This document shows positions 1 through 41,293 of a stretch of DNA of 41,293 nucleotides, one piece after another. A program made the position numbers and the translations under genes. The stretch is from the UHGV virus genome UHGV-0213939; one strand, given 5' to 3'. Below the pieces are notes generated by a model. It saw only the letters and a program-made list of their open reading frames with translations. It searched no databases and had not been told where the DNA came from. Origin of the DNA: a virus. Positions within the stretch are counted from its first letter, which is position 1. Every line of letters begins with the position of its first letter.

Positions 1-173
1 CGCTTGCCATGCCCGAACATTTCAATCCAGCGATATTCTGCCTGGGTATGTTCACGCGCAATGAAGAACGTACAACCGGCTATCGCTCCGTAAGCCCAGT
101 TTCCGGTAAAAAGACCAACCAGTATCTGCGCAGCCACAGCACAAAGTGCATGAAGTAAGGGGCTTATATCCAT
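1..173 (-). CDS. Hypothetical protein, N-terminal fragment (start codon at 173, runs off the left edge); hydrophobic N-terminus suggests a membrane protein
   Basis: Manual reverse-complement translation from ATG at 173-171 gives MDISPLLHALCAVAAQILVGLFTGNWAYGAIAGCTFFIAREHTQAEYRWIEMFGHGK with no stop before position 1. Not in the ORF track because it is truncated. Confidence 0.4.
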   Translation of the reverse strand, partial: MDISPLLHALCAVAAQILVGLFTGNWAYGAIAGCTFFIAREHTQAEYRWIEMFGHGK

Positions 174-185
174 TATTTCCTCCTT

Positions 186-464
186 TCAGCTCCATTCCCG
201 AAGCGGTGTTTCCAGCTCCACGACATAATCAGAGAATACAGAAACATCAAACAAGTCATCAAGAATACGAATGTTGACAAAATAACCGTCATTCCGGATA
301 CAGACAGGTTCTCCCTCTTCAGTTACCCCTGTTTCTGTGTAGGTGAAACCAATTTCATCAACTAACAGTTTATTCTGGAGGTCTTCATCTTCCGCCCAGC
401 CAAGAGATGACAGGAAGGCCTTAAACTGCAGTCTGTCATGAAACTTCAAAGTTAAATCTTTCAT
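186..464 (-). CDS. Small protein (92 aa) translationally coupled to the tail fibre gene; function unknown, possibly a fibre accessory or assembly factor
   Basis: ORF track 186..464; its ATG overlaps the stop of the upstream tail fibre gene (461-464, ATGA-type overlap). No family recognised by eye. Confidence 0.5.
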   Translation of the reverse strand: MKDLTLKFHDRLQFKAFLSSLGWAEDEDLQNKLLVDEIGFTYTETGVTEEGEPVCIRNDGYFVNIRILDDLFDVSVFSDYVVELETPLREWS

Positions 465-2524
465 ACGGCCTCTTTTAATTGCCTGTCATTCAATTCCCTG
501 TGCCAGATTCGCAGATTTCTGACATGTCCAAATAAATGCCTGTCTCCGGTGGAGGATTGCCCCCCTATATTCATGAAACCATTAAGATATCTTGTATCAT
601 TATAAGGCGAAACCGATGCACCACCGATATTTCCATTTACCACTACAGACAGACTCCCGTCTTCTTTAAACCTTCCGCCAATAATGTTTTTTCGCCCTGA
701 AACAGCAATGTCACTTTTTATCTCTGCCATAGTTCCCTTTCCATTCGTGATGATTGCTTTTGAGCCCTTTGAGATAAAACCAAGATACATATAACTCTGG
801 TCAGCTATATCTGTTGAGTCTCCCGTAGTGGAAATATTTAATATCCTTTCTGCGCCCGTGGTATTTGGCATAACGTCCCATGAGACACTGCACTCTGTCA
901 GTACTGTCAGTGGCCTTCGCACCCAGTTTTTATTTAATGGGATTGTCACAATATCACTGGCTCGCGTTGCCGGTGTTCCCCCTGTTATGATGAATGATGA
1001 TGCAGCAGTTCCTTTCTCAACCTGAGGCGTTGCCATTGATATACTGTCACCGACCTTAATTTCATTGCCTTCCTGTTGATACATTTCTATTCGGGCATAT
1101 ATATTTTGTGATGAATCAGATTTATAGGTTGACTGAAAGAATATCCATCCGCTGTTTTCCACTACGAAAGATGACGAAAGCACATCACTTTTTAATGTCA
1201 GATTGCTCAAATCCAGAAGCGCATCTGCTATAAAAGTATTCCCTGCGCCATCATCATTCAGCTTCGATATGCGCATTCTCGCCCTGATTCCGTTTCCCTT
1301 GAATCGGGCAGAAATTGTAACAGAGTCACCATTTTCCACAGAGATAACCCGACCTGTTCCTGTTGAAATGAGCGTCACAGGCCCGGTATCAGGTGAATCT
1401 TTATACGTCAGAACACCATAGCTGAATCCAAATGGATCGAGATTACTGTTTACATCAAGACGTTTATTATTAAAGTTCCATGCTTCTGGTGCATTACTGT
1501 TAATGAAATTATTAGTACGTTGCCCTTCTATCAGTAAACCAGACTTTTCAAATCTGGCTTCATCAACATCTGCCACAACAAACGAGCCTGACTTATTGAT
1601 ATACGTTGCTGTTGAAGCTCGTTTAAACTTAACAATCTTGTCGCCTGGCACTGTTATTTCATCGTCACCAATAACAATCTTTTTATATGATGGCGAAAAC
1701 CCCGTAATCATATCCAGTGAATCGTTAAACGGTATCCACACATCAGGCAGCGGCGGCACTATATTCGCACAGGGCTCTGCAGTCACTTCCGCTGCGGCTT
1801 CTGCGCGGTCTGCCGCCTTTTCAGCTCGTGTCGCTGCCGACAGAGCCTCATCCTTTTTCTGCCCGGCCTTTGTTGCGTCTGCTGCAGCCTCCCGCGCTTT
1901 TGTGGTGGCGACTCCGGCATTTTCAGCGGCTGACTCTGCATTACGGCGGGAAGCCTCTTCACTGTCTGCGGAGGCTTCTTCTGACGCACGGGCATTTGTC
2001 TCTGAACGTTCTGCCGCTGTTGCTGCGTTTTGTGCGGCTGTTTTTGAAGAAGCTGCCGCTTTCGCGCTGTTACCTGCATTCGTCTCTGATGTTTTCGCCG
2101 CGTTCCTGGACGATGCCGCTGCTGTTTCTGATTTCTTTGCTGCCGCTGCGCTCTGAGAGGCGGCTTCAGCGTTGCGTGCCACATCCTCCACCATTACCTC
2201 AAAACGACGCAATGCCTCCGGCATGACATCCTCTTCCGTCATGGCACCCAGAAAATCATTCAGCGTCCCCGGCTTAGAATCCTCATACACGGTGATGGTC
2301 CCGGCATGTGAAGGCGGAAAACCTTCAACCAGCAGGATAACGCTGTACTGGCCATACTCGACATCCATGCTGTAACGTCCGGCTTCATCCGGATTTTCTG
2401 AGGCCACCGTGTTCACCACAACCGTGGTGCTGTTACGTTTTGCTTTGAGCTGAATGGTGCAGTTCTGTATCGGTTTTCCTGCACCGTCTTTCAGCACGCC
2501 TGAAATCTGTACTGCCATATTCAC
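461..2524 (-). CDS. stf: Side tail fibre protein: lambda Stf-like N-terminal domain and Ala/Ser-rich linker, with a divergent C-terminal putative receptor-binding domain
   Basis: N-terminus MNMAVQISGVLKDGAGKPIQNCTIQLKAKRNSTTVVVNTV...GFPPSHAGTITVYEDS closely resembles the lambda Stf N-terminus from memory, followed by an Ala/Ser/Glu-rich repeat region. The C-terminal ~430 aa is unlike lambda Stf and ends ...LRIWHRELNDRQLKEAV. Position immediately downstream of J. Confidence 0.75.
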   Translation of the reverse strand: MNMAVQISGVLKDGAGKPIQNCTIQLKAKRNSTTVVVNTVASENPDEAGRYSMDVEYGQYSVILLVEGFPPSHAGTITVYEDSKPGTLNDFLGAMTEEDVMPEALRRFEVMVEDVARNAEAASQSAAAAKKSETAAASSRNAAKTSETNAGNSAKAAASSKTAAQNAATAAERSETNARASEEASADSEEASRRNAESAAENAGVATTKAREAAADATKAGQKKDEALSAATRAEKAADRAEAAAEVTAEPCANIVPPLPDVWIPFNDSLDMITGFSPSYKKIVIGDDEITVPGDKIVKFKRASTATYINKSGSFVVADVDEARFEKSGLLIEGQRTNNFINSNAPEAWNFNNKRLDVNSNLDPFGFSYGVLTYKDSPDTGPVTLISTGTGRVISVENGDSVTISARFKGNGIRARMRISKLNDDGAGNTFIADALLDLSNLTLKSDVLSSSFVVENSGWIFFQSTYKSDSSQNIYARIEMYQQEGNEIKVGDSISMATPQVEKGTAASSFIITGGTPATRASDIVTIPLNKNWVRRPLTVLTECSVSWDVMPNTTGAERILNISTTGDSTDIADQSYMYLGFISKGSKAIITNGKGTMAEIKSDIAVSGRKNIIGGRFKEDGSLSVVVNGNIGGASVSPYNDTRYLNGFMNIGGQSSTGDRHLFGHVRNLRIWHRELNDRQLKEAV

Positions 2525-2576
2525 TCCACAAATAAAAAAGGCGCCATTTCTGGCACCCGTATCTGGGTTATAAAAT

Positions 2577-5500
2577 TCAACTGATACTGATACCGGCTGT
2601 AGATTTCTTCATCACAACAACAAGAAGGTCGCTGATACTGGTCGTTGGCGTCCAGTTATTAGCACCATATGAAGAAACATTGAAAGTCAGGGTGACATGG
2701 CCGTGTCCGGCAGGCATATCAATGACTGATGAAAATACCCTGCTGACATCCGTCGCGGGTTGCTGAAAGATTTCCTGTCCGTTCTTCAGCACCTGCAGCT
2801 TACAGGTTGAATACCAGTATGACTGTTGGTTGTTGCTGTTGAAGTTTTCATGCTTACCACCGCGAAACAGAACGGGGGGGATTACTATCTGACGGTCAAA
2901 AGCCTGGTCATCGTACACCGTGACCGTTATTGTACCGCTGGCATAACTGCTATTTCTCGGAAAGGCTTTTCCCACCGTTTTAACAATATCGCCTTCAATC
3001 TGGTTGGCTGACAGTTTTCCCAGAATCCGGCAGTTCTGATTAATCGTGACATTGTTGAGCGTCCCGGAGTTCGCGTTCACGTTACCGCTGATATCCGCAT
3101 TTTTCGCCGTCAGCCGCCCGTCCGGTGTCAGGGAAAATGCCGGAGGATTACCGCCGCTGGTAATGGTGGGAGCCGTCAGATATTTCAGGAACACTTCATT
3201 CATAAATATCTGATCGCCCTGACCAACAAACATCGGCTTTGTATTGCCATTCGCAGGATTAATCATCGCAATCCTGTCCGCCGCCAGCAGCACCTGACTC
3301 TGCATACCGTCAGGGGTATTCTCAATACCGGCACCAATACCCGCGATATAAAGGCGTCCGTCCTGCATCTGCTGCAGCTTCACAGCCCACATGCTGTTCA
3401 GGTTATTATTTGTATCAACCTGAACCTTCTGTATCTGCTGGATCGCTGCACTCTGGTCTTCCAGTTTCTTATTGACAGTCTGCGTGATTTCATTGCTGAC
3501 ACCCGTAATGGACGTCCTGATTTCAGCCAGGTCAGGCGCAAGCTGACCGTTATCAATCTGCGTCCACAACTCCTGAGCCAGATGGGTTTTCCCTATCTCT
3601 CCTTTGAAAAAATTCAGATAGCCGGAGGCATCATCACTCGGCTGGCCAACAGCCTCCACAAATGCCGATTTGCCAACGGTGTTCACACTGCGGATGTAAA
3701 AATAATAATCATGGCCCGGTTTGATATTGATACTGGCGGCTATCCAGTACAGCGCCGTGCCAAGATAGCGTGCTGTGGTTTCAACCTGCCTGATATCCGC
3801 AATCCGCTTTTCCGAGAACCAGAACTCAAACTGTACCGTCGGATCATAAACCGCAAGATGCGGCGTGGCGGTTATCTGAAAATACCCCGGTGTCAGCTCA
3901 ATCTGCGACGGCGCTGCCGGTGCGGCAATCCGGAACGATACCGATGCCGGATCGCCCTGCTGCCCCCACGCATTTACCGCCCGGACTGTCAGCCTGTAGT
4001 TCCCCAGCGCCAGTTGCCTGAAGCGGTATGTGGTTTCCGTCGTCCGGGCCATGCTGACCAGCCGCTCACTGCCGTCGTCCGCTGCCACGGTAAGGCGAAG
4101 CAGGAAGCTCACGCCCTTCACCACCTTCGGCGTGTCCCATCGCGCCAGCACCTGATATTCCCCGCTGTCTGCGGTGACTTCGGCGGTCAGGTGCTGCACC
4201 GCTGGCGGCGTGACACCATTCACCGTGCCGCTCTGGTCGCCGTCAAAGTGCGCCCCGTTATCCACGATGGCTTCTTTTTCCGGTACATGCTGCACGGCGG
4301 TGATGGCATACGTACCGTCATCGTTCTCCCGGATACTCACACAGCGGAACAGGCGCTGGCGCAGCGTCGGCAGCTTCAGCCCCCATACGCTGTATTCAGC
4401 AACACCGTCAGGAACACGGCTCACTTTTACCTTCACGCCGTCGGTGACGGACTGAACCTCCACGCTGACCGGATTGCCACTTCCGTCAACCAGGCTTATC
4501 AGCGTGGTACCGGAGGATGGCAGCGTGATTTCACGGTCGAGCGTCAGCGTCCGGGTCTGGCTGTTCACCGCCAGCACACGACCACCGGTGCTGATACCGG
4601 CATAGTCATCATCACAGATTTCAATAACATCGCCCGGTACATGGCGAAGCCCTTCTGCGCCGACGCTGAAATCCACGGTCTGCGTTTCCAGCAGTTCCGT
4701 TTTAATCAGCCACAGCCCGGCGCGGTGTGCCTGCCCCCGGCTGGTACAGCCAAAGGCATCCATCTTCGTGACGTTACGACCGTAACGGGCAATGGCCTGC
4801 GTGTCCTCCACAAGCTCTGTTGCCGTTTCCCAGCCGTTATCCGGGTCAATCCAGTTCACCTCAACGGCATTATGGCGGTCCTTCAGGGCGCTGAAGCTGT
4901 AGCGGAACGGCGCGCCATCATCCGGCATCACCACATTACTGCGGTTATAGGTCCACACCTTATCCGACGGTCGGTCCTGCACGAACGTCAGCGTCTGCCC
5001 GTTCCATACCGGCATACAGCGCATCGCCGAGCAGAAATCACTGAGCACATCCCACGCCTTGCGCTGTGTGGTCAGGTATGCATTACAGGTGATGCGCGGC
5101 TCCGTGCCGCCAAAGCCGTCCGGCACTGACTGGTCGCAATTCTGGCCGATGACATACAGCGCCCATTTATCCACATCTGCCGCACCAAGACGTTTCCCCA
5201 TGCCGTAGCGCGGGTGGGTCAGCATATCCCACAGACACCAGGCCATGTTGTTGCTGTATGCCGGTTTTAACGTTCCGTCCCAGATACCGCTGTATTGCCG
5301 CGTCTGCGGGTTATAGTTCGACGGCACCTGCAGAATGCGCCCGCGCAGATGATAATTACGGCTCACCTGCTGGCTGCCGAACTGCTCCGAGTCCACCTGC
5401 ACGCCGACCAGTGCCGTGTTCGGGTAGCACTGTTTCACATCGATAATTTCGGTGTATGACGACCAGAGCGTTTTGTTCTGCAGCTGGTCTGTGGTGCTGT

Positions 5501-6059
5501 CCGGCGTCATCCTGCGCATCCGGATATTAAACGGGCGCGGCGGCAGGTTATCCACCACCACCGAGGCCAGGTACTGCGAGGTGGTTTTGCCCTTAATGGT
5601 GATGTCTTTTTCCGTCACCCAGCCACCGTTACGCTGTATCTGAACCAGCAGGCGGACTTCCGACGGATTCCGGTCACCCTTTGAGGTGGTTTCCACCAGT
5701 GCCTGCACACCGAAGGTAAAGCGCAGACGGTCGATGTTTGCCGACGTGATGGTCCGGGTGATCGGCGTGTCATATTTCACTTCCGTACCCAGCACCGTCT
5801 CGGAGCCGGAGGATTCAAATCCCTCCGGCGGAGTCTGCTCCTGCTCACCTGCCCGGAACACCACCGTGACACCGGAGATGTTGGTATTCCCCTCACTGTC
5901 CAGCACCGGCGTACTGTTCAGCAGCACGCTTTTTAATCCATCCACCGGACCTTCAACCGGCCCTTCGCTGATGGCGTCTATCACGCTCAGCATCTGGGAT
6001 GATTTCAGGTTGTCCTTCGCTTCGCGCGGGGTATGCCCCTTACTGCTGCCTTTACCCAT
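2577..6059 (-). CDS. J: Tail tip / host specificity protein J (central tail fibre)
   Basis: 1160-aa ORF in the lambda J position after I; length and fibronectin-like repeats typical of lambda J (about 1130 aa). C-terminal end differs from lambda J. Confidence 0.9.
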
Positions 6060-6119
6060 TCCTCACGCTCCAGAAACGACAAAACCGCCCTGAGGCGGTT
6101 TCACATAAAACGTTTTTCA

Positions 6120-6791
6120 TCAACGACCAATCACCACAACCTGACCACCGTCCCCCTCGTCTGCCGTGCTGATCTCCTGAGAAGCCACCCGCGACCCCAC
6201 GCGCATTTCACCGTACAGAACAGGCAGAACATTGCCCTGGGCAACCATGTTATCCAGTGAGGAGAAATAGGTGTTCTGCTTACCGTTATCCGTTGTCTGT
6301 GTACGGGGAGTTCTGGCTTTCGGTGCCAGCATCTGCGCCACACCACCAAGTACCATACTGGCACCGAGAGAAAACAGGATACCGTTCATACCACCGGCCC
6401 CAATGGCTGCCCCCCATGCTGCAAGGGTGGCTCCGGCAGTAAAGAATGATCCGGCAATGGCGGCAGCCCCCAGAACAATCTGGAATACGCCCCCTGACTT
6501 GGCCCCGGCGACTCTGGGAACAATATGAATCACAGCGCCGTCAGGCAGAACCTCATGTAACTGCGCCGTCAATCCGGACGTGCTGACGTCCCGCCCGGCA
6601 ATCCGTACCTGATACCAGCCGTCATTCAGTTTCTGACGAAACGCCGGTAGCTGCGTGGCCAGCGCCCGGATGGCTTCGGCCCCCGTTTTCACACGAAGAT
6701 CGATGCGGCGGCCAAATCGTTGCAAATCCCCGTAAAGGCAGATGCGTGCCATGCCCGGTGACGCCAGAGGGAGTGTGTGCGTCGCTGCCAT
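6120..6791 (-). CDS. I: Tail assembly protein I
   Basis: 223 aa, same length and position as lambda I; Gly/Ala-rich hydrophobic C-terminal half. Confidence 0.85.
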   Translation of the reverse strand: MAATHTLPLASPGMARICLYGDLQRFGRRIDLRVKTGAEAIRALATQLPAFRQKLNDGWYQVRIAGRDVSTSGLTAQLHEVLPDGAVIHIVPRVAGAKSGGVFQIVLGAAAIAGSFFTAGATLAAWGAAIGAGGMNGILFSLGASMVLGGVAQMLAPKARTPRTQTTDNGKQNTYFSSLDNMVAQGNVLPVLYGEMRVGSRVASQEISTADEGDGGQVVVIGR

Positions 6792-7432
6792 TTGTCGGTA
6801 TACCTCTCTCGTTTGCTCAGTTGTTCAGGAATATGGTGCAGCAGCTCGCCGTCACCACAGTAAATGGCGGCATGATTCGGCACCGATGAACCAAAACAGC
6901 ACAGCAGCACATCGCCCGGCTGCGCCGCTGACAACGGCACCTGATACAGCCCTGTGGCCTCCAGATTATCCAGATAGAGATTCTGACCGTGACGCCACCA
7001 GTCATCCCCGCGATGAAAATTCGGCATCTCAATCCCCGCCAGATGATAAGCATCCCGGAACAGCGTGTAACAGTCCGTCACCCCGTGCTCAAAGCGCCGC
7101 CCGGTGAGATGCGGCACACAGCGGAACTTATGAATCGCCCCCCGGCAGACCAGCCACCACGGCAAATCACTCTGCACCTGCAGCCGCCGGTCAGCCTCAC
7201 TCAGCCAGGGCAGACCACCGGGGTGGCTGTGGACCAGCGCCACAATCTCACCCTGCATTTCTGCCTGCAGCCAGTCTTCCGGCGACATACGGAAATACGC
7301 CTCCGGCTCACCGGAGATATTCACGCAGGGGAAATATCTTTCCCCCTCCGGCGTGCTTACCACGAAGCCGCACGACTCCGCTGGCGCACATCGCCGGGCG
7401 TGCGCCAGAATCGCTGATTCTGTCTGTGTCAT
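6689..7432 (-). CDS. K: Tail assembly protein K (NlpC/P60 plus MPN-like domains)
   Basis: Position between L and I; overlaps I as in lambda; HSHP motif (..ALVHSHPGG..) typical of the JAB/MPN domain of K. Confidence 0.8.
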   Translation of the reverse strand: MTQTESAILAHARRCAPAESCGFVVSTPEGERYFPCVNISGEPEAYFRMSPEDWLQAEMQGEIVALVHSHPGGLPWLSEADRRLQVQSDLPWWLVCRGAIHKFRCVPHLTGRRFEHGVTDCYTLFRDAYHLAGIEMPNFHRGDDWWRHGQNLYLDNLEATGLYQVPLSAAQPGDVLLCCFGSSVPNHAAIYCGDGELLHHIPEQLSKRERYTDKWQRRTHSLWRHRAWHASAFTGICNDLAAASIFV

Positions 7433-7437
7433 GGGAT

Positions 7438-8136
7438 TTACTGCGAAAGTTTGTTAATGGAAAGGAAGCCGCCAAAGTTGCCGACGTTATTGCGGAACTT
7501 ACAACCGCTCAGGCATTTGCTGCATTTATCCTTCGTGATATCGGACGTTGGCTGGTCATATTCATCCGCGACCGCCGGACCGTGATAACCGCACTCATCG
7601 CCGCGATAGGTCCAGGTGCAGGTGTTGGCCAGCATGATACGTCCCGGAAAAACAGCGCCGTCCGTTTCCGTCGGCGTGGACAGTACAAAAGAGGCACTGA
7701 CCGCGCTCAGTTCGCTGCACTGCTCAATGCGCCAGCGGCTGATCACCTCCTGCTCCGGATCGGCGTCACTGTTTCCGTTGACGAAGTTCACCGCATCCAG
7801 AAAACGGGCGTAAACCTTACGCTTGACCACCGTTCCGCCGACCAGACTCTGCAGATCTTCCGCCATCCCGGTGACCATACCGTACAGGTTAGAAACCGTC
7901 AGCGTGGGGCGCGTACTGGTGCCTTTGCCATTCAGTTCAAAACCACTCCCCTGAATGGGATACGCCTGATACTGCCTCCCCTGCCAGGTGACCGGCTCAC
8001 CTTTTTCGTTCTGCTCATTACAGAAAAAATAACGTTCTCCACCGACCTCTGTCAGATCGATTTCCCAGAGCACCACGCTGGCCGACTGCTCCGCACGGGT
8101 GCATTCATTCAGTGTTTCCTGCCGGATATCCTGCAT
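7438..8136 (-). CDS. L: Minor tail protein L
   Basis: 232 aa, lambda L length and position; Cys cluster near the C-terminus. Confidence 0.85.
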   Translation of the reverse strand: MQDIRQETLNECTRAEQSASVVLWEIDLTEVGGERYFFCNEQNEKGEPVTWQGRQYQAYPIQGSGFELNGKGTSTRPTLTVSNLYGMVTGMAEDLQSLVGGTVVKRKVYARFLDAVNFVNGNSDADPEQEVISRWRIEQCSELSAVSASFVLSTPTETDGAVFPGRIMLANTCTWTYRGDECGYHGPAVADEYDQPTSDITKDKCSKCLSGCKFRNNVGNFGGFLSINKLSQ

Positions 8137-8465
8137 CAGTTCACCACCTGTTTAAACTCTGCGCTGAACTCAACACGCAACATACTGACCTGCGACGACC
8201 ATTTTGCGCAGGTCACCTTTATCTGCCTGTAACCATAAGGCGGCGTCCACAGAAAGGCCTTCCAGCCCCCGTGCTCAGCCAGAAACGACTCCAGCGCCGT
8301 GGCCTCCTCACGGGAGACAGACAGCGTCACGCTGTACGTTTTCAGGTCAGCGTTCAGCCCGGCAGGCGCACGCTGGGAATAGCCATCACCAAAGCGCACC
8401 TCCCTGACGGAAGGAGCCGATGTCACATCCATCCCGGGTTTCACTTTCCAGCGGAAGGTTTTCAT
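8136..8465 (-). CDS. M: Minor tail protein M
   Basis: 109 aa, lambda M length and position between H and L. Confidence 0.85.
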   Translation of the reverse strand: MKTFRWKVKPGMDVTSAPSVREVRFGDGYSQRAPAGLNADLKTYSVTLSVSREEATALESFLAEHGGWKAFLWTPPYGYRQIKVTCAKWSSQVSMLRVEFSAEFKQVVN

Positions 8466-11041
8466 CGTCCACCTCCGGAGAACAGACCACCATCGCGCAT
8501 CTGTGCCTGGATTTCATCACGGGCACCCTTGCGGGCCATGTCATACACCGCCTTCATCATCTGTGGACCTGGCAGACCCTTCGTACCGTCGTTCTGAATC
8601 ACCACGTTGTTGTTCTGCTCAAACCTGATACCCTCTGAACGCCGCATTTGCGCCGGACTTCCGGTGCCACCGACATAACCGCCGGTGGCATAGCCGCGCA
8701 TCAGCCGGTAGAGATTTCCCACGCCAATCCGGCTGGTTGCCTCCTTCGTGAAGACAAATTCACCACGGTGAACAATCCCCGCTGGCTCATATTTGCCGCC
8801 GGTTCCCGTAAATCCTCCGGTCGCAAAATGGAATTTCGCCGCAGCAGCCTGGATGGCTGTACCGCCTGACGCTGATGCGCCACCACCGGCAGCACCGCCA
8901 ATGGCGCTGCCGATACTCCCGACAATTCCCACCATTGCCTGCTTAAGCAGAATTTCTGTCATCATGGACAGCACGGAACGGGTGAAGCTGCGCCAGTTCT
9001 GTTCACTGCCGGTCAGCATCGCCGCCATATTTTGCGCAATACCATCAAAGGTCTGCGTGGCAGCACTTTTAACCTGCGACATACTGTCCGTGGCGCTCTC
9101 TTCCCACTCACTCCAGCCTGACTTGAGGCCTGCCATCCAGCTCCCGCGAAGCTGGTCTTCAGCTGCCCAGGTCTTTTTCTGCTCTGACATGACGTTATTC
9201 AGCGCCAGCGGATTATCGCCATACTGCTCCTTCAGACGCTGTTCCGTGGCTTCCCGCGCTGCCTGCCGGTCAGTCAGCCCCCGGCTTTTCGCATCAATGG
9301 CGGCCCGTTTTGCCCGTTGCTGCTGTGCAAATTTATCCGCCTGCTGCGCCAGCGCGTTCAGGTGCTCCTGATACGTAACCTTGTCGCCAAGTGCAGCCAG
9401 CTGGCGTTTGTACTCCAGCGTCTCATCTTTATGCGCCAGCAGGGATTTCTCCTGTGCAGACAGCTGGCGACGTTGTGCGGCCTCCTCCAGTACCGCGAAC
9501 TGACTTTCTGCCTTCCACAAATCCCGGCGCTGCTGGCTGATTTTCTCATTCGCTCCGGCATGCTTCTCCAGCGTCCGGAGTTCTGCCTGAAGCGTCAGAA
9601 GGGCAGCATGAGCACTGTCTTCCTGACGATCGCCCGCAGACACCTTCACGCCGGACTGTTTCGGCTTTTTCAGCGTCGCTTCATAATCCTTTTTCGCCGC
9701 CGCCATCAGCGTGTTGTAATCTGCCTGCAGGATTTTCCCGTCCTTCAGTGCCTTGTTCAGTTCTTCCTGACGGGCGGTATATTTCTCCAGCGGCGTCTGC
9801 AGGCGTTCGTAAGCCTTCTGCGCCTCTTCGGTATATTTCAGCCGTGATGCCTCAGAGTCGGCCCAGTCCTTTGCTGCCATCTCTCTGGCCTTTTCCAGAA
9901 CGGCCTGCAACGTGGCGGCTGAAAGCCCAAGTTGCGCATTCGCTCTGTCCTCCCATGCTCCACGGAGATTGGCAAGAAATGCTGAGGTTTTACCGCGCCG
10001 GTGGCTCCGGCTCTGATACCACTGCCATTTTTTGTCCGCCTCATCAAAAGCCTTTTCTGCTTTCTCCAGCATTTCCTGGGCTGTGTCCGGGCGACCAATA
10101 TCCAGCACCGAATCCCACATGGATTTGAATGCCCGCGCAGTCCTGTCTGCCCAGGTCTCCAGCGTGCCCATGTTCTCTTTCAGGCGGCGGGTCTGGTCAT
10201 CAAACCCTTTCGTTGCGGCCTCGTTCGCTGCCTGCAATGCCCCGGCCTCATCGCCGGAACGCTGCAACTGAGCAACATACGCAATTTGCTCCGCCGTCAC
10301 GTTATGGAACTGGCGCGCCATCGCCGTCAGCCCCGACGTCGGGTCAGTGGTCAGCTTCCCGAAGGCTTCAGCGACCTTGTCCACCTCCACGCCGGATGCA
10401 GAGGAGAAACGCGCCACACTCTGGCTGATGGACGCAATCTGAGCCTCACCGCTTACCCCCGCCTTAACCAGTGCACTGAGTGACTCGCTGGTCTGGTTAA
10501 ACGTCAGCCCTGCCGCCTGCCCGGCTCTGGACAGGACCAGCATACGATCTGCCGTCAGACCCGACTGATTACCGGAAAGGACCAGCGTTTTGTTGAAATC
10601 GGACAGGGTTGAGTTACCCTGATACCAGGCATACGCCAGCGCACCGGTCGCCACCGCCAGCGAGGTGGCCCCGACCATCGGCAGGGTGATCGCACCGGCA
10701 AGCCCCCGGAACATGGGGATCATCCCGCCGAAGGAGTCCTTAACCTGACCACCCTGTTGCAGCAGGATCAGCCACGGACTTTGCCCGCCTGCAAGCTGCG
10801 TGGCCACGTCGGTGAACTGCGCAGGCAGCATACGCATGGCAGCTTTATACTGCCCGACGGAAATCCCCGCTTTCTGTGCAGCCAGCGCCTGCCGGTTCAT
10901 CGACTGTTCAACGACTGCCGCTGTTTTTTTCGCATCAGTTTCCGTACCGGAAAAATGACGCCTGACTCTGGCCATCTGCTCGTCAAATCTGGCCGCATCC
11001 AGACTTAAATCAACGACCAGATCGCCTACCGGTTCAGCCAT
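8462..11041 (-). CDS. H: Tail tape measure protein H
   Basis: 859 aa (lambda H is about 853 aa); long helical Ala/Gln/Glu-rich protein following G/T. Confidence 0.9.
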   Translation of the reverse strand: MAEPVGDLVVDLSLDAARFDEQMARVRRHFSGTETDAKKTAAVVEQSMNRQALAAQKAGISVGQYKAAMRMLPAQFTDVATQLAGGQSPWLILLQQGGQVKDSFGGMIPMFRGLAGAITLPMVGATSLAVATGALAYAWYQGNSTLSDFNKTLVLSGNQSGLTADRMLVLSRAGQAAGLTFNQTSESLSALVKAGVSGEAQIASISQSVARFSSASGVEVDKVAEAFGKLTTDPTSGLTAMARQFHNVTAEQIAYVAQLQRSGDEAGALQAANEAATKGFDDQTRRLKENMGTLETWADRTARAFKSMWDSVLDIGRPDTAQEMLEKAEKAFDEADKKWQWYQSRSHRRGKTSAFLANLRGAWEDRANAQLGLSAATLQAVLEKAREMAAKDWADSEASRLKYTEEAQKAYERLQTPLEKYTARQEELNKALKDGKILQADYNTLMAAAKKDYEATLKKPKQSGVKVSAGDRQEDSAHAALLTLQAELRTLEKHAGANEKISQQRRDLWKAESQFAVLEEAAQRRQLSAQEKSLLAHKDETLEYKRQLAALGDKVTYQEHLNALAQQADKFAQQQRAKRAAIDAKSRGLTDRQAAREATEQRLKEQYGDNPLALNNVMSEQKKTWAAEDQLRGSWMAGLKSGWSEWEESATDSMSQVKSAATQTFDGIAQNMAAMLTGSEQNWRSFTRSVLSMMTEILLKQAMVGIVGSIGSAIGGAAGGGASASGGTAIQAAAAKFHFATGGFTGTGGKYEPAGIVHRGEFVFTKEATSRIGVGNLYRLMRGYATGGYVGGTGSPAQMRRSEGIRFEQNNNVVIQNDGTKGLPGPQMMKAVYDMARKGARDEIQAQMRDGGLFSGGGR

Positions 11042-11468
11042 ACCGGACTCCTCCTGCGATCCCTTCTGATACTGTCATCAGCATTACGTCATCCTCCGTC
11101 ATGCCCGTCACATCCGGGGAAGCGGGGATAACTTCATTCCCGTCCGGGTCAAAGCGGACGCCTCCGGCAAGCCCTGCCGCTTTCTGCATCAGCACATCAT
11201 CTTCAGGCTCTTCGTCAGCCTCACGCCGGTTCAGCAGACTGAAATCCAGCGGATGCATATCCGGATCGCTGAAAAACAGGCTGAGTACGGTGTACGTCAG
11301 CCCGGAAAAGTGCATATCCAGCAGAACATCATGAAAATAGTGGGTACTGTAAAAGCGGTGCCAGTCGGCATACTCCGTGGATGACATCCCGGCAAGCATG
11401 GCGCGCCAGTCGGGTCGCCCCATCTCACGCGCCAGTTTCAGGGCAAAACTCAGCTCACCGTCGAACAC
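11034..11468 (-). CDS. T: Tail assembly chaperone T reading frame (expressed as the G-T fusion by -1 frameshift)
   Basis: Open frame overlapping the 3' end of G; slippery heptamer GGGAAAG found at the G/T junction (minus strand, 11468-11474). Confidence 0.7.
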   Translation of the reverse strand: MFDGELSFALKLAREMGRPDWRAMLAGMSSTEYADWHRFYSTHYFHDVLLDMHFSGLTYTVLSLFFSDPDMHPLDFSLLNRREADEEPEDDVLMQKAAGLAGGVRFDPDGNEVIPASPDVTGMTEDDVMLMTVSEGIAGGVRYG

Positions 11469-11872
11469 TTTCCCGCAGAAACAGGCTCTGCAGGCCCGGC
11501 GTCCTCTGCCTGTTCAGGGGCATTATTCACCACAAACTCAGACATACCGGACAGCCGGTACACCACGTTTTCAGCATGAGAAATTGCCTCTGTGGGCCAG
11601 GTGGTAAGCACTTCCTGCTCAATCTGTTTAACGGCCTCATTCATGGACGGCATCTGCGTCTTCTTCGGATGGTTATGCCACAGGGACATCGCCACCACAA
11701 AAGCGCCGGTTCTGATGACGTCTTCCACAGTAACCTGCCGGTTGCTGTCTGACTCCGCCTGTTCTTCCTGCCGTTTCATCAGGGCAAGATGCTCAATACG
11801 CTGCAGGGCTGACAGTTCAGAAAGCGTGACGGTCACGCCGTTATGTTCAAATGATTCGGTTTTCAGGAACAT
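11450..11872 (-). CDS. G: Tail assembly chaperone G
   Basis: 140 aa; begins MFLKTESFEHNGVTVTLSELSALQRIEHLALMKRQ..., matching lambda G from memory. Confidence 0.85.
   Translation of the reverse strand: MFLKTESFEHNGVTVTLSELSALQRIEHLALMKRQEEQAESDSNRQVTVEDVIRTGAFVVAMSLWHNHPKKTQMPSMNEAVKQIEQEVLTTWPTEAISHAENVVYRLSGMSEFVVNNAPEQAEDAGPAEPVSAGKCSTVS
11468..11474 (-). other. Programmed -1 ribosomal frameshift slippery site (G GGA AAG) for the G-T fusion
   Basis: Plus-strand CTTTCCC at 11468-11474 is GGGAAAG on the coding strand, located at the 3' end of G where the T frame opens. Confidence 0.6.
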
Positions 11873-11887
11873 CGCTGACTCTCCGGA

Positions 11888-12658
11888 TTAACTGGCGGTG
11901 ACGGTGATTTCTGCAACCGCAGCAAACTCACCATTACCGGATACAACCGGAATGTTGACCCTGCCTGCAGCAACGCCGTTCACGGTGATGGTCATACCAC
12001 TGACCGACACGGTGGCTTTTGTTTTATCCGCAGACACCGCACGGAAGCTCTTGTCGGTTGCGCCTTCCGGCTGGAATGCCACGGTCAGCGTCGTGCTCTG
12101 CCCTTTCACCACCGAGGTGCTGGCAGGCGTCACGGTCATGCCGGTTGCCGCTGTGACCGTGCTGCGATCTTCTGCCATCGACGGGCGTCCCACATTGGTG
12201 ACCTTCACCGTGCGGGTGATCACTTCCTTCGCCGTCACCGCTTTACCGATACTGCTGACCCAGCCACGGAACACATCGACCGTGCCGTTCGGGAAGCGGA
12301 TTTTATAGGCACGGGTATCACCTTCATTAAACCACGCCAGCAGCGCCTGCTGCCCCTGTTCTCCGGGCATCCACGCCAGCGTGAAGCTGGTATCTCCGGC
12401 TGATTTCTGCCCCTGCCCGGTCGCAGTCCAGTCCGCATCTTCATCATCGAGATAGCTGTCGTCATAGGACTCAGCGGTCAGTTCGCCGGGCGTCAGGTCT
12501 TTAACTTTTGCCAGACGCGACCAGTCCACGTCTGAAAGCGGGTTCGCATAAGGGTCACCGTTCCCCTTATAAACCCACAGTGTGGTCCCGGCACCTTTCA
12601 CCGGCATTGTAGGATTTGGTACAGGCATATCGTCCTCACATTTCATAGGTAATGACAT
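11888..12658 (-). CDS. V: Major tail protein V with C-terminal Ig-like domain
   Basis: 256 aa; position and C-terminal Ig-like segment (..[30 protein letters not shown]..) as in lambda V. Confidence 0.9.
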
Positions 12659-13031
12659 AAGTCAGATCGGCTGAACTCCACAGGCCCGCATCATCGTCGC
12701 GTCGGTAGTCATAGCCACTGGCCACCATACTGGTGATCAAATCTGACAGTGCCGGGATATCGCTCATCACCGGATAAATCCGGGACTCCATCCACGAATC
12801 CAGCTCTGAATCCGGCACCTGAGCAGGCAGGAAAACTTCAATATGCAGCTCCGCCTGCCAGGTATCGCTGTCCAGCTCTTCGCCCGTGTATTCAGCGCCG
12901 GTGAGATAAACGGCAATTGCCGGAAAATCCGCCTCATCAAAAACAGCGGGGCGACCATCAAAAAGCGTCGCCCCGGTGTCATGTTTTTCCAGTGCATCCA
13001 GTACGGCTGCACGGAGTTCAGTATGTTTCAT
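12636..13031 (-). CDS. U: Tail terminator protein U
   Basis: 131 aa, lambda U length and position. Confidence 0.85.
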
Positions 13032-13606
13032 CGCTTTATTACCATCCTCAGTTGATGCTGCAGCGCATAGCCCAGCTCTTTCGGAAGACGCTCACGCCGT
13101 ATCCGCTCAATATTCTGTTTAAACGCCGTGGTCAGCGGCACCGCCATCGGAATTTTCACCACATCAATGGGGTAACGGTTTTTCCCGGCCACACGCTGCA
13201 TGACATGCCAGCGGCCATTTTTCAGTTGCTGAATAAACGCGCCGGGAATACGACGGTTTCCCACCACAAGCACGCTGCCGCCACCTTTCAGGGATGAACG
13301 CTGCCCCTTTTTACGACGCCTGCGTCGGGACAGGACAACCCGCGCGTTACCCAGCCTGATTACGGGCAAATCCCCCCGGTTAACTTTGATTCTGGCCTGC
13401 GGATTTTTGACTGTGGCCCTTTTCAGCCTGGCCCTTTCCTTTACCAGTTTCCGGCGTACCTTTGTCTCACGGGCAACCTGTGCCACCGACTGCGATATCG
13501 CGGATGAAGCAACGCGGTTAATGGCCATTGCGGCGGCACCGGGCACCGCCGTTCTGCTGATACGGCTGAGGTTTTCAACGGCCTGCTCAAGACCTTTTAT
13601 GGCCAT
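13028..13606 (-). CDS. Z: Tail completion protein Z
   Basis: 192 aa, lambda Z length and position. Confidence 0.85.
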   Translation of the reverse strand: MAIKGLEQAVENLSRISRTAVPGAAAMAINRVASSAISQSVAQVARETKVRRKLVKERARLKRATVKNPQARIKVNRGDLPVIRLGNARVVLSRRRRRKKGQRSSLKGGGSVLVVGNRRIPGAFIQQLKNGRWHVMQRVAGKNRYPIDVVKIPMAVPLTTAFKQNIERIRRERLPKELGYALQHQLRMVIKR

Positions 13607-13617
13607 ACATCCCCCTT

Positions 13618-13971
13618 TCAGCGGCGACGGTTAACGGCAGGCGGTACGCCCCGCCCAAGCCAGAGATGACAGCTTCCGCCATCATCCGGCGAAATCCGGT
13701 CTATCCAGAAGTTTTCCTCACCGATGGTCAGCGTGTCGCCGCGCCGCAGCTGCCGCACATCATCAGTCCGGACAAACAGGGACGGGCTGGAGCCTTCAAC
13801 GCGCACGCCCTGTCCGGCATAGCTGATATTTTCAGGGTCATCAAAAACACCACGTATCACAGCACCGGACTGCTCACCGGATGTCATGGTGGCTGACGTT
13901 CCCATGTACCCGCGTATCGTTTCATCGGCGCAGGCAATGGCAGCATCGAACAGGTTATCGAAATCAGCCAC
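13618..13971 (-). CDS. FII: Head-tail joining protein FII
   Basis: 117 aa, lambda FII length and position. Confidence 0.85.
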   Translation of the reverse strand: MADFDNLFDAAIACADETIRGYMGTSATMTSGEQSGAVIRGVFDDPENISYAGQGVRVEGSSPSLFVRTDDVRQLRRGDTLTIGEENFWIDRISPDDGGSCHLWLGRGVPPAVNRRR

Positions 13972-13982
13972 AGCGCCTCCCG

Positions 13983-14378
13983 TTATTGTATTCTGGCCAG
14001 GCCGCGCTCTGTCATTTCAGCTGCCACACCGGCAGAGACACGGAACGCCGTTCCCGGCAGCACAAATGCCACAGCCTCATCCCGCGTGGCGTGAAGTGCA
14101 TCAGTATGCAGCGTCACCAGTGCCACAACCGTGACCAGATCAGCCGTATCAGTCACGGTATCCGGCTGCGCTGATACAACCTCATTTTCATGTCCGGTCA
14201 GCACATTTTCCGGGCTGAGAGGGATATCCTGACCGGCAATGTCGCCCGTGTCATCAAGCTCTTCTTCCAGTTCTGCCACACGGAGCGCCAGTTCTTCTTT
14301 CGTCCCCGTCAGGCTGATATCACGGTTCAGTTGTTCACCCAGCGAGCGGAGACGGGCAATCAGTTCATCTTTCGTCAT
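13983..14378 (-). CDS. FI: DNA packaging protein FI
   Basis: Internal start MTKDELIARLRSLGEQLNRD... matches lambda FI; preceded by a GGAGGAG RBS. The ORF track extends it upstream to 14417. Confidence 0.8.
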   Translation of the reverse strand: MTKDELIARLRSLGEQLNRDISLTGTKEELALRVAELEEELDDTGDIAGQDIPLSPENVLTGHENEVVSAQPDTVTDTADLVTVVALVTLHTDALHATRDEAVAFVLPGTAFRVSAGVAAEMTERGLARIQ

Positions 14379-14419
14379 GGACTCCTCCACAGAGAAACAA
14401 TGGCCCCGAAGGGCCATGA

Positions 14420-15445
14420 TTACGCCAGTTGTACAGACACGAACTCATCAGGGTCAGCCAGCAGCATCAGCGGTGCTGACTGAATCATGGTGAACTCACG
14501 CGCCGGGTCGCCGGTGGTCACCCAGTTTTTCGGGTAACGGGCAGAGGCGTTAATGCCTTCGCGCTGTGCGTCCGCATCCTGAATGCAACCATAGGTGCGC
14601 AGACCGCGTGCCTGAGTGTTCCCCAGCACCATCGTGTTGTCCGGCAGGAAGTTCTTTTTGACGCCGTTTTCCACGTACTGTCCGGAATACACGACGATGG
14701 CCACATCGCCATACATTCCCTTATAAGACACCGCTTTGCCCAGGTCTTTTACCGCTGTCTCCAGCTCGGAATGAGAGCCGCGACGGGTATCCAGCTTCTC
14801 CTTGACGGCTTTGAAGGAACGGAACAGCGCCCAGCCTTTCGGATCAAACACGATGATATTCACCACACCGCTGGCGTTCAGCGCGTAGGCTTCGATATCG
14901 TCGGTCGGGTCATACGTGGACTTGTCACGCTTGCTCCACTCCGTGCCGCCGGACTGCGTGATGTTATTCGCCTCACTGCGGCCCATATCCACCTCAACCG
15001 GATCGAAGGCTTCACCGGTCATGGTATATTTGCCCTTAAGCACGGCAGAAACTGCCTGCATCTCTTCGACCTGGGCAATCGCCAGATTTTCATCCAGCAT
15101 ATTCTGCCGAATAATACGGCGACGACGGTAAGCCGGGTCAGCCAGGTTCTGCGGATCTTCATCCGGCAGGCGACGCAGGGTCATCTGCGGATTCACCTCA
15201 TGCTTGGGTTTGACATAACCCGGCGTAAATTCAGAGGTGGAGCCGCCACGGGATCGGATAACCTCACCGGAAACAATCGGCGAAACGTACAGCGCCATGT
15301 TTACCAGTCCCGGAATTTGTGAGAGATAGACTTTTTCCGTGGTGAAAGGATAGGTTTCACGGAAAAACAGGCGCAGAAACAGCGGATCGAACTTAAAGTG
15401 ATGCTGGGTCGATGCCAGTAATTCTGCAGTTGTATATACAGACAT
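14420..15445 (-). CDS. E: Major capsid protein E
   Basis: 341 aa, same as lambda E; position after D. Confidence 0.9.
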   Translation of the reverse strand: MSVYTTAELLASTQHHFKFDPLFLRLFFRETYPFTTEKVYLSQIPGLVNMALYVSPIVSGEVIRSRGGSTSEFTPGYVKPKHEVNPQMTLRRLPDEDPQNLADPAYRRRRIIRQNMLDENLAIAQVEEMQAVSAVLKGKYTMTGEAFDPVEVDMGRSEANNITQSGGTEWSKRDKSTYDPTDDIEAYALNASGVVNIIVFDPKGWALFRSFKAVKEKLDTRRGSHSELETAVKDLGKAVSYKGMYGDVAIVVYSGQYVENGVKKNFLPDNTMVLGNTQARGLRTYGCIQDADAQREGINASARYPKNWVTTGDPAREFTMIQSAPLMLLADPDEFVSVQLA

Positions 15446-15500
15446 AAATTATTTCCATAAAAAAAGCCGCACAGGCGGCCTTTGTTGATGAAGGGGAAGA

Positions 15501-15833
15501 TTAAACGATGCTGATTGCCGTTCCGGCAAACGCGGTCCGTTTTTTCGTCTCGTCGCTGGCAGCCTCCGGCCAGAGCACATCCTCATAACGGAACGAGCCG
15601 GACTTGTAGAACGTCAGTGTGGTGCTGGTCTGGTCAGCAGCAACCGCAAGAATGCCAACGGCTGCACCGTCGGTGGTGCCATCCCACACAACCAGCTTAC
15701 GGGTAGTGCCATCCAGCATCAGTGGGGTCATTGCAGGCGTTTTCGCACTCAATCCGCCAGGCGCAATTGCTGTATGAGCCGGATCACTGTTACCCAGCGG
15801 CTGGTAATGGTTAAACTCTTCTTTTGTCGCCAT
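15501..15833 (-). CDS. D: Head decoration protein D
   Basis: 110 aa, same as lambda D; position. Confidence 0.9.
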
Positions 15834-15842
15834 AACTGCCTC

Positions 15843-17154
15843 TTATACCGGTAAAGCTTCAGGTGTATTAAGTAATTCTTTATTGGTATCAGATGCCAGG
15901 TTACCTGCAGCCAGCGGTGCCGGTGCACCCTGCATCAGACGATCCAGCGCAGTGTCACTGCGCGCCTGTGCACTCTGTGGTGCTGCGGCCAGAATGCGGC
16001 GGGCCGTTTCCACGGTCATTCCGGGGGTTTCTGCCAGAACGCGCGCCTGTTCTTCGCGTCCGTGAGCCTCCTCACAGTTGAGGATCCCCATAATGCGGCT
16101 GTTTTCTGCCGCAACCGCTGCGGTGATCTGTGCGTTCACATCCGGCTGCGCCGCGCTGGCGTTTTCGCCCTCCTTCGCAGGCTCCACGGTGGTGATGTCA
16201 GCCTGCGAAGCAGTGGCTGAAACAGTTGTTGATTGAGTCTCTTTGGTCATTCGCCCTCCTGAGAGACGGGATTTACGTGCATCCAGTGCATCACGCATGA
16301 CGGTGATCGCATCGCTGCTGTTAACAAGTTCATCAGCCAGTCCGGCATCAATGGCCTCCTGACCGCTGTACACTGCAGCCTCGGTATCCAGCACAGCCTG
16401 CACAGACAGGCCGGTATATGCCGACACCTTCTGCGCAAACATCTGGCGGGTTGCGTCCATCCGGGACTGCAGTGTCTCCCGGACGTCATCCGGAAGATGG
16501 CTGTAGGGATTGCCATCCACCTTATGGCTGCCGCTGTAAATCAGCGTGATTTCCACACCCTGTTTCTCCAGGACAGCACCGTAATTACTGTGAGCCATCA
16601 TGACGCCGATGGAGCCTGTCCGGGCGGTCTGCGTGACCAGACGCCGGGAGGCGGCACTGGCAAGCAGCTGACCTGCACTGCAGTTCATGTCGTTGGCCAG
16701 CGCCCATACCGGTTTTATGTCACGCACACGGGCGATGATGTCAGCGCAGTCAAATGCCCCCGCCACCATTCCGCCTGGCGTGTCCATATCGAGCAGAATG
16801 CCGTCCACCATCGGGTCGCTGGCAGCCTGTTGCAGACGGGCGATAATGCCGTTGTAACCGGTCATCCCCGAGTACAGCTGCAGCGCCCGCGTCCGGCTGA
16901 CCAGCGTGCCGGACACCGGCAGCACGGCGATGCCGTTCATGACCTGATAACTCCGGGCCTGTCGTGGTCCGTCATCATCACCGGATAATGCCAGCGTCGC
17001 GAGTGCCTCCTGGGCAGTCAGGCTGTCGCCGGACACCGCATCCGTCAGGCGGCTGATCCCAAGCTGGCCTGCAAGCGCACAAAAGAAAACCCGCGCATAG
17101 GCGGGTTCAAGCATCAGCGGCTCATTAAAGGCCATGCTGGCAATATGCGGGAGA

Positions 17155-17174
<20 letters not shown>
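15843..17174 (-). CDS. C: Prohead protease / minor capsid protein C (with in-frame internal scaffold Nu3)
   Basis: The ORF track extends to 17321, but the lambda C homology begins at VTAELRNLPHIASMAFNEPLMLEPAYARVFF (probable GTG start overlapping the end of B). Start coordinate is uncertain. Confidence 0.8.
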
Positions 17175-20855
<3,681 letters not shown>

Positions 20856-20881
<26 letters not shown>

Positions 20882-21401
20882 TCAGCAACCCCAGTATCAG
20901 TTCATCCAGCGCGGCTGCTTTGTTCATGGCTTTGATGATATCCCGTTTCAGGAAATCAACATGTCGGTTTTCCAGTTCCGGAAAACGCCGCTGCACCGAC
21001 AGGGGGATCCCGTCGAGAATACTGGCAATTTCACCTGCGATCCGCGACAACACGAAAGTACAGAATGCGGTTTCCACCACTTCAGCGGAGTCTCTGGCAT
21101 TCTTCAGTTCCTGTGCGTCGGCCTGCGCACGCGTAAGTCGATGGCGTTCGTACTCAATAGTCCCTGGCTGGAGATCTGCCTCGCTGGCCTGCCGCAGTTC
21201 TTCAACCTCCCGGCGCAGCTTTTCGTTCTCAATTTCAGCATCCCTTTCGGCATACCATTTTATGACGGCGGCAGAGTCATAAAGCACCTCATTACCCTTC
21301 CCACCACCTCGCAGAACGGGCATTCCCTGCTCCTGCCAGTTCTGAATGGTACGGATACTCGCACCGAAAATGTCAGCCAGCTGCTTTTTGTTGACTTCCA
21401 T
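20856..21401 (-). CDS. Nu1: Terminase small subunit Nu1
   Basis: 181 aa; N-terminus MEVNKKQLADIFGASIRTIQNWQEQGMP matches lambda Nu1; overlaps the start of A. Confidence 0.9.
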
Positions 21402-21578
21402 TGTTCATTCCACGGACAAAAACAGAGAAAGGAAACGACAGAGGCTAAAAAGCCCGTTTTCAGCACCTGTCGTTTCCTTTCTTTTCAGGGGGTGTTTTAA
21501 ATAAAAACATTAGGTTACGGCGAAGAAGAACGGAAACGCCTTAAACCGGAAAATTTTCATAAATAGCGAAAACCCGCG

Positions 21579-21590
21579 AGGTCGCCGCCC
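21579..21590. other. cos: cos site: 12-nt cohesive-end sequence (GGGCGGCGACCT on the minus strand), with cosB-like sequence extending to about 21410
   Basis: Reverse complement of 21490-21590 reads GGGCGGCGACCTCGCGGGTTTTCGCTATTTATGAAAATTTTCCGGTTTAAGGCGTTTCCGTTCTTCTTCG..., nearly identical to the lambda left end as I remember it. Confidence 0.85.
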
Positions 21591-21813
21591 CGTAACGGTC
21601 TGGATCACCGGAAAGGACCCGCCAACGACTTTCGCGTGCAGGCATTAAAAATTTTGCAGTTCCATGCCTAGTTGAAACCTCGATTTCTATAACATCCAAT
21701 TTTGTAAATTTAGATATAGCTCAACTTTTCCCAATGTTTTCAAGTGTATAAAAAGAATTGGCGTTACGCCATAACACTATACTTAGGATAAGTAAAGATT
21801 TTAAGGAGTTTTA

Positions 21814-22881
21814 ATGAGTCAACATCAATATTATCCACAGCTGAAATGGAAGCCTGCTGAATATGAATCTCTGATGCTTTTAGATCAAACTACGCTCTCT
21901 GGTTTTACTCCGATCATTACCATTCCAGACATAGACTGGGATTATGAAAACGAATGCTACAAGAAGAGTTTGAGTTCTTACTTATCTGACTTCGGTATTA
22001 ACCTTGCGGCATCCTGGAAAGCCAATCGTCCTGTTTTGCTGGATGTTAAATATTTAGATAAACATGGTTCGAGCCGCCATCATCCTCTAGATATGTGTAT
22101 CCAAGATGCTAGAGTAAATGGTAAGGAAATTATCCCTGTTGTTTCTCCCGCATATTCAACAAACTATATACATGCTGTTCAACGCAACTTAATCAATGGG
22201 CTCGCTATATCTATCACCCCCCAGACATGGCACCAATTCACAAGTCTGGTTAACCACTTAAATATTCATCCTAGTTTAATTGATGTAATCATTGATTTTG
22301 GAGATATTCAAAACGCAACTGATAGTTTAAAACAACAAGCATTAAGCATGGTCAACACATTATCAGGCCAAGCTCCGTGGAGAAACTTGATTTTATCTTC
22401 AACCGCATACCCGGCATCACAGGCAGGGATACCGCAACATCAAGTTCATCATATTCCGCGCCATGAATACGATCTTTGGATGTACGTAGTACAGAATTTT
22501 AGCAATGGAAGAACGCCAAGTTTTAGTGATTATCCCACCGCTAGCTCTACCATTACGAGCGTAGACCCACGCTTCATGTCTCAGTATGTCTCAGTGAGAT
22601 ATTCGAACGATACCTCATGGATCTTTGTAAAAGGTACCGCAGTTAAAGGAAATGGATGGGGCCAAACTAAAAACTTATGTACTACCCTTGTTAGTTCGCC
22701 AGAGTATCAAGTCTTTGGCTCCAAATTTAGTTGGGGGGATGATTACATTTACCAAAGATCATTAGGCGCTAACAAATCTGGCGGCTCTAAAGAATGGCGT
22801 AAAGTTGCACATACGCACCATATTACGTTAGTCGTGAGACAGCTTTATTGGTTGGCGCAGACTCAGCCTGCCAAGCCTTAA
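21814..22881 (+). CDS. Hypothetical protein (355 aa), cargo gene A of an AT-rich two-gene cassette; no family recognised
   Basis: Long ORF with a strong RBS (TAAGGAG about 8 nt upstream of the ATG). Visibly AT-richer than the flanking phage genes. No lambda counterpart at this position (lambda has bor here). Confidence 0.7.
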   Translation: MSQHQYYPQLKWKPAEYESLMLLDQTTLSGFTPIITIPDIDWDYENECYKKSLSSYLSDFGINLAASWKANRPVLLDVKYLDKHGSSRHHPLDMCIQDARVNGKEIIPVVSPAYSTNYIHAVQRNLINGLAISITPQTWHQFTSLVNHLNIHPSLIDVIIDFGDIQNATDSLKQQALSMVNTLSGQAPWRNLILSSTAYPASQAGIPQHQVHHIPRHEYDLWMYVVQNFSNGRTPSFSDYPTASSTITSVDPRFMSQYVSVRYSNDTSWIFVKGTAVKGNGWGQTKNLCTTLVSSPEYQVFGSKFSWGDDYIYQRSLGANKSGGSKEWRKVAHTHHITLVVRQLYWLAQTQPAKP

Positions 22882-23443
22882 CTTTCCAGCCTACGCGTTT
22901 CTTTAAGGCTGTTCTGACTTCAAGCCTGAGATTCGCTATTGGAATATTTTCCGCAATAATATTCCATAACTCAAATCGGGGCTTGCTTTTGATTCCTTTG
23001 GAATAGCCCCATCGTTCAAGTACGTCGATACATTCATCTTTCCAAAGCAATTGAGCGAGCATCAATGTGTCATGGTTTCGATTAAGCTTTTCTCCACGCA
23101 TGTGCTTTATAAGAATGGCGCCTTTTGGCCCAACAGAAACCGTTTTAACGCCCCACCAACCTGGGATTAACTTTAATGCTCCCTCAAGGTGTTTCTCAGC
23201 TACGACAAGAGTAACCTTGTCCATTACAGAAGAATAATGCTTGATTTGAAGAGGCAAACGCTCCAAAGAGTCATATTCACTTTTGAGCTCGTACCCGTGT
23301 ATAACACCATTTATTACAGCAATGTCTGCTCTACTGGCGCCAAGGGATATGGAAAATTCATCGACCACAAGGCAGTCTGGATCTAAATGCGATTCTTTCA
23401 AAAGCTTATGATGCACCGCGAACCTAACATCTTGATCTTTCAT
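22823..23443 (-). CDS. Hypothetical protein (206 aa) with a PD-(D/E)xK-like nuclease signature, cargo gene B, convergent with gene A
   Basis: ORF with a strong RBS (AAGGAG). N-terminal region has E29 (VVDEF), D40 (RADIAVI) and E52-L-K54 (GYELK) in the spacing expected for a restriction-endonuclease-like core. The 3' end overlaps gene A by 59 bp. Confidence 0.65.
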   Translation of the reverse strand: MKDQDVRFAVHHKLLKESHLDPDCLVVDEFSISLGASRADIAVINGVIHGYELKSEYDSLERLPLQIKHYSSVMDKVTLVVAEKHLEGALKLIPGWWGVKTVSVGPKGAILIKHMRGEKLNRNHDTLMLAQLLWKDECIDVLERWGYSKGIKSKPRFELWNIIAENIPIANLRLEVRTALKKRVGWKVKAWQAESAPTNKAVSRLT

Positions 23444-23794
23444 GACTTCTCCTTACTCCCTCCGTTATTGAATTATAGCGCACTGCATTTTACTGCATTT
23501 GAGAGATTTGACCACTTCAATCACAAAATGCTTATCTGCAGCAACAAGATTCATAGCCATACGACTATGGTGATTACCTTTTGTCTGGAAAACTGACCAT
23601 TCCACGAAGATCAGATAGGTCTATAGAATCTTGGTTTGTCATAGCGTTCGCCTTACTTTGAGATGAACCTTTGCTGCATAGGAGATCAGCCCGTCAAGGC
23701 TCACCAGCACTAACTGACTACTCAAAGGCTCATTCCAAAGGGTTTGGTTCGACGTGGTTGAGTGCGCTCCGGTGCGCGGTGAAATACCTGTACA

Positions 23795-23824
23795 AAAATG
23801 CCCCGCATCTGCGAGGCATTTTCC
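23795..23824. terminator. Putative bidirectional intrinsic terminator between Rz and the cargo cassette
   Basis: Inverted repeat AAAATGCC..CGCA..TGCG..GGCATTTT, flanked by A-run and T-run so it can act on either strand. Confidence 0.4.
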
Positions 23825-23859
23825 TGAAAGTCACGTATAAAATTTCAGTGAAATTAAAA

Positions 23860-24318
23860 TTATTTTAAGCACTGCGTCCTGATGTACTCCTGCAGGTAGT
23901 TGACCTGCGCGGTTATCTTGTCGATTCCACTTCGGAGACGGTAATAATTGAGTTCAGCATCTGCTGTAAGTCTTGGGCTTTCTCCATCGCCCATGCTGCT
24001 GGCTCCGGTCGTTGACTTTGCACAGGTGGCGGCGACTTGCAGGCGCTTACGCCCAGCAGAAACATCAGCACGAAGACTTTCGATAGTCGCGTTAGCATCA
24101 GCAAGCTCCTTTGTGTATCTGGCGTCGAGTTCTGCTACATCACGCTGACGCATCTGCATGTCAGTAATTGCCGCGTTCGCCAGCTTCAGTTCTCTGGCAT
24201 TTTTGTCGCGCTGGGCTTTGTAGGTAATGGCGTTATCACGGTAATGATTAACAGCCCATGACAGGCAGACGATGATGCAGATAACCAGAGCGGAGATAAT
24301 CGCGGTGACTCTGCTCAT
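23860..24318 (-). CDS. Rz: Spanin, inner membrane subunit Rz
   Basis: 152 aa; N-terminal TM segment and coiled coil; position after R. Confidence 0.9.
23913..24104 (-). CDS. Rz1: Spanin, outer membrane lipoprotein subunit Rz1 (embedded in Rz in the +1 frame)
   Basis: 63-aa ORF nested inside Rz with lipobox LLGVSAC and a Pro-rich segment ([14 protein letters not shown]), as in lambda Rz1. Confidence 0.75.
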
Positions 24319-24791
24319 ACCTCAATCTCTCTGACCGTTCCGCCCGCTTCTTTGAATTTTGCAATCAGGCTGTCAGCCTTATGCTCGAACTGACCATAAC
24401 CAGCGCCCGGCAGTGAAGCCCAGATATTGCTGCAACGGTCGATTGCCTGACGGATATCACCGCGATCAATCATCGGTAAAGCGCCACGCTCCTTAATCTG
24501 CTGCAATGCCACAGCGTCCTGGCTTTTCGGAGAGAAGTCTTTCAGGCCAAGCTGCTTACGGTAGGCATCCCACCAACGGGAAAGAAGCTGGTAACGTCCG
24601 GCGGCTGTTGATTTGAGTTTGGGGTTTAGCGTGACAAGTTTGCGAGGGTGATCGGAGTAATCAGTGAATAGCTCTCCGCCAACAATGACGTCATAACCAT
24701 GATTTCTGGTTTTCTGTCGTCCGTTATCAGTTCCCTCTGACCACGCCAGCATATCGAGGAACGCCTTACGTTGATTATTGATTTCCACCAT
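24315..24791 (-). CDS. R: Endolysin R (lytic transglycosylase)
   Basis: 158 aa, same as lambda R; position between S and Rz. Confidence 0.9.
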
Positions 24792-25098
24792 CTTCTACTC
24801 CGGCTTTTTTAGCAGCGAAGCGTTTGATAAGCGAACCAATCGAGTCAGTACCGATGTAGCCGATGAACACGCTCGTTATATAAGCGAGATTGCTACTTAG
24901 TCCGGCGAAGTCGAGAAGGTCACGAATGAACCAGGCGATAATGGCGCACATCGTTGCGTCGATTACTGTTTTTGTAAACGCACCGCCATTATATCTGCCG
25001 CGAAGGTACGCCATTGCAAACGCAAGGATTGCCCCGATGCCTTGTTCCTTTGCCGCGAGAATGGCGGCTAACAGGTCATGTTTTTCTGGCATCTTCAT
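24775..25098 (-). CDS. S: Holin S (dual-start MKM motif)
   Basis: 107 aa; [35 protein letters not shown] matches lambda S107/S105. Confidence 0.9.
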
Positions 25099-25340
25099 GT
25101 CTTACCCCCAATAAGGGGATTTGCTCTATTTAATTAGGAATAAGGTCGATTACTGATAGAACAAATCCAGGCTACTGTGTTTAGTAATCAGATTTGTTCG
25201 TGACCGATATGCACGGGCAAAACGGCATGAGGTTGTTAGCGCAGCCTCTTGCCACCCGCTTTCACGAAGGTCATGTGTAGAAGGCCGCAGCGTAACTATC
25301 ACTGATGAATTCAGGATAACCAGTGGCTACGGCTCAGTTA

Positions 25341-25416
25341 TGGTGCTGATTAACGGACTTGAACCGCCACCCATTCGCTTACAAGGCGACTGCTCTACCA
25401 TTGGAGCTAAACCAGC
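25341..25416 (-). tRNA. tRNA gene; anticodon read as UGU (Thr) from a manual cloverleaf fold
   Basis: Minus-strand sequence GCTGGTTTAGCTCCAATGGTAGAGCAGTCGCCTTGTAAGCGAATGGGTGGCGGTTCAAGTCCGTTAATCAGCACCA. 7-bp acceptor stem (one GU), perfect D-stem GCTC/GAGC, T-loop TTCAAGT, anticodon loop CTTGTAA, encoded CCA. Confidence 0.65.
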
Positions 25417-25421
25417 ATGTT

Positions 25422-25496
25422 TGGCGGGACAGCGTGGACTCGAACCACGATAAGAAGGTTAACAGCCTTCCGTAATGACCTTTATACGACTGACCC
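25422..25496 (-). tRNA. tRNA gene; anticodon read as GUU (Asn) from a manual cloverleaf fold
   Basis: Minus-strand sequence GGGTCAGTCGTATAAAGGTCATTACGGAAGGCTGTTAACCTTCTTATCGTGGTTCGAGTCCACGCTGTCCCGCCA. Perfect anticodon stem GAAGG/CCTTC with loop CTGTTAA, perfect T-arm CGTGG-TTCGAGT-CCACG, acceptor stem with one mismatch, encoded CCA. Confidence 0.6.
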
Positions 25497-25506
25497 AAAT
25501 AAAAAA

Positions 25507-25540
25507 AGCCACCGTTGCAACTTAAGAGTCACTAACGGCA
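25507..25540 (-). terminator. Possible tR'-like terminator downstream of Q (weak hairpin followed by a 7-U run on the minus strand)
   Basis: Plus-strand AAAAAAA (25501-25507) followed by CCGTT ... AACGG inverted repeat; lies between the Q stop and the 5' end of the first tRNA. Confidence 0.3.
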
Positions 25541-25559
25541 GCTTACCCTCTAATTATGG

Positions 25560-26078
25560 CTAAATGGCTAATTGCATGTCAAGACTTTTAACAGCAATAT
25601 GCTTAACTTTCTCTACACGTTTACGCATTTTGAAAGCATTTTGCATTGGCTGGTATAAAACAAATAATGACGCTTTCAGGATGTCGTCAATTTCGTTTCT
25701 ACAGGTTGCCAGTGAAGGTTTTCGCCATCCCTCGCCACCACGTCCACACATCTTGCGTGGCTTTGCAGTCGCGTGATAGTAGGATGCAATTGCTCGCTTA
25801 GATGAACCATGAGCGTAGTAGCTGAGGAGGATGCCAAAGGCTTTCTTGTCAATGCACATGACGGAATCGACGACCTGAGAAATCAACATTCCATCATCAT
25901 CATTACACATTGGCCTTGTCATAACTCTTCCCGGCTCTACGCTCTCCATGAACTTCGCTATTACGCTGCTCATGCGCTTTTCCAGACGACCTGAATAAAC
26001 CCATGCTCCCCACAGTTCAAGCCAGCCACTCAGCCACTCGTGCTGCTCTTTGGTGAGGTTTAGTTCTCTTATGCTCAT
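25560..26078 (-). CDS. Q: Late antiterminator Q (phage 82 / 933W-type family)
   Basis: Motifs LELWGAWV ... RPMCNDDDGMLISQ ... LLSYYAHGSS resemble the 933W-type Q protein as I remember it (LERWGAW ... RPQCCDDDAMII ... YY); position between nin genes and the lysis cassette. Confidence 0.7.
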   Translation of the reverse strand: MSIRELNLTKEQHEWLSGWLELWGAWVYSGRLEKRMSSVIAKFMESVEPGRVMTRPMCNDDDGMLISQVVDSVMCIDKKAFGILLSYYAHGSSKRAIASYYHATAKPRKMCGRGGEGWRKPSLATCRNEIDDILKASLFVLYQPMQNAFKMRKRVEKVKHIAVKSLDMQLAI

Positions 26079-26263
26079 CGTCTTCCCCTCTTGCCCTGTT
26101 TGACCATCAGGACGCCGTTAACTATTACGTGACGCTCGCCTTTGCTGTCTCGGTTGTACTTGAGCACTGTTCCTCTTGCGCAGGAAAGCATCCTCGCCAC
26201 TTCGGTCTGATTGCCTCGTGTCTGGATAAGAAGCTCTGGTATCGTTTGAATTGTGGCGTTCAT
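26075..26263 (-). CDS. ninH: NinH
   Basis: 62 aa; ..IPELLIQTRGNQTEVARMLSCARGTVLKYNRDSKGERHVIVNGVLMV.. resembles lambda NinH. Confidence 0.75.
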   Translation of the reverse strand: MNATIQTIPELLIQTRGNQTEVARMLSCARGTVLKYNRDSKGERHVIVNGVLMVKQGKRGRR

Positions 26264-26622
26264 ACGTTCTCCAGTTCGGTGATTTTTATTCCAAGCCTTC
26301 CTCCTGGTACTTTCACACCACGAATTACACGAATGTCGTCGAATTGCTCGTCGTCTTCCGCAAATCCGGCATGGATAAGGGAGTCGAGTAAACCTTTAAG
26401 AATGTTGTCGAGGTCGCGGCGGCGGGAGTCTGGAACGTCTGCGATGACTTTGATGCGGAGTCGTGATTTGGTGAAAATGTCTAACTTGAGTTGGCGGATT
26501 ATTTGCTGTACATCTTTTCGGTATTTCTGGCCTTTATCGCTGATGTAGTATTGGCTTCCCCGTCTTCGCCAGTAGGTATTCACCGACGGCGGGTATGGAA
26601 GCACAAACTGATATTCGTTCAT
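26260..26622 (-). CDS. rusA: Holliday junction resolvase RusA
   Basis: 120 aa; LPYPPSVNTYWRRRG ... DVPDSRRRDLDNILKGLLDSL matches the RusA family pattern. Confidence 0.85.
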   Translation of the reverse strand: MNEYQFVLPYPPSVNTYWRRRGSQYYISDKGQKYRKDVQQIIRQLKLDIFTKSRLRIKVIADVPDSRRRDLDNILKGLLDSLIHAGFAEDDEQFDDIRVIRGVKVPGGRLGIKITELENV

Positions 26623-26909
26623 GACTTAATCTTCCCCTCCTTCAGCAGTATCGCCTGCGTCCTGATCACGCCTTCGAGGTGGTAAAGTCTGGCGTCTTTG
26701 TTGTCGAGGTTATGGGTGCGTCGGTCGATTTCATCGTGACACGCGCTACAAGCCCATGCGCCGATCAGGTCGTCAGGCTTCATTCCCGTTCCGCAAATTC
26801 CAGCCATCCGGTAATGTGCCAGAACTGTAGTTTCAGGATTGCCATTGCATACGCCGTAAATACGTACCTGGCATTCTCTGCCGCGTGCTTCTTTGCGTAG
26901 GTTAGCCAT
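26619..26909 (-). CDS. YbcO-like putative nuclease (DUF1364)
   Basis: 96 aa; ..RKEARGRECQVRIYGVCNGNPETTVLAHYR...CSACHDEIDRRTH.. resembles E. coli DLP12 YbcO. Confidence 0.7.
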   Translation of the reverse strand: MANLRKEARGRECQVRIYGVCNGNPETTVLAHYRMAGICGTGMKPDDLIGAWACSACHDEIDRRTHNLDNKDARLYHLEGVIRTQAILLKEGKIKS

Positions 26910-27178
26910 TATGGTTCACTCCAGTAATTCTCAATTGCAGCAGCCATTCTCTGCATCCACTCAGCCAGCTTTAACGCGGCTTCTCTTTCAGAACCACATT
27001 TAGGGAAATCCTTCATTTCCATGCTGGCCTTATATGTTCTGAATGCCAGGTCTCCGGTAATAATCAGATTCTGATCAAGCACCGAGCGTTTATTCCGGTG
27101 TTGAACGTAATAGACAGATTCAGTCCGCATTTCTTCTCTGTCTTTTTTGAAGGAAATAAGCTCAGAGAAATCACTCAT
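26909..27178 (-). CDS. Hypothetical nin-region protein (89 aa)
   Basis: ORF in an operon-like array with stop/start overlaps to its neighbours; no family recognised. Confidence 0.5.
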   Translation of the reverse strand: MSDFSELISFKKDREEMRTESVYYVQHRNKRSVLDQNLIITGDLAFRTYKASMEMKDFPKCGSEREAALKLAEWMQRMAAAIENYWSEP

Positions 27179-27383
27179 CGTCTTCTTCCTCGTACATTGA
27201 GCTATTCGGATCGCTCATCAGTTCTGCGCAGCAGTGCTCACACACGTGAACTTCCAGCACATGCAGCTTCTGACCGCAGTTAGCGCACGTTAAAGCCCGC
27301 TCGACGCTTTCTTGTTCGTAACTTCGATTTGGGTCAATCACCTTGTTTTCCTCGCACGATGTCTTAGCCACCGGATATCCCAC
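27171..27383 (-). CDS. ninF: NinF (zinc-ribbon protein)
   Basis: ..[39 protein letters not shown].. matches lambda NinF; the true start may be internal. Confidence 0.7.
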
Positions 27384-27520
27384 AGGTGAGCCGTGTAATT
27401 GAAGGTTTTTACGTCAGATTCTTTTTGGATTGGCTTGCGTTTATTTCTGGAGCGTTTCGTTGGAAGGTATTTGCAGTTTTCGCAGATTATGTCGGTGATA
27501 CTTCGTCGCTGTCTCGCCAC
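27338..27520 (-). CDS. ninE: NinE
   Basis: 60 aa; [27 protein letters not shown].. resembles lambda NinE. Confidence 0.7.
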
Positions 27521-27660
27521 ACGTCCTCCTTTTCCTGCGGTAGTGGTAACACCCCTGTTGGTGTTCTTTCACACCGGAGACACCATCGATTCCAGTAAGG
27601 TTGATTTGGTCGGAAGCGGTTATCTTCTTTGCATTCACCGCACCGATAACATCGCATCAT
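27487..27660 (-). CDS. ninD: NinD (zinc-ribbon protein)
   Basis: Internal start [34 protein letters not shown]; ATGA overlap with the ninC stop. The ORF track extends it to 27711. Confidence 0.6.
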
Positions 27661-28529
27661 GCAGCTTCCCTCCCGAAGTCGAAATAAAGCTGCCCTCCAA
27701 ATATTTCGCATGACTCAGAACAAGAGCCGGTATCGAATCTTTTAGCTCGTACCATGTCCTGATACAGGGCTTGATAATCATTTTCTGAATACATTTTCGC
27801 GATACCATCCAGCGACATTCTTCCTCGGTACATAATCTCCTTTGGTGTTTCCCGATGTCCGTCACGCACATGCGATCCCGTGATGACCTCATTAAAAACA
27901 CGCTGCAATCCCTCCTCATCTTTGCAGGCAAGTCCGATTTTTTGCGTTGATTTTTTAATGCAGAATATGCAGTTACCGAGATGTTCCGGTATTTGCAAAT
28001 CGAATGGTTGTTGCTTCCACCATGCGAGGATATCTTCCTTCTCAAAGTCTGACAGCTCAGCAAGATATCTGATTCCAGGCTTTGGCTTTAGCCGCTTCGG
28101 TTCATCAGCTCTGATGCCAATCCACGTGGTGTAATTCCCTCGCCCGAAATGGTCATCACAGTATTTGGTGAAGGGAACGAGTTTTAATCTGTCAGTGCAG
28201 AACGCGCCGCCGACGTATGGAGTGCCATATTTCTTTACCATATCGATAAATGGCTTCAGAACAGGCATTCGCGTCTGAATATCCTTTGGCTCCCATACCG
28301 TATAACCATTTGGCTGCCCAGGCTCTGGGTTGATATCAACCTGCAATACAGTGAGCGGTATATCCCAGAACTTCACAACTTCGCGGATAAACCGATATGT
28401 CATCGGGTGTTCACAACCTGTATCCATGAAAACGTAATGCACGTCTTCACCTGCCTGTCGCTTTTGCTCCATTAGCCAGAGCAAATATGCTGACGTCCTG
28501 CCACCGGAGAAACTAACGACATTTATCAT
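27657..28529 (-). CDS. ninC: NinC (PAPS-reductase-like protein)
   Basis: Homology begins at [23 protein letters not shown] (lambda NinC); the ORF track extends 20 codons upstream to 28589. Confidence 0.85.
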
Positions 28530-28966
28530 GCAGCCTTGTCTCCCCATCTTGCTTTCCACTCCAGAGCCAGTCGCGCTTCGTCTGACCACTTAACGCCACG
28601 TTCTGTACCGAATGCCTGTATAAGCTCTAATAGCTCCGCAAATTCGCCTACCCGCATCCTACTGGTTGACTGGCCTATTACCACAAAGCCAGTCCCGGCA
28701 AGGTTAGGAACAACGTCCTGCTGCTTTAAGGCTGCGGTAAACACACACTTCCAGCTTTCTGCATCCAGCCAGCGACCATGCCATTCAACCTGACGAGAGA
28801 CGTCACCAAGGCAAGCCCAAAGCTTTCGATTCTGGTCTAAGCTGCGGTTGCGTTCCTGAATGGTTACTACGATTGGTTTGGTTGGGTCTGGAAGGATTTG
28901 CTGTACTGCGTGAATAGCGTTTTGCTGATGTGCTGGAGATCGAATTTCAAAGGTTAGCTTTTTCAT
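28526..28966 (-). CDS. ninB: NinB (Orf recombination mediator)
   Basis: Start MKKLTFEIRSPAHQQNAIHAVQQILPDPTKPIVV matches lambda NinB; the ORF track extends to 28984. Confidence 0.85.
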   Translation of the reverse strand: MKKLTFEIRSPAHQQNAIHAVQQILPDPTKPIVVTIQERNRSLDQNRKLWACLGDVSRQVEWHGRWLDAESWKCVFTAALKQQDVVPNLAGTGFVVIGQSTSRMRVGEFAELLELIQAFGTERGVKWSDEARLALEWKARWGDKAA

Positions 28967-29039
28967 GACTTCCCTCTCCCCCAAATAAAAAGGCCTGCGA
29001 TTACCAGCAGGCCTGTTATTAGCTCAGTGATGTAGATGG

Positions 29040-30416
29040 TCATACGTCAGCCCCTTGTGCATATCGTCTGCCACGCGCAGCAGGTGCATTTGATGCTGTA
29101 CAAATCTGTCTGGCTTCATCCTGGTCACATGCAACAAAGTGTCCGTTACAGAACCGCTGGTAAACCGTACCAAGTGAGCCAAAACGGTTTTTCGTCACGA
29201 TGATTTCAGCAAATGGCGCGGCGCTACTGTTCTCGTCATATACCGCTTCCCGATAGAGCATGATGATTGAGTCTGCGTCCTGCTCAATGCTTCCTGAATC
29301 ACGCAAATCTGCGTTTGTCGGGCGTTTGTTTGGTCGCTTCTCAACATCGCGTGAAAGCTGACTTAGGGAGATAACAGGCGTTTTCAGGTCTTTCGCCATC
29401 GCCTTAAGGCTTCCGGAGATGTGAGCAATTGCGAGGTCGTTGCGGTCTGCTTTCGGCTTCTCAATCAGGCCAAGATAATCCGCCATGATGAGTGACAGGT
29501 TTGGATTTTCCTGTTTGTGCCGTTCTGCGATTGAGCGAATTTCTTCGACAGATAACCGCGAGGCATCGACTACCCATACATCCAAATCTGCAAGCTGACT
29601 CATGCCGTTAGCAACGCGCGCCCAGCCTTCGTCATCCATCGATGCAGGATTTCGCAGCACGCTAACCGACATCCTCCCGGCGTTGGCAATGCTTCGCTCT
29701 GCAATCTGCAATGCGCTCATTTCCATCGAGAAAATCAATACTCCGCGCCGGACGTCAGAACCAGGAATAACGCGGCTTGCAACGCCTTCGGCAATCTTCA
29801 GCGCCAGTTCGGTTTTCCCCATACCAGGACGAGCGGCGATAATCACCAGGTCTTCCGCGTTCATCCCTCCGGTGATGGCGTCAAGTTCTTCGATTCCGGT
29901 CTTCAGGGTATCTGACTCTTCTCCGTTCCTCAGACGCCTGTCAAGCGTGTCAGTGTAGTCAGTGATGATTTCCCCTAACCGTACAGGTTTAACCTCGTCA
30001 CGGGGCTTTCTGATGGCTGAGAGCCGTTTTACAAGTTCATCCATCGCCTGACTCGATGCGTCGATGGTTCCGCTTTGGATTGGTTCACGCATTTCATCCA
30101 TGATTTCCAGCACCAGACGGCGGTGATAGTTATCCGCGACCATTCCGGCATATCCCTTCAGGTTTGCGGCACTCGGGCAGTTTTTGCTGGTCATCAGGAT
30201 TGACATGAAATGCTCCTCTCCGCATTCCTCAGCAACCATCAGCGCGTCGATTAGGTTTCTGTTTCGCGCCTGCTTGCGGATAACCTCGAAGGCTTTTCTG
30301 TAGAGCGGAATTGAAAACGCTTCCGGCTCCAGCGTTGCCAGAACGTCACTGGCGGTTGGAGTTAATCCACCAATCAGCAGGCCACCGATAACGCTCGCTT
30401 CGATATCCTGTCTCAT
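29040..30416 (-). CDS. Replicative DNA helicase, DnaB family (P22 gene 12-type)
   Basis: 458 aa; Walker [11 protein letters not shown] and DnaB-like C-terminal domain; located directly downstream of the O-like initiator. Confidence 0.85.
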
Positions 30417-31234
30417 GCAATCCCCCTGTCTGCAAACTTCCCTTCCCGAACTCCCGTTAACGAGTCTTCTCTCAGCAGGTAATCAAAATCAGCCGTCCAG
30501 CCCGTGTCGTTGTCTCCGAAGTAAAACGGCTTGGCCTGATGTACAAACGCCCTGACATACACTCTGAAACCGTCCACGTTTGGCGTTTTCAGTTGCGGGA
30601 TGATTTTCTTCAGGCGGCGTTTGCGTTTCTCGTTGACCGCAACAGCATGTGGAAGTCTGTCACCGACTTCGGTGTTGTAGGCGTTCAGGAAGGATTCGTA
30701 GTCGATTCGTTCTGCCTTGCGACGTTCAGATTTAACCTGCCCATCGCCGCCCCCGTTAGGGGGTAAGGGGGTATTTGTATTTATTGTCTTTTGTATATTG
30801 TCTTTTGTGTTTAGCTGACTTGGCTTATACCCATTAGCTGACTTGGCTAATGTTTTATTAGCTGTTTTAGCTAATGTTAAGCTGTCCTGGCTAATCCACT
30901 GCGAAACCACCTTGTTCACTCCGATTTTCACGCCATCAGCAATGAGGAATTTACGCTCAATAAGCTGGCGCTTGGCAGCGCAAACATGAGTGTGATGAAT
31001 ACCTGTCATGGCTGCTATCTGCGTGTTTGTGAGTCGATCCATCGGCTTATTGAATCCGTATGTCTTGCGCATGATAGCGAGCATCACCTTCAACTGCCGG
31101 ACGGTTAAATCAGCCATCAGCAGACTGTCGGTAATCTCGTTAGCAACGCGCATGAAACCATCTTCGGTATCTGCCACGCGATGCTCCACGACCTCCAGTT
31201 GAGGCCTGTAATCAGCTAACTTAACGACGCCCAT
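30413..31234 (-). CDS. O: Replication initiator O-like protein (iteron-binding N-terminal domain)
   Basis: ..[37 protein letters not shown].. resembles the lambda O N-terminal domain; the gene contains the iteron array. Confidence 0.8.
30811..30892. repeat. ori: Origin of replication iterons inside the O gene: four roughly 15-bp direct repeats (TTAGCTGACTTGGCT-like) at about 30811, 30834, 30858 and 30878, preceded by a duplicated ATTGTCTTTTGT motif
   Basis: Direct repeats read from the sequence; lambda-type ori lies within O in the inter-domain linker. Confidence 0.7.
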
Positions 31235-31382
31235 GTTTCACTCCTGCTTTGGCTAGTCTGTAAACACCAACAAGGCGCTCTGCGAACGCCCTGTTATTTG
31301 CTGCGGCTACCACTAATCCCTCAGGTGAATCAGGGTGTCGAATCTCTTCTTTTTCCTGGTATTTCTTACGACGTTTTGTCAT
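31221..31382 (-). CDS. Possible small basic protein (53 aa) between cII and O
   Basis: Manual translation [53 protein letters not shown] with an AGGAGT RBS; overlaps the start of O by 14 nt. Below the ORF-track size cutoff. Confidence 0.3.
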   Translation of the reverse strand: MTKRRKKYQEKEEIRHPDSPEGLVVAAANNRAFAERLVGVYRLAKAGVKHGRR

Positions 31383-31416
31383 AATTACTCCTGTAGATTG
31401 ATCCAGTCTTTCTACA

Positions 31417-31698
31417 TCAGGCCTCGAAGAATTCGCCGTTCTTCGGGGCTTTTTCTTTTGTCAGGTAATCGGCAAGCCGCTTAGTCAGTTCAGCCATTTC
31501 ATCGTCTTCGATTCCGTATTCCAGAACAGCCAGCATCATGCTTACCTGCGAGAAGAAACCATTCTTCCATCGGCTTACCTGGTATTCCGGAACCCCCATC
31601 GCGCGAGCGAATGTCTTCTGCCCCATCAGTGCCAGTTTGTTCAGCAAGGCTGACTCGATGCGAGCCGCTTTCTTGCTTTTAGTTGCAATAGTACCCAT
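31417..31698 (-). CDS. cII: Transcriptional activator CII
   Basis: ..ARIESALLNKLALMGQKTFARAMGVPEYQVSRWKNGFFSQVSMMLAVLEYG.. resembles lambda CII (..ALRIESALLNKIAMLGTEKTAEAVGVDKSQISRWKRDWIPKFSMLLAVLEWG..). Confidence 0.8.
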   Translation of the reverse strand: MGTIATKSKKAARIESALLNKLALMGQKTFARAMGVPEYQVSRWKNGFFSQVSMMLAVLEYGIEDDEMAELTKRLADYLTKEKAPKNGEFFEA

Positions 31699-31774
31699 AC
31701 ATAATTTCCTTAATGATTAGATAGAGTTGGCTTCGCAAAGAAACGCAAAACCATAGAGATTTTTTTCTGGTAAT

Positions 31775-31806
31775 GCCCTTTTTCAGGGCGGGGATGTATA
31801 AGAGCG
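31775..31806 (-). promoter_or_regulatory. nutR: nutR (boxB GCCCTGAAAAAGGGC and boxA-like CGCTCTTAT on the minus strand)
   Basis: Plus-strand GCCCTTTTTCAGGGC at 31775-31789 is the reverse complement of the lambda nutR boxB; adjacent TAAGAGCG is the boxA complement. Confidence 0.65.
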
Positions 31807-31814
31807 GGAATGTC

Positions 31815-33167
<1,353 letters not shown>

Positions 33168-33217
33168 TCCCCACCTCAATCTCAGTAACCAAAAAACAAA
33201 CTATTTTCCGTTTAAAA

Positions 33218-33285
33218 ACAATGGAGTTTGTTTTTTGTACCTCCATTTACAGTATTTCTTGTTTACAACATACAATCTTTCTTGT
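33218..33285. promoter_or_regulatory. OL: OL operator region with pL: three 434-type operators (ACAATGGAGTTTGT, ACAGTATTTCTTGT, ACAATCTTTCTTGT)
   Basis: ACAA-N6-TTGT sites at 33218-33231, 33249-33262 and 33272-33285, upstream of nutL and N. Confidence 0.75.
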
Positions 33286-33329
33286 AATTTTAAGCCATCA
33301 GCAGGACGCACTGACCACCATGAAGGTGA

Positions 33330-33360
33330 TGCTCTTAAAAATTAAGCCCTGAAGAAGGGC
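33330..33360 (+). promoter_or_regulatory. nutL: nutL (boxA TGCTCTTAA, box[16 protein letters not shown])
   Basis: boxB hairpin GCCCTGAAGAAGGGC at 33346-33360 matches lambda nutL boxB; boxA-like element 8 nt upstream. Confidence 0.75.
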
Positions 33361-33470
33361 AGCATTCAAAGCAGAAGGCTTTGAGTAGCGCGAAATGCAG
33401 CTGCAAGACAGCAACCGTGGGGATAAGCATCACGGCGCGTTACTCAAAGCTAACTGACAGGAGAATCCAG

Positions 33471-33797
33471 ATGGATGCACAAACACGCCGCCGCGAACGT
33501 CGCGCAGAGAAACAGGCTCAATGGAGAGCAGCAAATCCACTGTTGGTTGGGGTAAGCGCAAAACCAGTTAACCGCCCTATTCTCTCGCTGAATCGCAAAC
33601 CGAAATCACGAGTAGAAAGCGCACTGAATCCAATAGACCTTACAGTGCTGGCTGAATACCACGAACAGATTGAAAGCAACCTGCAACGTATTGAGCGAAA
33701 GAATCAGCGCACATGGTACAGCAAGCCACGCAGTGAAATGGGTGTGACTTGTGTCGGTCACCAGAAAATGAAATTAGGCAGCAAACCACTTATTTGA
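33471..33797 (+). CDS. N: Antiterminator N
   Basis: MDAQTRRRERRAEKQAQWRAANPLLVGVSAKPVNRPILSLNRKPKSRVESALNPIDLTVLAEYH.. closely matches lambda N including the arginine-rich motif. The ORF track extends it upstream to 33381. Confidence 0.9.
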   Translation: MDAQTRRRERRAEKQAQWRAANPLLVGVSAKPVNRPILSLNRKPKSRVESALNPIDLTVLAEYHEQIESNLQRIERKNQRTWYSKPRSEMGVTCVGHQKMKLGSKPLI

Positions 33798-33875
33798 GGT
33801 GATATATGGAAGAAGAATTTGAAGAGTTCGAAGAGCATCCGCAGGATGTGATGGAACAATACCAGGACTATCCGT

Positions 33876-34076
33876 ATGACTACGACTATTGATAAAAATC
33901 AATGGTGTGGACAATTCAAACGATGCAATGGATGCAAGCTGCAATCGGAATGCATGGTTAAGCCTGAAGAAATGTTTCCTGTAATGGAAGATGGGAAATA
34001 TGTCGATAAATGGGCAATACGAACGACGGCAATGATTGCCAGAGAACTTGACAAACAGAAAAACAAGGCTGCCTGA
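33876..34076 (+). CDS. ral: Restriction alleviation protein Ral
   Basis: 66 aa; MTTTIDKNQWCGQFKRCNGCKLQSECMVKPEEMFPVMEDGKYVDKWAIRTTAMIARELDKQKNKAA matches lambda Ral from memory. Confidence 0.85.
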   Translation: MTTTIDKNQWCGQFKRCNGCKLQSECMVKPEEMFPVMEDGKYVDKWAIRTTAMIARELDKQKNKAA

Positions 34077-34212
34077 TGGTGGCCTTTATTTTTGGCATAA
34101 ACAACAGAATAAACACTGCACTGTGTATTCATTCCAACGAGTGAATACACGGAGCAATGTCGCTCGTAACTAAACAGGAGCCGACTTGTTCTGATTATTG
34201 GAAATCTTCTTT

Positions 34213-34239
34213 GCCCTCCAATGTGAGGGCGTTTTTTTT
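34213..34239 (+). terminator. Intrinsic terminator in the early-left operon (GCCCTC-loop-GAGGGC followed by T8)
   Basis: Perfect 6-bp GC-rich stem with a 6-nt loop, followed by GTTTTTTTT. Confidence 0.6.
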
Positions 34240-34252
34240 GACGGAGTAAACG

Positions 34253-34501
34253 ATGATAAAAACTGATTACCCTGCAGAGCTTAAACAAAAAGTAATAACA
34301 GCAATTAAATGCTCTTTTATCTCATGTCGTACAGATGAAGAACGATATGTCGTTGAGTGTGCAATTGTCGAGTTTCTCACAGCGATGGAATTTACCGCTG
34401 CAGAATCAATAGATGTATTAAAGCAATCAGACGGAAATGATATTGAAACGGATGATGTTATTGACCGACTAATAAAATCATTCGAAGAAGAAATAGAGTA
34501 G
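34253..34501 (+). CDS. Hypothetical acidic protein (82 aa)
   Basis: ORF immediately after the terminator; strongly acidic C-terminal half (..DGNDIETDDVIDRLIKSFEEEIE); no family recognised. Confidence 0.5.
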   Translation: MIKTDYPAELKQKVITAIKCSFISCRTDEERYVVECAIVEFLTAMEFTAAESIDVLKQSDGNDIETDDVIDRLIKSFEEEIE

Positions 34502-34584
34502 CCGCCTGAGCGCGGCTTTACCGCATACCAATAATGCTTCACGAGAGGCATTTTCGTTATGCAATCAAATATAAGGAGTTACCC

Positions 34585-34719
34585 ATGATGCACTTTCAGC
34601 TCGCGGGTAGCGGCGTCATGTCCGCTTTCTACCCGCACGAATCTGAATTATCACGCCGAGTTAAACAATTAATCAGAGCAGCAAAGAAACAACTGGAGGC
34701 GTTATGCGCAATGAAATAG
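34585..34719 (+). CDS. cIII: CIII-like protein (FtsH inhibitor)
   Basis: Internal start MMHFQLAGSGVMSAFYPHESELSRRVKQLIRA with an AAGGAG RBS; pattern resembles lambda CIII (..AIAGWPVAGCPSESLLERITRKL..). Confidence 0.55.
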   Translation: MMHFQLAGSGVMSAFYPHESELSRRVKQLIRAAKKQLEALCAMK

Positions 34720-34856
34720 CCATTAATCACCAGATGCTTCGTGCTGCACAGAACAAAGCAGTAATAGCCCGATTTATTGGTGATTCAAAAATGTGGCTTG
34801 AAGCAAATAAAGCGATGAAATCAGCTATCAACCTTCCATGGTATCGCAGGAAATGA
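34704..34856 (+). CDS. kil: Kil-like protein (50 aa)
   Basis: Manual translation MRNEIAINHQMLRAAQNKAVIARFIGDSKMWLEANKAMKSAINLPWYRRK; the ..IARFIGDSKMW..A..A.K.. segment resembles lambda Kil. Below the ORF-track size cutoff. Confidence 0.5.
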   Translation: MRNEIAINHQMLRAAQNKAVIARFIGDSKMWLEANKAMKSAINLPWYRRK

Positions 34857-35011
34857 GTTTTACAGATAACTGGTCAGACGAAGAATTCATTCGTCAGATG
34901 AAAGAATTAATCGGTAACGAAGGAGATATGCATGCCACTTGCAACCACAGTGAAGGAGAGCAAGTTACAGAGACGCATGTACACGCAGAAAGCTCTCTGG
35001 TATCGCCATAA
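34853..35011 (+). CDS. Possible small protein (52 aa) between kil and erf
   Basis: ATGA overlap with the kil stop; manual translation MSFTDNWSDEEFIRQMKELIGNEGDMHATCNHSEGEQVTETHVHAESSLVSP. Confidence 0.3.
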   Translation: MSFTDNWSDEEFIRQMKELIGNEGDMHATCNHSEGEQVTETHVHAESSLVSP

Positions 35012-35112
35012 TGGCGACCGCGAAGGAATGCGGGTATGTCTTAATTTGTCCCGAGTCGAAGTATTAAATCAGCGTTATTTCCTTGGGTCATGTCCATTCT
35101 GAGAACAATCAT

Positions 35113-35718
35113 ATGAGCAAAGAATTTTACGCAAGACTGGCAGCTATTCAGGAGAATCTGAACGCGCCAAAGAATCAGTACAACTCATTCGGTAAATATA
35201 AATACAGAAGCTGCGAAGATATTCTTGAAGGCGTTAAGCCGTTACTGAATGGCCTGTTTTTATCAATCAGCGATGAAGTTGTGTTGATTGGTGATCGGTA
35301 TTATGTGAAAGCCACGGCAACTATTACCGATGGCGAAAACAGTCATACGGCAACCGCTCTTGCACGAGAGGAAGAAAGCAAGAAAGGAATGGATTCTGCA
35401 CAAGTTACGGGAGCTACAAGCTCTTATGCACGCAAGTATTGCCTCAATGGTTTGTTCGGCATTGATGATGCGAAAGATGCAGATACCGACGAGCATAAAC
35501 ATCAGCAGAACGCAGCAGCAAAGCAATCAAAACCATCACCTACACCTGAACAGGTTCTAAAAGCATTCACTGACGCAGCAATGCAGAAAAACACCGTAGA
35601 AGAGCTTAAACAGGCGTTCGCCAAAGCGTGGAAGATGCTCGAAGGTACACCGGAGCAGCACAAAGCGCAGGACGTTTACAACATCAGACGAGACGAATTA
35701 GAAGGGGCAACTGCTTAA
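35113..35718 (+). CDS. erf: ERF-family single-strand annealing recombinase
   Basis: MSKEFYARLAAIQENLNAPKNQYNSFGKYKYRSCEDILEGVKPLLNGL.. resembles the P22 Erf N-terminal domain from memory. The ORF track extends the start to 35083. Confidence 0.7.
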   Translation: MSKEFYARLAAIQENLNAPKNQYNSFGKYKYRSCEDILEGVKPLLNGLFLSISDEVVLIGDRYYVKATATITDGENSHTATALAREEESKKGMDSAQVTGATSSYARKYCLNGLFGIDDAKDADTDEHKHQQNAAAKQSKPSPTPEQVLKAFTDAAMQKNTVEELKQAFAKAWKMLEGTPEQHKAQDVYNIRRDELEGATA

Positions 35719-36101
35719 TGGCACACTCGATTACTGTAAGACTAAACAAGCCAGCAAGAGAGTTTCAGGCCGGGGAAAATATCGGATTCAATATCCGTGC
35801 TGGCGTTCAGTATTACGATCGCCAGACAAAAAAGAAAGAATGGACAAACTACAGCGCCGTTGTATTTGCCAAGCCGGGAGCGCAAGCGGATTACTACCGT
35901 AGTATTCTTGTTGAAGGTGGCATTGTAGAAATTACCGGAGAAAACATCAGGGTTGATGTTTATCAGGGGCAAAATGGTCAATCAATCACTCTTGAATTAC
36001 TGAATGCAAAGATTGGATTTGCAACATCAGGAAACTGCCAACAGCAACAAAGTAGCAATCATCAAAATCATCCTGAATACGATGATTCAATTCCCTTCTA
36101 A
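35718..36101 (+). CDS. SSB-like single-stranded DNA-binding protein (OB fold with acidic C-terminal tail)
   Basis: Start MAHSITVRLNK.. overlaps the erf stop (TAATG). C-terminus ..PEYDDSIPF mimics the E. coli SSB tail (..DDDIPF). Confidence 0.6.
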   Translation: MAHSITVRLNKPAREFQAGENIGFNIRAGVQYYDRQTKKKEWTNYSAVVFAKPGAQADYYRSILVEGGIVEITGENIRVDVYQGQNGQSITLELLNAKIGFATSGNCQQQQSSNHQNHPEYDDSIPF

Positions 36102-36124
36102 ATTAGCAATATAAGGATTCCATT

Positions 36125-36418
36125 ATGCCAGCGCCTATGTATGGTGCGGATGACCCGCGCCGCTGTTCCGGCAAATCAGTATCGGAGGTGCTGGATAAAT
36201 TCAGAAAAAACTACGACCTGATAATGTCGCTACCGCAGGAAACGAAAGAGGAAAAGGAATTTCGTCATTGTATATGGCTTGCAGAGAAAGAAGAACGCGA
36301 GCGAATTTACCAGACATCAATCCGACCATTCCGTAAAGCCACATATACCCACTTCCCTGAAATTGACCCACGCCTGCGTAATTACCGCTCACGCTATGGC
36401 GCTATCAGTAATGACTGA
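36125..36418 (+). CDS. Hypothetical protein (97 aa)
   Basis: ORF in the co-directional early-left array; no family recognised. Confidence 0.5.
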
Positions 36419-36593
36419 GGAATTTACCATGAGAGGACTTGCATACAATCCCGGCATTCTTCCGGCAGAAATGATTATTCGCCAACGCGTAAAGCCAATG
36501 CCATCGAGAGAGGAATTGCTTAAGAGAAATTCTTTTCCTTCAGTGAATCAAAACAAATATCTGAATGCGATGTGGCGGAGTGGGAAGAAATGA
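36411..36593 (+). CDS. Possible small protein (60 aa)
   Basis: Start [15 protein letters not shown].. overlaps the stop of the previous ORF; the ORF track shows a longer frame from 36279. Confidence 0.35.
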
Positions 36594-37297
36594 AACAAAT
36601 GTCACTAATTGAGATGGATGGTTTTCTGAAAGGTAAATGCATCCCACGTGATTTAAAGGTTAACGAAACAAACGCTGAATATCTTGTCCGTAAGTTCGGT
36701 GAACTTGAATCAAAACTCAACGAGCAACGCGAGTATTACGAGGGAGTAATCGCGGATGGAAGTAAGCACATAGCAGAACTGGAAAAACAATGCGCCGAAT
36801 GGGAGCGAAAAGCATTAAGCAACTTTGAAGAGTGTGCTGCGATGGCTGAACGTATCGAAGAGTTGCAGACAAAATCTGCACCAGATTCGTTTGGCATCAT
36901 CGGTGAAAATATTCGAACACAGGATAATCGAATAACGTCAGACCCTATGTTTTGTGTGTATCAAAAGCGCGAAATCGTTGTTGATGCTGATTATGACTAT
37001 GACCGGATTGTCTGGGTTGATGAAGATGGCAATGAAGCAAATAAACGCCAAAGTCGTCGTCTCGAACTACTTCATGAAAACTTTCGAGAACCACCAGAAA
37101 AATGGCGGCGCGTTGCTGTGAAAGATATTGATGAGTTCGTTACTTGCTGTTTCACCGAACAGGGGTGTAAAGACTACCTGGCAGCCAATGGTCACAATCT
37201 TCGCTTGCCATTTATATATGTAAAAAGCGGTTTCAGAAACGCTGAATATATCGGCATCAGAAACTGGCTTGCTGGCATTCGCATCAAAGGAGAGTGA
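36572..37297 (+). CDS. Ead/Ea22-like protein
   Basis: 241 aa with coiled-coil N-terminal half and a C-terminal segment (..[27 protein letters not shown]..) typical of lambdoid Ea22-like proteins as I remember them. Confidence 0.55.
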
Positions 37298-37298
37298 G

Positions 37299-37487
37299 GT
37301 GAACGGACAAATATCAATTATTCGCCCTGGCGCTTGTGACGAAGAGATAAGGCTGATTATCCGCCTTGCGATGGGTAGAACAATAGCTGCTCTCATTACT
37401 CCAGAAAATCTCGCATTAGCATTAACCGGAAAGTCAGACCTGCCAGTAGAGCTAAAGCTGCGAAATGTTGAGATTAAGGTGAAATAG
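37299..37487 (+). CDS. Hypothetical protein (about 62 aa, probable GTG start)
   Basis: AGGAGAG RBS followed by GTG; the ORF track lists 37269..37487. Confidence 0.4.
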   Translation: MNGQISIIRPGACDEEIRLIIRLAMGRTIAALITPENLALALTGKSDLPVELKLRNVEIKVK

Positions 37488-37489
37488 CT

Positions 37490-38206
37490 ATGACCACTAT
37501 TACCAAAGAACGTGCGGAGATTAAATCATTCATCAATGGTTTCCTGAGCGACCGGGCGCACGATAACCAATCTTCAAACAGCCTGCTTGCCAATGTGTTT
37601 CGTATCGCGCTGGCATCGCTGGTAGCAGAACCGGTGGCATATCAGTATCGCCAGTGGGATGCAGAATATGATGAATGGGGAGAATGGGAAGATTGCGGGG
37701 AATATGCTTTCGAAAGATTTGTTGAGGAAGAGAAATGCCAGGGGGCAGGTGTTCAGACCCGTAAGCTATACGCCACGCCGCCAATGCTGGTAGTGCCGGA
37801 TGAACGGGCTGCCTATGAGTTATTTATGGAGAAGCATTTCGGGGATTCTGTAGATCGCCGCAGGGCAAAAAATGGCGATAGCGAATACATGGCATGGGAT
37901 ATGGCGATTGGCTGGATTATCTGGTGTCACCGCGCCGCTATGTTTCAGGCCGGAAACTTTCGGGAAAATAAGAATTCGTCAACCAGCTCCCCGGCAACTA
38001 AGGATGGTTGGATAAGCTGTAGTGAGCGAATGCCGGAAGAAACGGGTGACATTATTGTTGTTTCGGATGGCATTGTAATGTCCGGGATTTCTTATTCTCG
38101 TCGTGACGGGTTCTATATAGCCGCATTGGAGTACGACGACGATGAACCAATTGACGGAGTAACCCACTGGATGCCTCTACCAGAACCGCCGCAGGAGGTG
38201 AAATGA
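37490..38206 (+). CDS. DUF551-domain protein
   Basis: C-terminal ..DGIVMSGISYSRRDGFYIAALEYDDDEPIDGVTHWMPLPEPP.. is the characteristic DUF551 signature seen in lambdoid early regions. Confidence 0.55.
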   Translation: MTTITKERAEIKSFINGFLSDRAHDNQSSNSLLANVFRIALASLVAEPVAYQYRQWDAEYDEWGEWEDCGEYAFERFVEEEKCQGAGVQTRKLYATPPMLVVPDERAAYELFMEKHFGDSVDRRRAKNGDSEYMAWDMAIGWIIWCHRAAMFQAGNFRENKNSSTSSPATKDGWISCSERMPEETGDIIVVSDGIVMSGISYSRRDGFYIAALEYDDDEPIDGVTHWMPLPEPPQEVK

Positions 38207-38267
38207 TGCTTGGCCTGAAGTATTTTATGTAATTGGTATTGCTATATTTTTATCTGGGGATAAACGA

Positions 38268-38510
38268 ATGTTCTCTCTGATTCAACGTGGTCAGATATAC
38301 ACCGATAGCGCCGGCTATCCAGTAAAAATCATTCGTAGTACTGATCACTCAGTATTCTTCAAGAGGATGGATGGCTATCCTGGAAGGGTGTGCATCAGAA
38401 AATTCAATAATTTATTCGAACACATTGATCACAGAGAATATCACCAGATCCTGGCTGAAACAGAACAGGAGAACCATCTGAAAAAATTACGTGCCATGCA
38501 AAGGAGATAA
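38268..38510 (+). CDS. Hypothetical protein (80 aa)
   Basis: ORF track; no family recognised. Confidence 0.45.
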   Translation: MFSLIQRGQIYTDSAGYPVKIIRSTDHSVFFKRMDGYPGRVCIRKFNNLFEHIDHREYHQILAETEQENHLKKLRAMQRR

Positions 38511-38542
38511 ACCGGTAAAGGTGTTCGCGATAAAGGTAAATA

Positions 38543-38884
38543 TTGATGGCTAAATCAGCAGCAGAGCGCAAAGCCGCTCAGAGAGCCAGACAAGCTGCAT
38601 CTGGTGTGCGTAAGCTGGAAATTGTGCTTGATGCTCAGGAAATTGAAATGCTGGAGCGTAACTGTGCCACGCGTCGCCCCGGGCGTGCGCCTTACGAATT
38701 TGGTGAGTATATAGCGTTACTGATCCGCCAGGATGATGCACGCGTGCGCGGGCGTATAAAATCGATCAGCAGAAAACGTTGCGGTAAGTGCGGCGAGAGA
38801 GTTCCTGTAAATTCATGCCCGTGTAATGGTGACTCGCAATGCTGGGTGACTAAAGGCTGGCATGAAACGAAATTAATATTGTGA
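38543..38884 (+). CDS. Hypothetical protein with C-terminal Cys cluster (113 aa)
   Basis: Basic N-terminus and CGKCGERVPVNSCPCNGDSQC zinc-ribbon-like motif; family not recognised. Confidence 0.45.
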   Translation: MMAKSAAERKAAQRARQAASGVRKLEIVLDAQEIEMLERNCATRRPGRAPYEFGEYIALLIRQDDARVRGRIKSISRKRCGKCGERVPVNSCPCNGDSQCWVTKGWHETKLIL

Positions 38885-39005
38885 CATGTCACGAATGGAT
38901 TATGCATGATGAATTTGATGGGTTTTGAATACTGCCGCCAACTATGGCGGCTTTATTTTGCATGATACTATTACCAAAACGGTAACTATTACCAAGGTGG
39001 TTATT

Positions 39006-39599
39006 ATGCCAGCTGAACCTAAAACCTATAAACGCAAATCAACGCAATTTAAGCCACTAACAGCAATGCAGGAGGCTTATTGTCAGTCGTACATCAAAAC
39101 GCCTGAAAACCAGACTCAGGCAGCGATTAACGCAGGATTCTCTCCAAATACAGCGGCAGTTAAAGCCAGTGTTATGATGCGCGATGAACGCATTCAGAAA
39201 CGGATTGCCGAGCTGATGGAGGAACGCAACAAACGAATGCGCGTCAGTGCCGATTACGTTCTTATGCGCCTGGTGGAGATCGACCAGATGGACGTGATCG
39301 ACATCCTCAACGACGATGGGAGCCTTAAGCCAATCCGCGAGTGGCCGAAAATATGGCGCACTACGCTTAGCGGCTTTGATCTGTCATCGACCATCATGAA
39401 CATGAACGAGGATTCGATAGAGACAATCCTCAAAAAAATTAAATGGCCTGACAAGGTGAAGAACCTTGAGCTGATTGGTAAGCATGTTGATGTTAACGCG
39501 TTTAAAGAACGCCTGGATGTTAATGTGAATGTGACAATTGCAGATCGCATAGCAGCGGCCAGGAAGCGACTCAAAGAACGCCAGGATGGTAATCAGTGA
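39006..39599 (+). CDS. Terminase small subunit (second, non-lambda type)
   Basis: Start MPAEPKTYKRK.. with RBS; ..MQEAYCQSYIKTPENQTQAAINAGFSPNTA.. is a typical HTH segment of small terminase subunits. The ORF track extends to 38925. Confidence 0.6.
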   Translation: MPAEPKTYKRKSTQFKPLTAMQEAYCQSYIKTPENQTQAAINAGFSPNTAAVKASVMMRDERIQKRIAELMEERNKRMRVSADYVLMRLVEIDQMDVIDILNDDGSLKPIREWPKIWRTTLSGFDLSSTIMNMNEDSIETILKKIKWPDKVKNLELIGKHVDVNAFKERLDVNVNVTIADRIAAARKRLKERQDGNQ

Positions 39600-41071
39600 C
39601 AGATACAGCGTTATCTCCTGAAGAGCAGTTAATCGAGGATATTGCAGGGTTCACTCACGATCCGCTTGGCTATGCCCTCTATGCGTTCCCGTGGGGGGAA
39701 GAGGGGACTGAACTGGCACATGCTACCGGCCCACGTCAGTGGCAGGCTGATGCGTTCCGAGAGATACGTGATCACCTGCAGAATCCAGAGACGCGCTATC
39801 AGCCGCTTATGTTGGCACGCGCTTCTGGTCACGGTATTGGTAAATCCGCATTCATCTCAATGCTGATCAACTGGGGCATGTCCACTTGCGAGGATTGTAA
39901 GGTCGTGGTGACCGCCAACACCGACAACCAGCTACGAACGAAGACCTGGCCGGAAATTATCAAGTGGTCGAACCTTGCTATCACGAAAGACTGGTTTACC
40001 TGTACCGCTACCGCGATGTACAGCAATGACCCTGGGCACGACAAGCGGTGGCGGGCTGACGCAATACCCTGGTCTGAGCACAACACTGAGGCATTCGCCG
40101 GACTACACAACGAGCGCAAACGCATCATCGTGGTATTCGATGAAGCGTCGAACATTGCGGATCTGGTGTGGGAAGTTGCTGAGGGTGCGCTTACGGACGA
40201 AGACACTGAGATTATCTGGGTGGCGTTCGGAAACCCTACACGTAACACCGGGCGTTTTCGCGAATGTTTCCGCAAATATAAACACCGCTGGAAAACTGCG
40301 CAGATTGACAGCCGGACGGTGGAAGGCACTAACAAACAGCAGTTGCAGAAATGGGTTGATGACTACGGGGAAGACAGCGACTTCGTTAAAATCCGTGTGC
40401 GCGGCATATTCCCGGATGCATCTGAATTGCAGTTTATCCCTACCGGCCTTACTGACGAGGCAATGAAACGGGTGGTAACCGCTGCGCAGGTTGCACATGC
40501 TCCGGTGATAATCGGCGTTGACCCGGCATACTCCGGCGTTGATGACGCTGTGATATACCTGCGGCAGGGGCTGCACAGTAAGGTGCTGTGGACTGGCAAC
40601 AAGACCACTGACGATCTGATTATGGCGAAGCGTATCGCTGACTTTGAAGACCAGTACCAGGCTGACGCAGTGTTCATCGACTTCGGTTACGGAACTGGTC
40701 TGAAGTCAATCGGTGATGGCTGGGGTCGTACATGGCAACTTGTTCCGTTCGGTGGCGCGTCTACTGACCCGCAGATGCTCAACAAGCGTGGGGAGATGTT
40801 CAACTCATGCAAGACATGGCTGAGGCTGGGCGGCATGCTGGATGACCAGGAAACAGCGGACGACCTGTCTGCGGCAGAGTACAAAGTTCGAGTGGACGGT
40901 AAAATCGTTATCGAACCGAAGGAAGATATCAAGGAGCGGCTTGGGCGTTCTCCTGGTAAAGGCGATGCGCTACTGCTGACGTTTGCGTTCCCTGTGTCGA
41001 AGCGCCTGCGAATTCCTGGGCTGCAGAACCAGCAGGGCAGGGCAATCATGGATTACGACCCGTTTGCTTAA
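39596..41071 (+). CDS. Terminase large subunit (second, non-lambda type)
   Basis: 491 aa; Walker A-like ARASGHGIGKS, Walker B IIVVFDEAS, C-terminal nuclease-like domain (VIIGVDPAYSG). GTG start overlaps the TerS stop. Confidence 0.8.
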   Translation: MTDTALSPEEQLIEDIAGFTHDPLGYALYAFPWGEEGTELAHATGPRQWQADAFREIRDHLQNPETRYQPLMLARASGHGIGKSAFISMLINWGMSTCEDCKVVVTANTDNQLRTKTWPEIIKWSNLAITKDWFTCTATAMYSNDPGHDKRWRADAIPWSEHNTEAFAGLHNERKRIIVVFDEASNIADLVWEVAEGALTDEDTEIIWVAFGNPTRNTGRFRECFRKYKHRWKTAQIDSRTVEGTNKQQLQKWVDDYGEDSDFVKIRVRGIFPDASELQFIPTGLTDEAMKRVVTAAQVAHAPVIIGVDPAYSGVDDAVIYLRQGLHSKVLWTGNKTTDDLIMAKRIADFEDQYQADAVFIDFGYGTGLKSIGDGWGRTWQLVPFGGASTDPQMLNKRGEMFNSCKTWLRLGGMLDDQETADDLSAAEYKVRVDGKIVIEPKEDIKERLGRSPGKGDALLLTFAFPVSKRLRIPGLQNQQGRAIMDYDPFA

Positions 41072-41076
41072 AGTGA

Positions 41077-41293
41077 CTATAATTCATCATTGCGAGCATT
41101 AACCTTATTGGTTTTATAGTCTCTCTTTTTTTGGGTTGTTAATGTTTTGTTGATTTCGTCAAAATATAGTTCTACACCTTTATTAAATTCTAGTGTATAT
41201 GCTCCGTTAACACTTACTGGTTTTATTAATGATGGGTATCTAGTGTGATTGTGCCTAATTGAGTTTTCAGTGATTTCATTCCGTTTCTTTAAT
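41077..41293 (-). CDS. C-terminal fragment of a very AT-rich gene entering from beyond the right edge
   Basis: Manual translation of the minus strand gives a 71-codon stop-free frame (..NSIRHNHTRYPSLIKPVSVNGAYTLEFNKGVELYFDEINKTLTTQKKRDYKTNKVNARNDEL) ending at a TAG stop (plus-strand CTA at 41077-41079). A stop-free run of this length is unusual in such AT-rich DNA. Confidence 0.35.
   Translation of the reverse strand, partial: LKKRNEITENSIRHNHTRYPSLIKPVSVNGAYTLEFNKGVELYFDEINKTLTTQKKRDYKTNKVNARNDEL

What the first reader, a model, noticed from the sequence alone, without database searches (positions are those of the whole stretch)
21600..23860. AT-rich two-gene cargo cassette (355-aa unknown protein plus 206-aa PD-(D/E)xK-like protein) between cos and Rz
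Seen in sequence: two convergent ORFs (21814-22881 plus strand, 22823-23443 minus strand) whose 3' ends overlap by 59 bp, each with a strong RBS, in DNA visibly AT-richer than the surrounding phage genes. They occupy the slot between Rz and cos where lambda carries the bor moron. The 206-aa protein has an E29 / D40 / E52-x-K54 arrangement flanked by hydrophobic strands, as in restriction-endonuclease-fold nucleases. I cannot place the 355-aa protein in any phage structural, lysis or packaging family. Inference: a horizontally acquired accessory module, plausibly a nuclease-based anti-phage or exclusion system, or a toxin/effector pair. The convergent overlapping layout would allow antisense cross-regulation.
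Basis: partly seen in the sequence, partly recalled or inferred. Interest (0 to 1): 0.8.

Follow-up and report, generated by a model that had tools for sequence, protein, structure and literature searches.

The report
P4-type β/cII gene pair in a λ-like prophage
The two genes are real, imported cargo in the slot where phage lambda carries bor, and they are relatives of the β and cII genes of satellite phage P4, so this is probably a minimal two-gene version of a known anti-phage system rather than something unknown.

Summary
Two convergent genes (21814-22881 +, 22823-23443 -) overlap by 59 bp, have strong RBSs, and lie in the lowest-GC stretch of the window (0.41 vs 0.52), between cos and Rz where related phages carry bor.

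Neither protein is unplaceable. The 355-aa protein is Pfam Beta_protein (P4 β), modelled as a TIM barrel. The 206-aa protein is NCBIfam sce7726 / Pfam Phage_P4_cII, a PD-(D/E)xK fold with E29/D40/E52/K54 invariant. RefSeq already gives both genes these family names in 126-127 of 5,426 complete E. coli genomes.

P4 gop-β-cII is a validated defence against λ and P1, and PD-λ-2 needs its β-like gene. The window has no gop, HigB-like or Xre-peptidase gene.

In 88 unique pairs from many phyla the two genes are always convergent. Eighty-four overlap, all in one reading-frame phase. The published systems look like elaborations of this two-gene core, with extra genes upstream of β.

Most likely this is a prophage defence or exclusion module: a nuclease effector controlled by β. 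That is inferred, because no gop-less pair has been tested. I rate it a new variant of a known kind, of moderate interest.

The parts
21579..21590 (.). cos cohesive-end region of the lambda-like prophage (left boundary of the slot)
   Evidence: Lambda J02459 positions 1-736 align to window 20856-21590 in reverse. The sequence aggtcgccgccc is read.
21794..23535 (.). Core of the mobile cassette: the two genes plus about 90 bp upstream of the sce7726 gene
   Evidence: This is the only stretch shared (74-76% nt) with cassettes in Edwardsiella, Klebsiella, Pantoea, Pectobacterium and viral contigs. GC is 0.412, the lowest of the window.
21814..22881 (+). β-family gene (355 aa): Pfam Beta_protein, homologue of P4 β and PD-λ-2C; predicted TIM barrel
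   Evidence: Family assignment: Pfam PF14350 E 8e-56, full length; PADLOC PD-Lambda-2_C 4e-32 and 'beta' 3.5e-10; 22% identity to P4 β.
Selection: dN/dS 0.05-0.08.
22823..23443 (-). sce7726 / P4-cII-family gene (206 aa): PD-(D/E)xK nuclease fold plus a C-terminal helical domain; tail 192-206 disordered
   Evidence: Family assignment: NCBIfam NF033832 E 2e-54; PADLOC 'cll' 4e-31; precomputed Pfam PF26915 Phage_P4_cII; 27% identity to P4 cII.
Motif: E29/D40/E52/K54 invariant.
Selection: dN/dS 0.02-0.06.
22823..22881 (.). 59-bp convergent 3' overlap: β codons 337-355 lie antisense to sce7726 codons 187-206
   Evidence: Coordinates. The overlap length is 2 mod 3, as in all 84 overlapping pairs elsewhere. 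The spacing between the β H336 codon and the sce7726 R183 codon is 73 nt here, against 34 nt in 72 of 86 pairs. That is an in-frame 39-nt expansion.
23487..23514 (-). Promoter-like site (TGGTCA-16-TAAAAT) about 45 bp upstream of the sce7726 start, inside the conserved cassette
   Evidence: Consensus scan only, and the number of sites in the region is not above chance. It lies within the conserved 23444-23535 segment. Function is not shown.
20856..21401 (-). Nu1 terminase small subunit (flank)
   Evidence: 98% identical to lambda nu1.
23860..24318 (-). Rz spanin gene (flank). Late transcription runs from here leftwards, sense through sce7726 and antisense through β.
   Evidence: ORF; annotated 'lysis protein' in RefSeq hits. 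The direction of late transcription is inferred from the lambda gene order.

Best explanation
The cassette is a gop-less member of the β/cII (Beta_protein / sce7726) module family. It was acquired horizontally and sits in the cos-Rz moron slot of a lambda-like prophage, in place of bor.

Shown here:
- The 206-aa protein has a PD-(D/E)xK nuclease fold with an invariant E-D-ExK site and a helical C-terminal domain.
- The 355-aa β protein is an orphan TIM barrel with a conserved acidic/basic/His-His constellation.
- The two genes form an ancient unit that is almost never separated. It is always convergent, usually with overlapping 3' ends in a single fixed phase.
- The two validated defence systems add genes upstream of β on this chassis: gop in P4, and a HigB-like gene plus an Xre-M78 peptidase in PD-λ-2-type loci.

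Inferred:
- In the lysogen the pair acts as an anti-phage or superinfection-exclusion module.
- The nuclease is the effector.
- β is the partner that holds it in check or senses infection. In PD-λ-2 the β-like gene is needed for defence but not for neutralising the toxin.
- Obligatory convergent transcription helps set the ratio of the two products.
For: Identity: family matches, and pairwise homology to P4 β and cII. RefSeq names P4's own cII 'sce7726 family protein' and its β 'beta family protein'.

Folds. Invariant catalytic residues.

Linkage and architecture:
- 123 of 126 loci have both genes adjacent and convergent.
- 84 of 88 unique pairs overlap, all with length 2 mod 3.
- 72 of 86 pairs have a fixed 34-nt core spacing.
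- Independent gene calls show HigB_toxin - Peptidase_M78 - Beta_protein converging on Phage_P4_cII.
- PD-Lambda-2_B scores about 1e-140 for the gene upstream of β in 4 tested members of an 11-locus cluster.

Defence link from the literature:
- gop-β-cII protects against λ and P1 (PMC9122126).
- It is triggered to kill by phage orf184 (bioRxiv 10.1101/2023.04.06.535777).
- PD-λ-2C is required for defence (PMC9519451).

Context:
- The bor slot and foreign composition.
- The pair also occurs in Rac-type and actinobacterial temperate phages and on plasmids.
- Both genes are under purifying selection.
Against: - No gop-less β/sce7726 pair has been tested for defence in anything I could find.
- In P4 the known toxic component is gop, which is absent here. 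The nuclease-as-effector idea is therefore an extrapolation.
- The published PD-λ-2 clone extends only 396 bp past gene C. If ECOR42 has a convergent sce7726 gene there, that clone defended without an intact copy, which would argue that sce7726 is not the essential effector. I could not fetch that contig.
- The window's β has Ser where 97% of the family has Arg (position 133).
- Late phage transcription would raise sce7726 sense RNA and β antisense RNA. That is awkward if β protects the phage's own host cell.
- Promoter predictions are not above chance.
Confidence: 0.55

Rival explanations
1. A selfish addiction module. The pair mainly stabilises itself and its mobile element: loss of the locus leaves a stable nuclease without its unstable or antisense-controlled partner and kills the cell. 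Any defence is a side effect.
For: - The pair is found on plasmids, prophages, satellites and islands.
- gop/β behave as toxin/antitoxin in P4.
- The pair is frequently joined to HigB/Xre modules.
- Hard-wired convergent overlap resembles the layout of some restriction-modification and antisense-controlled killer loci (my own knowledge).
Against: - The two validated relatives give real phage protection from native promoters.
- The genes are large (355 and 206 aa) and convergent, unlike typical type II pairs.
- There is no evidence that either product is toxic on its own.
Confidence: 0.15
2. A restriction-modification-like pair. β is an enzyme that modifies or marks self DNA or a nucleotide pool, and sce7726 cuts DNA that lacks the mark.
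For: - β is a TIM barrel with conserved polar residues, several of them at strand ends, as expected of an enzyme.
- Convergent R and M genes are common (my own knowledge).
Against: - The DpdA/TGT scores are no better than those of hundreds of unrelated TIM barrels. The top hit is a designed barrel.
- There is no methyltransferase or glycosylase signature.
- In PD-λ-2 the β-like gene works with a HigB-like/peptidase pair, which does not fit a modification role.
Confidence: 0.1
3. A function for the phage itself rather than for host defence, for example a DNA repair, recombination or processing nuclease, or a counter-defence factor used during lytic growth.
For: - The best structural match of sce7726 is the uncharacterized PD-(D/E)xK protein SPO1766, and one source names a family member 'DNA repair protein MmcB-like'.
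- sce7726 is co-oriented with late transcription.
- Nuclease-core relatives occur in lytic Staphylococcus and Bacillus phages without β.
Against: - The slot normally holds lysogeny-expressed morons such as bor.
- Only about 2.3% of complete E. coli genomes carry the cassette, while the flanking sequences match in about 4,450, so it is dispensable cargo.
- Most copies are in chromosomes and plasmids of bacteria from many phyla, not in phage genomes.
Confidence: 0.1
4. An inert remnant: a gop-β-cII or PD-λ-2-type system that lost its effector genes and no longer does anything.
For: No gop, HigB-like or Xre-peptidase gene is present. β carries an R133S change at a near-invariant site.
Against: - The two-gene form is the majority architecture across phyla.
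- Both genes are intact with all catalytic residues.
- dN/dS is 0.02-0.08 within this clade.
- All copies found in complete E. coli genomes are full-length.
Confidence: 0.07

Closest known systems
P4 gop-β-cII anti-phage system (Ghisotti 1990; Rousset 2022; DefenseFinder/PADLOC 'gop_beta_cll')
   Same: - Homologous β (355 aa in both; Pfam Beta_protein) and cII (sce7726 family).
- The two genes are convergent.
- The system lies next to cos in a variable cargo hotspot of a temperate element.
   Different: - No gop, the membrane protein known to be toxic.
- Only 22% and 27% identity.
- The window's cII-type protein is 206 aa, not 264 aa.
- The genes overlap by 59 bp, whereas in P4 they are 27 bp apart with a terminator between them.
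- P4 is the architectural outlier of the family.
PD-λ-2 (Vassallo 2022): HigB-like A, Xre-M78 peptidase B, β-like C
   Same: The window's β matches the PD-Lambda-2_C profile better than the P4 'beta' profile (4e-32 vs 3.5e-10). In many phyla PD-λ-2-type A-B-C operons converge on an overlapping sce7726 gene, which is the same chassis.
   Different: No A or B gene is present here. The published PD-λ-2 definition has three genes and no sce7726.
Lambda bor and other lysogeny-expressed morons in the Rz-cos slot
   Same: Same slot, foreign composition, and β has the same orientation as bor, antisense to late genes.
   Different: Unrelated proteins. bor is a single small lipoprotein gene for serum resistance, whereas this is a two-gene nuclease/TIM-barrel module.
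MmcB-like / SPO1766 (PDB 3dnx) and other PD-(D/E)xK nucleases (Can2, NucS, SdaI)
   Different: No sequence-level relationship to any solved structure. There is an extra C-terminal helical domain, and the protein is almost always paired with β.
Convergently transcribed restriction-modification and antisense-controlled killer loci (analogy only)
   Same: Two convergent genes whose transcripts must collide or pair at their 3' ends.
   Different: No modification enzyme signature and no small antisense RNA gene. Regulation here is untested.

Membership tests
gop-β-cII system (P4 type) | gop homologue immediately upstream of β | tested here: not met
   - tblastn of P4 gop against the window finds nothing better than E 3.5.
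- phmmer finds gop only in P4 among 126 loci.
- No + strand ORF of 40 aa or more lies between cos and β.
gop-β-cII system (P4 type) | β homologue (Pfam Beta_protein) | tested here: met
   PF14350 190 bits against a cutoff of 27, full length. BLASTP to P4 β gives E 3e-7.
gop-β-cII system (P4 type) | cII homologue (sce7726 / PF26915) convergent with β | tested here: met
   NF033832 184 bits against a cutoff of 70. BLASTP to P4 cII gives E 1e-18. Convergent in both the window and P4.
gop-β-cII system (P4 type) | Protection against phages (λ, P1) | not testable with these tools
   Needs plaque assays with the cloned cassette.
PD-λ-2 | HigB-like toxin gene (A) | tested here: not met
   tblastn of two A proteins against the window finds no meaningful hit; the best is E 0.68, inside the terminase gene.
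PD-λ-2 | Xre HTH + M78 (ImmA/IrrE) peptidase gene (B) | tested here: not met
   No tblastn hit in the window.
PD-λ-2 | β-like gene (C) | tested here: met
   PADLOC PD-Lambda-2_C E 4.4e-32, over the C-terminal 200 residues.
PD-(D/E)xK nuclease superfamily (206-aa protein) | Restriction-endonuclease-like α/β core fold | tested here: met
   [not shown]
PD-(D/E)xK nuclease superfamily (206-aa protein) | Conserved acidic-acidic-x-Lys catalytic motif | tested here: met
   E29, D40, E52 and K54 are invariant in 33 and in 40 sequences, including P4 cII.
PD-(D/E)xK nuclease superfamily (206-aa protein) | Metal-dependent nuclease activity | not testable with these tools
   Needs a biochemical assay.
Pfam Beta_protein family (355-aa protein) | Near-invariant residues of the family retained | tested here: inconclusive
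   24 of 26 columns that are at least 90% conserved across 150 diverse members are retained, including every polar residue of the constellation. The two exceptions are position 133 (Arg in 97% of the family, Ser here) and position 19 (Ala in 91%, Ser here).
Classical type II toxin-antitoxin pair | Small co-directional bicistronic operon, with the antitoxin neutralising the toxin | tested here: not met
   The genes are convergent and encode 355 and 206 aa. Toxicity and neutralisation were not testable.
Restriction-modification system | Recognisable DNA modification enzyme partner | tested here: not met
   β matches only Beta_protein in Pfam. It has no sequence relative among solved structures. 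Its structural hits are generic TIM barrels.
Lambdoid moron | Non-essential insert in a variable slot, with foreign composition | tested here: met
   bor occupies the slot in PhiR47_2, PhiR68_2 and PhiR34_1. The cassette is in 126 of 5,426 genomes, while the flanks match in about 4,450. GC is 0.41 against 0.52.
Lambdoid moron | Own promoter and terminator | tested here: inconclusive
   One promoter-like site lies upstream of sce7726 and no clear site upstream of β. Site counts are not above chance.

The most novel reading that the evidence does not exclude
The β/sce7726 pair is by itself a complete, autonomous anti-phage system and the ancestral core of both gop-β-cII and PD-λ-2. β would be an enzyme or ligand sensor (an orphan TIM barrel) that controls a PD-(D/E)xK nuclease. 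The phase-locked convergent 3' overlap, conserved across phyla, would be a built-in regulatory device that sets the effector/controller ratio through transcriptional collision or 3' RNA pairing. gop or HigB-like/Xre-peptidase would be optional second effectors plugged in upstream of β.
Probability: 0.3. Interest if true: 0.7.

Novelty: new variant of a known kind. Interest (0 to 1): 0.45.

Why it matters
The mechanisms of two validated E. coli defence systems, gop-β-cII and PD-λ-2, are unknown, and both contain a β-family protein. If the minimal β/sce7726 pair defends on its own, it is the simplest system in which to learn what β does and what the nuclease targets. It would also mean that the published three-gene definitions miss a widespread two-gene form, and probably a fourth PD-λ-2 gene. 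The pair is present in about 2% of complete E. coli genomes and in bacteria from many phyla. Its overlap is also an unusually clean case of a convergent gene overlap conserved across phyla.

Tried and rejected
- A gop remnant in the window: none.
- PD-λ-2 A or B genes in the window: none.
- sce7725 as the partner family of sce7726: the β partners do not match sce7725. All are Pfam Beta_protein.
- Sequence relatives with solved structures: none for β. For sce7726 there are only marginal TAF1 bromodomain hits (E 0.004; per-domain 2.5), which I judge spurious.
- The 46-aa ORF at 23465-23605 as a third gene: rejected, because cassette homology ends at about 23535, inside it.
- Promoter/terminator scan: counts are not above the shuffled expectation.
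- Rfam: nothing in the cassette.
- Retrieving the ECOR42 PD-λ-2 contig, or an enterobacterial PD-λ-2 locus: failed.
- Ghisotti 1990 is not in the held library.
Full report
**Observation.** The window is a near-complete lambda-like prophage read in reverse. Terminase A (18956-20881) and Nu1 (20856-21401) are on the minus strand, as are Rz, R and S (23860-25098) and Q (25560-26078). Lambda's left end aligns to window 20856-21590, which places cos at about 21579-21590. They converge and overlap by 59 bp, and each has AAGGAG 5 nt before its ATG. This is the lowest-GC part of the window: 0.412 against 0.518, with GC3 of 0.37-0.41 against 0.55-0.67 in terminase and structural genes. Three phages with 97-99% identical Nu1/cos carry bor plus small ORFs in this slot.

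**What the proteins are.**
- The 355-aa protein is a full-length Pfam Beta_protein (E 8e-56). It also matches the PADLOC profiles PD-Lambda-2_C (4e-32) and 'beta' (3.5e-10).
- The 206-aa protein is NCBIfam sce7726 (2e-54) and PADLOC 'cll' (4e-31). Its precomputed Pfam family is PF26915, named Phage_P4_cII.
- Both names come from satellite phage P4. In P4, gop (247-648, +), β (651-1718, +, also 355 aa) and cII (1746-2540, -) lie next to cos, and RefSeq labels P4's cII 'sce7726 family protein'.
- Direct comparison gives 22% identity to P4 β (E 3e-7) and 27% to P4 cII (E 1e-18).
- RefSeq already annotates this cassette as 'beta family protein | sce7726 family protein' in 126 of 5,426 complete E. 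coli genomes. A sensitive DNA search finds only this allele, at 99.4% identity or more, in 127 genomes.

**Structures.**
- Across 150 diverse β proteins (22-48% identical to the window's), these residues are at least 90% conserved: Y6, P8, E16, P33, D77, P108, D161, P200, R216, D239, Y240, R262, Y263, D309, W328, H335 and H336. Several sit at strand ends in the model, as expected of an enzyme or ligand-binding site.
- The window's β keeps all of these. Its only departures among the ≥90%-conserved columns are position 133, where 97% of the family has Arg and this subclade has Ser, and position 19 (Ala in 91%, Ser here).

**What is known about relatives.**
- gop-β-cII, cloned with its native promoter, protects E. 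coli against λ and P1. gop is toxic without β (PMC9122126).
- Its toxicity is triggered by phage orf184 (bioRxiv 10.1101/2023.04.06.535777).
- PD-λ-2 has a HigB-like gene (A), an Xre-peptidase gene (B) and a third gene (C) 'related to a P4 phage antitoxin'. C is not needed to neutralise the toxin but is required for defence against λvir (PMC9519451).
- The window contains no gop and no PD-λ-2 A or B.

**Comparative anatomy.**
- I fetched 43 viral loci through β and 80 genome loci through a sce7726 motif, which had 389 confirmed matches.
- The genome loci include Gamma-, Alpha- and Betaproteobacteria, Myxococcota, Firmicutes, Flavobacteriales, Gastranaerophilales, several CPR phyla, Acidobacteriota, Armatimonadota, Elusimicrobiota and Gemmatimonadetes.
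- Both genes are adjacent and convergent in 123 of 126 loci. Two of the three exceptions end at contig edges. One (L053, Xenorhabdus) truly lacks β.
- Among 88 unique pairs, 84 overlap at their 3' ends (11-158 bp, median 50), and all 84 overlaps are 2 mod 3, which is one fixed antisense phase.
- The codons of β's invariant His (H336) and sce7726's invariant Arg (R183) are exactly 34 nt apart in 72 of 86 pairs. The spacing is 73 nt (34 + 39, in frame) in the window's enterobacterial clade and 345 nt in P4.
- So the conserved cores abut tail to tail, and each gene's variable tail is encoded antisense to the end of the other gene. Stop codons fix these numbers, so they do not depend on start-codon choice. 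Shared ancestry means the 84 cases are not independent, but the arrangement has clearly survived since before these phyla exchanged the module.
- P4, the only member whose genetics has been studied, is the architectural outlier.

**A variable slot upstream of β.**
- In most loci nothing recurrent flanks the pair.
- In 11 loci from unrelated phyla, a ~400-aa gene sits directly upstream of β on the same strand (spacing -28 to +15 bp). Four members of this cluster were scanned, and all match PD-Lambda-2_B (three at E ~1e-130 to 1e-140, one at 9e-81). In 10 of the 11 it is preceded by a ~93-aa HigB-like ORF.
- Independent gene calls on other contigs show HigB_toxin, Peptidase_M78 and Beta_protein converging on Phage_P4_cII with a 50-bp overlap.
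- HigB-like plus ImmA/IrrE pairs also exist alone on plasmids. Plasmid β/sce7726 pairs occur in Agrobacterium, Rhizobium, Rhodococcus, Acinetobacter and E. coli.
- The picture is a two-gene core (β and sce7726) with a plug-in position upstream of β. That position holds gop in P4, the HigB-like gene and Xre-peptidase in PD-λ-2-type loci, and nothing in the window.
- The published PD-λ-2 clone (ECOR42 QOYB01000002, 228989-232396; system 229385-232009) extends only 396 bp past gene C. A convergent ~600-bp sce7726 gene there, if present, would have lost its 5' end. I could not retrieve that contig, so this remains a lead.

**The cassette in this window.** Homology with the 74-76%-identical cassettes of Edwardsiella, Klebsiella, Pantoea, Pectobacterium and three viral contigs runs from 21794 to about 23535. 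That covers β's RBS, both genes and ~90 bp upstream of sce7726, including a promoter-like site at 23514-23487. β's upstream region is not part of the conserved unit. Both genes are under strong purifying selection in this clade (dN/dS 0.02-0.08, with synonymous sites saturated).

**Mechanism.**
- Shown: the identity of both families, the folds, the catalytic motif, obligate linkage, the fixed overlap, the bor-slot location and the foreign composition.
- Inferred: the pair acts in the lysogen as a defence or exclusion module. The nuclease is the effector, and β is its controller or infection sensor. Convergent transcription contributes to the balance between them.
- By analogy with lambda, late transcription from pR' would run sense through sce7726 and antisense through β. 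This could shift the ratio during the prophage's own lytic growth. Whether that is harmful, neutral or useful is unknown.
- I put 0.55 on the overall defence-module explanation. Homology and anatomy are near certain, and the specific division of labour is much less so.
- The rivals are an addiction module, a restriction-modification-like pair, a function for the phage's own growth, and an inert remnant. Their evidence is listed separately.

**Verdict.** This is not an unknown system. It is a gop-less variant of a known kind, already named by automatic annotation, in a known moron slot. What may be new is the comparative result: the two-gene pair, not the published three-gene sets, is the conserved unit; its overlap is phase-locked across phyla; and PD-λ-2-type operons usually carry an unreported sce7726 gene. 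Interest is moderate.

Noticed in passing
L001-L126 (family-wide); window 22823-22881: All 84 overlapping β/sce7726 pairs share one antisense phase (overlap length 2 mod 3). In 72 of 86 pairs from many phyla, the codons of β's invariant His and sce7726's invariant Arg are exactly 34 nt apart. The window's clade has an in-frame 39-nt expansion (73 nt).
   Followed up: yes
L082, L090, L098, L102, L105, L115, L117, L119, L121-L123, L127-L132: PD-λ-2-type operons (HigB-like gene, Xre-M78 peptidase, β) converge on an overlapping sce7726/Phage_P4_cII gene that is not part of the published three-gene PD-λ-2 definition. The original ECOR42 clone ends only 396 bp past gene C, so it may have truncated such a gene.
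   Followed up: partly
window 22210-22212 (β codon 133): The window's β has Ser where 97% of 150 diverse family members have Arg. Related gammaproteobacterial members show R, K, S or T at this site. No other polar residue of the conserved constellation is changed.
   Followed up: partly
window 25341-25416 and 25422-25496 (- strand): Two tRNA genes, Thr(TGT) and Asn(GTT), lie between Q and the holin gene S. tRNA genes downstream of Q are, to my knowledge, a known feature of some lambdoid phages.
   Followed up: partly
L053:5001-5567: Xenorhabdus koppenhoeferi has a sce7726 gene with no β within 2.8 kb downstream. It is the only genuine unpaired case among the 80 genome loci.
   Followed up: no
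window 23465-23605 (- strand): A 46-aa ORF ends 22 bp upstream of the sce7726 start. Cassette homology with other genera stops at about 23535, inside it, so it is probably not a gene.
   Followed up: partly
window 23640-23860: The stretch just downstream of Rz is 87% identical to the Rz-rha junction of P22-like phages. It contains a GC-rich hairpin followed by a T-run (about 23800-23830) that looks like a terminator on either strand.
   Followed up: no
[not shown]
   Followed up: no
window 21500-23860 vs E. coli genomes and L004-L034: The sce7726 gene is at least 99.4% identical in all 127 E. coli genomes that carry it. The whole region with its prophage flanks is only 93-98% identical in some viral contigs, which suggests recent spread among lambdoid prophages.
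   Followed up: partly

What the first reader, a model, noticed from the sequence alone, without database searches (positions are those of the whole stretch)
25098..25560. tRNA genes between Q and the lysis cassette: Stx-phage-like architecture with an empty cargo slot
Seen in sequence: two adjacent minus-strand tRNA genes (25341-25416 and 25422-25496), both with encoded CCA ends and good cloverleaf pairing, lie just downstream of an 82/933W-type Q gene and a weak hairpin plus U-run. About 240 bp of non-coding DNA separates them from holin S. Established knowledge: in Shiga-toxin-converting lambdoid phages the Q-tRNA-toxin-lysis arrangement places cargo under Q-dependent late transcription. 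Inference: this phage has the same late-regulated platform, carrying tRNAs but no toxin here. My anticodon readings (UGU and GUU) are from manual folding and should be verified.
Basis: partly seen in the sequence, partly recalled or inferred. Interest (0 to 1): 0.35.

Follow-up and report, generated by a model that had tools for sequence, protein, structure and literature searches.

The report
Phage 21-type late-operon tRNA-Asn/tRNA-Thr cassette
The two tRNA genes are real, but they are the well-known Asn/Thr tRNA pair that phage 21, Shigella phage Sf6 and many E. coli and Salmonella prophages carry just after the late-gene terminator; published 2025 work indicates the Thr tRNA replaces a host tRNA destroyed by an anti-phage nuclease, and there is no sign of an emptied toxin slot.

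Summary
ARAGORN and Rfam call tRNA-Thr(UGU) at 25341-25416 and tRNA-Asn(GUU) at 25422-25496 on the minus strand, both with an encoded CCA end.

Two details in the finding are wrong:
- The upstream Q is Q21-type (E 1e-89 to the PDB Q21 chains). It shares only 32% identity over 79 residues with 933W Q.
- The terminator is strong (-20.2 kcal/mol, z -4.2), not weak.

The whole Q-pR'-tR'-Asn-Thr unit is already annotated in phage 21 and Sf6, is 97-98% identical to Sf6, and occurs in 369 of 5,426 complete E. coli genomes.

The 242 bp before holin S is not an empty slot. It is the S leader, 96% identical to lambda's, and the holin follows at a fixed distance in about 94 of 98 related contigs.

The Stx link is real but reversed. 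Q21-type Stx2/Stx2c phages keep a 24-nt stub of this tRNA-Asn, which shows the stx cassette displaced the pair.

Most likely function: nuclease-resistant replacement tRNAs. The anticodon arm of the Thr tRNA is identical to that of tRNA-Thr21, which was shown in 2025 to resist P2 Old and rescue cells from it. Both phage tRNAs lack the Old (CNG) and PARIS AriB (U39/41) determinants that their host counterparts carry. The Asn role is untested, and this phage carries Abc2, which does not trigger Old.

Verdict: already known, low interest.

The parts
25560..26078 (-). Late antiterminator Q, Q21 family (Sf6/L subtype)
   Evidence: PDB Q21 chains 6jnx/6p18 at E 1e-89. Pfam PF06530 at E 1.5e-25. Only 32% identity over 79 aa to 933W Q. 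The 3' end of Q plus the control region (25497-25760) is 97.7% identical to Sf6 DNA and about 75% identical to authentic phage 21.
25553..25582 (-). Late promoter pR': -35 TTGACA at 25582-25577 and -10 CATAAT at 25558-25553. The tandem 8-mers AATTAGCC/ATTTAGCC (25573-25558) lie between them and are the likely Q-binding element. The inferred transcription start is near 25546.
   Evidence: Promoter scan, 11 of 12 matches. Aligns with the annotated -35, QBE, -10 and TSS of phage 21. The phage L paper describes AATTATCC/AtTTAgCC as the likely QBE of this Q subtype (PMC8022706). The TSS is inferred from the alignment only.
25497..25544 (-). Intrinsic terminator tR' (hairpin 25544-25506, then a U-run), the target of Q antitermination
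   Evidence: Folds at -20.2 kcal/mol, z -4.2. The hairpin is identical to the annotated tR' of phage 21, Sf6 and Stx2c phage 2851.
25422..25496 (-). tRNA-Asn(GUU), 75 nt, CCA encoded, discriminator G73, one U4-U mismatch in the acceptor stem
   Evidence: ARAGORN. Rfam 55.3 bits. Identical to the phage 21 and phage L copies. 76 of about 117 viral contigs are identical. Only 44 of 76 positions match host asnT, and the anticodon stem lacks both CNG motifs and U39.
25341..25416 (-). tRNA-Thr(UGU), 76 nt, CCA encoded, G1-C72 and C2-G71
   Evidence: ARAGORN. Rfam 58.1 bits. It differs from phage 21's tRNA-Thr21 at 2 positions outside the anticodon arm (G49 and U68, both giving G-U pairs). The anticodon stem GUCGC/GCGAA is found in 118 of 120 viral contigs, and the acceptor stem shows compensatory variants. 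53 of 77 positions match host thrU.
25099..25340 (-). Conserved, structured 242-nt leader of the lysis cassette (not an empty slot)
   Evidence: 96% identical to lambda 44945-45186. 98% mean identity over 40 phages. MFE -81.8 kcal/mol, z -5.2. No compensatory pair changes were found, so the structure is unproven. The internal 50-aa ORF shows no third-position bias. The first 62 nt are shared with phage 21 and with all holin contexts.
24775..25098 (-). Lambda-type holin/antiholin S (dual start MKM)
   Evidence: Pfam PF05106 at E 2e-30. Homology to lambda and Sf6.
23860..24791 (-). Rest of the lysis cassette: R (24315-24791), Rz (23860-24318) and embedded Rz1 (23913-24104)
   Evidence: ORFs. Pfam Phage_lysis for Rz. 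About 96% DNA identity to lambda and Sf6.

Best explanation
This is the phage 21/Sf6-type late-operon tRNA cassette. Two functional elongator tRNA genes, Asn(GUU) and Thr(UGU), are the first genes of the late transcript and abut the terminator tR'.

Expression (inferred from the layout): pR' fires constitutively. Without Q, transcription stops at tR' after about 50 nt. Once Q21-type Q modifies RNA polymerase, it reads through tR'. The two tRNAs are then presumably cut out of the late RNA by the host tRNA-processing enzymes (RNase P at the 5' ends, 3' trimming back to the encoded CCA). The rest of the transcript carries the S leader, the lysis genes and the lambda-type virion genes.

Function: the tRNAs most likely serve as nuclease-resistant replacements for host tRNAs that Toprim-type anti-phage nucleases destroy.
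- Published for the Thr tRNA of phage 21: P2 Old kills by cutting host tRNA-Thr(UGU) at paired CNG motifs in the anticodon stem, and tRNA-Thr21 resists the cut and rescues cells.
- Shown here: the window's tRNA-Thr has the same anticodon arm as tRNA-Thr21.
- Inferred: tRNA-Asn does the same job for host tRNA-Asn(GUU), which is a slower Old substrate and one of the three main targets of PARIS AriB.
- A modest top-up of ACA decoding may be a secondary benefit.
For: Gene reality and selection:
- (tRNA predictions and Rfam scores).
- The anticodon stem is invariant in 118 of 120 contigs, while the acceptor stem changes by compensatory pairs.
- tRNA-Asn is conserved in the same way.

Placement and control:
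- pR' is the only strong promoter nearby.
- tR' is strong.
- tRNA-Asn starts 4 nt after the U-run.
- The layout is colinear with the annotated phage 21 and Sf6 records.

Counter-defence role:
- PMC12445682: P2-OLD preferentially cleaves host tRNA-ThrU after C28 and C40 of paired CNG motifs. tRNA-Thr21 protects cells and resists cleavage, owing to C28U/G42A and a shortened stem.
- The window's arm is G27-U28-C29-G30-C31 / G39-C40-G41-A42-A43 with a G27-A43 mismatch, identical to phage 21's.
- Host asnT also carries both CNG motifs (CGG and CCG). The phage tRNA-Asn has AAG and CUU instead.
[quoted passage not shown] In tRNA-Lys, U39A abolishes cleavage and A41C inhibits it.
- Both window tRNAs are changed at positions 39 and 41 (UAAGCG and UAACCU, versus host UAAUCA and UAAUCC).

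Against pure codon supply:
- The late region is 95.6% identical to that of lambda, which has no tRNAs.
- The phage tRNAs are only 69% and 58% identical to the host isoacceptors, yet keep the same 7-nt anticodon loops.
Against: - No expression or processing data exist for this cassette. The phage L paper says it is not known how these tRNAs are expressed.
- This phage carries Abc2 (36125-36418, PF11043 at E 9e-64) and no Gam. Abc2 co-expressed with P2-OLD was non-toxic, so P2 Old may not be triggered by this phage at all.
- Rescue by tRNA-Thr alone was only partial in the paper, giving small colonies.
- PARIS escape also needs a resistant tRNA-Lys, which the cassette lacks.
- tRNA-Asn keeps a full 5-bp anticodon stem. 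In the ThrU background, altering the CNG motif without shortening the stem did not protect.
- Late, Q-dependent timing means Q itself (1 ACA codon and 4 Asn codons) must be translated before the tRNAs are made.
- ACA is somewhat enriched: 11.1 per 1000 in the late genes, versus 8.2 in lambda's late genes and 7.1 quoted for Shigella in PMC3636060. Codon supply therefore cannot be excluded as a contributor.
Confidence: 0.6

Rival explanations
1. Codon supplementation: the tRNAs boost decoding of ACA (and ACG/ACU) Thr codons and AAC/AAU Asn codons during the burst of late protein synthesis. This is the classical explanation given in the Sf6, SfI and phage L genome papers.
For: ACA is 11.1 per 1000 in the late genes and 12.7 in the early genes here. 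That compares with 7.1 quoted for a Shigella host and 17.3 for phage SfI (PMC3636060). thrU is the only UGU tRNA in E. coli (PMC12445682). The phage L paper notes that 24 of 25 Asn codons in its coat gene are AAC.
Against: Lambda makes 95.6%-identical late genes with no phage tRNAs. AAC is only 55% of Asn codons here, and the SfI authors found no Asn bias. The major capsid gene has just 2 ACA codons. Supply alone does not explain why both tRNAs differ from the host copies exactly at the nuclease determinants while keeping the anticodon loops.
Confidence: 0.2
2. One reading: a Stx-phage-type Q-tRNA-cargo-lysis platform whose cargo gene has been lost, leaving about 240 bp of vacated non-coding DNA.
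For: The gene order is analogous to 933W and 2851. Q21-type Stx2/Stx2c phages share Q, pR', tR' and 24 nt of tRNA-Asn with this module. One of about 98 related contigs (L111) does have a gene between tRNA-Thr and the holin.
Against: The 242 bp is lambda's own S leader (96% identical), 98% conserved across 40 phages, with no remnant of any gene. The holin follows at a fixed distance in about 94 of 98 contigs. There is no homology to the 933W Q-S interval. In Stx phages the break lies inside tRNA-Asn, upstream of this leader.
Confidence: 0.05
3. RNA-processing element: the tRNAs mainly act as RNase P/RNase E cleavage signals. They would detach the terminator-containing leader and set the 5' end, and so the stability, of the lysis and late mRNA.
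For: Only positional evidence: the tRNAs lie between tR' and a highly structured leader. Lambda and HK75 carry other structured DNA at the same position.
Against: No direct evidence. It would not explain conservation of the anticodons, the synthetase identity elements or the nuclease-evading stems, nor the published rescue by tRNA-Thr21 expressed from a plasmid.
Confidence: 0.05
4. Decaying relics or pseudo-tRNAs carried along by mosaic recombination, with no function.
For: The window's tRNA-Thr has two G-U wobble substitutions relative to the consensus. tRNA-Asn has a U-U mismatch in the acceptor stem. Phage L's second tRNA does appear degenerate.
Against: High covariance-model scores. The synthetase identity elements are intact. 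Acceptor-stem changes are compensatory, and the anticodon arms are nearly invariant across 120 contigs. The pair is present in 369 E. coli genomes at 95% identity or more. The near-identical tRNA-Thr21 is functional.
Confidence: 0.03

Closest known systems
Phage 21 late regulatory region (Q21, pR', QBE, tR', tRNA-Asn, tRNA-Thr; GenBank OL657228; tR' cited there to PMID 1704887)
   Same: Identical order and spacing: tRNA-Asn directly after the tR' U-run, then a 5-nt gap, then tRNA-Thr. The tR' hairpin and tRNA-Asn are identical. tRNA-Thr differs at 2 of 76 positions. The first ~60 nt after tRNA-Thr are shared.
   Different: Q's C-terminal part and the QBE differ (AATTAGCC/ATTTAGCC here, ATTGAGCA/AATGAGCA in phage 21). 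The 3' end of Q plus the control region is about 75% identical, and the whole Q-to-trailer block is 88% identical. Phage 21 has the S21 pinholin 119 bp after tRNA-Thr. This phage has lambda S after a 242-bp leader.
Shigella phage Sf6 (AF547987) genes 59-64 and their P22-like and lambda-like relatives (HF4s, BTP1, SPN9CC, HK446, Kapi1, mEp506)
   Same: 97-98% DNA identity across Q-pR'-tR'-Asn-Thr-leader-S. The Sf6 record annotates the promoter, qut, tR' and both tRNAs as 'similar to phage 21'.
   Different: Sf6 is a P22-like podovirus. This window has a lambda-type virion module, 95.6% identical to lambda. It is a different mosaic carrying the same cassette.
Stx2 phage 933W and Q21-type Stx2/Stx2c phages (2851, 1717, Nil2): Q-tR'-tRNAs-stx-lysis
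   Same: tRNAs and cargo lie downstream of pR'/tR' and upstream of the lysis genes. The Q21-type Stx phages share Q21, pR', tR' and the first 24 nt of tRNA-Asn.
   Different: The tRNAs differ: ileZ-argN-argO, which ARAGORN reads as CAT, TCG and TCT anticodons. A putative tRNA promoter of their own is annotated. stx2AB and several other genes precede a different holin. 933W Q is only 32% identical. There is no DNA homology with 933W in this interval.
Nuclease-resistant phage tRNAs: tRNA-Thr21 and tRNA-Thr6 against P2 Old (PMC12445682); T5 tRNA-Lys, Thr and Asn against PARIS AriB (PMC12409363)
   Same: Same anticodons as the targeted host tRNAs. The substitutions fall at the cleavage determinants (28-30, 39-42), and tRNA-Thr has a shortened stem. 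The anticodon arm is identical to that of tRNA-Thr21.
   Different: T5 carries a large early-expressed tRNA set that includes tRNA-Lys. Here there are only two tRNAs, in a temperate phage, under late Q control. Resistance of this tRNA-Asn is untested. This phage has Abc2, not the Old trigger Gam.

Membership tests
Canonical bacterial elongator tRNA (Rfam RF00005) | Cloverleaf that scores above the family's gathering threshold | tested here: met
   58.1 and 55.3 bits against a threshold of 29. ARAGORN calls both.
Canonical bacterial elongator tRNA (Rfam RF00005) | Structure kept by compensatory change among homologues | tested here: met
   tRNA-Thr acceptor stem variants GCUGGUU/AACCAGC, GCCGGCU/AGCCGGC and GCCAGCU/AGCUGGC across 120 contigs. 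tRNA-Asn varies too little to test.
Canonical bacterial elongator tRNA (Rfam RF00005) | Synthetase identity elements. For ThrRS: G1-C72, C2-G71, G35, U36. For AsnRS: G34, U35, U36, G73. These elements are recalled from memory of the E. coli identity literature. | tested here: met
   All are present in the sequences. Actual charging cannot be tested here.
Phage 21/Sf6-type late-operon tRNA cassette | tRNA-Asn(GUU), a 5-nt gap, then tRNA-Thr(UGU), starting directly after the tR' U-run downstream of pR' | tested here: met
   The same upstream junction (...TTTTTTATTT|GGGTCAG) occurs in about 95 of 117 contigs.
Phage 21/Sf6-type late-operon tRNA cassette | High sequence identity to the reference tRNAs | tested here: met
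   tRNA-Asn is identical to phage 21's. tRNA-Thr matches at 74 of 76 positions. The interval is 97-98% identical to Sf6.
Q21 family of antiterminators (PF06530; structures 6jnx and 6p18) | Sequence homology to Q21 over its full length | tested here: met
   E 1e-89 over residues 1-162. Pfam E 1.5e-25.
Q21 family of antiterminators (PF06530; structures 6jnx and 6p18) | Tandem 8-bp Q-binding element between the -35 and -10 of pR' | tested here: inconclusive
   AATTAGCC/ATTTAGCC occupies the same position as the QBE of phage 21 but has a different sequence. Binding is not testable here.
933W-type Stx-phage Q-tRNA-stx-lysis module | 933W/82-type Q protein | tested here: not met
   32% identity over 79 aa to 933W Q. 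The protein is Q21-type.
933W-type Stx-phage Q-tRNA-stx-lysis module | ileZ-argN-argO tRNAs and stx genes, or remnants of them, between tR' and the holin | tested here: not met
   Only Asn and Thr tRNAs are present. There is no homology to the 933W interval. The leader is lambda's.
933W-type Stx-phage Q-tRNA-stx-lysis module | Genes placed downstream of pR'/tR', so that expression needs Q | tested here: met
   Positional evidence only. Dependence on Q is inferred, not measured.
Nuclease-resistant replacement tRNAs (anti-Old / anti-PARIS) | Same anticodon as a host tRNA that the nuclease targets | tested here: met
   UGU is the primary P2 Old target and a prime AriB target. GUU is a slower Old substrate and a secondary AriB target.
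Nuclease-resistant replacement tRNAs (anti-Old / anti-PARIS) | Cleavage determinants altered relative to the host tRNA (CNG at 28-30 and 40-42; U39 and position 41; stem length) | tested here: met
   Thr has UCG/CGA plus a G27-A43 mismatch, with U39G and A41G. Asn has AAG/CUU with U39C and C41U, but its stem is still 5 bp.
Nuclease-resistant replacement tRNAs (anti-Old / anti-PARIS) | Demonstrated resistance to cleavage and rescue of infection or viability | not testable with these tools
   Published for tRNA-Thr21, which has the same anticodon arm and differs at 2 nt elsewhere (PMC12445682). Not published for this tRNA-Asn, as far as my searches found.

The most novel reading that the evidence does not exclude
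The Asn(GUU)+Thr(UGU) pair is a dedicated two-tRNA kit against Toprim-family tRNA nucleases (P2 Old-like and PARIS AriB-like). Both members, not only tRNA-Thr, would have evolved cleavage-resistant anticodon stems. The pairing would reflect the shared target list of these nucleases. Q-dependent expression would rescue late protein synthesis after the host tRNAs are cut. As a corollary, Q21-type Stx2/Stx2c phages lost this protection when the IS285-like/ileZ-argN-argO/stx cassette broke tRNA-Asn at nt 24.
Probability: 0.4. Interest if true: 0.45.

Novelty: already known. Interest (0 to 1): 0.2.

Why it matters
It matters little as a discovery. The genes, their position and their late-operon context are annotated in phage 21, Sf6 and hundreds of RefSeq E. 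coli genomes, and the Thr tRNA's anti-Old role was published in 2025.

Three points still have some value:
1. The record is corrected: the Q is Q21-type, the terminator is strong, and the 242 bp is the conserved S leader rather than a vacated cargo site.
2. The companion tRNA-Asn also lacks the Old and AriB determinants that host tRNA-Asn carries. That makes a cheap, testable prediction that the pair works as a unit.
3. Clinically relevant Q21-type Stx2/Stx2c phages retain a 24-nt stub of this tRNA-Asn. This dates the stx insertion relative to the cassette and predicts that those phages are more sensitive to Old- or PARIS-type defences than their phage 21-like ancestors.

Tried and rejected
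- **Homology to 933W.** I looked for homology between the Q-S interval and 933W and found none apart from Rz.
- **Other RNA families.** A permissive Rfam scan of 24000-27000 found only the two tRNAs plus a chance snoRNA hit.
- **Coding potential of the leader.** The 50-aa ORF (25150-25302) is intact in 37 of 38 variants, but its variable sites fall 14:8:13 by codon position, so it is not coding-like.
- **Covariation in the leader.** There were 0 compensatory pairs because the sequences are 98% identical. The result is uninformative, so the structure remains a prediction.
- **HK75's replacement segment.** ARAGORN finds no tRNA there. Rfam gives only a sub-threshold tmRNA-like T-arm and acceptor fragment at 20 bits.
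- **Filled slots.** One case in about 98 contigs (L111) has a gene in the slot, and the first 110 aa of that 207-aa protein gave no Pfam match.
- **The 1991 phage 21 paper (PMID 1704887).** It is not held in the library, so the attribution rests on the GenBank notes.
- **First PARIS search.** The terms were too generic and returned only mitochondrial-genome papers. One further search call failed because a term was too short.
- **Integration-site role.** I considered and rejected an attP or integration-site role for the tRNAs. They are complete genes inside the late operon, not next to an integrase.
- **Not attempted.** A cross-tabulation of cassette presence against gam or abc2 in complete phage genomes, because the tools list at most 60 records per search.
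Full report
**1. Observation**

ARAGORN finds exactly two tRNA genes in the window. They are tRNA-Thr (anticodon TGT) at 25341-25416 and tRNA-Asn (anticodon GTT) at 25422-25496, both on the minus strand. The Rfam tRNA model scores them at 58.1 and 55.3 bits against a gathering score of 29. Both encode the CCA end, and 5 nt separate them.

Reading the minus strand, the order is: ninH, Q (26078-25560), a sigma-70 promoter (TTGACA-18-CATAAT, 25582-25553, 11 of 12 matches), a hairpin with a U-run, tRNA-Asn, tRNA-Thr, the 242-bp spacer, then lambda-type S, R, Rz and Rz1.

**2. Two corrections**

- **Q type.** The Q protein is not 82/933W-type. It matches the Q21 chains of PDB 6jnx and 6p18 at E 1e-89. 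It aligns with 933W Q at only 32% identity over 79 residues.
- **Terminator strength.** The hairpin is not weak. The full stem-loop (25544-25506) folds at -20.2 kcal/mol, against -10.1 +/- 2.4 for shuffled sequence (z -4.2). It is identical to the annotated tR' of phage 21.

**3. Already described**

- The interval is 97-98% identical to Shigella phage Sf6 and to many P22-like and lambda-like phages.
- The Sf6 GenBank record annotates the promoter, qut, tR', tRNA-Asn and tRNA-Thr, each noted as similar to phage 21.
- The complete phage 21 record annotates -35, QBE, -10, TSS, SDPE and tR' (citing PMID 1704887), then tRNA-Asn directly after the terminator and tRNA-Thr 5 nt later.
- tRNA-Asn is identical to phage 21's. 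tRNA-Thr differs at two positions (G49 and U68), and both changes give G-U pairs.
- Genome papers on phage L, epsilon34 and SfI mention tRNAs at this position in Sf6, ST64T, PS3, phage 21 and some Salmonella prophages.
- The pair occurs in 369 of 5,426 complete E. coli genomes, and PGAP names both genes.
- Within the Q21 family, this Q and its promoter belong to the Sf6/L subtype. The tandem 8-mers AATTAGCC/ATTTAGCC lie where phage 21 has ATTGAGCA/AATGAGCA. The control region is about 75% identical to authentic phage 21.

**4. The cassette is a discrete mosaic unit, and the 242 bp is not an empty slot**

- HK75 has the same Q21/pR'/tR' and the same S leader. It replaces exactly window 25340-25495 with 204 bp of other DNA that contains no tRNA.
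- Lambda homology (96%) begins at 25339, directly after tRNA-Thr, and runs through S, R and Rz. The 242 bp is therefore lambda's own S leader (lambda 44945-45186).
- HK446 has lambda-type Q and tR', followed by the same tRNA pair.
The pair follows Sf6-type Q21, authentic Q21 or lambda Q.
- In those contigs the first gene after tRNA-Thr is a holin at a fixed distance in about 94 of 98 informative cases: about 117, 179 or 240-245 bp according to holin type. Only one contig (L111) has an inserted gene.
- The leader is 98% conserved over 40 phages including lambda. It folds far better than shuffles (-81.8 kcal/mol, z -5.2). Its small ORF is not coding-like. Variation is too low to prove the structure by covariation.

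**5. The relationship to Stx phages**

- 933W shares no DNA with this interval. Its Q, tRNAs and holin all differ.
- The Q21-type Stx2/Stx2c phages share Q21, pR' and tR' with phage 21 (98% identical for phage 2851).
- Their homology to phage 21 and to the window ends 24 nt inside tRNA-Asn (GGGTCAaTCGTATAAAGGTCATTA). After that come an insert annotated in Nil2 as IS285-like, then the 933W-type ileZ-argN-argO and stx2.
- All 18 such phage records share this junction.
- So the stx cassette displaced the Asn/Thr pair in a phage 21-like late region. The present phage has the intact ancestral arrangement and has not lost a toxin.

**6. How it probably works**

*Expression (inferred from anatomy).* pR' is the only strong promoter nearby, and tRNA-Asn starts 4 nt after the terminator's U-run. 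The tRNAs can therefore be made only by read-through of tR', which means after Q acts. They would then be released from the late transcript by normal tRNA processing.

*The genes are under selection.* The anticodon stem of tRNA-Thr is the same in 118 of 120 contigs, while its acceptor stem changes through compensatory pairs. tRNA-Asn is similarly conserved.

*They are not recent host copies.* Identity is 53 of 77 positions to thrU and 44 of 76 to asnT, yet the 7-nt anticodon loops are identical.

*Two 2025 papers give the most likely function.*
- P2 Old kills during P2-lambda interference by cutting host tRNA-Thr(UGU) after C28 and C40 of paired CNG motifs. Phage 21's tRNA-Thr was tested directly. 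It resists cleavage and rescues cells, owing to C28U/G42A and a shortened stem (PMC12445682).
[quoted passage not shown] It cuts at 40|41 next to U36-A-A-U39. In tRNA-Lys, U39A abolishes cleavage and A41C inhibits it (PMC12409363).

*What the window shows.*
- The window's tRNA-Thr has exactly the anticodon arm of tRNA-Thr21.
- Host asnT carries both CNG motifs and UAAUC|C.
- The phage tRNA-Asn has AAG/CUU and UAACC|U instead.
- Both phage tRNAs therefore lack the determinants of both nucleases.

I conclude that the cassette most likely supplies nuclease-resistant replacement tRNAs. This is shown for the Thr member by published work on a near-identical molecule. It is only inferred for the Asn member.

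**7. Caveats and rivals**

- This phage encodes Abc2, not Gam. Abc2 did not activate P2 Old in the published system. Old may therefore not be the relevant pressure in this genome, and the cassette may simply travel with the Q21 module.
- Rescue by tRNA-Thr alone is partial, and PARIS escape also needs a resistant tRNA-Lys.
- tRNA-Asn keeps a 5-bp stem. In the ThrU background, altering the CNG motif alone did not protect.
- **Codon supply** remains a possible secondary role. ACA is 11.1 per 1000 in the late genes, against 8.2 in lambda's and 7.1 quoted for a Shigella host. However, lambda expresses 95.6%-identical late genes without any phage tRNA, and there is no Asn codon bias.
- **A pure RNA-processing role** and **a relic status** have no support or are contradicted.

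**8. Verdict**

It is wrong on the Q type, on the terminator strength and on the 'empty cargo slot'. The feature is already known and widely annotated.

The only untested elements are the predicted nuclease resistance of the tRNA-Asn partner and the consequences of its truncation in Q21-type Stx phages.

Noticed in passing
window 21814-23443: A two-gene cargo block lies between Rz and Nu1, where lambda has bor. It comprises a 355-aa 'beta family protein' (PF14350; PADLOC PD-Lambda-2_C/beta) on the + strand and a convergent 206-aa 'sce7726 family protein' (PADLOC 'cll'). This is a candidate defence moron. The same 2.3-kb block is at least 80% covered in 126 of 5,426 complete E. coli genomes.
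   Followed up: partly
window 38925-41071: A second terminase pair lies on the + strand: a Terminase_2 small subunit and a 491-aa terminase-large-like ORF. The lambda-type Nu1 and A are already at 20856-21401 and 18956-20881 on the - strand. The right end of the window therefore seems to enter a different element. No integrase was seen between it and the early-left operon.
   Followed up: partly
window 25099-25340 (= lambda 44945-45186): The 242-nt leader of the lysis cassette is unusually stable (-81.8 kcal/mol, z -5.2). It is 98% conserved across 40 phages with different Q types, including lambda. The last ~115 nt are almost invariant. No compensatory changes were available to test the fold.
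   Followed up: partly
L009 6725-6748 (Stx2c phage 2851) and 17 other Stx2/Stx2c phage records: Q21-type Stx phages retain the first 24 nt of the phage 21-type tRNA-Asn directly after tR'. An insert annotated in Nil2 as IS285-like follows, then ileZ-argN-argO and stx2. The stx region evidently replaced the Asn/Thr pair.
   Followed up: yes
L002 1626-1829 (HK75); L004 ~983-1145 (lambda): Phages without the tRNA pair carry alternative 204-bp and 163-bp segments at exactly the same position. The two segments share their first ~25 nt and last ~10 nt. HK75's contains a tRNA/tmRNA-like T-arm plus acceptor 3' fragment (Rfam tmRNA model, 20 bits, below threshold).
   Followed up: partly
7 of 120 viral contigs (one search did not list their locus ids): A three-tRNA version of the cassette exists, with a tRNA-Phe(GAA) between tRNA-Asn and tRNA-Thr. 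In another contig (L025) the same tRNA-Thr lies inside a longer tRNA array in a different kind of phage.
   Followed up: partly
L131 1244-1315 (Salmonella phage L / ST64T): The second tRNA is annotated as tRNA-Leu(UAA), but ARAGORN does not call it. It shares the acceptor stem of tRNA-Thr, has no long variable arm and has C at position 33. It looks like a diverged or decayed derivative of tRNA-Thr rather than a leucine tRNA.
   Followed up: partly
window 33876-36418: The early-left operon carries ral, an 82-aa acidic 'anti-restriction' protein (phrog_14587), cIII, Erf, SSB and Abc2 (anti-RecBCD), but no Gam. This matters for which host defences the phage would trigger.
   Followed up: partly
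L111, +146 to +770 after tRNA-Thr: This is the only surveyed contig with a gene between the tRNA cassette and the holin. The ORF is 207 aa, is preceded by its own terminator-like hairpin, and its first 110 aa gave no Pfam match.
   Followed up: partly

What the first reader, a model, noticed from the sequence alone, without database searches (positions are those of the whole stretch)
33806..34501. Small acidic ORFs flanking ral in the early-left operon (candidate anti-defence proteins)
Seen in sequence: next to a clear Ral homologue there is a 28-aa highly acidic ORF (33806-33892, MEEEFEEFEEHPQDVMEQYQDYPYDYDY, overlapping the ral start) and, after an intrinsic terminator, an 82-aa protein with a very acidic C-terminal half (34253-34501). 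Established knowledge: the early-left region of lambdoid phages is enriched in small proteins that counter host defences, Ral being one. Inference: these acidic proteins could be DNA-mimic-type or other anti-defence factors. This is weakly supported, especially for the 28-aa peptide.
Basis: inference. Interest (0 to 1): 0.35.

Follow-up and report, generated by a model that had tools for sequence, protein, structure and literature searches.

The report
Conserved acidic mini-gene beside ral
The 28-codon acidic ORF overlapping ral is lambda's long-annotated but unstudied orf28, and comparative evidence shows it is a real, strongly conserved micro-protein gene that travels with restriction-alleviation genes (Ral, and in some phages Lar), whereas the 82-aa acidic protein is an unrelated swappable accessory gene that gave no reported phenotype in a published anti-defence screen.

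Summary
Both ORFs are in the sequence exactly as described. They are different things.

**The 28-aa ORF (33806-33892)** is lambda orf28 (lambdap47).
- It is a real gene. 168 of 175 loci found through Ral carry it, down to 46% Ral identity.
- Synonymous sites are saturated (pS 0.6-1.0) while pN is 0.1-0.25. Indels are in frame, and the ribosome-binding site and the roughly 17-nt overlap with the ral start are kept.
- It stays intact where ral is broken.
- In 11 loci it sits just after a Lar-family restriction-alleviation gene, with no ral present.
- My best reading (inferred) is a companion peptide of restriction alleviation that acts on a host target. Its translation probably also helps ral initiation.

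**The 82-aa ORF (34253-34501)** matches phrog_14587.
- It is a confidently predicted four-helix protein of a very small family.
- It is one of many alternative cassettes after the tL2a terminator.
- It is identical to UDP0194 in the 200-gene accessory library of Silas et al., where it is never named as a hit. Only ardA, ral and ocr were noted against EcoKI.
- It has no structural match to any solved DNA mimic.

The "DNA mimic" idea is untested for orf28 and unsupported for the 82-aa protein. A broader anti-defence role remains plausible for both.

The parts
33796..33802 (+). Shine-Dalgarno GAGGTGA of orf28. The N stop codon (33795-33797) lies inside it.
   Evidence: Read directly from the sequence. 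The conserved block begins about 10-27 nt upstream of the orf28 ATG whatever lies further upstream (N, sieB or other genes). The same GAGGTGA is kept in Kluyvera with a GTG start and inside the 3' end of Lar genes.
33806..33892 (+). orf28, a 28-aa acidic and aromatic micro-protein gene. It is the same gene as lambda orf28/lambdap47 (phrog_16060, unknown function).
   Evidence: Matches phrog_16060 at E 7e-19 and is annotated in NC_001416. Codon-position bias and synonymous excess support coding. Against diverged homologues pS is 0.6-1.0 and pN 0.1-0.25. It is present in 168 of 175 loci found through Ral. The DNA is in 883 of 5426 complete E. coli genomes, and in the rows shown only the Ral gene is annotated under the match.
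33876..34076 (+). ral, the restriction alleviation gene. Its ATG lies 17 nt inside orf28.
   Evidence: Pfam PF11058 at E 2e-47. It is 97% identical to lambda Ral. The overlap with orf28 is 17 nt in most loci and 8-23 nt in a few.
33885..33906 (+). Predicted 9-bp hairpin (ACUAUUGAU-AAAA-AUCAAUGGU) in ral codons 4-11. It contains the orf28 stop codon and is a candidate translational-coupling element.
   Evidence: Found in the minimum-energy and centroid folds of the window, P22, Kluyvera and L170, with one compensatory U-A to C-G change in L170. It is absent in L134, L215, L237 and L238. This is inference only.
34065..34096 (+). Terminator-like hairpin plus T-tract straddling the ral stop codon.
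   Evidence: Consensus scan and fold. A similar sequence follows orf28-like directly in Lar-type loci that lack ral.
34150..34239 (+). Counterpart of the lambda PreS (LPR1) Hfq-dependent sRNA, ending at terminator tL2a (stem 34212-34231 plus T-tract). The 5' boundary is approximate.
   Evidence: The 34077-34239 stretch is about 98% identical to the lambda ral-ea10 spacer. LPR1/PreS is mapped between ea10 and ral, ending at tL2a, in bioRxiv 10.1101/2024.10.31.621285. The fold z-score is -6.1 and the terminator was found by the scan.
34253..34501 (+). 82-aa acidic four-helix accessory protein (phrog_14587). It is identical to HK446 gp36 / AFH20664.1, which is UDP0194 in the Silas et al. library.
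   Evidence: phrog_14587 at E 2e-48. 100% identical in HK446, ECP1 and Kapi1. Only 17 representatives at 50% identity in 1.84 billion proteins. AF2 pLDDT 90.7 with four helices. No PDB fold match. Listed in the library. Present in 58 of 5426 E. coli genomes.

Best explanation
The finding joins two unrelated genes of a lambdoid pL (early-left) operon.

**(1) orf28.**
- Shown: orf28 is a genuine protein-coding gene. It encodes a 23-28-aa acidic and aromatic peptide with the core E-[ED]-H-P-x-D-x-M-x-x-Y-Q-D-Y-P-Y-[DE]-[YF]-D-Y, and it has its own strong ribosome-binding site. It forms a fixed two-gene cassette with the restriction-alleviation gene ral.
- Shown: a near-identical peptide gene sits immediately downstream of a Lar-family restriction-alleviation gene in phages that have no ral.
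- Inferred: the peptide works in the same process as Ral and Lar, which is blunting type I restriction during early infection. It most likely binds a host target through its invariant aromatic and acidic face, rather than binding Ral or Lar themselves. The reason is that the same peptide variant occurs with Ral types only 73% identical to each other, and a near-identical one occurs with Lar.
- Inferred: in the lambda/P22 clade, ribosomes finishing orf28 also melt a hairpin that sits just after the ral start codon. This would couple ral translation to orf28.

**(2) The 82-aa protein.**
- Shown: it is a separate, horizontally mobile accessory gene. It occupies the hypervariable slot between terminator tL2a and cIII, where lambda has ea10. 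It is expressed only by N-antiterminated read-through. It belongs to a tiny family also found at early-gene positions in virulent Salmonella and Klebsiella siphophages and one T7-like phage.
- Inferred: it is a small acidic helical binder of some host or defence protein. The target is unknown and is probably not the EcoKI type I enzyme.
For: **orf28 is coding.**
- 18 of 23 variants are at codon position 3, and there are 12 synonymous to 11 non-synonymous changes where 27 to 159 are possible. The other two frames give 1:21 and 5:17.
- Against homologues found through Ral similarity, pS is 0.6-1.0 and pN 0.1-0.25 over the 21 codons that do not overlap ral.
- Indels are multiples of three. ATG-to-GTG start changes keep the frame and the SD spacing.

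**Linkage to ral.**
- 117 phage records have Ral and 117 have orf28 DNA.
- 168 of 175 Ral-ascertained viral contigs carry the core.
- In 88 unique pairs, orf28 is at least as conserved as Ral in almost every pair listed, for example 71-79% against 46-50% in the most diverged.
- The overlap with the ral ATG is kept.

**Independence from the Ral sequence.**
- orf28 is intact in at least 7 loci where ral has a frameshifting deletion, on different genetic backgrounds.
- The identical lambda-type peptide is paired with P22-type Ral.

**Lar link.**
- In L332-L340, L347 and L349 the order is N, then Lar, then orf28-like with a 14-nt overlap and no ral. The Lar gene scores 35-36 bits against PF14354, above the 28.6 cut-off.
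- Ral and Lar profiles show no detectable homology: hhalign probability 2.3%.
- The C-terminal residues stay conserved there although nothing overlaps them.

**Coupling hairpin:**

**The 82-aa protein.**
- Family size and model quality.
- Variable slot: Ea10 in about 100 loci against this gene in about 9. Homology with lambda ends exactly at the tL2a T-tract.
- Present without orf28 or ral in HK446.
- Early-region positions in unrelated phages.
Against: **orf28.**
- I found no direct evidence that it is translated. The lambda ribosome-profiling paper could not be read.
- No function is reported in what I could search. It is dispensable for plaque formation in a lambda CRISPRi map (PMC10695390).
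- Ral expressed alone from a synthetic ORF is a hit against EcoKI (PMC12373910 Supplementary Dataset 1). The peptide is therefore not needed for Ral activity at high expression.
- Its retention in ral-defective phages, and its position on opposite sides of Ral and Lar, fit equally well with a peptide that merely lives at this locus.
- The Lar association is limited to one Lar subfamily in metagenomic contigs. More distant RalR-like Lar genes lack it.
- The hairpin is absent from the most diverged Ral lineages.
- A few Ral loci lack a full orf28 (L295, L250, L284).

**The 82-aa protein.**
- The identical protein was in the 200-gene screen and is never named as a hit. Any anti-defence role is therefore outside the hosts and phages tested, or absent.
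Confidence: 0.45

Rival explanations
1. orf28 is only a leader or upstream ORF. On this view what matters is that ribosomes traverse it and terminate inside the ral initiation region (translational coupling), and the peptide itself has no function.
For: The 17-nt stop/start overlap is conserved. A hairpin just after the ral ATG contains the orf28 stop codon and shows one compensatory change. orf28 has a stronger SD than ral.
Against: Selection acts at the amino-acid level. pN/pS is roughly 0.15-0.3 with saturated synonymous sites, and seven residues are invariant. The gene is kept intact where ral is frameshifted. It is also kept downstream of Lar with only a terminator-like hairpin after it, where its C-terminus is still conserved without any overlap.
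Confidence: 0.12
2. orf28 is an autonomous early peptide with a host target unrelated to restriction-modification, such as a replication, recombination, nuclease or protease factor. It sits next to ral and lar only because this is where accessory genes are exchanged just downstream of N.
For: It persists in ral-dead phages on several backgrounds. It lies upstream of Ral but downstream of Lar. It recombines freely relative to Ral type. Ral alone is enough against EcoKI. Its acidic stretch ending in an aromatic residue resembles the acidic C-terminal tails of SSB and T7 gp2.5; this comparison is from my own knowledge and was not tested.
Against: In the 120 viral-contig pattern hits and the 6 metagenome hits, it was never seen away from a Ral or Lar gene or a remnant of one. 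Two restriction-alleviation families with no detectable homology share it. The overlapping, coupled arrangement is typical of genes that work together.
Confidence: 0.3
3. orf28 is a chance ORF. Its conservation would then come from DNA or RNA constraints, such as the ral initiation region or a recombination linker.
For: It is very short. In the complete E. coli genome rows shown, only the Ral gene is annotated under the match. Between lambda and P22 the DNA is 95% identical although Ral is 73% identical, which could reflect a mosaic junction.
Against: Diverged lineages change most synonymous sites and keep the peptide. Indels are in frame. Variants concentrate at third codon positions in this frame only.
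Confidence: 0.03
4. The 82-aa protein is an anti-restriction DNA mimic, as its PHROG name and acidic C-terminal half suggest.
For: phrog_14587 is labelled 'anti-restriction protein'. Net charge is -11. It sits at early-gene positions in several phage groups, including the early left end of a T7-like phage (position 2201-2413 of the genome). From memory, T7 carries ocr near its own left end. It lies next to ral in a slot rich in accessory genes.
Against: I could not trace any experimental source for the label. GenBank submitters call it hypothetical, and literature searches found nothing. Foldseek against the PDB gives nothing at E<1, and the PDB profile search gives nothing. The identical protein (UDP0194) was screened, and only ardA, ral and ocr were noted as hits for lambda on MG1655.
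Confidence: 0.1
5. The 82-aa protein is a host-takeover or regulatory factor not aimed at a defence system. For example, it could modulate a host replication, transcription or proteolysis factor, like its neighbours CIII and Kil.
For: It sits among CIII, Kil and recombination genes. It replaces Ea10, whose role is also unknown. It gave no reported anti-defence or toxicity phenotype in the accessory-gene screen. In siphophages it precedes ParB-like and methyltransferase genes.
Against: There is no positive evidence for any target. Patchy, near-identical distribution across unrelated phages is more typical of conflict genes.
Confidence: 0.3

Closest known systems
Lambda orf28 (lambdap47, NP_040623; phrog_16060)
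   Same: The protein is identical. The DNA is 99% identical over the 103 bases compared (33798-33900). The 17-nt overlap with ral is the same.
   Different: Here the gene follows N directly, whereas lambda has sieB between them. Lambda orf28 has no described function. It is listed only as a non-essential hypothetical protein (PMC10695390).
Ral (PF11058) and Lar (PF14354) restriction-alleviation proteins
   Same: orf28 is genetically fixed to Ral and, in one lineage, to Lar. All are small early pL-operon products. Ral converts the EcoKI methyltransferase to de novo activity (PMC3874165).
   Different: orf28 has no sequence relation to either. It is acidic with no cysteines, while Ral and Lar are cysteine-rich small proteins. 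No role for a partner peptide appears in the reviews I read.
T4 Stp, a 26-aa peptide that acts on a type I R-M enzyme (from my own knowledge; Stp was a control in the Silas library)
   Same: It is precedent that a phage peptide of under 30 residues can target a type I restriction complex.
   Different: Stp is basic, while orf28 has net charge -12. No sequence similarity was tested or is expected, and orf28 matches no Pfam family.
DNA-mimic anti-restriction proteins Ocr and ArdA
   Same: Strongly acidic, early-expressed and phage- or plasmid-borne.
   Different: They are 116-170 aa folded mimics of B-form DNA. The 82-aa model matches no solved structure at E<1, and orf28 is too short to mimic a type I target site. 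In the published screen ocr and ardA were hits and UDP0194 was not noted.
Lambda Ea10 and other cassettes in the tL2a-cIII slot (P22 orf78/orf87/gene 17, BTP1_034/033)
   Same: The 82-aa gene occupies the same position and has the same dependence on read-through of tL2a.
   Different: The sequences are unrelated. The 82-aa family is far rarer: 58 of 5426 E. coli genomes and about 9 of roughly 330 related loci.

Membership tests
Lambda Orf28 family (phrog_16060) | 23-28-aa ORF with the core EHPxDxMxxYQDYPY and an acidic N-terminus | tested here: met
   E 7e-19 over the full length. The peptide is identical to lambda's.
Lambda Orf28 family (phrog_16060) | Own SD, with a stop codon lying inside the first codons of ral | tested here: met
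   GAGGTGA at 33796-33802 and a 17-nt overlap. Both are conserved in related loci.
Protein-coding gene under purifying selection (as opposed to a chance ORF) | Excess of synonymous over non-synonymous change in this frame only, with in-frame indels | tested here: met
   for substitutions. for indels.
Protein-coding gene under purifying selection (as opposed to a chance ORF) | Direct evidence of translation (ribosome footprints or detected peptide) | not testable with these tools
   The lambda ribosome-profiling paper is not held. No other source was found.
Pure translational-coupling leader ORF | Stop codon of the leader at or inside the start region of the downstream gene | tested here: met
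   17-nt overlap, and a hairpin containing the stop codon.
Pure translational-coupling leader ORF | Peptide sequence free to vary, and ORF dispensable when the downstream gene is lost | tested here: not met
   Seven residues are invariant and pN is well below pS. The ORF is kept where ral is frameshifted or absent.
DNA-mimic anti-restriction proteins (Ocr, ArdA) | Fold resembling a solved DNA mimic | tested here: not met
   For the 82-aa model (pLDDT 90.7), Foldseek against 350,542 PDB chains gives a best E of 1.1. The sequence profile against the PDB gives nothing significant. orf28 is too short to model and has no PDB sequence hit.
DNA-mimic anti-restriction proteins (Ocr, ArdA) | Large net negative charge | tested here: met
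   Net charge -12 for orf28 and -11 for the 82-aa protein. This feature is necessary but not specific.
DNA-mimic anti-restriction proteins (Ocr, ArdA) | Relieves restriction by a type I enzyme in vivo | not testable with these tools
   Published screen notes say that for MG1655 plus lambda 'ardA, ral, ocr are hits'. UDP0194, which is the 82-aa protein, is not mentioned. orf28 was not in that library.
phrog_14587 ('anti-restriction protein') | Sequence match to the family profile | tested here: met
   E 2e-48 over residues 1-82 of 82.
phrog_14587 ('anti-restriction protein') | Experimental basis for the functional name | tested here: not met
   None found. GenBank records say hypothetical, and only re-annotated RefSeq records carry the name. 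Literature searches were empty.
Known anti-phage defence proteins (PADLOC) | Match to any defence-system profile | tested here: not met
   No family at E up to 1 for either protein.

The most novel reading that the evidence does not exclude
Orf28 is an unrecognised second component of phage restriction alleviation. It would be a roughly 3.5-kDa acidic and aromatic peptide that binds the type I R-M complex, or a host factor controlling it. At native expression levels it would be needed together with Ral, or interchangeably with Lar, to protect unmodified phage DNA. That would explain why two restriction-alleviation families with no detectable homology keep the same peptide gene translationally coupled to them.
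Probability: 0.3. Interest if true: 0.7.

Novelty: new variant of a known kind. Interest (0 to 1): 0.45.

Why it matters
How Ral, and its functional analogue Lar, switch type IA restriction enzymes from cutting to methylating has been unresolved since the 1980s. No Ral structure or complex exists in the PDB.

A conserved micro-protein physically coupled to both families gives a concrete and cheap handle on this question. It suggests a new partner to include in genetic, pull-down and structure-prediction experiments.

It is also a reminder that lambda itself still carries an unstudied gene. That gene's DNA is in about 16% of complete E. coli genomes, and in the rows shown only the Ral gene is annotated under it.

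For the 82-aa protein the practical value is negative but useful. The 'anti-restriction protein' name now spreading through RefSeq phage annotations has no traceable experimental basis, and it is not borne out by the one screen that included the protein.

Tried and rejected
- **Co-folding orf28 with Ral.** I built a paired alignment of orf28-linker-Ral (A3) to see whether the peptide folds against Ral.
- **Lambda ribosome-profiling paper.** Not held.
- **Scan of one genome per species with a Ral profile.** It returned mostly lambda-identical Ral hits on contigs of unrelated taxa, many short or about 48 kb long, which I take to be lambda DNA contamination of those assemblies. Only one informative locus came out, from Kluyvera.
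- **Word-indexed homologue search for the 82-aa protein.** It found only near-identical copies. The exhaustive search was needed.
- **Other family searches.** Pfam, NCBIfam and PADLOC gave nothing significant for either ORF. Rfam gave nothing real for the ral-to-orf82 spacer.
- **Named isolates with the Lar-orf28 arrangement.** No blastn match in 50,697 phage records or in E. coli genomes, so the hosts of those contigs remain unknown.
- **Programmed frameshift fusing Orf28 to Ral.** Considered and rejected. Ral is in the +1 frame, but no slippery sequence is evident, the overlap length varies between 8 and 23 nt, and Lar-type loci have no downstream partner.
- **Hidden homology between Ral and Lar.** Considered because it would make the two associations non-independent. 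Rejected on an hhalign probability of 2.3%.
Full report
**Setting.** Window 32134-36100 (+ strand) is the immunity and early-left (pL) region of a lambdoid or P22-like prophage. In order it holds:
- a LexA-type repressor;
- a lipoprotein-like moron;
- N (33472-33797, Pfam N36);
- the 28-codon ORF;
- ral;
- a structured spacer;
- the 82-codon ORF;
- cIII, kil, small recombination-associated ORFs, erf and an SSB-like gene.

The finding interval (33798-34510) is 100% identical to prophages in E. coli strains A3 and A26.

**Observation.** The existence of a 28-codon ORF proves nothing on its own, since 67 ORFs of at least 20 aa overlap this 3.5 kb. Everything therefore rests on comparison with related sequences.

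**The 28-aa ORF is lambda orf28.** NC_001416 annotates orf28 (lambdap47, NP_040623) at 34271-34357, overlapping ral by 17 nt. The window peptide is identical and matches phrog_16060 ("unknown function") at E 7e-19. In lambda it is listed as a non-essential hypothetical protein (PMC10695390) and was deleted along with ral in one strain series (PMC2327257). I found no functional statement about it in any search. Two reviews of type I restriction describe Ral alone.

**orf28 is a real gene.**
- Among loci found through Ral, 23 distinct single-base variants lie in the part of orf28 that does not overlap ral. Eighteen are at codon position 3 (P 1.3e-5). Twelve are synonymous where 13% would be expected (P 1.1e-5). 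The other two frames give 1 and 5 synonymous changes.
- I fetched more distant Ral homologues using diverged Ral proteins as queries, so the sample is not selected on orf28. Nearly all have an upstream acidic ORF with the same core. By a strict motif, 168 of 175 Ral-ascertained loci carry it.
- In 88 unique pairs the peptide is at least as conserved as Ral in almost every pair listed. For example it is 71-79% identical where Ral is 46-50%.
- Over the 21 non-overlapping codons, pS against the window is 0.6-1.0 (saturated) while pN is 0.1-0.25.
- Length changes are whole codons. In Kluyvera and other loci the start is GTG at the same distance from a conserved GAGGTGA.
- Seven residues are invariant in the 28 pairs aligned: F8, H11, P12, D14, M16, Y19 and Q20.
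- Conserved DNA begins 10-27 nt upstream of the ATG whatever lies further upstream. The unit of inheritance is therefore the SD plus orf28 plus ral.
- Exceptions exist. L295 has another gene in this place, and L250 and L284 have a replaced N-terminus.

**orf28 does not depend on the Ral protein.**
- At least seven viral contigs, and phage ECP1, carry a ral allele with a frameshifting internal deletion between short repeats. It yields MTTTIDKNQWCGQYERRQ*. These alleles sit on different N types and downstream genes, and orf28 is intact in all of them.
- The identical lambda-type peptide is found with lambda-type Ral and with P22-type Ral, which are 73% identical. There is thus no sign of co-adaptation between the two proteins.

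**The Lar link.**
- One pattern hit (L210) had no ral. Its upstream gene proved to be a Lar-family protein with the motifs CPFCG...C.GC...WNSR.
- Fetching relatives of that Lar gave nine contigs, and a metagenome pattern scan added two. In all of them the order is N, then Lar, then orf28-like, for example VGEDEFEEHPDDDMSQYQDYPFDYDY. The Lar gene is 77 aa and scores 35-36 bits against PF14354, above the 28.6 cut-off.
- The peptide's SD lies inside the end of lar, and the two genes overlap by 14 nt.
- The sequence after the peptide's stop codon resembles the last codons of ral plus its terminator, as if ral had been removed precisely.
- In this context nothing overlaps the C-terminal codons, yet they remain conserved. 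pS against the window is at least 0.87 and pN 0.18-0.21.
- Ral and Lar profiles show no detectable homology: hhalign probability 2.3%.
- More distant, RalR-like Lar genes lack the peptide.
- In the 120 viral-contig pattern hits and the 6 metagenome hits, I never saw the peptide away from a Ral or Lar gene or a remnant of one.

**Mechanism for orf28.**
- Shown: it is a conserved coding gene, translationally overlapped with restriction-alleviation genes of two families.
- Inferred: the peptide serves the same process and acts on a host target. I infer a host target, rather than Ral or Lar themselves, because the peptide stays nearly the same across partners.
- A secondary role in the lambda/P22 clade is likely. 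A 9-bp hairpin begins 9 nt after the ral ATG and contains the orf28 stop codon. It recurs in P22, Kluyvera and L170 with one compensatory pair, so terminating ribosomes would open the ral start. It is missing in the most diverged lineages, so it cannot be the whole story.
- Against a cofactor role: Ral alone, expressed from a synthetic ORF, was a clear hit against EcoKI.
- I put about 0.4 on "works in restriction alleviation", 0.3 on "autonomous peptide with another host target", 0.12 on "leader only" and 0.03 on "not a gene".

**The 82-aa protein.**
- It matches phrog_14587 (E 2e-48), whose label is "anti-restriction protein". Submitters' GenBank records call it hypothetical, and only re-annotated RefSeq records carry the name. 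I could not trace an experiment behind it.
- It is 100% identical in HK446, ECP1 and Kapi1. It is about 40% identical in virulent Salmonella, Escherichia and Klebsiella siphophages.
- An exhaustive search of 1.84 billion representative proteins found only 17 relatives.
- The alignment shows conserved A17, C25 and E40, an IVEF motif and an acidic D-G-x-D-x-x-T-D-x-x-I-D stretch.
- AlphaFold2 gives a confident four-helix model with pLDDT 90.7. It has no PDB match at E<1. In the viral structure library it matches only its own family.
- It is not fixed to ral. Homology with lambda stops exactly at the tL2a T-tract. In related loci the slot holds Ea10 in about 100 cases and this gene in about 9. 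HK446 has it without orf28 or ral. It is in 58 of 5426 complete E. coli genomes, against 883 for orf28.
- In siphophages it is the first gene of a same-strand block after a divergent intergenic region. In one Autographiviridae phage it lies 2.2 kb from the left end. These are early-gene positions, typical of takeover or counter-defence genes.
- The decisive outside evidence is that the identical protein (AFH20664.1) is UDP0194 in the 200 accessory genes synthesised by Silas et al. (bioRxiv 10.1101/2023.04.06.535777, Supplementary File 3). It is not named among genes with toxicity or counter-defence phenotypes in the preprint or the paper. The screen notes for MG1655 plus lambda list only ardA, ral and ocr as hits in all three replicates (PMC12373910 Supplementary Dataset 1). 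I saw notes, not per-gene fitness values.
- The protein is therefore a real accessory gene with an unknown target, and it is probably not an EcoKI inhibitor.

**Context between the two ORFs.** The spacer 34077-34239 is about 98% identical to lambda's. It corresponds to the Hfq-dependent sRNA PreS/LPR1, which ends at tL2a and up-regulates host dnaN. It is strongly structured, with z = -6.1. Expression of the 82-aa gene therefore requires N-mediated read-through of two terminators.

**Verdict.**
- The ORFs themselves are already annotated. What appears new, within what I could search, is that orf28 is under clear purifying selection, is at least as conserved as Ral in almost every pair listed, and is shared by Ral-type and Lar-type cassettes.
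- That makes it a modestly surprising and directly testable lead on an old question. The 82-aa protein is ordinary, and its database name should be treated with caution.

Noticed in passing
window 34077-34239: The ral-to-orf82 spacer is about 98% identical to lambda's ral-ea10 spacer. It therefore carries the counterpart of the Hfq-dependent sRNA PreS/LPR1, ending at terminator tL2a. It is very strongly structured (z = -6.1) and has no Rfam family. Homology with lambda ends exactly at the T-tract.
   Followed up: partly
window 34065-34096: A second intrinsic-terminator-like hairpin with a T-tract straddles the ral stop codon. A similar sequence directly follows the orf28-like gene in Lar-type loci that lack ral.
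   Followed up: partly
window 33795-33805: The N stop codon lies inside the orf28 Shine-Dalgarno sequence. There is no sieB gene between N and orf28, unlike lambda and P22, where an opposite-strand sieB sits there.
   Followed up: no
L003 (phage ECP1) 1600-1765; also L125, L127, L128, L176, L195, L231: A recurrent ral knock-out allele. A deletion between short repeats TGG(A/G)CAAT shifts the frame and gives MTTTIDKNQWCGQYERRQ*. It is found on several different N types and downstream gene sets. L186 carries a ral nonsense mutation instead.
   Followed up: partly
L195 about 9398-9890 and L231 about 5340-5829 (minus-strand orientation): A 149-aa membrane-protein gene begins with AAGGTGATATATGGAAGAAC, the same SD and first codons as orf28, as if the initiation region were reused as a recombination joint. 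The protein resembles UDP0047 of the Silas library.
   Followed up: no
L332-L340, just after the orf28-like gene (e.g. L332 2803-2889): In Lar-type loci a 24-28-aa hydrophobic peptide ORF follows the acidic peptide gene, for example MISTGNYIFGWLVIGVLMGLGFIAGG. It is conserved across these contigs.
   Followed up: no
window 34932-35102 and 34838-35011: Two further small pL-operon ORFs are present: 56 aa (phrog_1723) and 57 aa (phrog_2123), both labelled 'recombinase'. The 56-aa one is a clear homologue of UDP0168 in the same published accessory-gene library.
   Followed up: no
window 32691-33167: A moron encoding a protein with a lipoprotein-like signal sequence sits between the cI-type repressor and pL, where lambda has rexA and rexB.
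   Followed up: no
L092-L108 (genome-contig hits): Lambda-identical ral loci appear on short or about 48-kb contigs in assemblies of unrelated taxa such as Shewanella, Pseudomonas, Nocardioides and Bradyrhizobium. This looks like lambda DNA contamination of those assemblies.
   Followed up: no

What the first reader, a model, noticed from the sequence alone, without database searches (positions are those of the whole stretch)
38925..41293. Second, unrelated terminase pair where integrase/excisionase are expected, followed by a very AT-rich convergent gene
Seen in sequence: the lambdoid element already has a complete Nu1/A terminase and cos (18956-21590). At the far end of the early-left arm, where lambda-like prophages normally carry xis, int and attL, there is instead a TerS-like (39006-39599) and TerL-like (39596-41071) pair with overlapping stop/start, and no portal gene follows. 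The last 220 bp are extremely AT-rich and contain the C-terminus of a convergent minus-strand gene. No integrase or excisionase is present anywhere in the window. Inference: this marks a junction with a second prophage or remnant (tandem or mosaic), or a terminase module captured as cargo, and suggests that this element cannot integrate or excise on its own.
Basis: partly seen in the sequence, partly recalled or inferred. Interest (0 to 1): 0.5.

Follow-up and report, generated by a model that had tools for sequence, protein, structure and literature searches.

The report
Three prophages joined at shared repeats
The "extra" terminase genes are the normal first packaging genes of a phiV10/epsilon15-type phage, and the window switches into that phage at a 358-base stretch identical in both; the window is a chain of three ordinary E. 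coli prophages joined at exact repeats, so this is most likely an assembly mis-join or, less likely, a private rearrangement.

Summary
TerS (39006-39599) and TerL (39596-41071) are intact, overlap by GTGA, and are followed by 222 bp at 31% GC that end a convergent gene. No int or xis is in the window.

The pair is not cargo. It is the native terminase of a Uetakevirus (phiV10/epsilon15 type), 98-99% identical in protein to phiV10. Window 38168-41293 is 100% identical to canonical Uetakevirus prophage contigs, where the order is regulator, TerS, TerL, a convergent 310-aa gene, a 68-aa gene, then portal. The portal lies about 1.9 kb beyond the window.

The switch into this phage occurs within 358 bp (38168-38525, DUF4222 module) that are identical in both parents.

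The "lambdoid element" is itself composite. Window 1-24306 is a lambda-type late region. Window 24227-38525 is the early region of a P22-like prophage whose integrase normally follows the repeat. These two are joined within 80 identical bases in Rz.

Neither junction appears in 5,426 complete E. coli genomes or in about 124 contigs carrying the flanking genes.

Verdict: most likely an assembly chimera (about 0.6), otherwise repeat-mediated recombination between co-resident prophages (about 0.3). Both are known phenomena. Low interest.

The parts
1..24306 (-). Segment phi1: lambda-type late region, running from tail fibres through head genes, gpA, Nu1 and cos to the Beta/cII pair and most of Rz.
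   Evidence: 100% identical to L023/L025 over 1-10464 and to L038/L039 over 8956-24306, 0 mismatches in 15,351 bases. In all 24 contigs carrying the exact gpA, this region is natively preceded by a different lysis/Q region and a serine recombinase. The tail side continues into sitABCD-like genes, then iraM, ycgX, bluR and bluF.
18956..21401 (-). Lambda-type terminase: gpA (18956-20881) and Nu1 (20856-21401).
   Evidence: Pfam GpA_ATPase, GpA_nuclease and Phage_Nu1.
21579..21590 (-). Lambda cos cohesive-end 12-mer GGGCGGCGACCT.
   Evidence: Exact match.
24227..24306 (.). Junction 1 crossover interval: 80 bp identical in phi1 and phi2, at the 5' end of Rz (Rz is 23860-24318, minus strand).
   Evidence: The window has 0 mismatches to phi1 left of 24307 and 0 mismatches to phi2 right of 24226.
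24227..38525 (.). Segment phi2: lysis genes, Q, nin region, O/DnaB, cII, cro (minus strand), and cI, N, Ral, cIII, Kil, Erf, Abc2, Ea22-like, DUF551 and DUF4222 (plus strand). Natively this is the early region of a P22-like prophage.
   Evidence: 100% identical to L041 over 24227-36078 and to L008 over 27490-38525. All 24 contigs carrying the exact Q continue into P22 gp3/gp2 terminase, portal, scaffold and coat. Natively the region ends with a 114-aa gene, a 76-aa gene and a 402-aa integrase at arpB/yniD.
37490..38206 (+). DUF551 gene, 238 aa. Its last 39 bp lie inside the shared repeat.
   Evidence: Pfam DUF551. The exact protein occurs only in the phi2-type context in the 24 contigs read.
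38168..38525 (+). Junction 2 crossover interval: 358 bp identical in phi2 and the Uetakevirus. It covers the DUF551 3' end, the intergenic spacer and DUF4222 (38268-38510).
   Evidence: Bounded by phi2-type bases at 38163, 38165 and 38167, and by Uetakevirus-type bases at 38526, 38528 and 38538.
38546..38884 (+). 112-aa regulator, first Uetakevirus-only gene (homolog of phiV10 gp55 and epsilon15 gp49).
   Evidence: phrog_536. 98.2% identical to phiV10 gp55. All 10 distinct contexts are canonical Uetakevirus prophages.
39006..39599 (+). TerS. An alternative TTG start at 38925 gives the 224-aa form annotated in phiV10.
   Evidence: Pfam Terminase_2 and phrog_51. 98.2% identical to phiV10 gp1.
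39596..41071 (+). TerL, 491 aa, intact.
   Evidence: phrog_5902 and phrog_2. 98.8% identical to phiV10 gp2 and 99.2% to PAS61, full length without gaps. The exact protein is listed in 56 blocks of the collection, and all 24 contigs read are Uetakevirus prophages.
41077..41293 (-). 3' end (71 codons plus stop) of a 310-aa convergent gene. It occupies the variable TerL-portal slot and has 33% GC.
   Evidence: 100% identical to the C-terminus of L003 11482-12414. Matches phrog_13369 and phrog_35327, both of unknown function.

Best explanation
The TerS/TerL pair is the ordinary, intact packaging module of a Uetakevirus (phiV10/epsilon15-type podovirus) prophage. It sits in its native order: regulator, TerS, TerL, convergent variable gene, then, just beyond the window, a 68-aa gene, portal and head genes.

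It appears 'where int/xis should be' because the window changes parent inside a 358-bp stretch (38168-38525, DUF4222 module). That stretch is base-for-base identical in the far end of the leftward early operon (the cI side) of a P22-like lambdoid prophage and in the far end of the rightward early operon (the cro side) of the Uetakevirus.

The window contains a second switch of the same kind, within 80 identical bases in Rz. That switch joins a lambda-type late region to the P22-like early region. The window is therefore a path through three prophages, phi1, phi2 and phi3. In many independent assemblies these three exist as separate, canonical elements.

I judge the joins most likely to have been made by the assembler, that is, a chimeric contig that crosses from one prophage to another at exact repeats, rather than in the cell.

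Shown: the three-parent structure, the crossover intervals, and the native contexts. Inferred: that the joins are computational.
For: Native order in phiV10, PAS61 and the SW070919 prophage.

The exact TerL is on 24 contigs, all canonical Uetakevirus with portal downstream.

Segment identities:
- 38168-41293 is 100% identical to L003, L005 and L006, up to the last base of the window.
- 27490-38525 is 100% identical to L008.
- 24227-36078 is 100% identical to L041, and 8956-24306 is 100% identical to L038/L039.
- 1-10464 is 100% identical to L023/L025.

Crossover intervals bounded by parent-specific bases.

Native partners differ from the window in every contig read:
- gpA context, 24 of 24.
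- Q context, 24 of 24, all P22-like late genes.
- DUF551 context, 24 of 24: the five contig types that extend past the repeat all continue to an integrase. One contig type (L012) ends inside the repeat.
- Regulator context, 10 distinct places, all Uetakevirus.
- The junction-specific hybrid Rz protein is on only 4 contigs. Three are P22-like prophages and one is a 1.3-kb fragment with a different downstream gene. None is followed by Beta/cII-cos-Nu1.

No complete E. coli genome out of 5,426 covers either junction.

A k=141 contig of the same phi2 sequence (L012) stops at 38308, which is 38168+140. That is the expected signature of a repeat with two left contexts in that sample, so assemblers do meet a branch here.

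Two unsupported repeat-mediated joins within 41 kb are more economically explained by one error-prone path than by two independent chromosomal events.
Against: No reads are available, so the mis-join is not demonstrated.

An 80-bp repeat is normally spanned by 150-bp reads and should be resolved correctly.

Unitig-type assemblers break at such repeats rather than cross them.

By synteny with the K-12 map (my own knowledge, an inference), both repeat pairs are in inverted orientation. Two inversions could therefore produce exactly this arrangement in a viable chromosome.

Prophage-mediated rearrangements are documented in E. coli (bioRxiv 10.1101/2020.12.02.407981; PMC8112680).

Absence from databases is expected for a recent private rearrangement as well. 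The window's own contig is not in the indexed collection, so its assembler and read type are unknown.
Confidence: 0.6

Rival explanations
1. The joins are real. Homologous recombination occurred between co-resident prophages at the 80-bp Rz stretch and the 358-bp DUF4222 stretch, by RecA or by the phage Erf/RecT recombinases. This would give two chromosomal inversions, or a Campbell-type insertion of a circular phage genome into a resident prophage through the repeat. The result would be a locked-in hybrid element whose integrase and att sites are now elsewhere.
For: The crossovers fall inside stretches of perfect identity, as homologous recombination requires. Each segment is 100% identical to its parent, which fits a recent event. 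phi2 encodes Erf and Abc2, and Uetakeviruses encode RecT. The L012 contig end indicates that at least two elements bearing the repeat co-occur in one sample. By K-12 synteny (inference), phi1 at icd/e14, phi2 at arpB/yniD and phi3 at guaA (PMC9782041) place both repeat pairs in inverted orientation. Prophage-driven rearrangements are documented (bioRxiv 10.1101/2020.12.02.407981; PMC8112680).
Against: It needs two independent rare events. Neither junction, nor the reciprocal of junction 2, is seen in any contig or complete genome examined. The second inversion would lie within one replichore and span about 0.8 Mb, a class that is usually counter-selected (own knowledge). A short-read assembler would face the same two-copy repeats, so a clean 41-kb hybrid contig is no easier to obtain.
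Confidence: 0.3
2. The window is part of one functional recombinant lambdoid phage genome that carries the Uetakevirus regulator, TerS, TerL and 310-aa gene block as cargo in place of its int/xis region.
For: The lambda-type late genes plus the P22-like-associated early region would be a workable lambdoid combination, since the same early region occurs with HK97-type and P22-type virions. At 41.3 kb plus a small gap, the size would fit lambda packaging limits (own knowledge).
Against: Identity to the Uetakevirus prophage runs undisturbed to the last base of the window, in the middle of the 310-aa gene. Nothing marks an end to the supposed cargo. The DNA beyond the two window ends in the parental contigs shares no sequence that could close a circle. 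No phage record has this architecture. Such a phage would lack any integrase.
Confidence: 0.04
3. Two prophages lie in simple tandem, or one is nested in the other, after site-specific integration, with an att site between them.
For: Prophages that integrate into prophages are known in E. coli (PMC8112680).
Against: The switch lies inside a 358-bp homologous coding module. There is no att site. The Uetakevirus attP core is absent from the window. No integrase lies at the boundary. The Uetakevirus part starts in the middle of its rightward early operon (the cro side), not at a prophage end.
Confidence: 0.02

Closest known systems
Uetakevirus (phiV10 / epsilon15 / PAS61 / ZX5 / TL-2011b) packaging module
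   Same: TerS is 98.2% and TerL 98.8% identical in protein to phiV10 gp1 and gp2, and the regulator is 98.2% identical to gp55. The order is the same: regulator, TerS, TerL, then a convergent small gene before the portal.
   Different: In the window the upstream genes are those of a P22-like prophage's leftward early operon (the cI side), rather than the Uetakevirus replication and Ea22 genes. The occupant of the TerL-portal slot is a 310-aa protein, not phiV10 gene 3, which is Gp49/Sf6 gene 66-like.
Repeat-mediated recombination between co-resident prophages in E. coli, including large chromosomal rearrangements in O157:H7 and prophages inserted into prophages
   Same: The junctions lie in stretches of perfect identity shared by different prophages. 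Each hybrid would be separated from its own integrase and att sites.
   Different: Those published cases are supported by long reads or closed genomes (bioRxiv 10.1101/2020.12.02.407981; PMC8112680). Here there is no read support, and neither the junctions nor the reciprocal of junction 2 were found elsewhere.
Modular mosaicism of lambdoid phages, that is, exchange at short conserved boundary sequences (own knowledge of the Hendrix/Casjens literature)
   Same: The DUF4222 module is 100% identical in a P22-like prophage and a Uetakevirus. The Rz 5' end is identical in a lambda-type and a P22-like prophage. The hybrid Rz allele also occurs naturally in other P22-like prophages.
   Different: Ordinary mosaics yield one coherent phage genome. 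This window runs from one complete late region into the start of another.
Chimeric contigs formed at inter-prophage repeats in short-read or metagenome assemblies
   Same: There are switches between parents at exact repeats, each segment is identical to a separately assembled canonical element, and a k=141 contig breaks at exactly the predicted position in the same repeat.
   Different: This was not demonstrated for this window, because the reads and the assembler are unknown.

Membership tests
Terminase small subunit, Pfam Terminase_2 (PF03592) | Profile match above the curated gathering score. | tested here: met
   104.4 bits against a cutoff of 26.1, E=1e-29, covering profile positions 1-138 of 141. 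Also phrog_51, E=8e-58.
Terminase large subunit of the phiV10/epsilon15 type | Full-length homology to the TerL of characterised, viable phages of the genus. | tested here: met
   98.8% identity over 491/491 aa to phiV10 gp2, and 99.2% to PAS61, with no gaps or stops. phrog_5902 and phrog_2. No Pfam, NCBIfam or PDB sequence hit.
Terminase large subunit of the phiV10/epsilon15 type | Intact ATPase motifs (Walker A and B) and nuclease acidic residues. | tested here: inconclusive
   A Walker A-like motif SGHGIGKS and a Walker B motif IIVVFDE are present. The nuclease residues were not mapped on a structure. Their intactness is inferred from near-identity to functional phages.
Uetakevirus genome, with the pair in its native place | Gene order: regulator, TerS, TerL, convergent variable gene, 68-aa gene, portal, head genes. 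| tested here: met
   Met as far as the window reaches, base 41293. The remainder is seen in the contigs examined (L003, L005, L006), which are 100% identical to window 38168-41293, and in phiV10.
Uetakevirus genome, with the pair in its native place | Upstream Uetakevirus replication and early genes (DnaT-like, P, DUF1064). | tested here: not met
   Upstream of 38168 the window is 100% the P22-like prophage.
Self-sufficient lambdoid prophage | Own integrase and excisionase, and att sites at the end of the leftward early arm (the cI side). | tested here: not met
   tblastn with the parental int and xis-like proteins finds nothing in the window. In the parent they follow the repeat directly.
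Self-sufficient lambdoid prophage | One coherent genome, with late and early regions linked in independent assemblies. | tested here: not met
   The exact gpA and the exact Q never share a contig context like the window's, in 24 plus 24 contigs.
Terminase genes as cargo or moron, or satellite-type packaging hijack | Terminase gene or genes detached from cognate portal and head genes, embedded in a foreign element with both boundaries visible. | not testable with these tools
   The window ends 222 bp after TerL. Identity to an intact Uetakevirus continues to the last base, which argues against this reading.
Assembly chimera | Reads fail to support the junctions, or read depth differs between segments. 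| not testable with these tools
   No reads are available.

The most novel reading that the evidence does not exclude
The joins are real, and the element is a locked-in tripartite prophage. Transcription from the P22-like phage's leftward early promoter, made termination-resistant by its N protein, would run directly into an intact Uetakevirus regulator, TerS, TerL and morphogenesis operon. On induction, the element cannot excise. It could therefore package chromosome in place from the Uetakevirus packaging site as well as from lambda cos, acting as a built-in lateral-transduction device for neighbouring host DNA.
Probability: 0.07. Interest if true: 0.45.

Novelty: already known. Interest (0 to 1): 0.13.

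Why it matters
The main value is as a caution. A "second terminase replacing int/xis" looked like an unusual prophage architecture. Base-level comparison shows three ordinary prophages strung together at exact repeats of 80 bp and 358 bp.

If the joins are artefacts, the contig should not be used to infer gene content, completeness or host range of a phage.

If they are real, they add one more example of prophage-mediated rearrangement. They would leave hybrid elements unable to excise, which is known biology in E. coli.

A small positive by-product is that the gap between TerL and portal in Uetakeviruses turns out to be a variable slot. It holds at least four unrelated types of convergent gene, all of unknown function.

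Tried and rejected
1. Finding the AT-rich tail elsewhere. blastn against complete E. coli genomes and against phage records found nothing. Two exact k-mers against GTDB species representatives found nothing. The tail was finally found only through contigs that encode the exact TerL.

2. Locating the window's own contig. The truncated 71-aa end product is not on record. The junction-specific Rz protein gave 4 contigs, none with the window's context. The source therefore remains unknown.

3. Pattern scans for the hybrid junction and for its reciprocal in IMG/VR and the JGI metagenomes gave 0 hits. The two parental junctions used as controls also gave 0 in IMG/VR. These negatives therefore have no power, and I do not count them. 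The patterns themselves work on held loci.

4. Circular-genome reading. The DNA beyond the two ends shares no sequence. The possible in-frame fusion across a hypothetical join is a one-in-three coincidence.

5. Site-specific tandem insertion. There is no att core and no integrase at the boundary.

6. Degraded pseudogenes. Rejected: both genes are full length and near-identical to those of viable phages.

7. Function of the 310-aa gene. Pfam, PADLOC, NCBIfam and PDB sequences gave only coiled-coil noise.

8. The look-up of the Beta protein, as a route to the source contig, was uninformative. It is listed in 7,358 blocks of the collection.
Full report
**1. Observation**

The two ORFs are real. 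TerS is at 39006-39599. An alternative TTG start at 38925 gives the 224-aa form annotated in phiV10. It matches Pfam Terminase_2 (E=1e-29) and phrog_51 (E=8e-58). TerL is at 39596-41071, a 491-aa protein with a GTG start. It matches phrog_5902 (E=2e-100) and phrog_2, terminase large subunit (E=1e-52). The TerS stop and TerL start overlap as GTGA.

The last 222 bp have 30.6% GC. They encode the final 71 codons of a minus-strand gene whose stop codon lies 5 bp after the TerL stop.

It comprises Nu1, gpA with its ATPase and nuclease domains, a lambda-family portal, and the exact cos 12-mer at 21579-21590. TerL and gpA have no detectable similarity.

No integrase or excisionase homolog is in the window.

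**2. What the pair is**

The region from about 38150 to 41071 is 96-97% identical in DNA to Uetakevirus phages such as PAS61, phiv142-3, ZX5, TL-2011b and phiV10, and to many E. coli prophages. The proteins are 98-99% identical to phiV10 gp1, gp2 and gp55, full length and without gaps.

In phiV10, PAS61 and a prophage next to guaA, the native order is: repressor, cro-like gene, DnaT-like gene, P, DUF1064, Ea22 and DUF551-type genes, regulator, TerS, TerL. After TerL comes a small convergent gene, sometimes a tRNA-Arg, then a 68-aa gene and the portal and head genes. A terminase pair followed by a convergent gene is therefore the normal Uetakevirus layout.

The exact TerL protein occurs on many contigs. 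All 24 that were read are canonical Uetakevirus prophages. Three of them (L003, L005, L006) are identical to window 38168-41293 at every base, including the AT-rich tail up to the last base of the window. In those contigs the tail belongs to a 310-aa gene with 33% GC. The portal starts 1.9 kb after TerL, just outside the window.

Across Uetakevirus prophages, the TerL-portal gap holds alternative convergent genes:
- the 310-aa protein (phrog_13369);
- 139/140-aa proteins (phrog_4846);
- a 115-aa protein (phrog_3163);
- Gp49/Sf6 gene 66-family proteins, 118-124 aa.

It is a variable slot, not a prophage boundary. The 310-aa protein looks like a hydrophobic N-terminal region followed by a long coiled coil (my reading of the sequence). 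It has no Pfam, PADLOC, NCBIfam or PDB assignment.

**3. Why the pair sits where int/xis should be**

The window's DUF551 protein (37490-38206) occurs, in identical form, on many contigs. All 24 read carry the phi2 early region. In the five contig types that extend past the repeat, it is followed by DUF4222, a 114-aa gene, a 76-aa xis-like gene or an excisionase, and an integrase, then host genes. One contig type, L012, ends inside the repeat. The finished chromosome of strain A3 shows the same order, ending next to arpB, yniD, ydiY and pfkB.

Window 27490-38525 is 100% identical to one such contig, L008. The window matches the integrase-bearing parent up to 38545 and the Uetakevirus from 38159 on.

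Parent-specific bases narrow the switch to 38168-38525:
- phi2-type bases at 38163, 38165 and 38167;
- Uetakevirus-type bases at 38526, 38528 and 38538.

These 358 bp are identical in both parents. They cover the DUF551 3' end, a spacer and DUF4222.

**4. The 'lambdoid element' is itself composite**

The window's exact gpA occurs on 24 contigs. In all of them the region upstream of Rz differs from the window. They carry a 71-aa holin, a 165-aa lysozyme, a porin, a 127-aa Q and a serine recombinase. Identity to the window is 100% over 8956-24306 and stops at the Rz/lysozyme boundary.

Conversely, the window's exact Q occurs on 24 contigs, all of which are P22-like prophages. In them, Rz is followed by KilA-N, Gp49, P22 gp3/gp2 terminase, P22 portal, scaffold and coat. 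One of these contigs, L041, is 100% identical to window 24227-36078.

The switch lies within 24227-24306. These are 80 bp identical in both parents, at the 5' end of Rz.

The window is therefore made of three segments:
- phi1, a lambda-type late region, 1-24306. Its tail side flanks sitABCD, iraM and bluF, which is the icd/e14 neighbourhood.
- phi2, the early region of a P22-like prophage, 24227-38525.
- phi3, the start of the Uetakevirus late region, 38168-41293.

Each segment is a perfect copy of a separately assembled canonical element.

**5. Is either junction seen elsewhere?**

No. No complete E. coli genome out of 5,426 covers junction 2 or the wider architecture, and none covers the phi1-phi2 combination. 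No phage record does either. None of the roughly 124 contigs read around TerL, DUF551, the regulator, gpA, Q and the hybrid Rz shows the window's joins.

The junction-specific Rz protein occurs on only four contigs. Three are P22-like prophages, and one is a 1.3-kb fragment with a different downstream gene. None is followed by Beta/cII-cos-Nu1.

Pattern scans of IMG/VR and the JGI metagenomes were negative. The parental controls were also negative in IMG/VR, so I give those scans no weight. The patterns work on held loci.

One k=141 contig of phi2 (L012) ends at 38308, which is exactly 38168+140. A de Bruijn unitig stops there when the repeat has two left contexts in the sample. The repeat is therefore a genuine branch point for assemblers, and the elements bearing it do co-occur.

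**6. Mechanism and rival explanations**

Both an assembler and a cell would place the joins inside perfect repeats, and both would leave the flanks identical to the parents.

I favour a chimeric contig, at about 0.6. Two independent joins, each unsupported elsewhere, lie within 41 kb. Every independent assembly examined shows the parental links.

A real origin, at about 0.3, remains possible. My knowledge of the K-12 map places phi1 at icd/e14, phi2 at arpB/yniD and phi3 at guaA (PMC9782041). On that map both repeat pairs are inverted, so two inversions could generate exactly this order. This is an inference. Recombination between prophages is documented in E. coli (bioRxiv 10.1101/2020.12.02.407981; PMC8112680).

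'Terminase as cargo in one phage genome' is unlikely, at about 0.04. Identity to the intact Uetakevirus runs to the window's last base, and nothing closes a circle.

Site-specific tandem integration is contradicted, because the boundary has neither an att core nor an integrase.

**7. Novelty and verdict**

All parts are known: a Uetakevirus terminase identical to database proteins, lambdoid mosaic modules, and either assembly chimerism or repeat-mediated prophage recombination.

The readings 'cargo', 'no portal' and 'AT-rich boundary' are effects of the window's edge.

Interest is low. The useful output is the base-level map of the two crossover intervals and the read-level test that would settle artefact against rearrangement.

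Noticed in passing
window 21814-23443 (AT-rich block, 39-43% GC, between cos and Rz): A convergent, overlapping gene pair. The 355-aa gene matches Pfam Beta_protein and the PADLOC models PD-Lambda-2_C and beta. The 206-aa gene matches NCBIfam sce7726 family, Pfam Phage_P4_cII and the PADLOC cII model of the gop-beta-cII system. It looks like a defence-type accessory gene pair. The exact Beta protein is listed in 7,358 blocks of the assembly collection, always between Nu1 and the lysis genes of lambda-type prophages. No gop-like third gene was looked for.
   Followed up: partly
L003 11482-13385, and the equivalent gap in L001, L002, L013-L022 and L036 (beyond window 41071): The TerL-portal gap of Uetakeviruses is a variable slot. 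It holds at least four unrelated types of convergent gene: 310 aa, 139/140 aa, 115 aa, and Gp49/Sf6 gene 66 family (118-124 aa). One prophage also has a tRNA-Arg there. All are of unknown function, and none is in PADLOC.
   Followed up: partly
window 41077-41293, and L003 11482-12414 (minus strand): The 310-aa protein has 33% GC. It looks like a hydrophobic N-terminal region plus a coiled coil of about 150 residues (my reading of the sequence). It matches phrog_13369 and phrog_35327. This allele is absent from 5,426 complete E. coli genomes and from the phage records, but it is present in several metagenome and draft contigs.
   Followed up: partly
window 38168-38525: The DUF4222 module is base-for-base identical in a P22-like prophage, where it sits in the leftward early operon (the cI side), and in a Uetakevirus, where it sits in the rightward early operon (the cro side). 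The similarity has sharp boundaries at 38159 and 38545. This points to recent exchange between two different phage groups.
   Followed up: yes
L012 (contig end corresponds to window 38308): A k=141 contig of the phi2 prophage stops exactly 140 bases into the perfect repeat (38168+140). This shows how the repeat fragments short-read assemblies.
   Followed up: yes
L023 10677-14126 and L024 (beyond window position 1): The tail end of phi1 is followed by a sitABCD-like metal ABC transporter operon and two acetyltransferase genes. Host genes iraM, ycgX, bluR and bluF come next. This suggests cargo at the end of a prophage in the icd/e14 site.
   Followed up: no
L046 10538-11008 and L047 6118-6588: In the P22-like prophages that naturally carry the same Rz allele as the window, Rz is followed by a 156-aa protein that matches Pfam Tad2-like, an anti-Thoeris family.
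   Followed up: no
L038 1-1673: The native early side of phi1 has no replication module in the 10 kb shown. It carries a large serine recombinase, an esterase and a porin gene between Q and the holin. phi1 may be a defective or unusual prophage.
   Followed up: no
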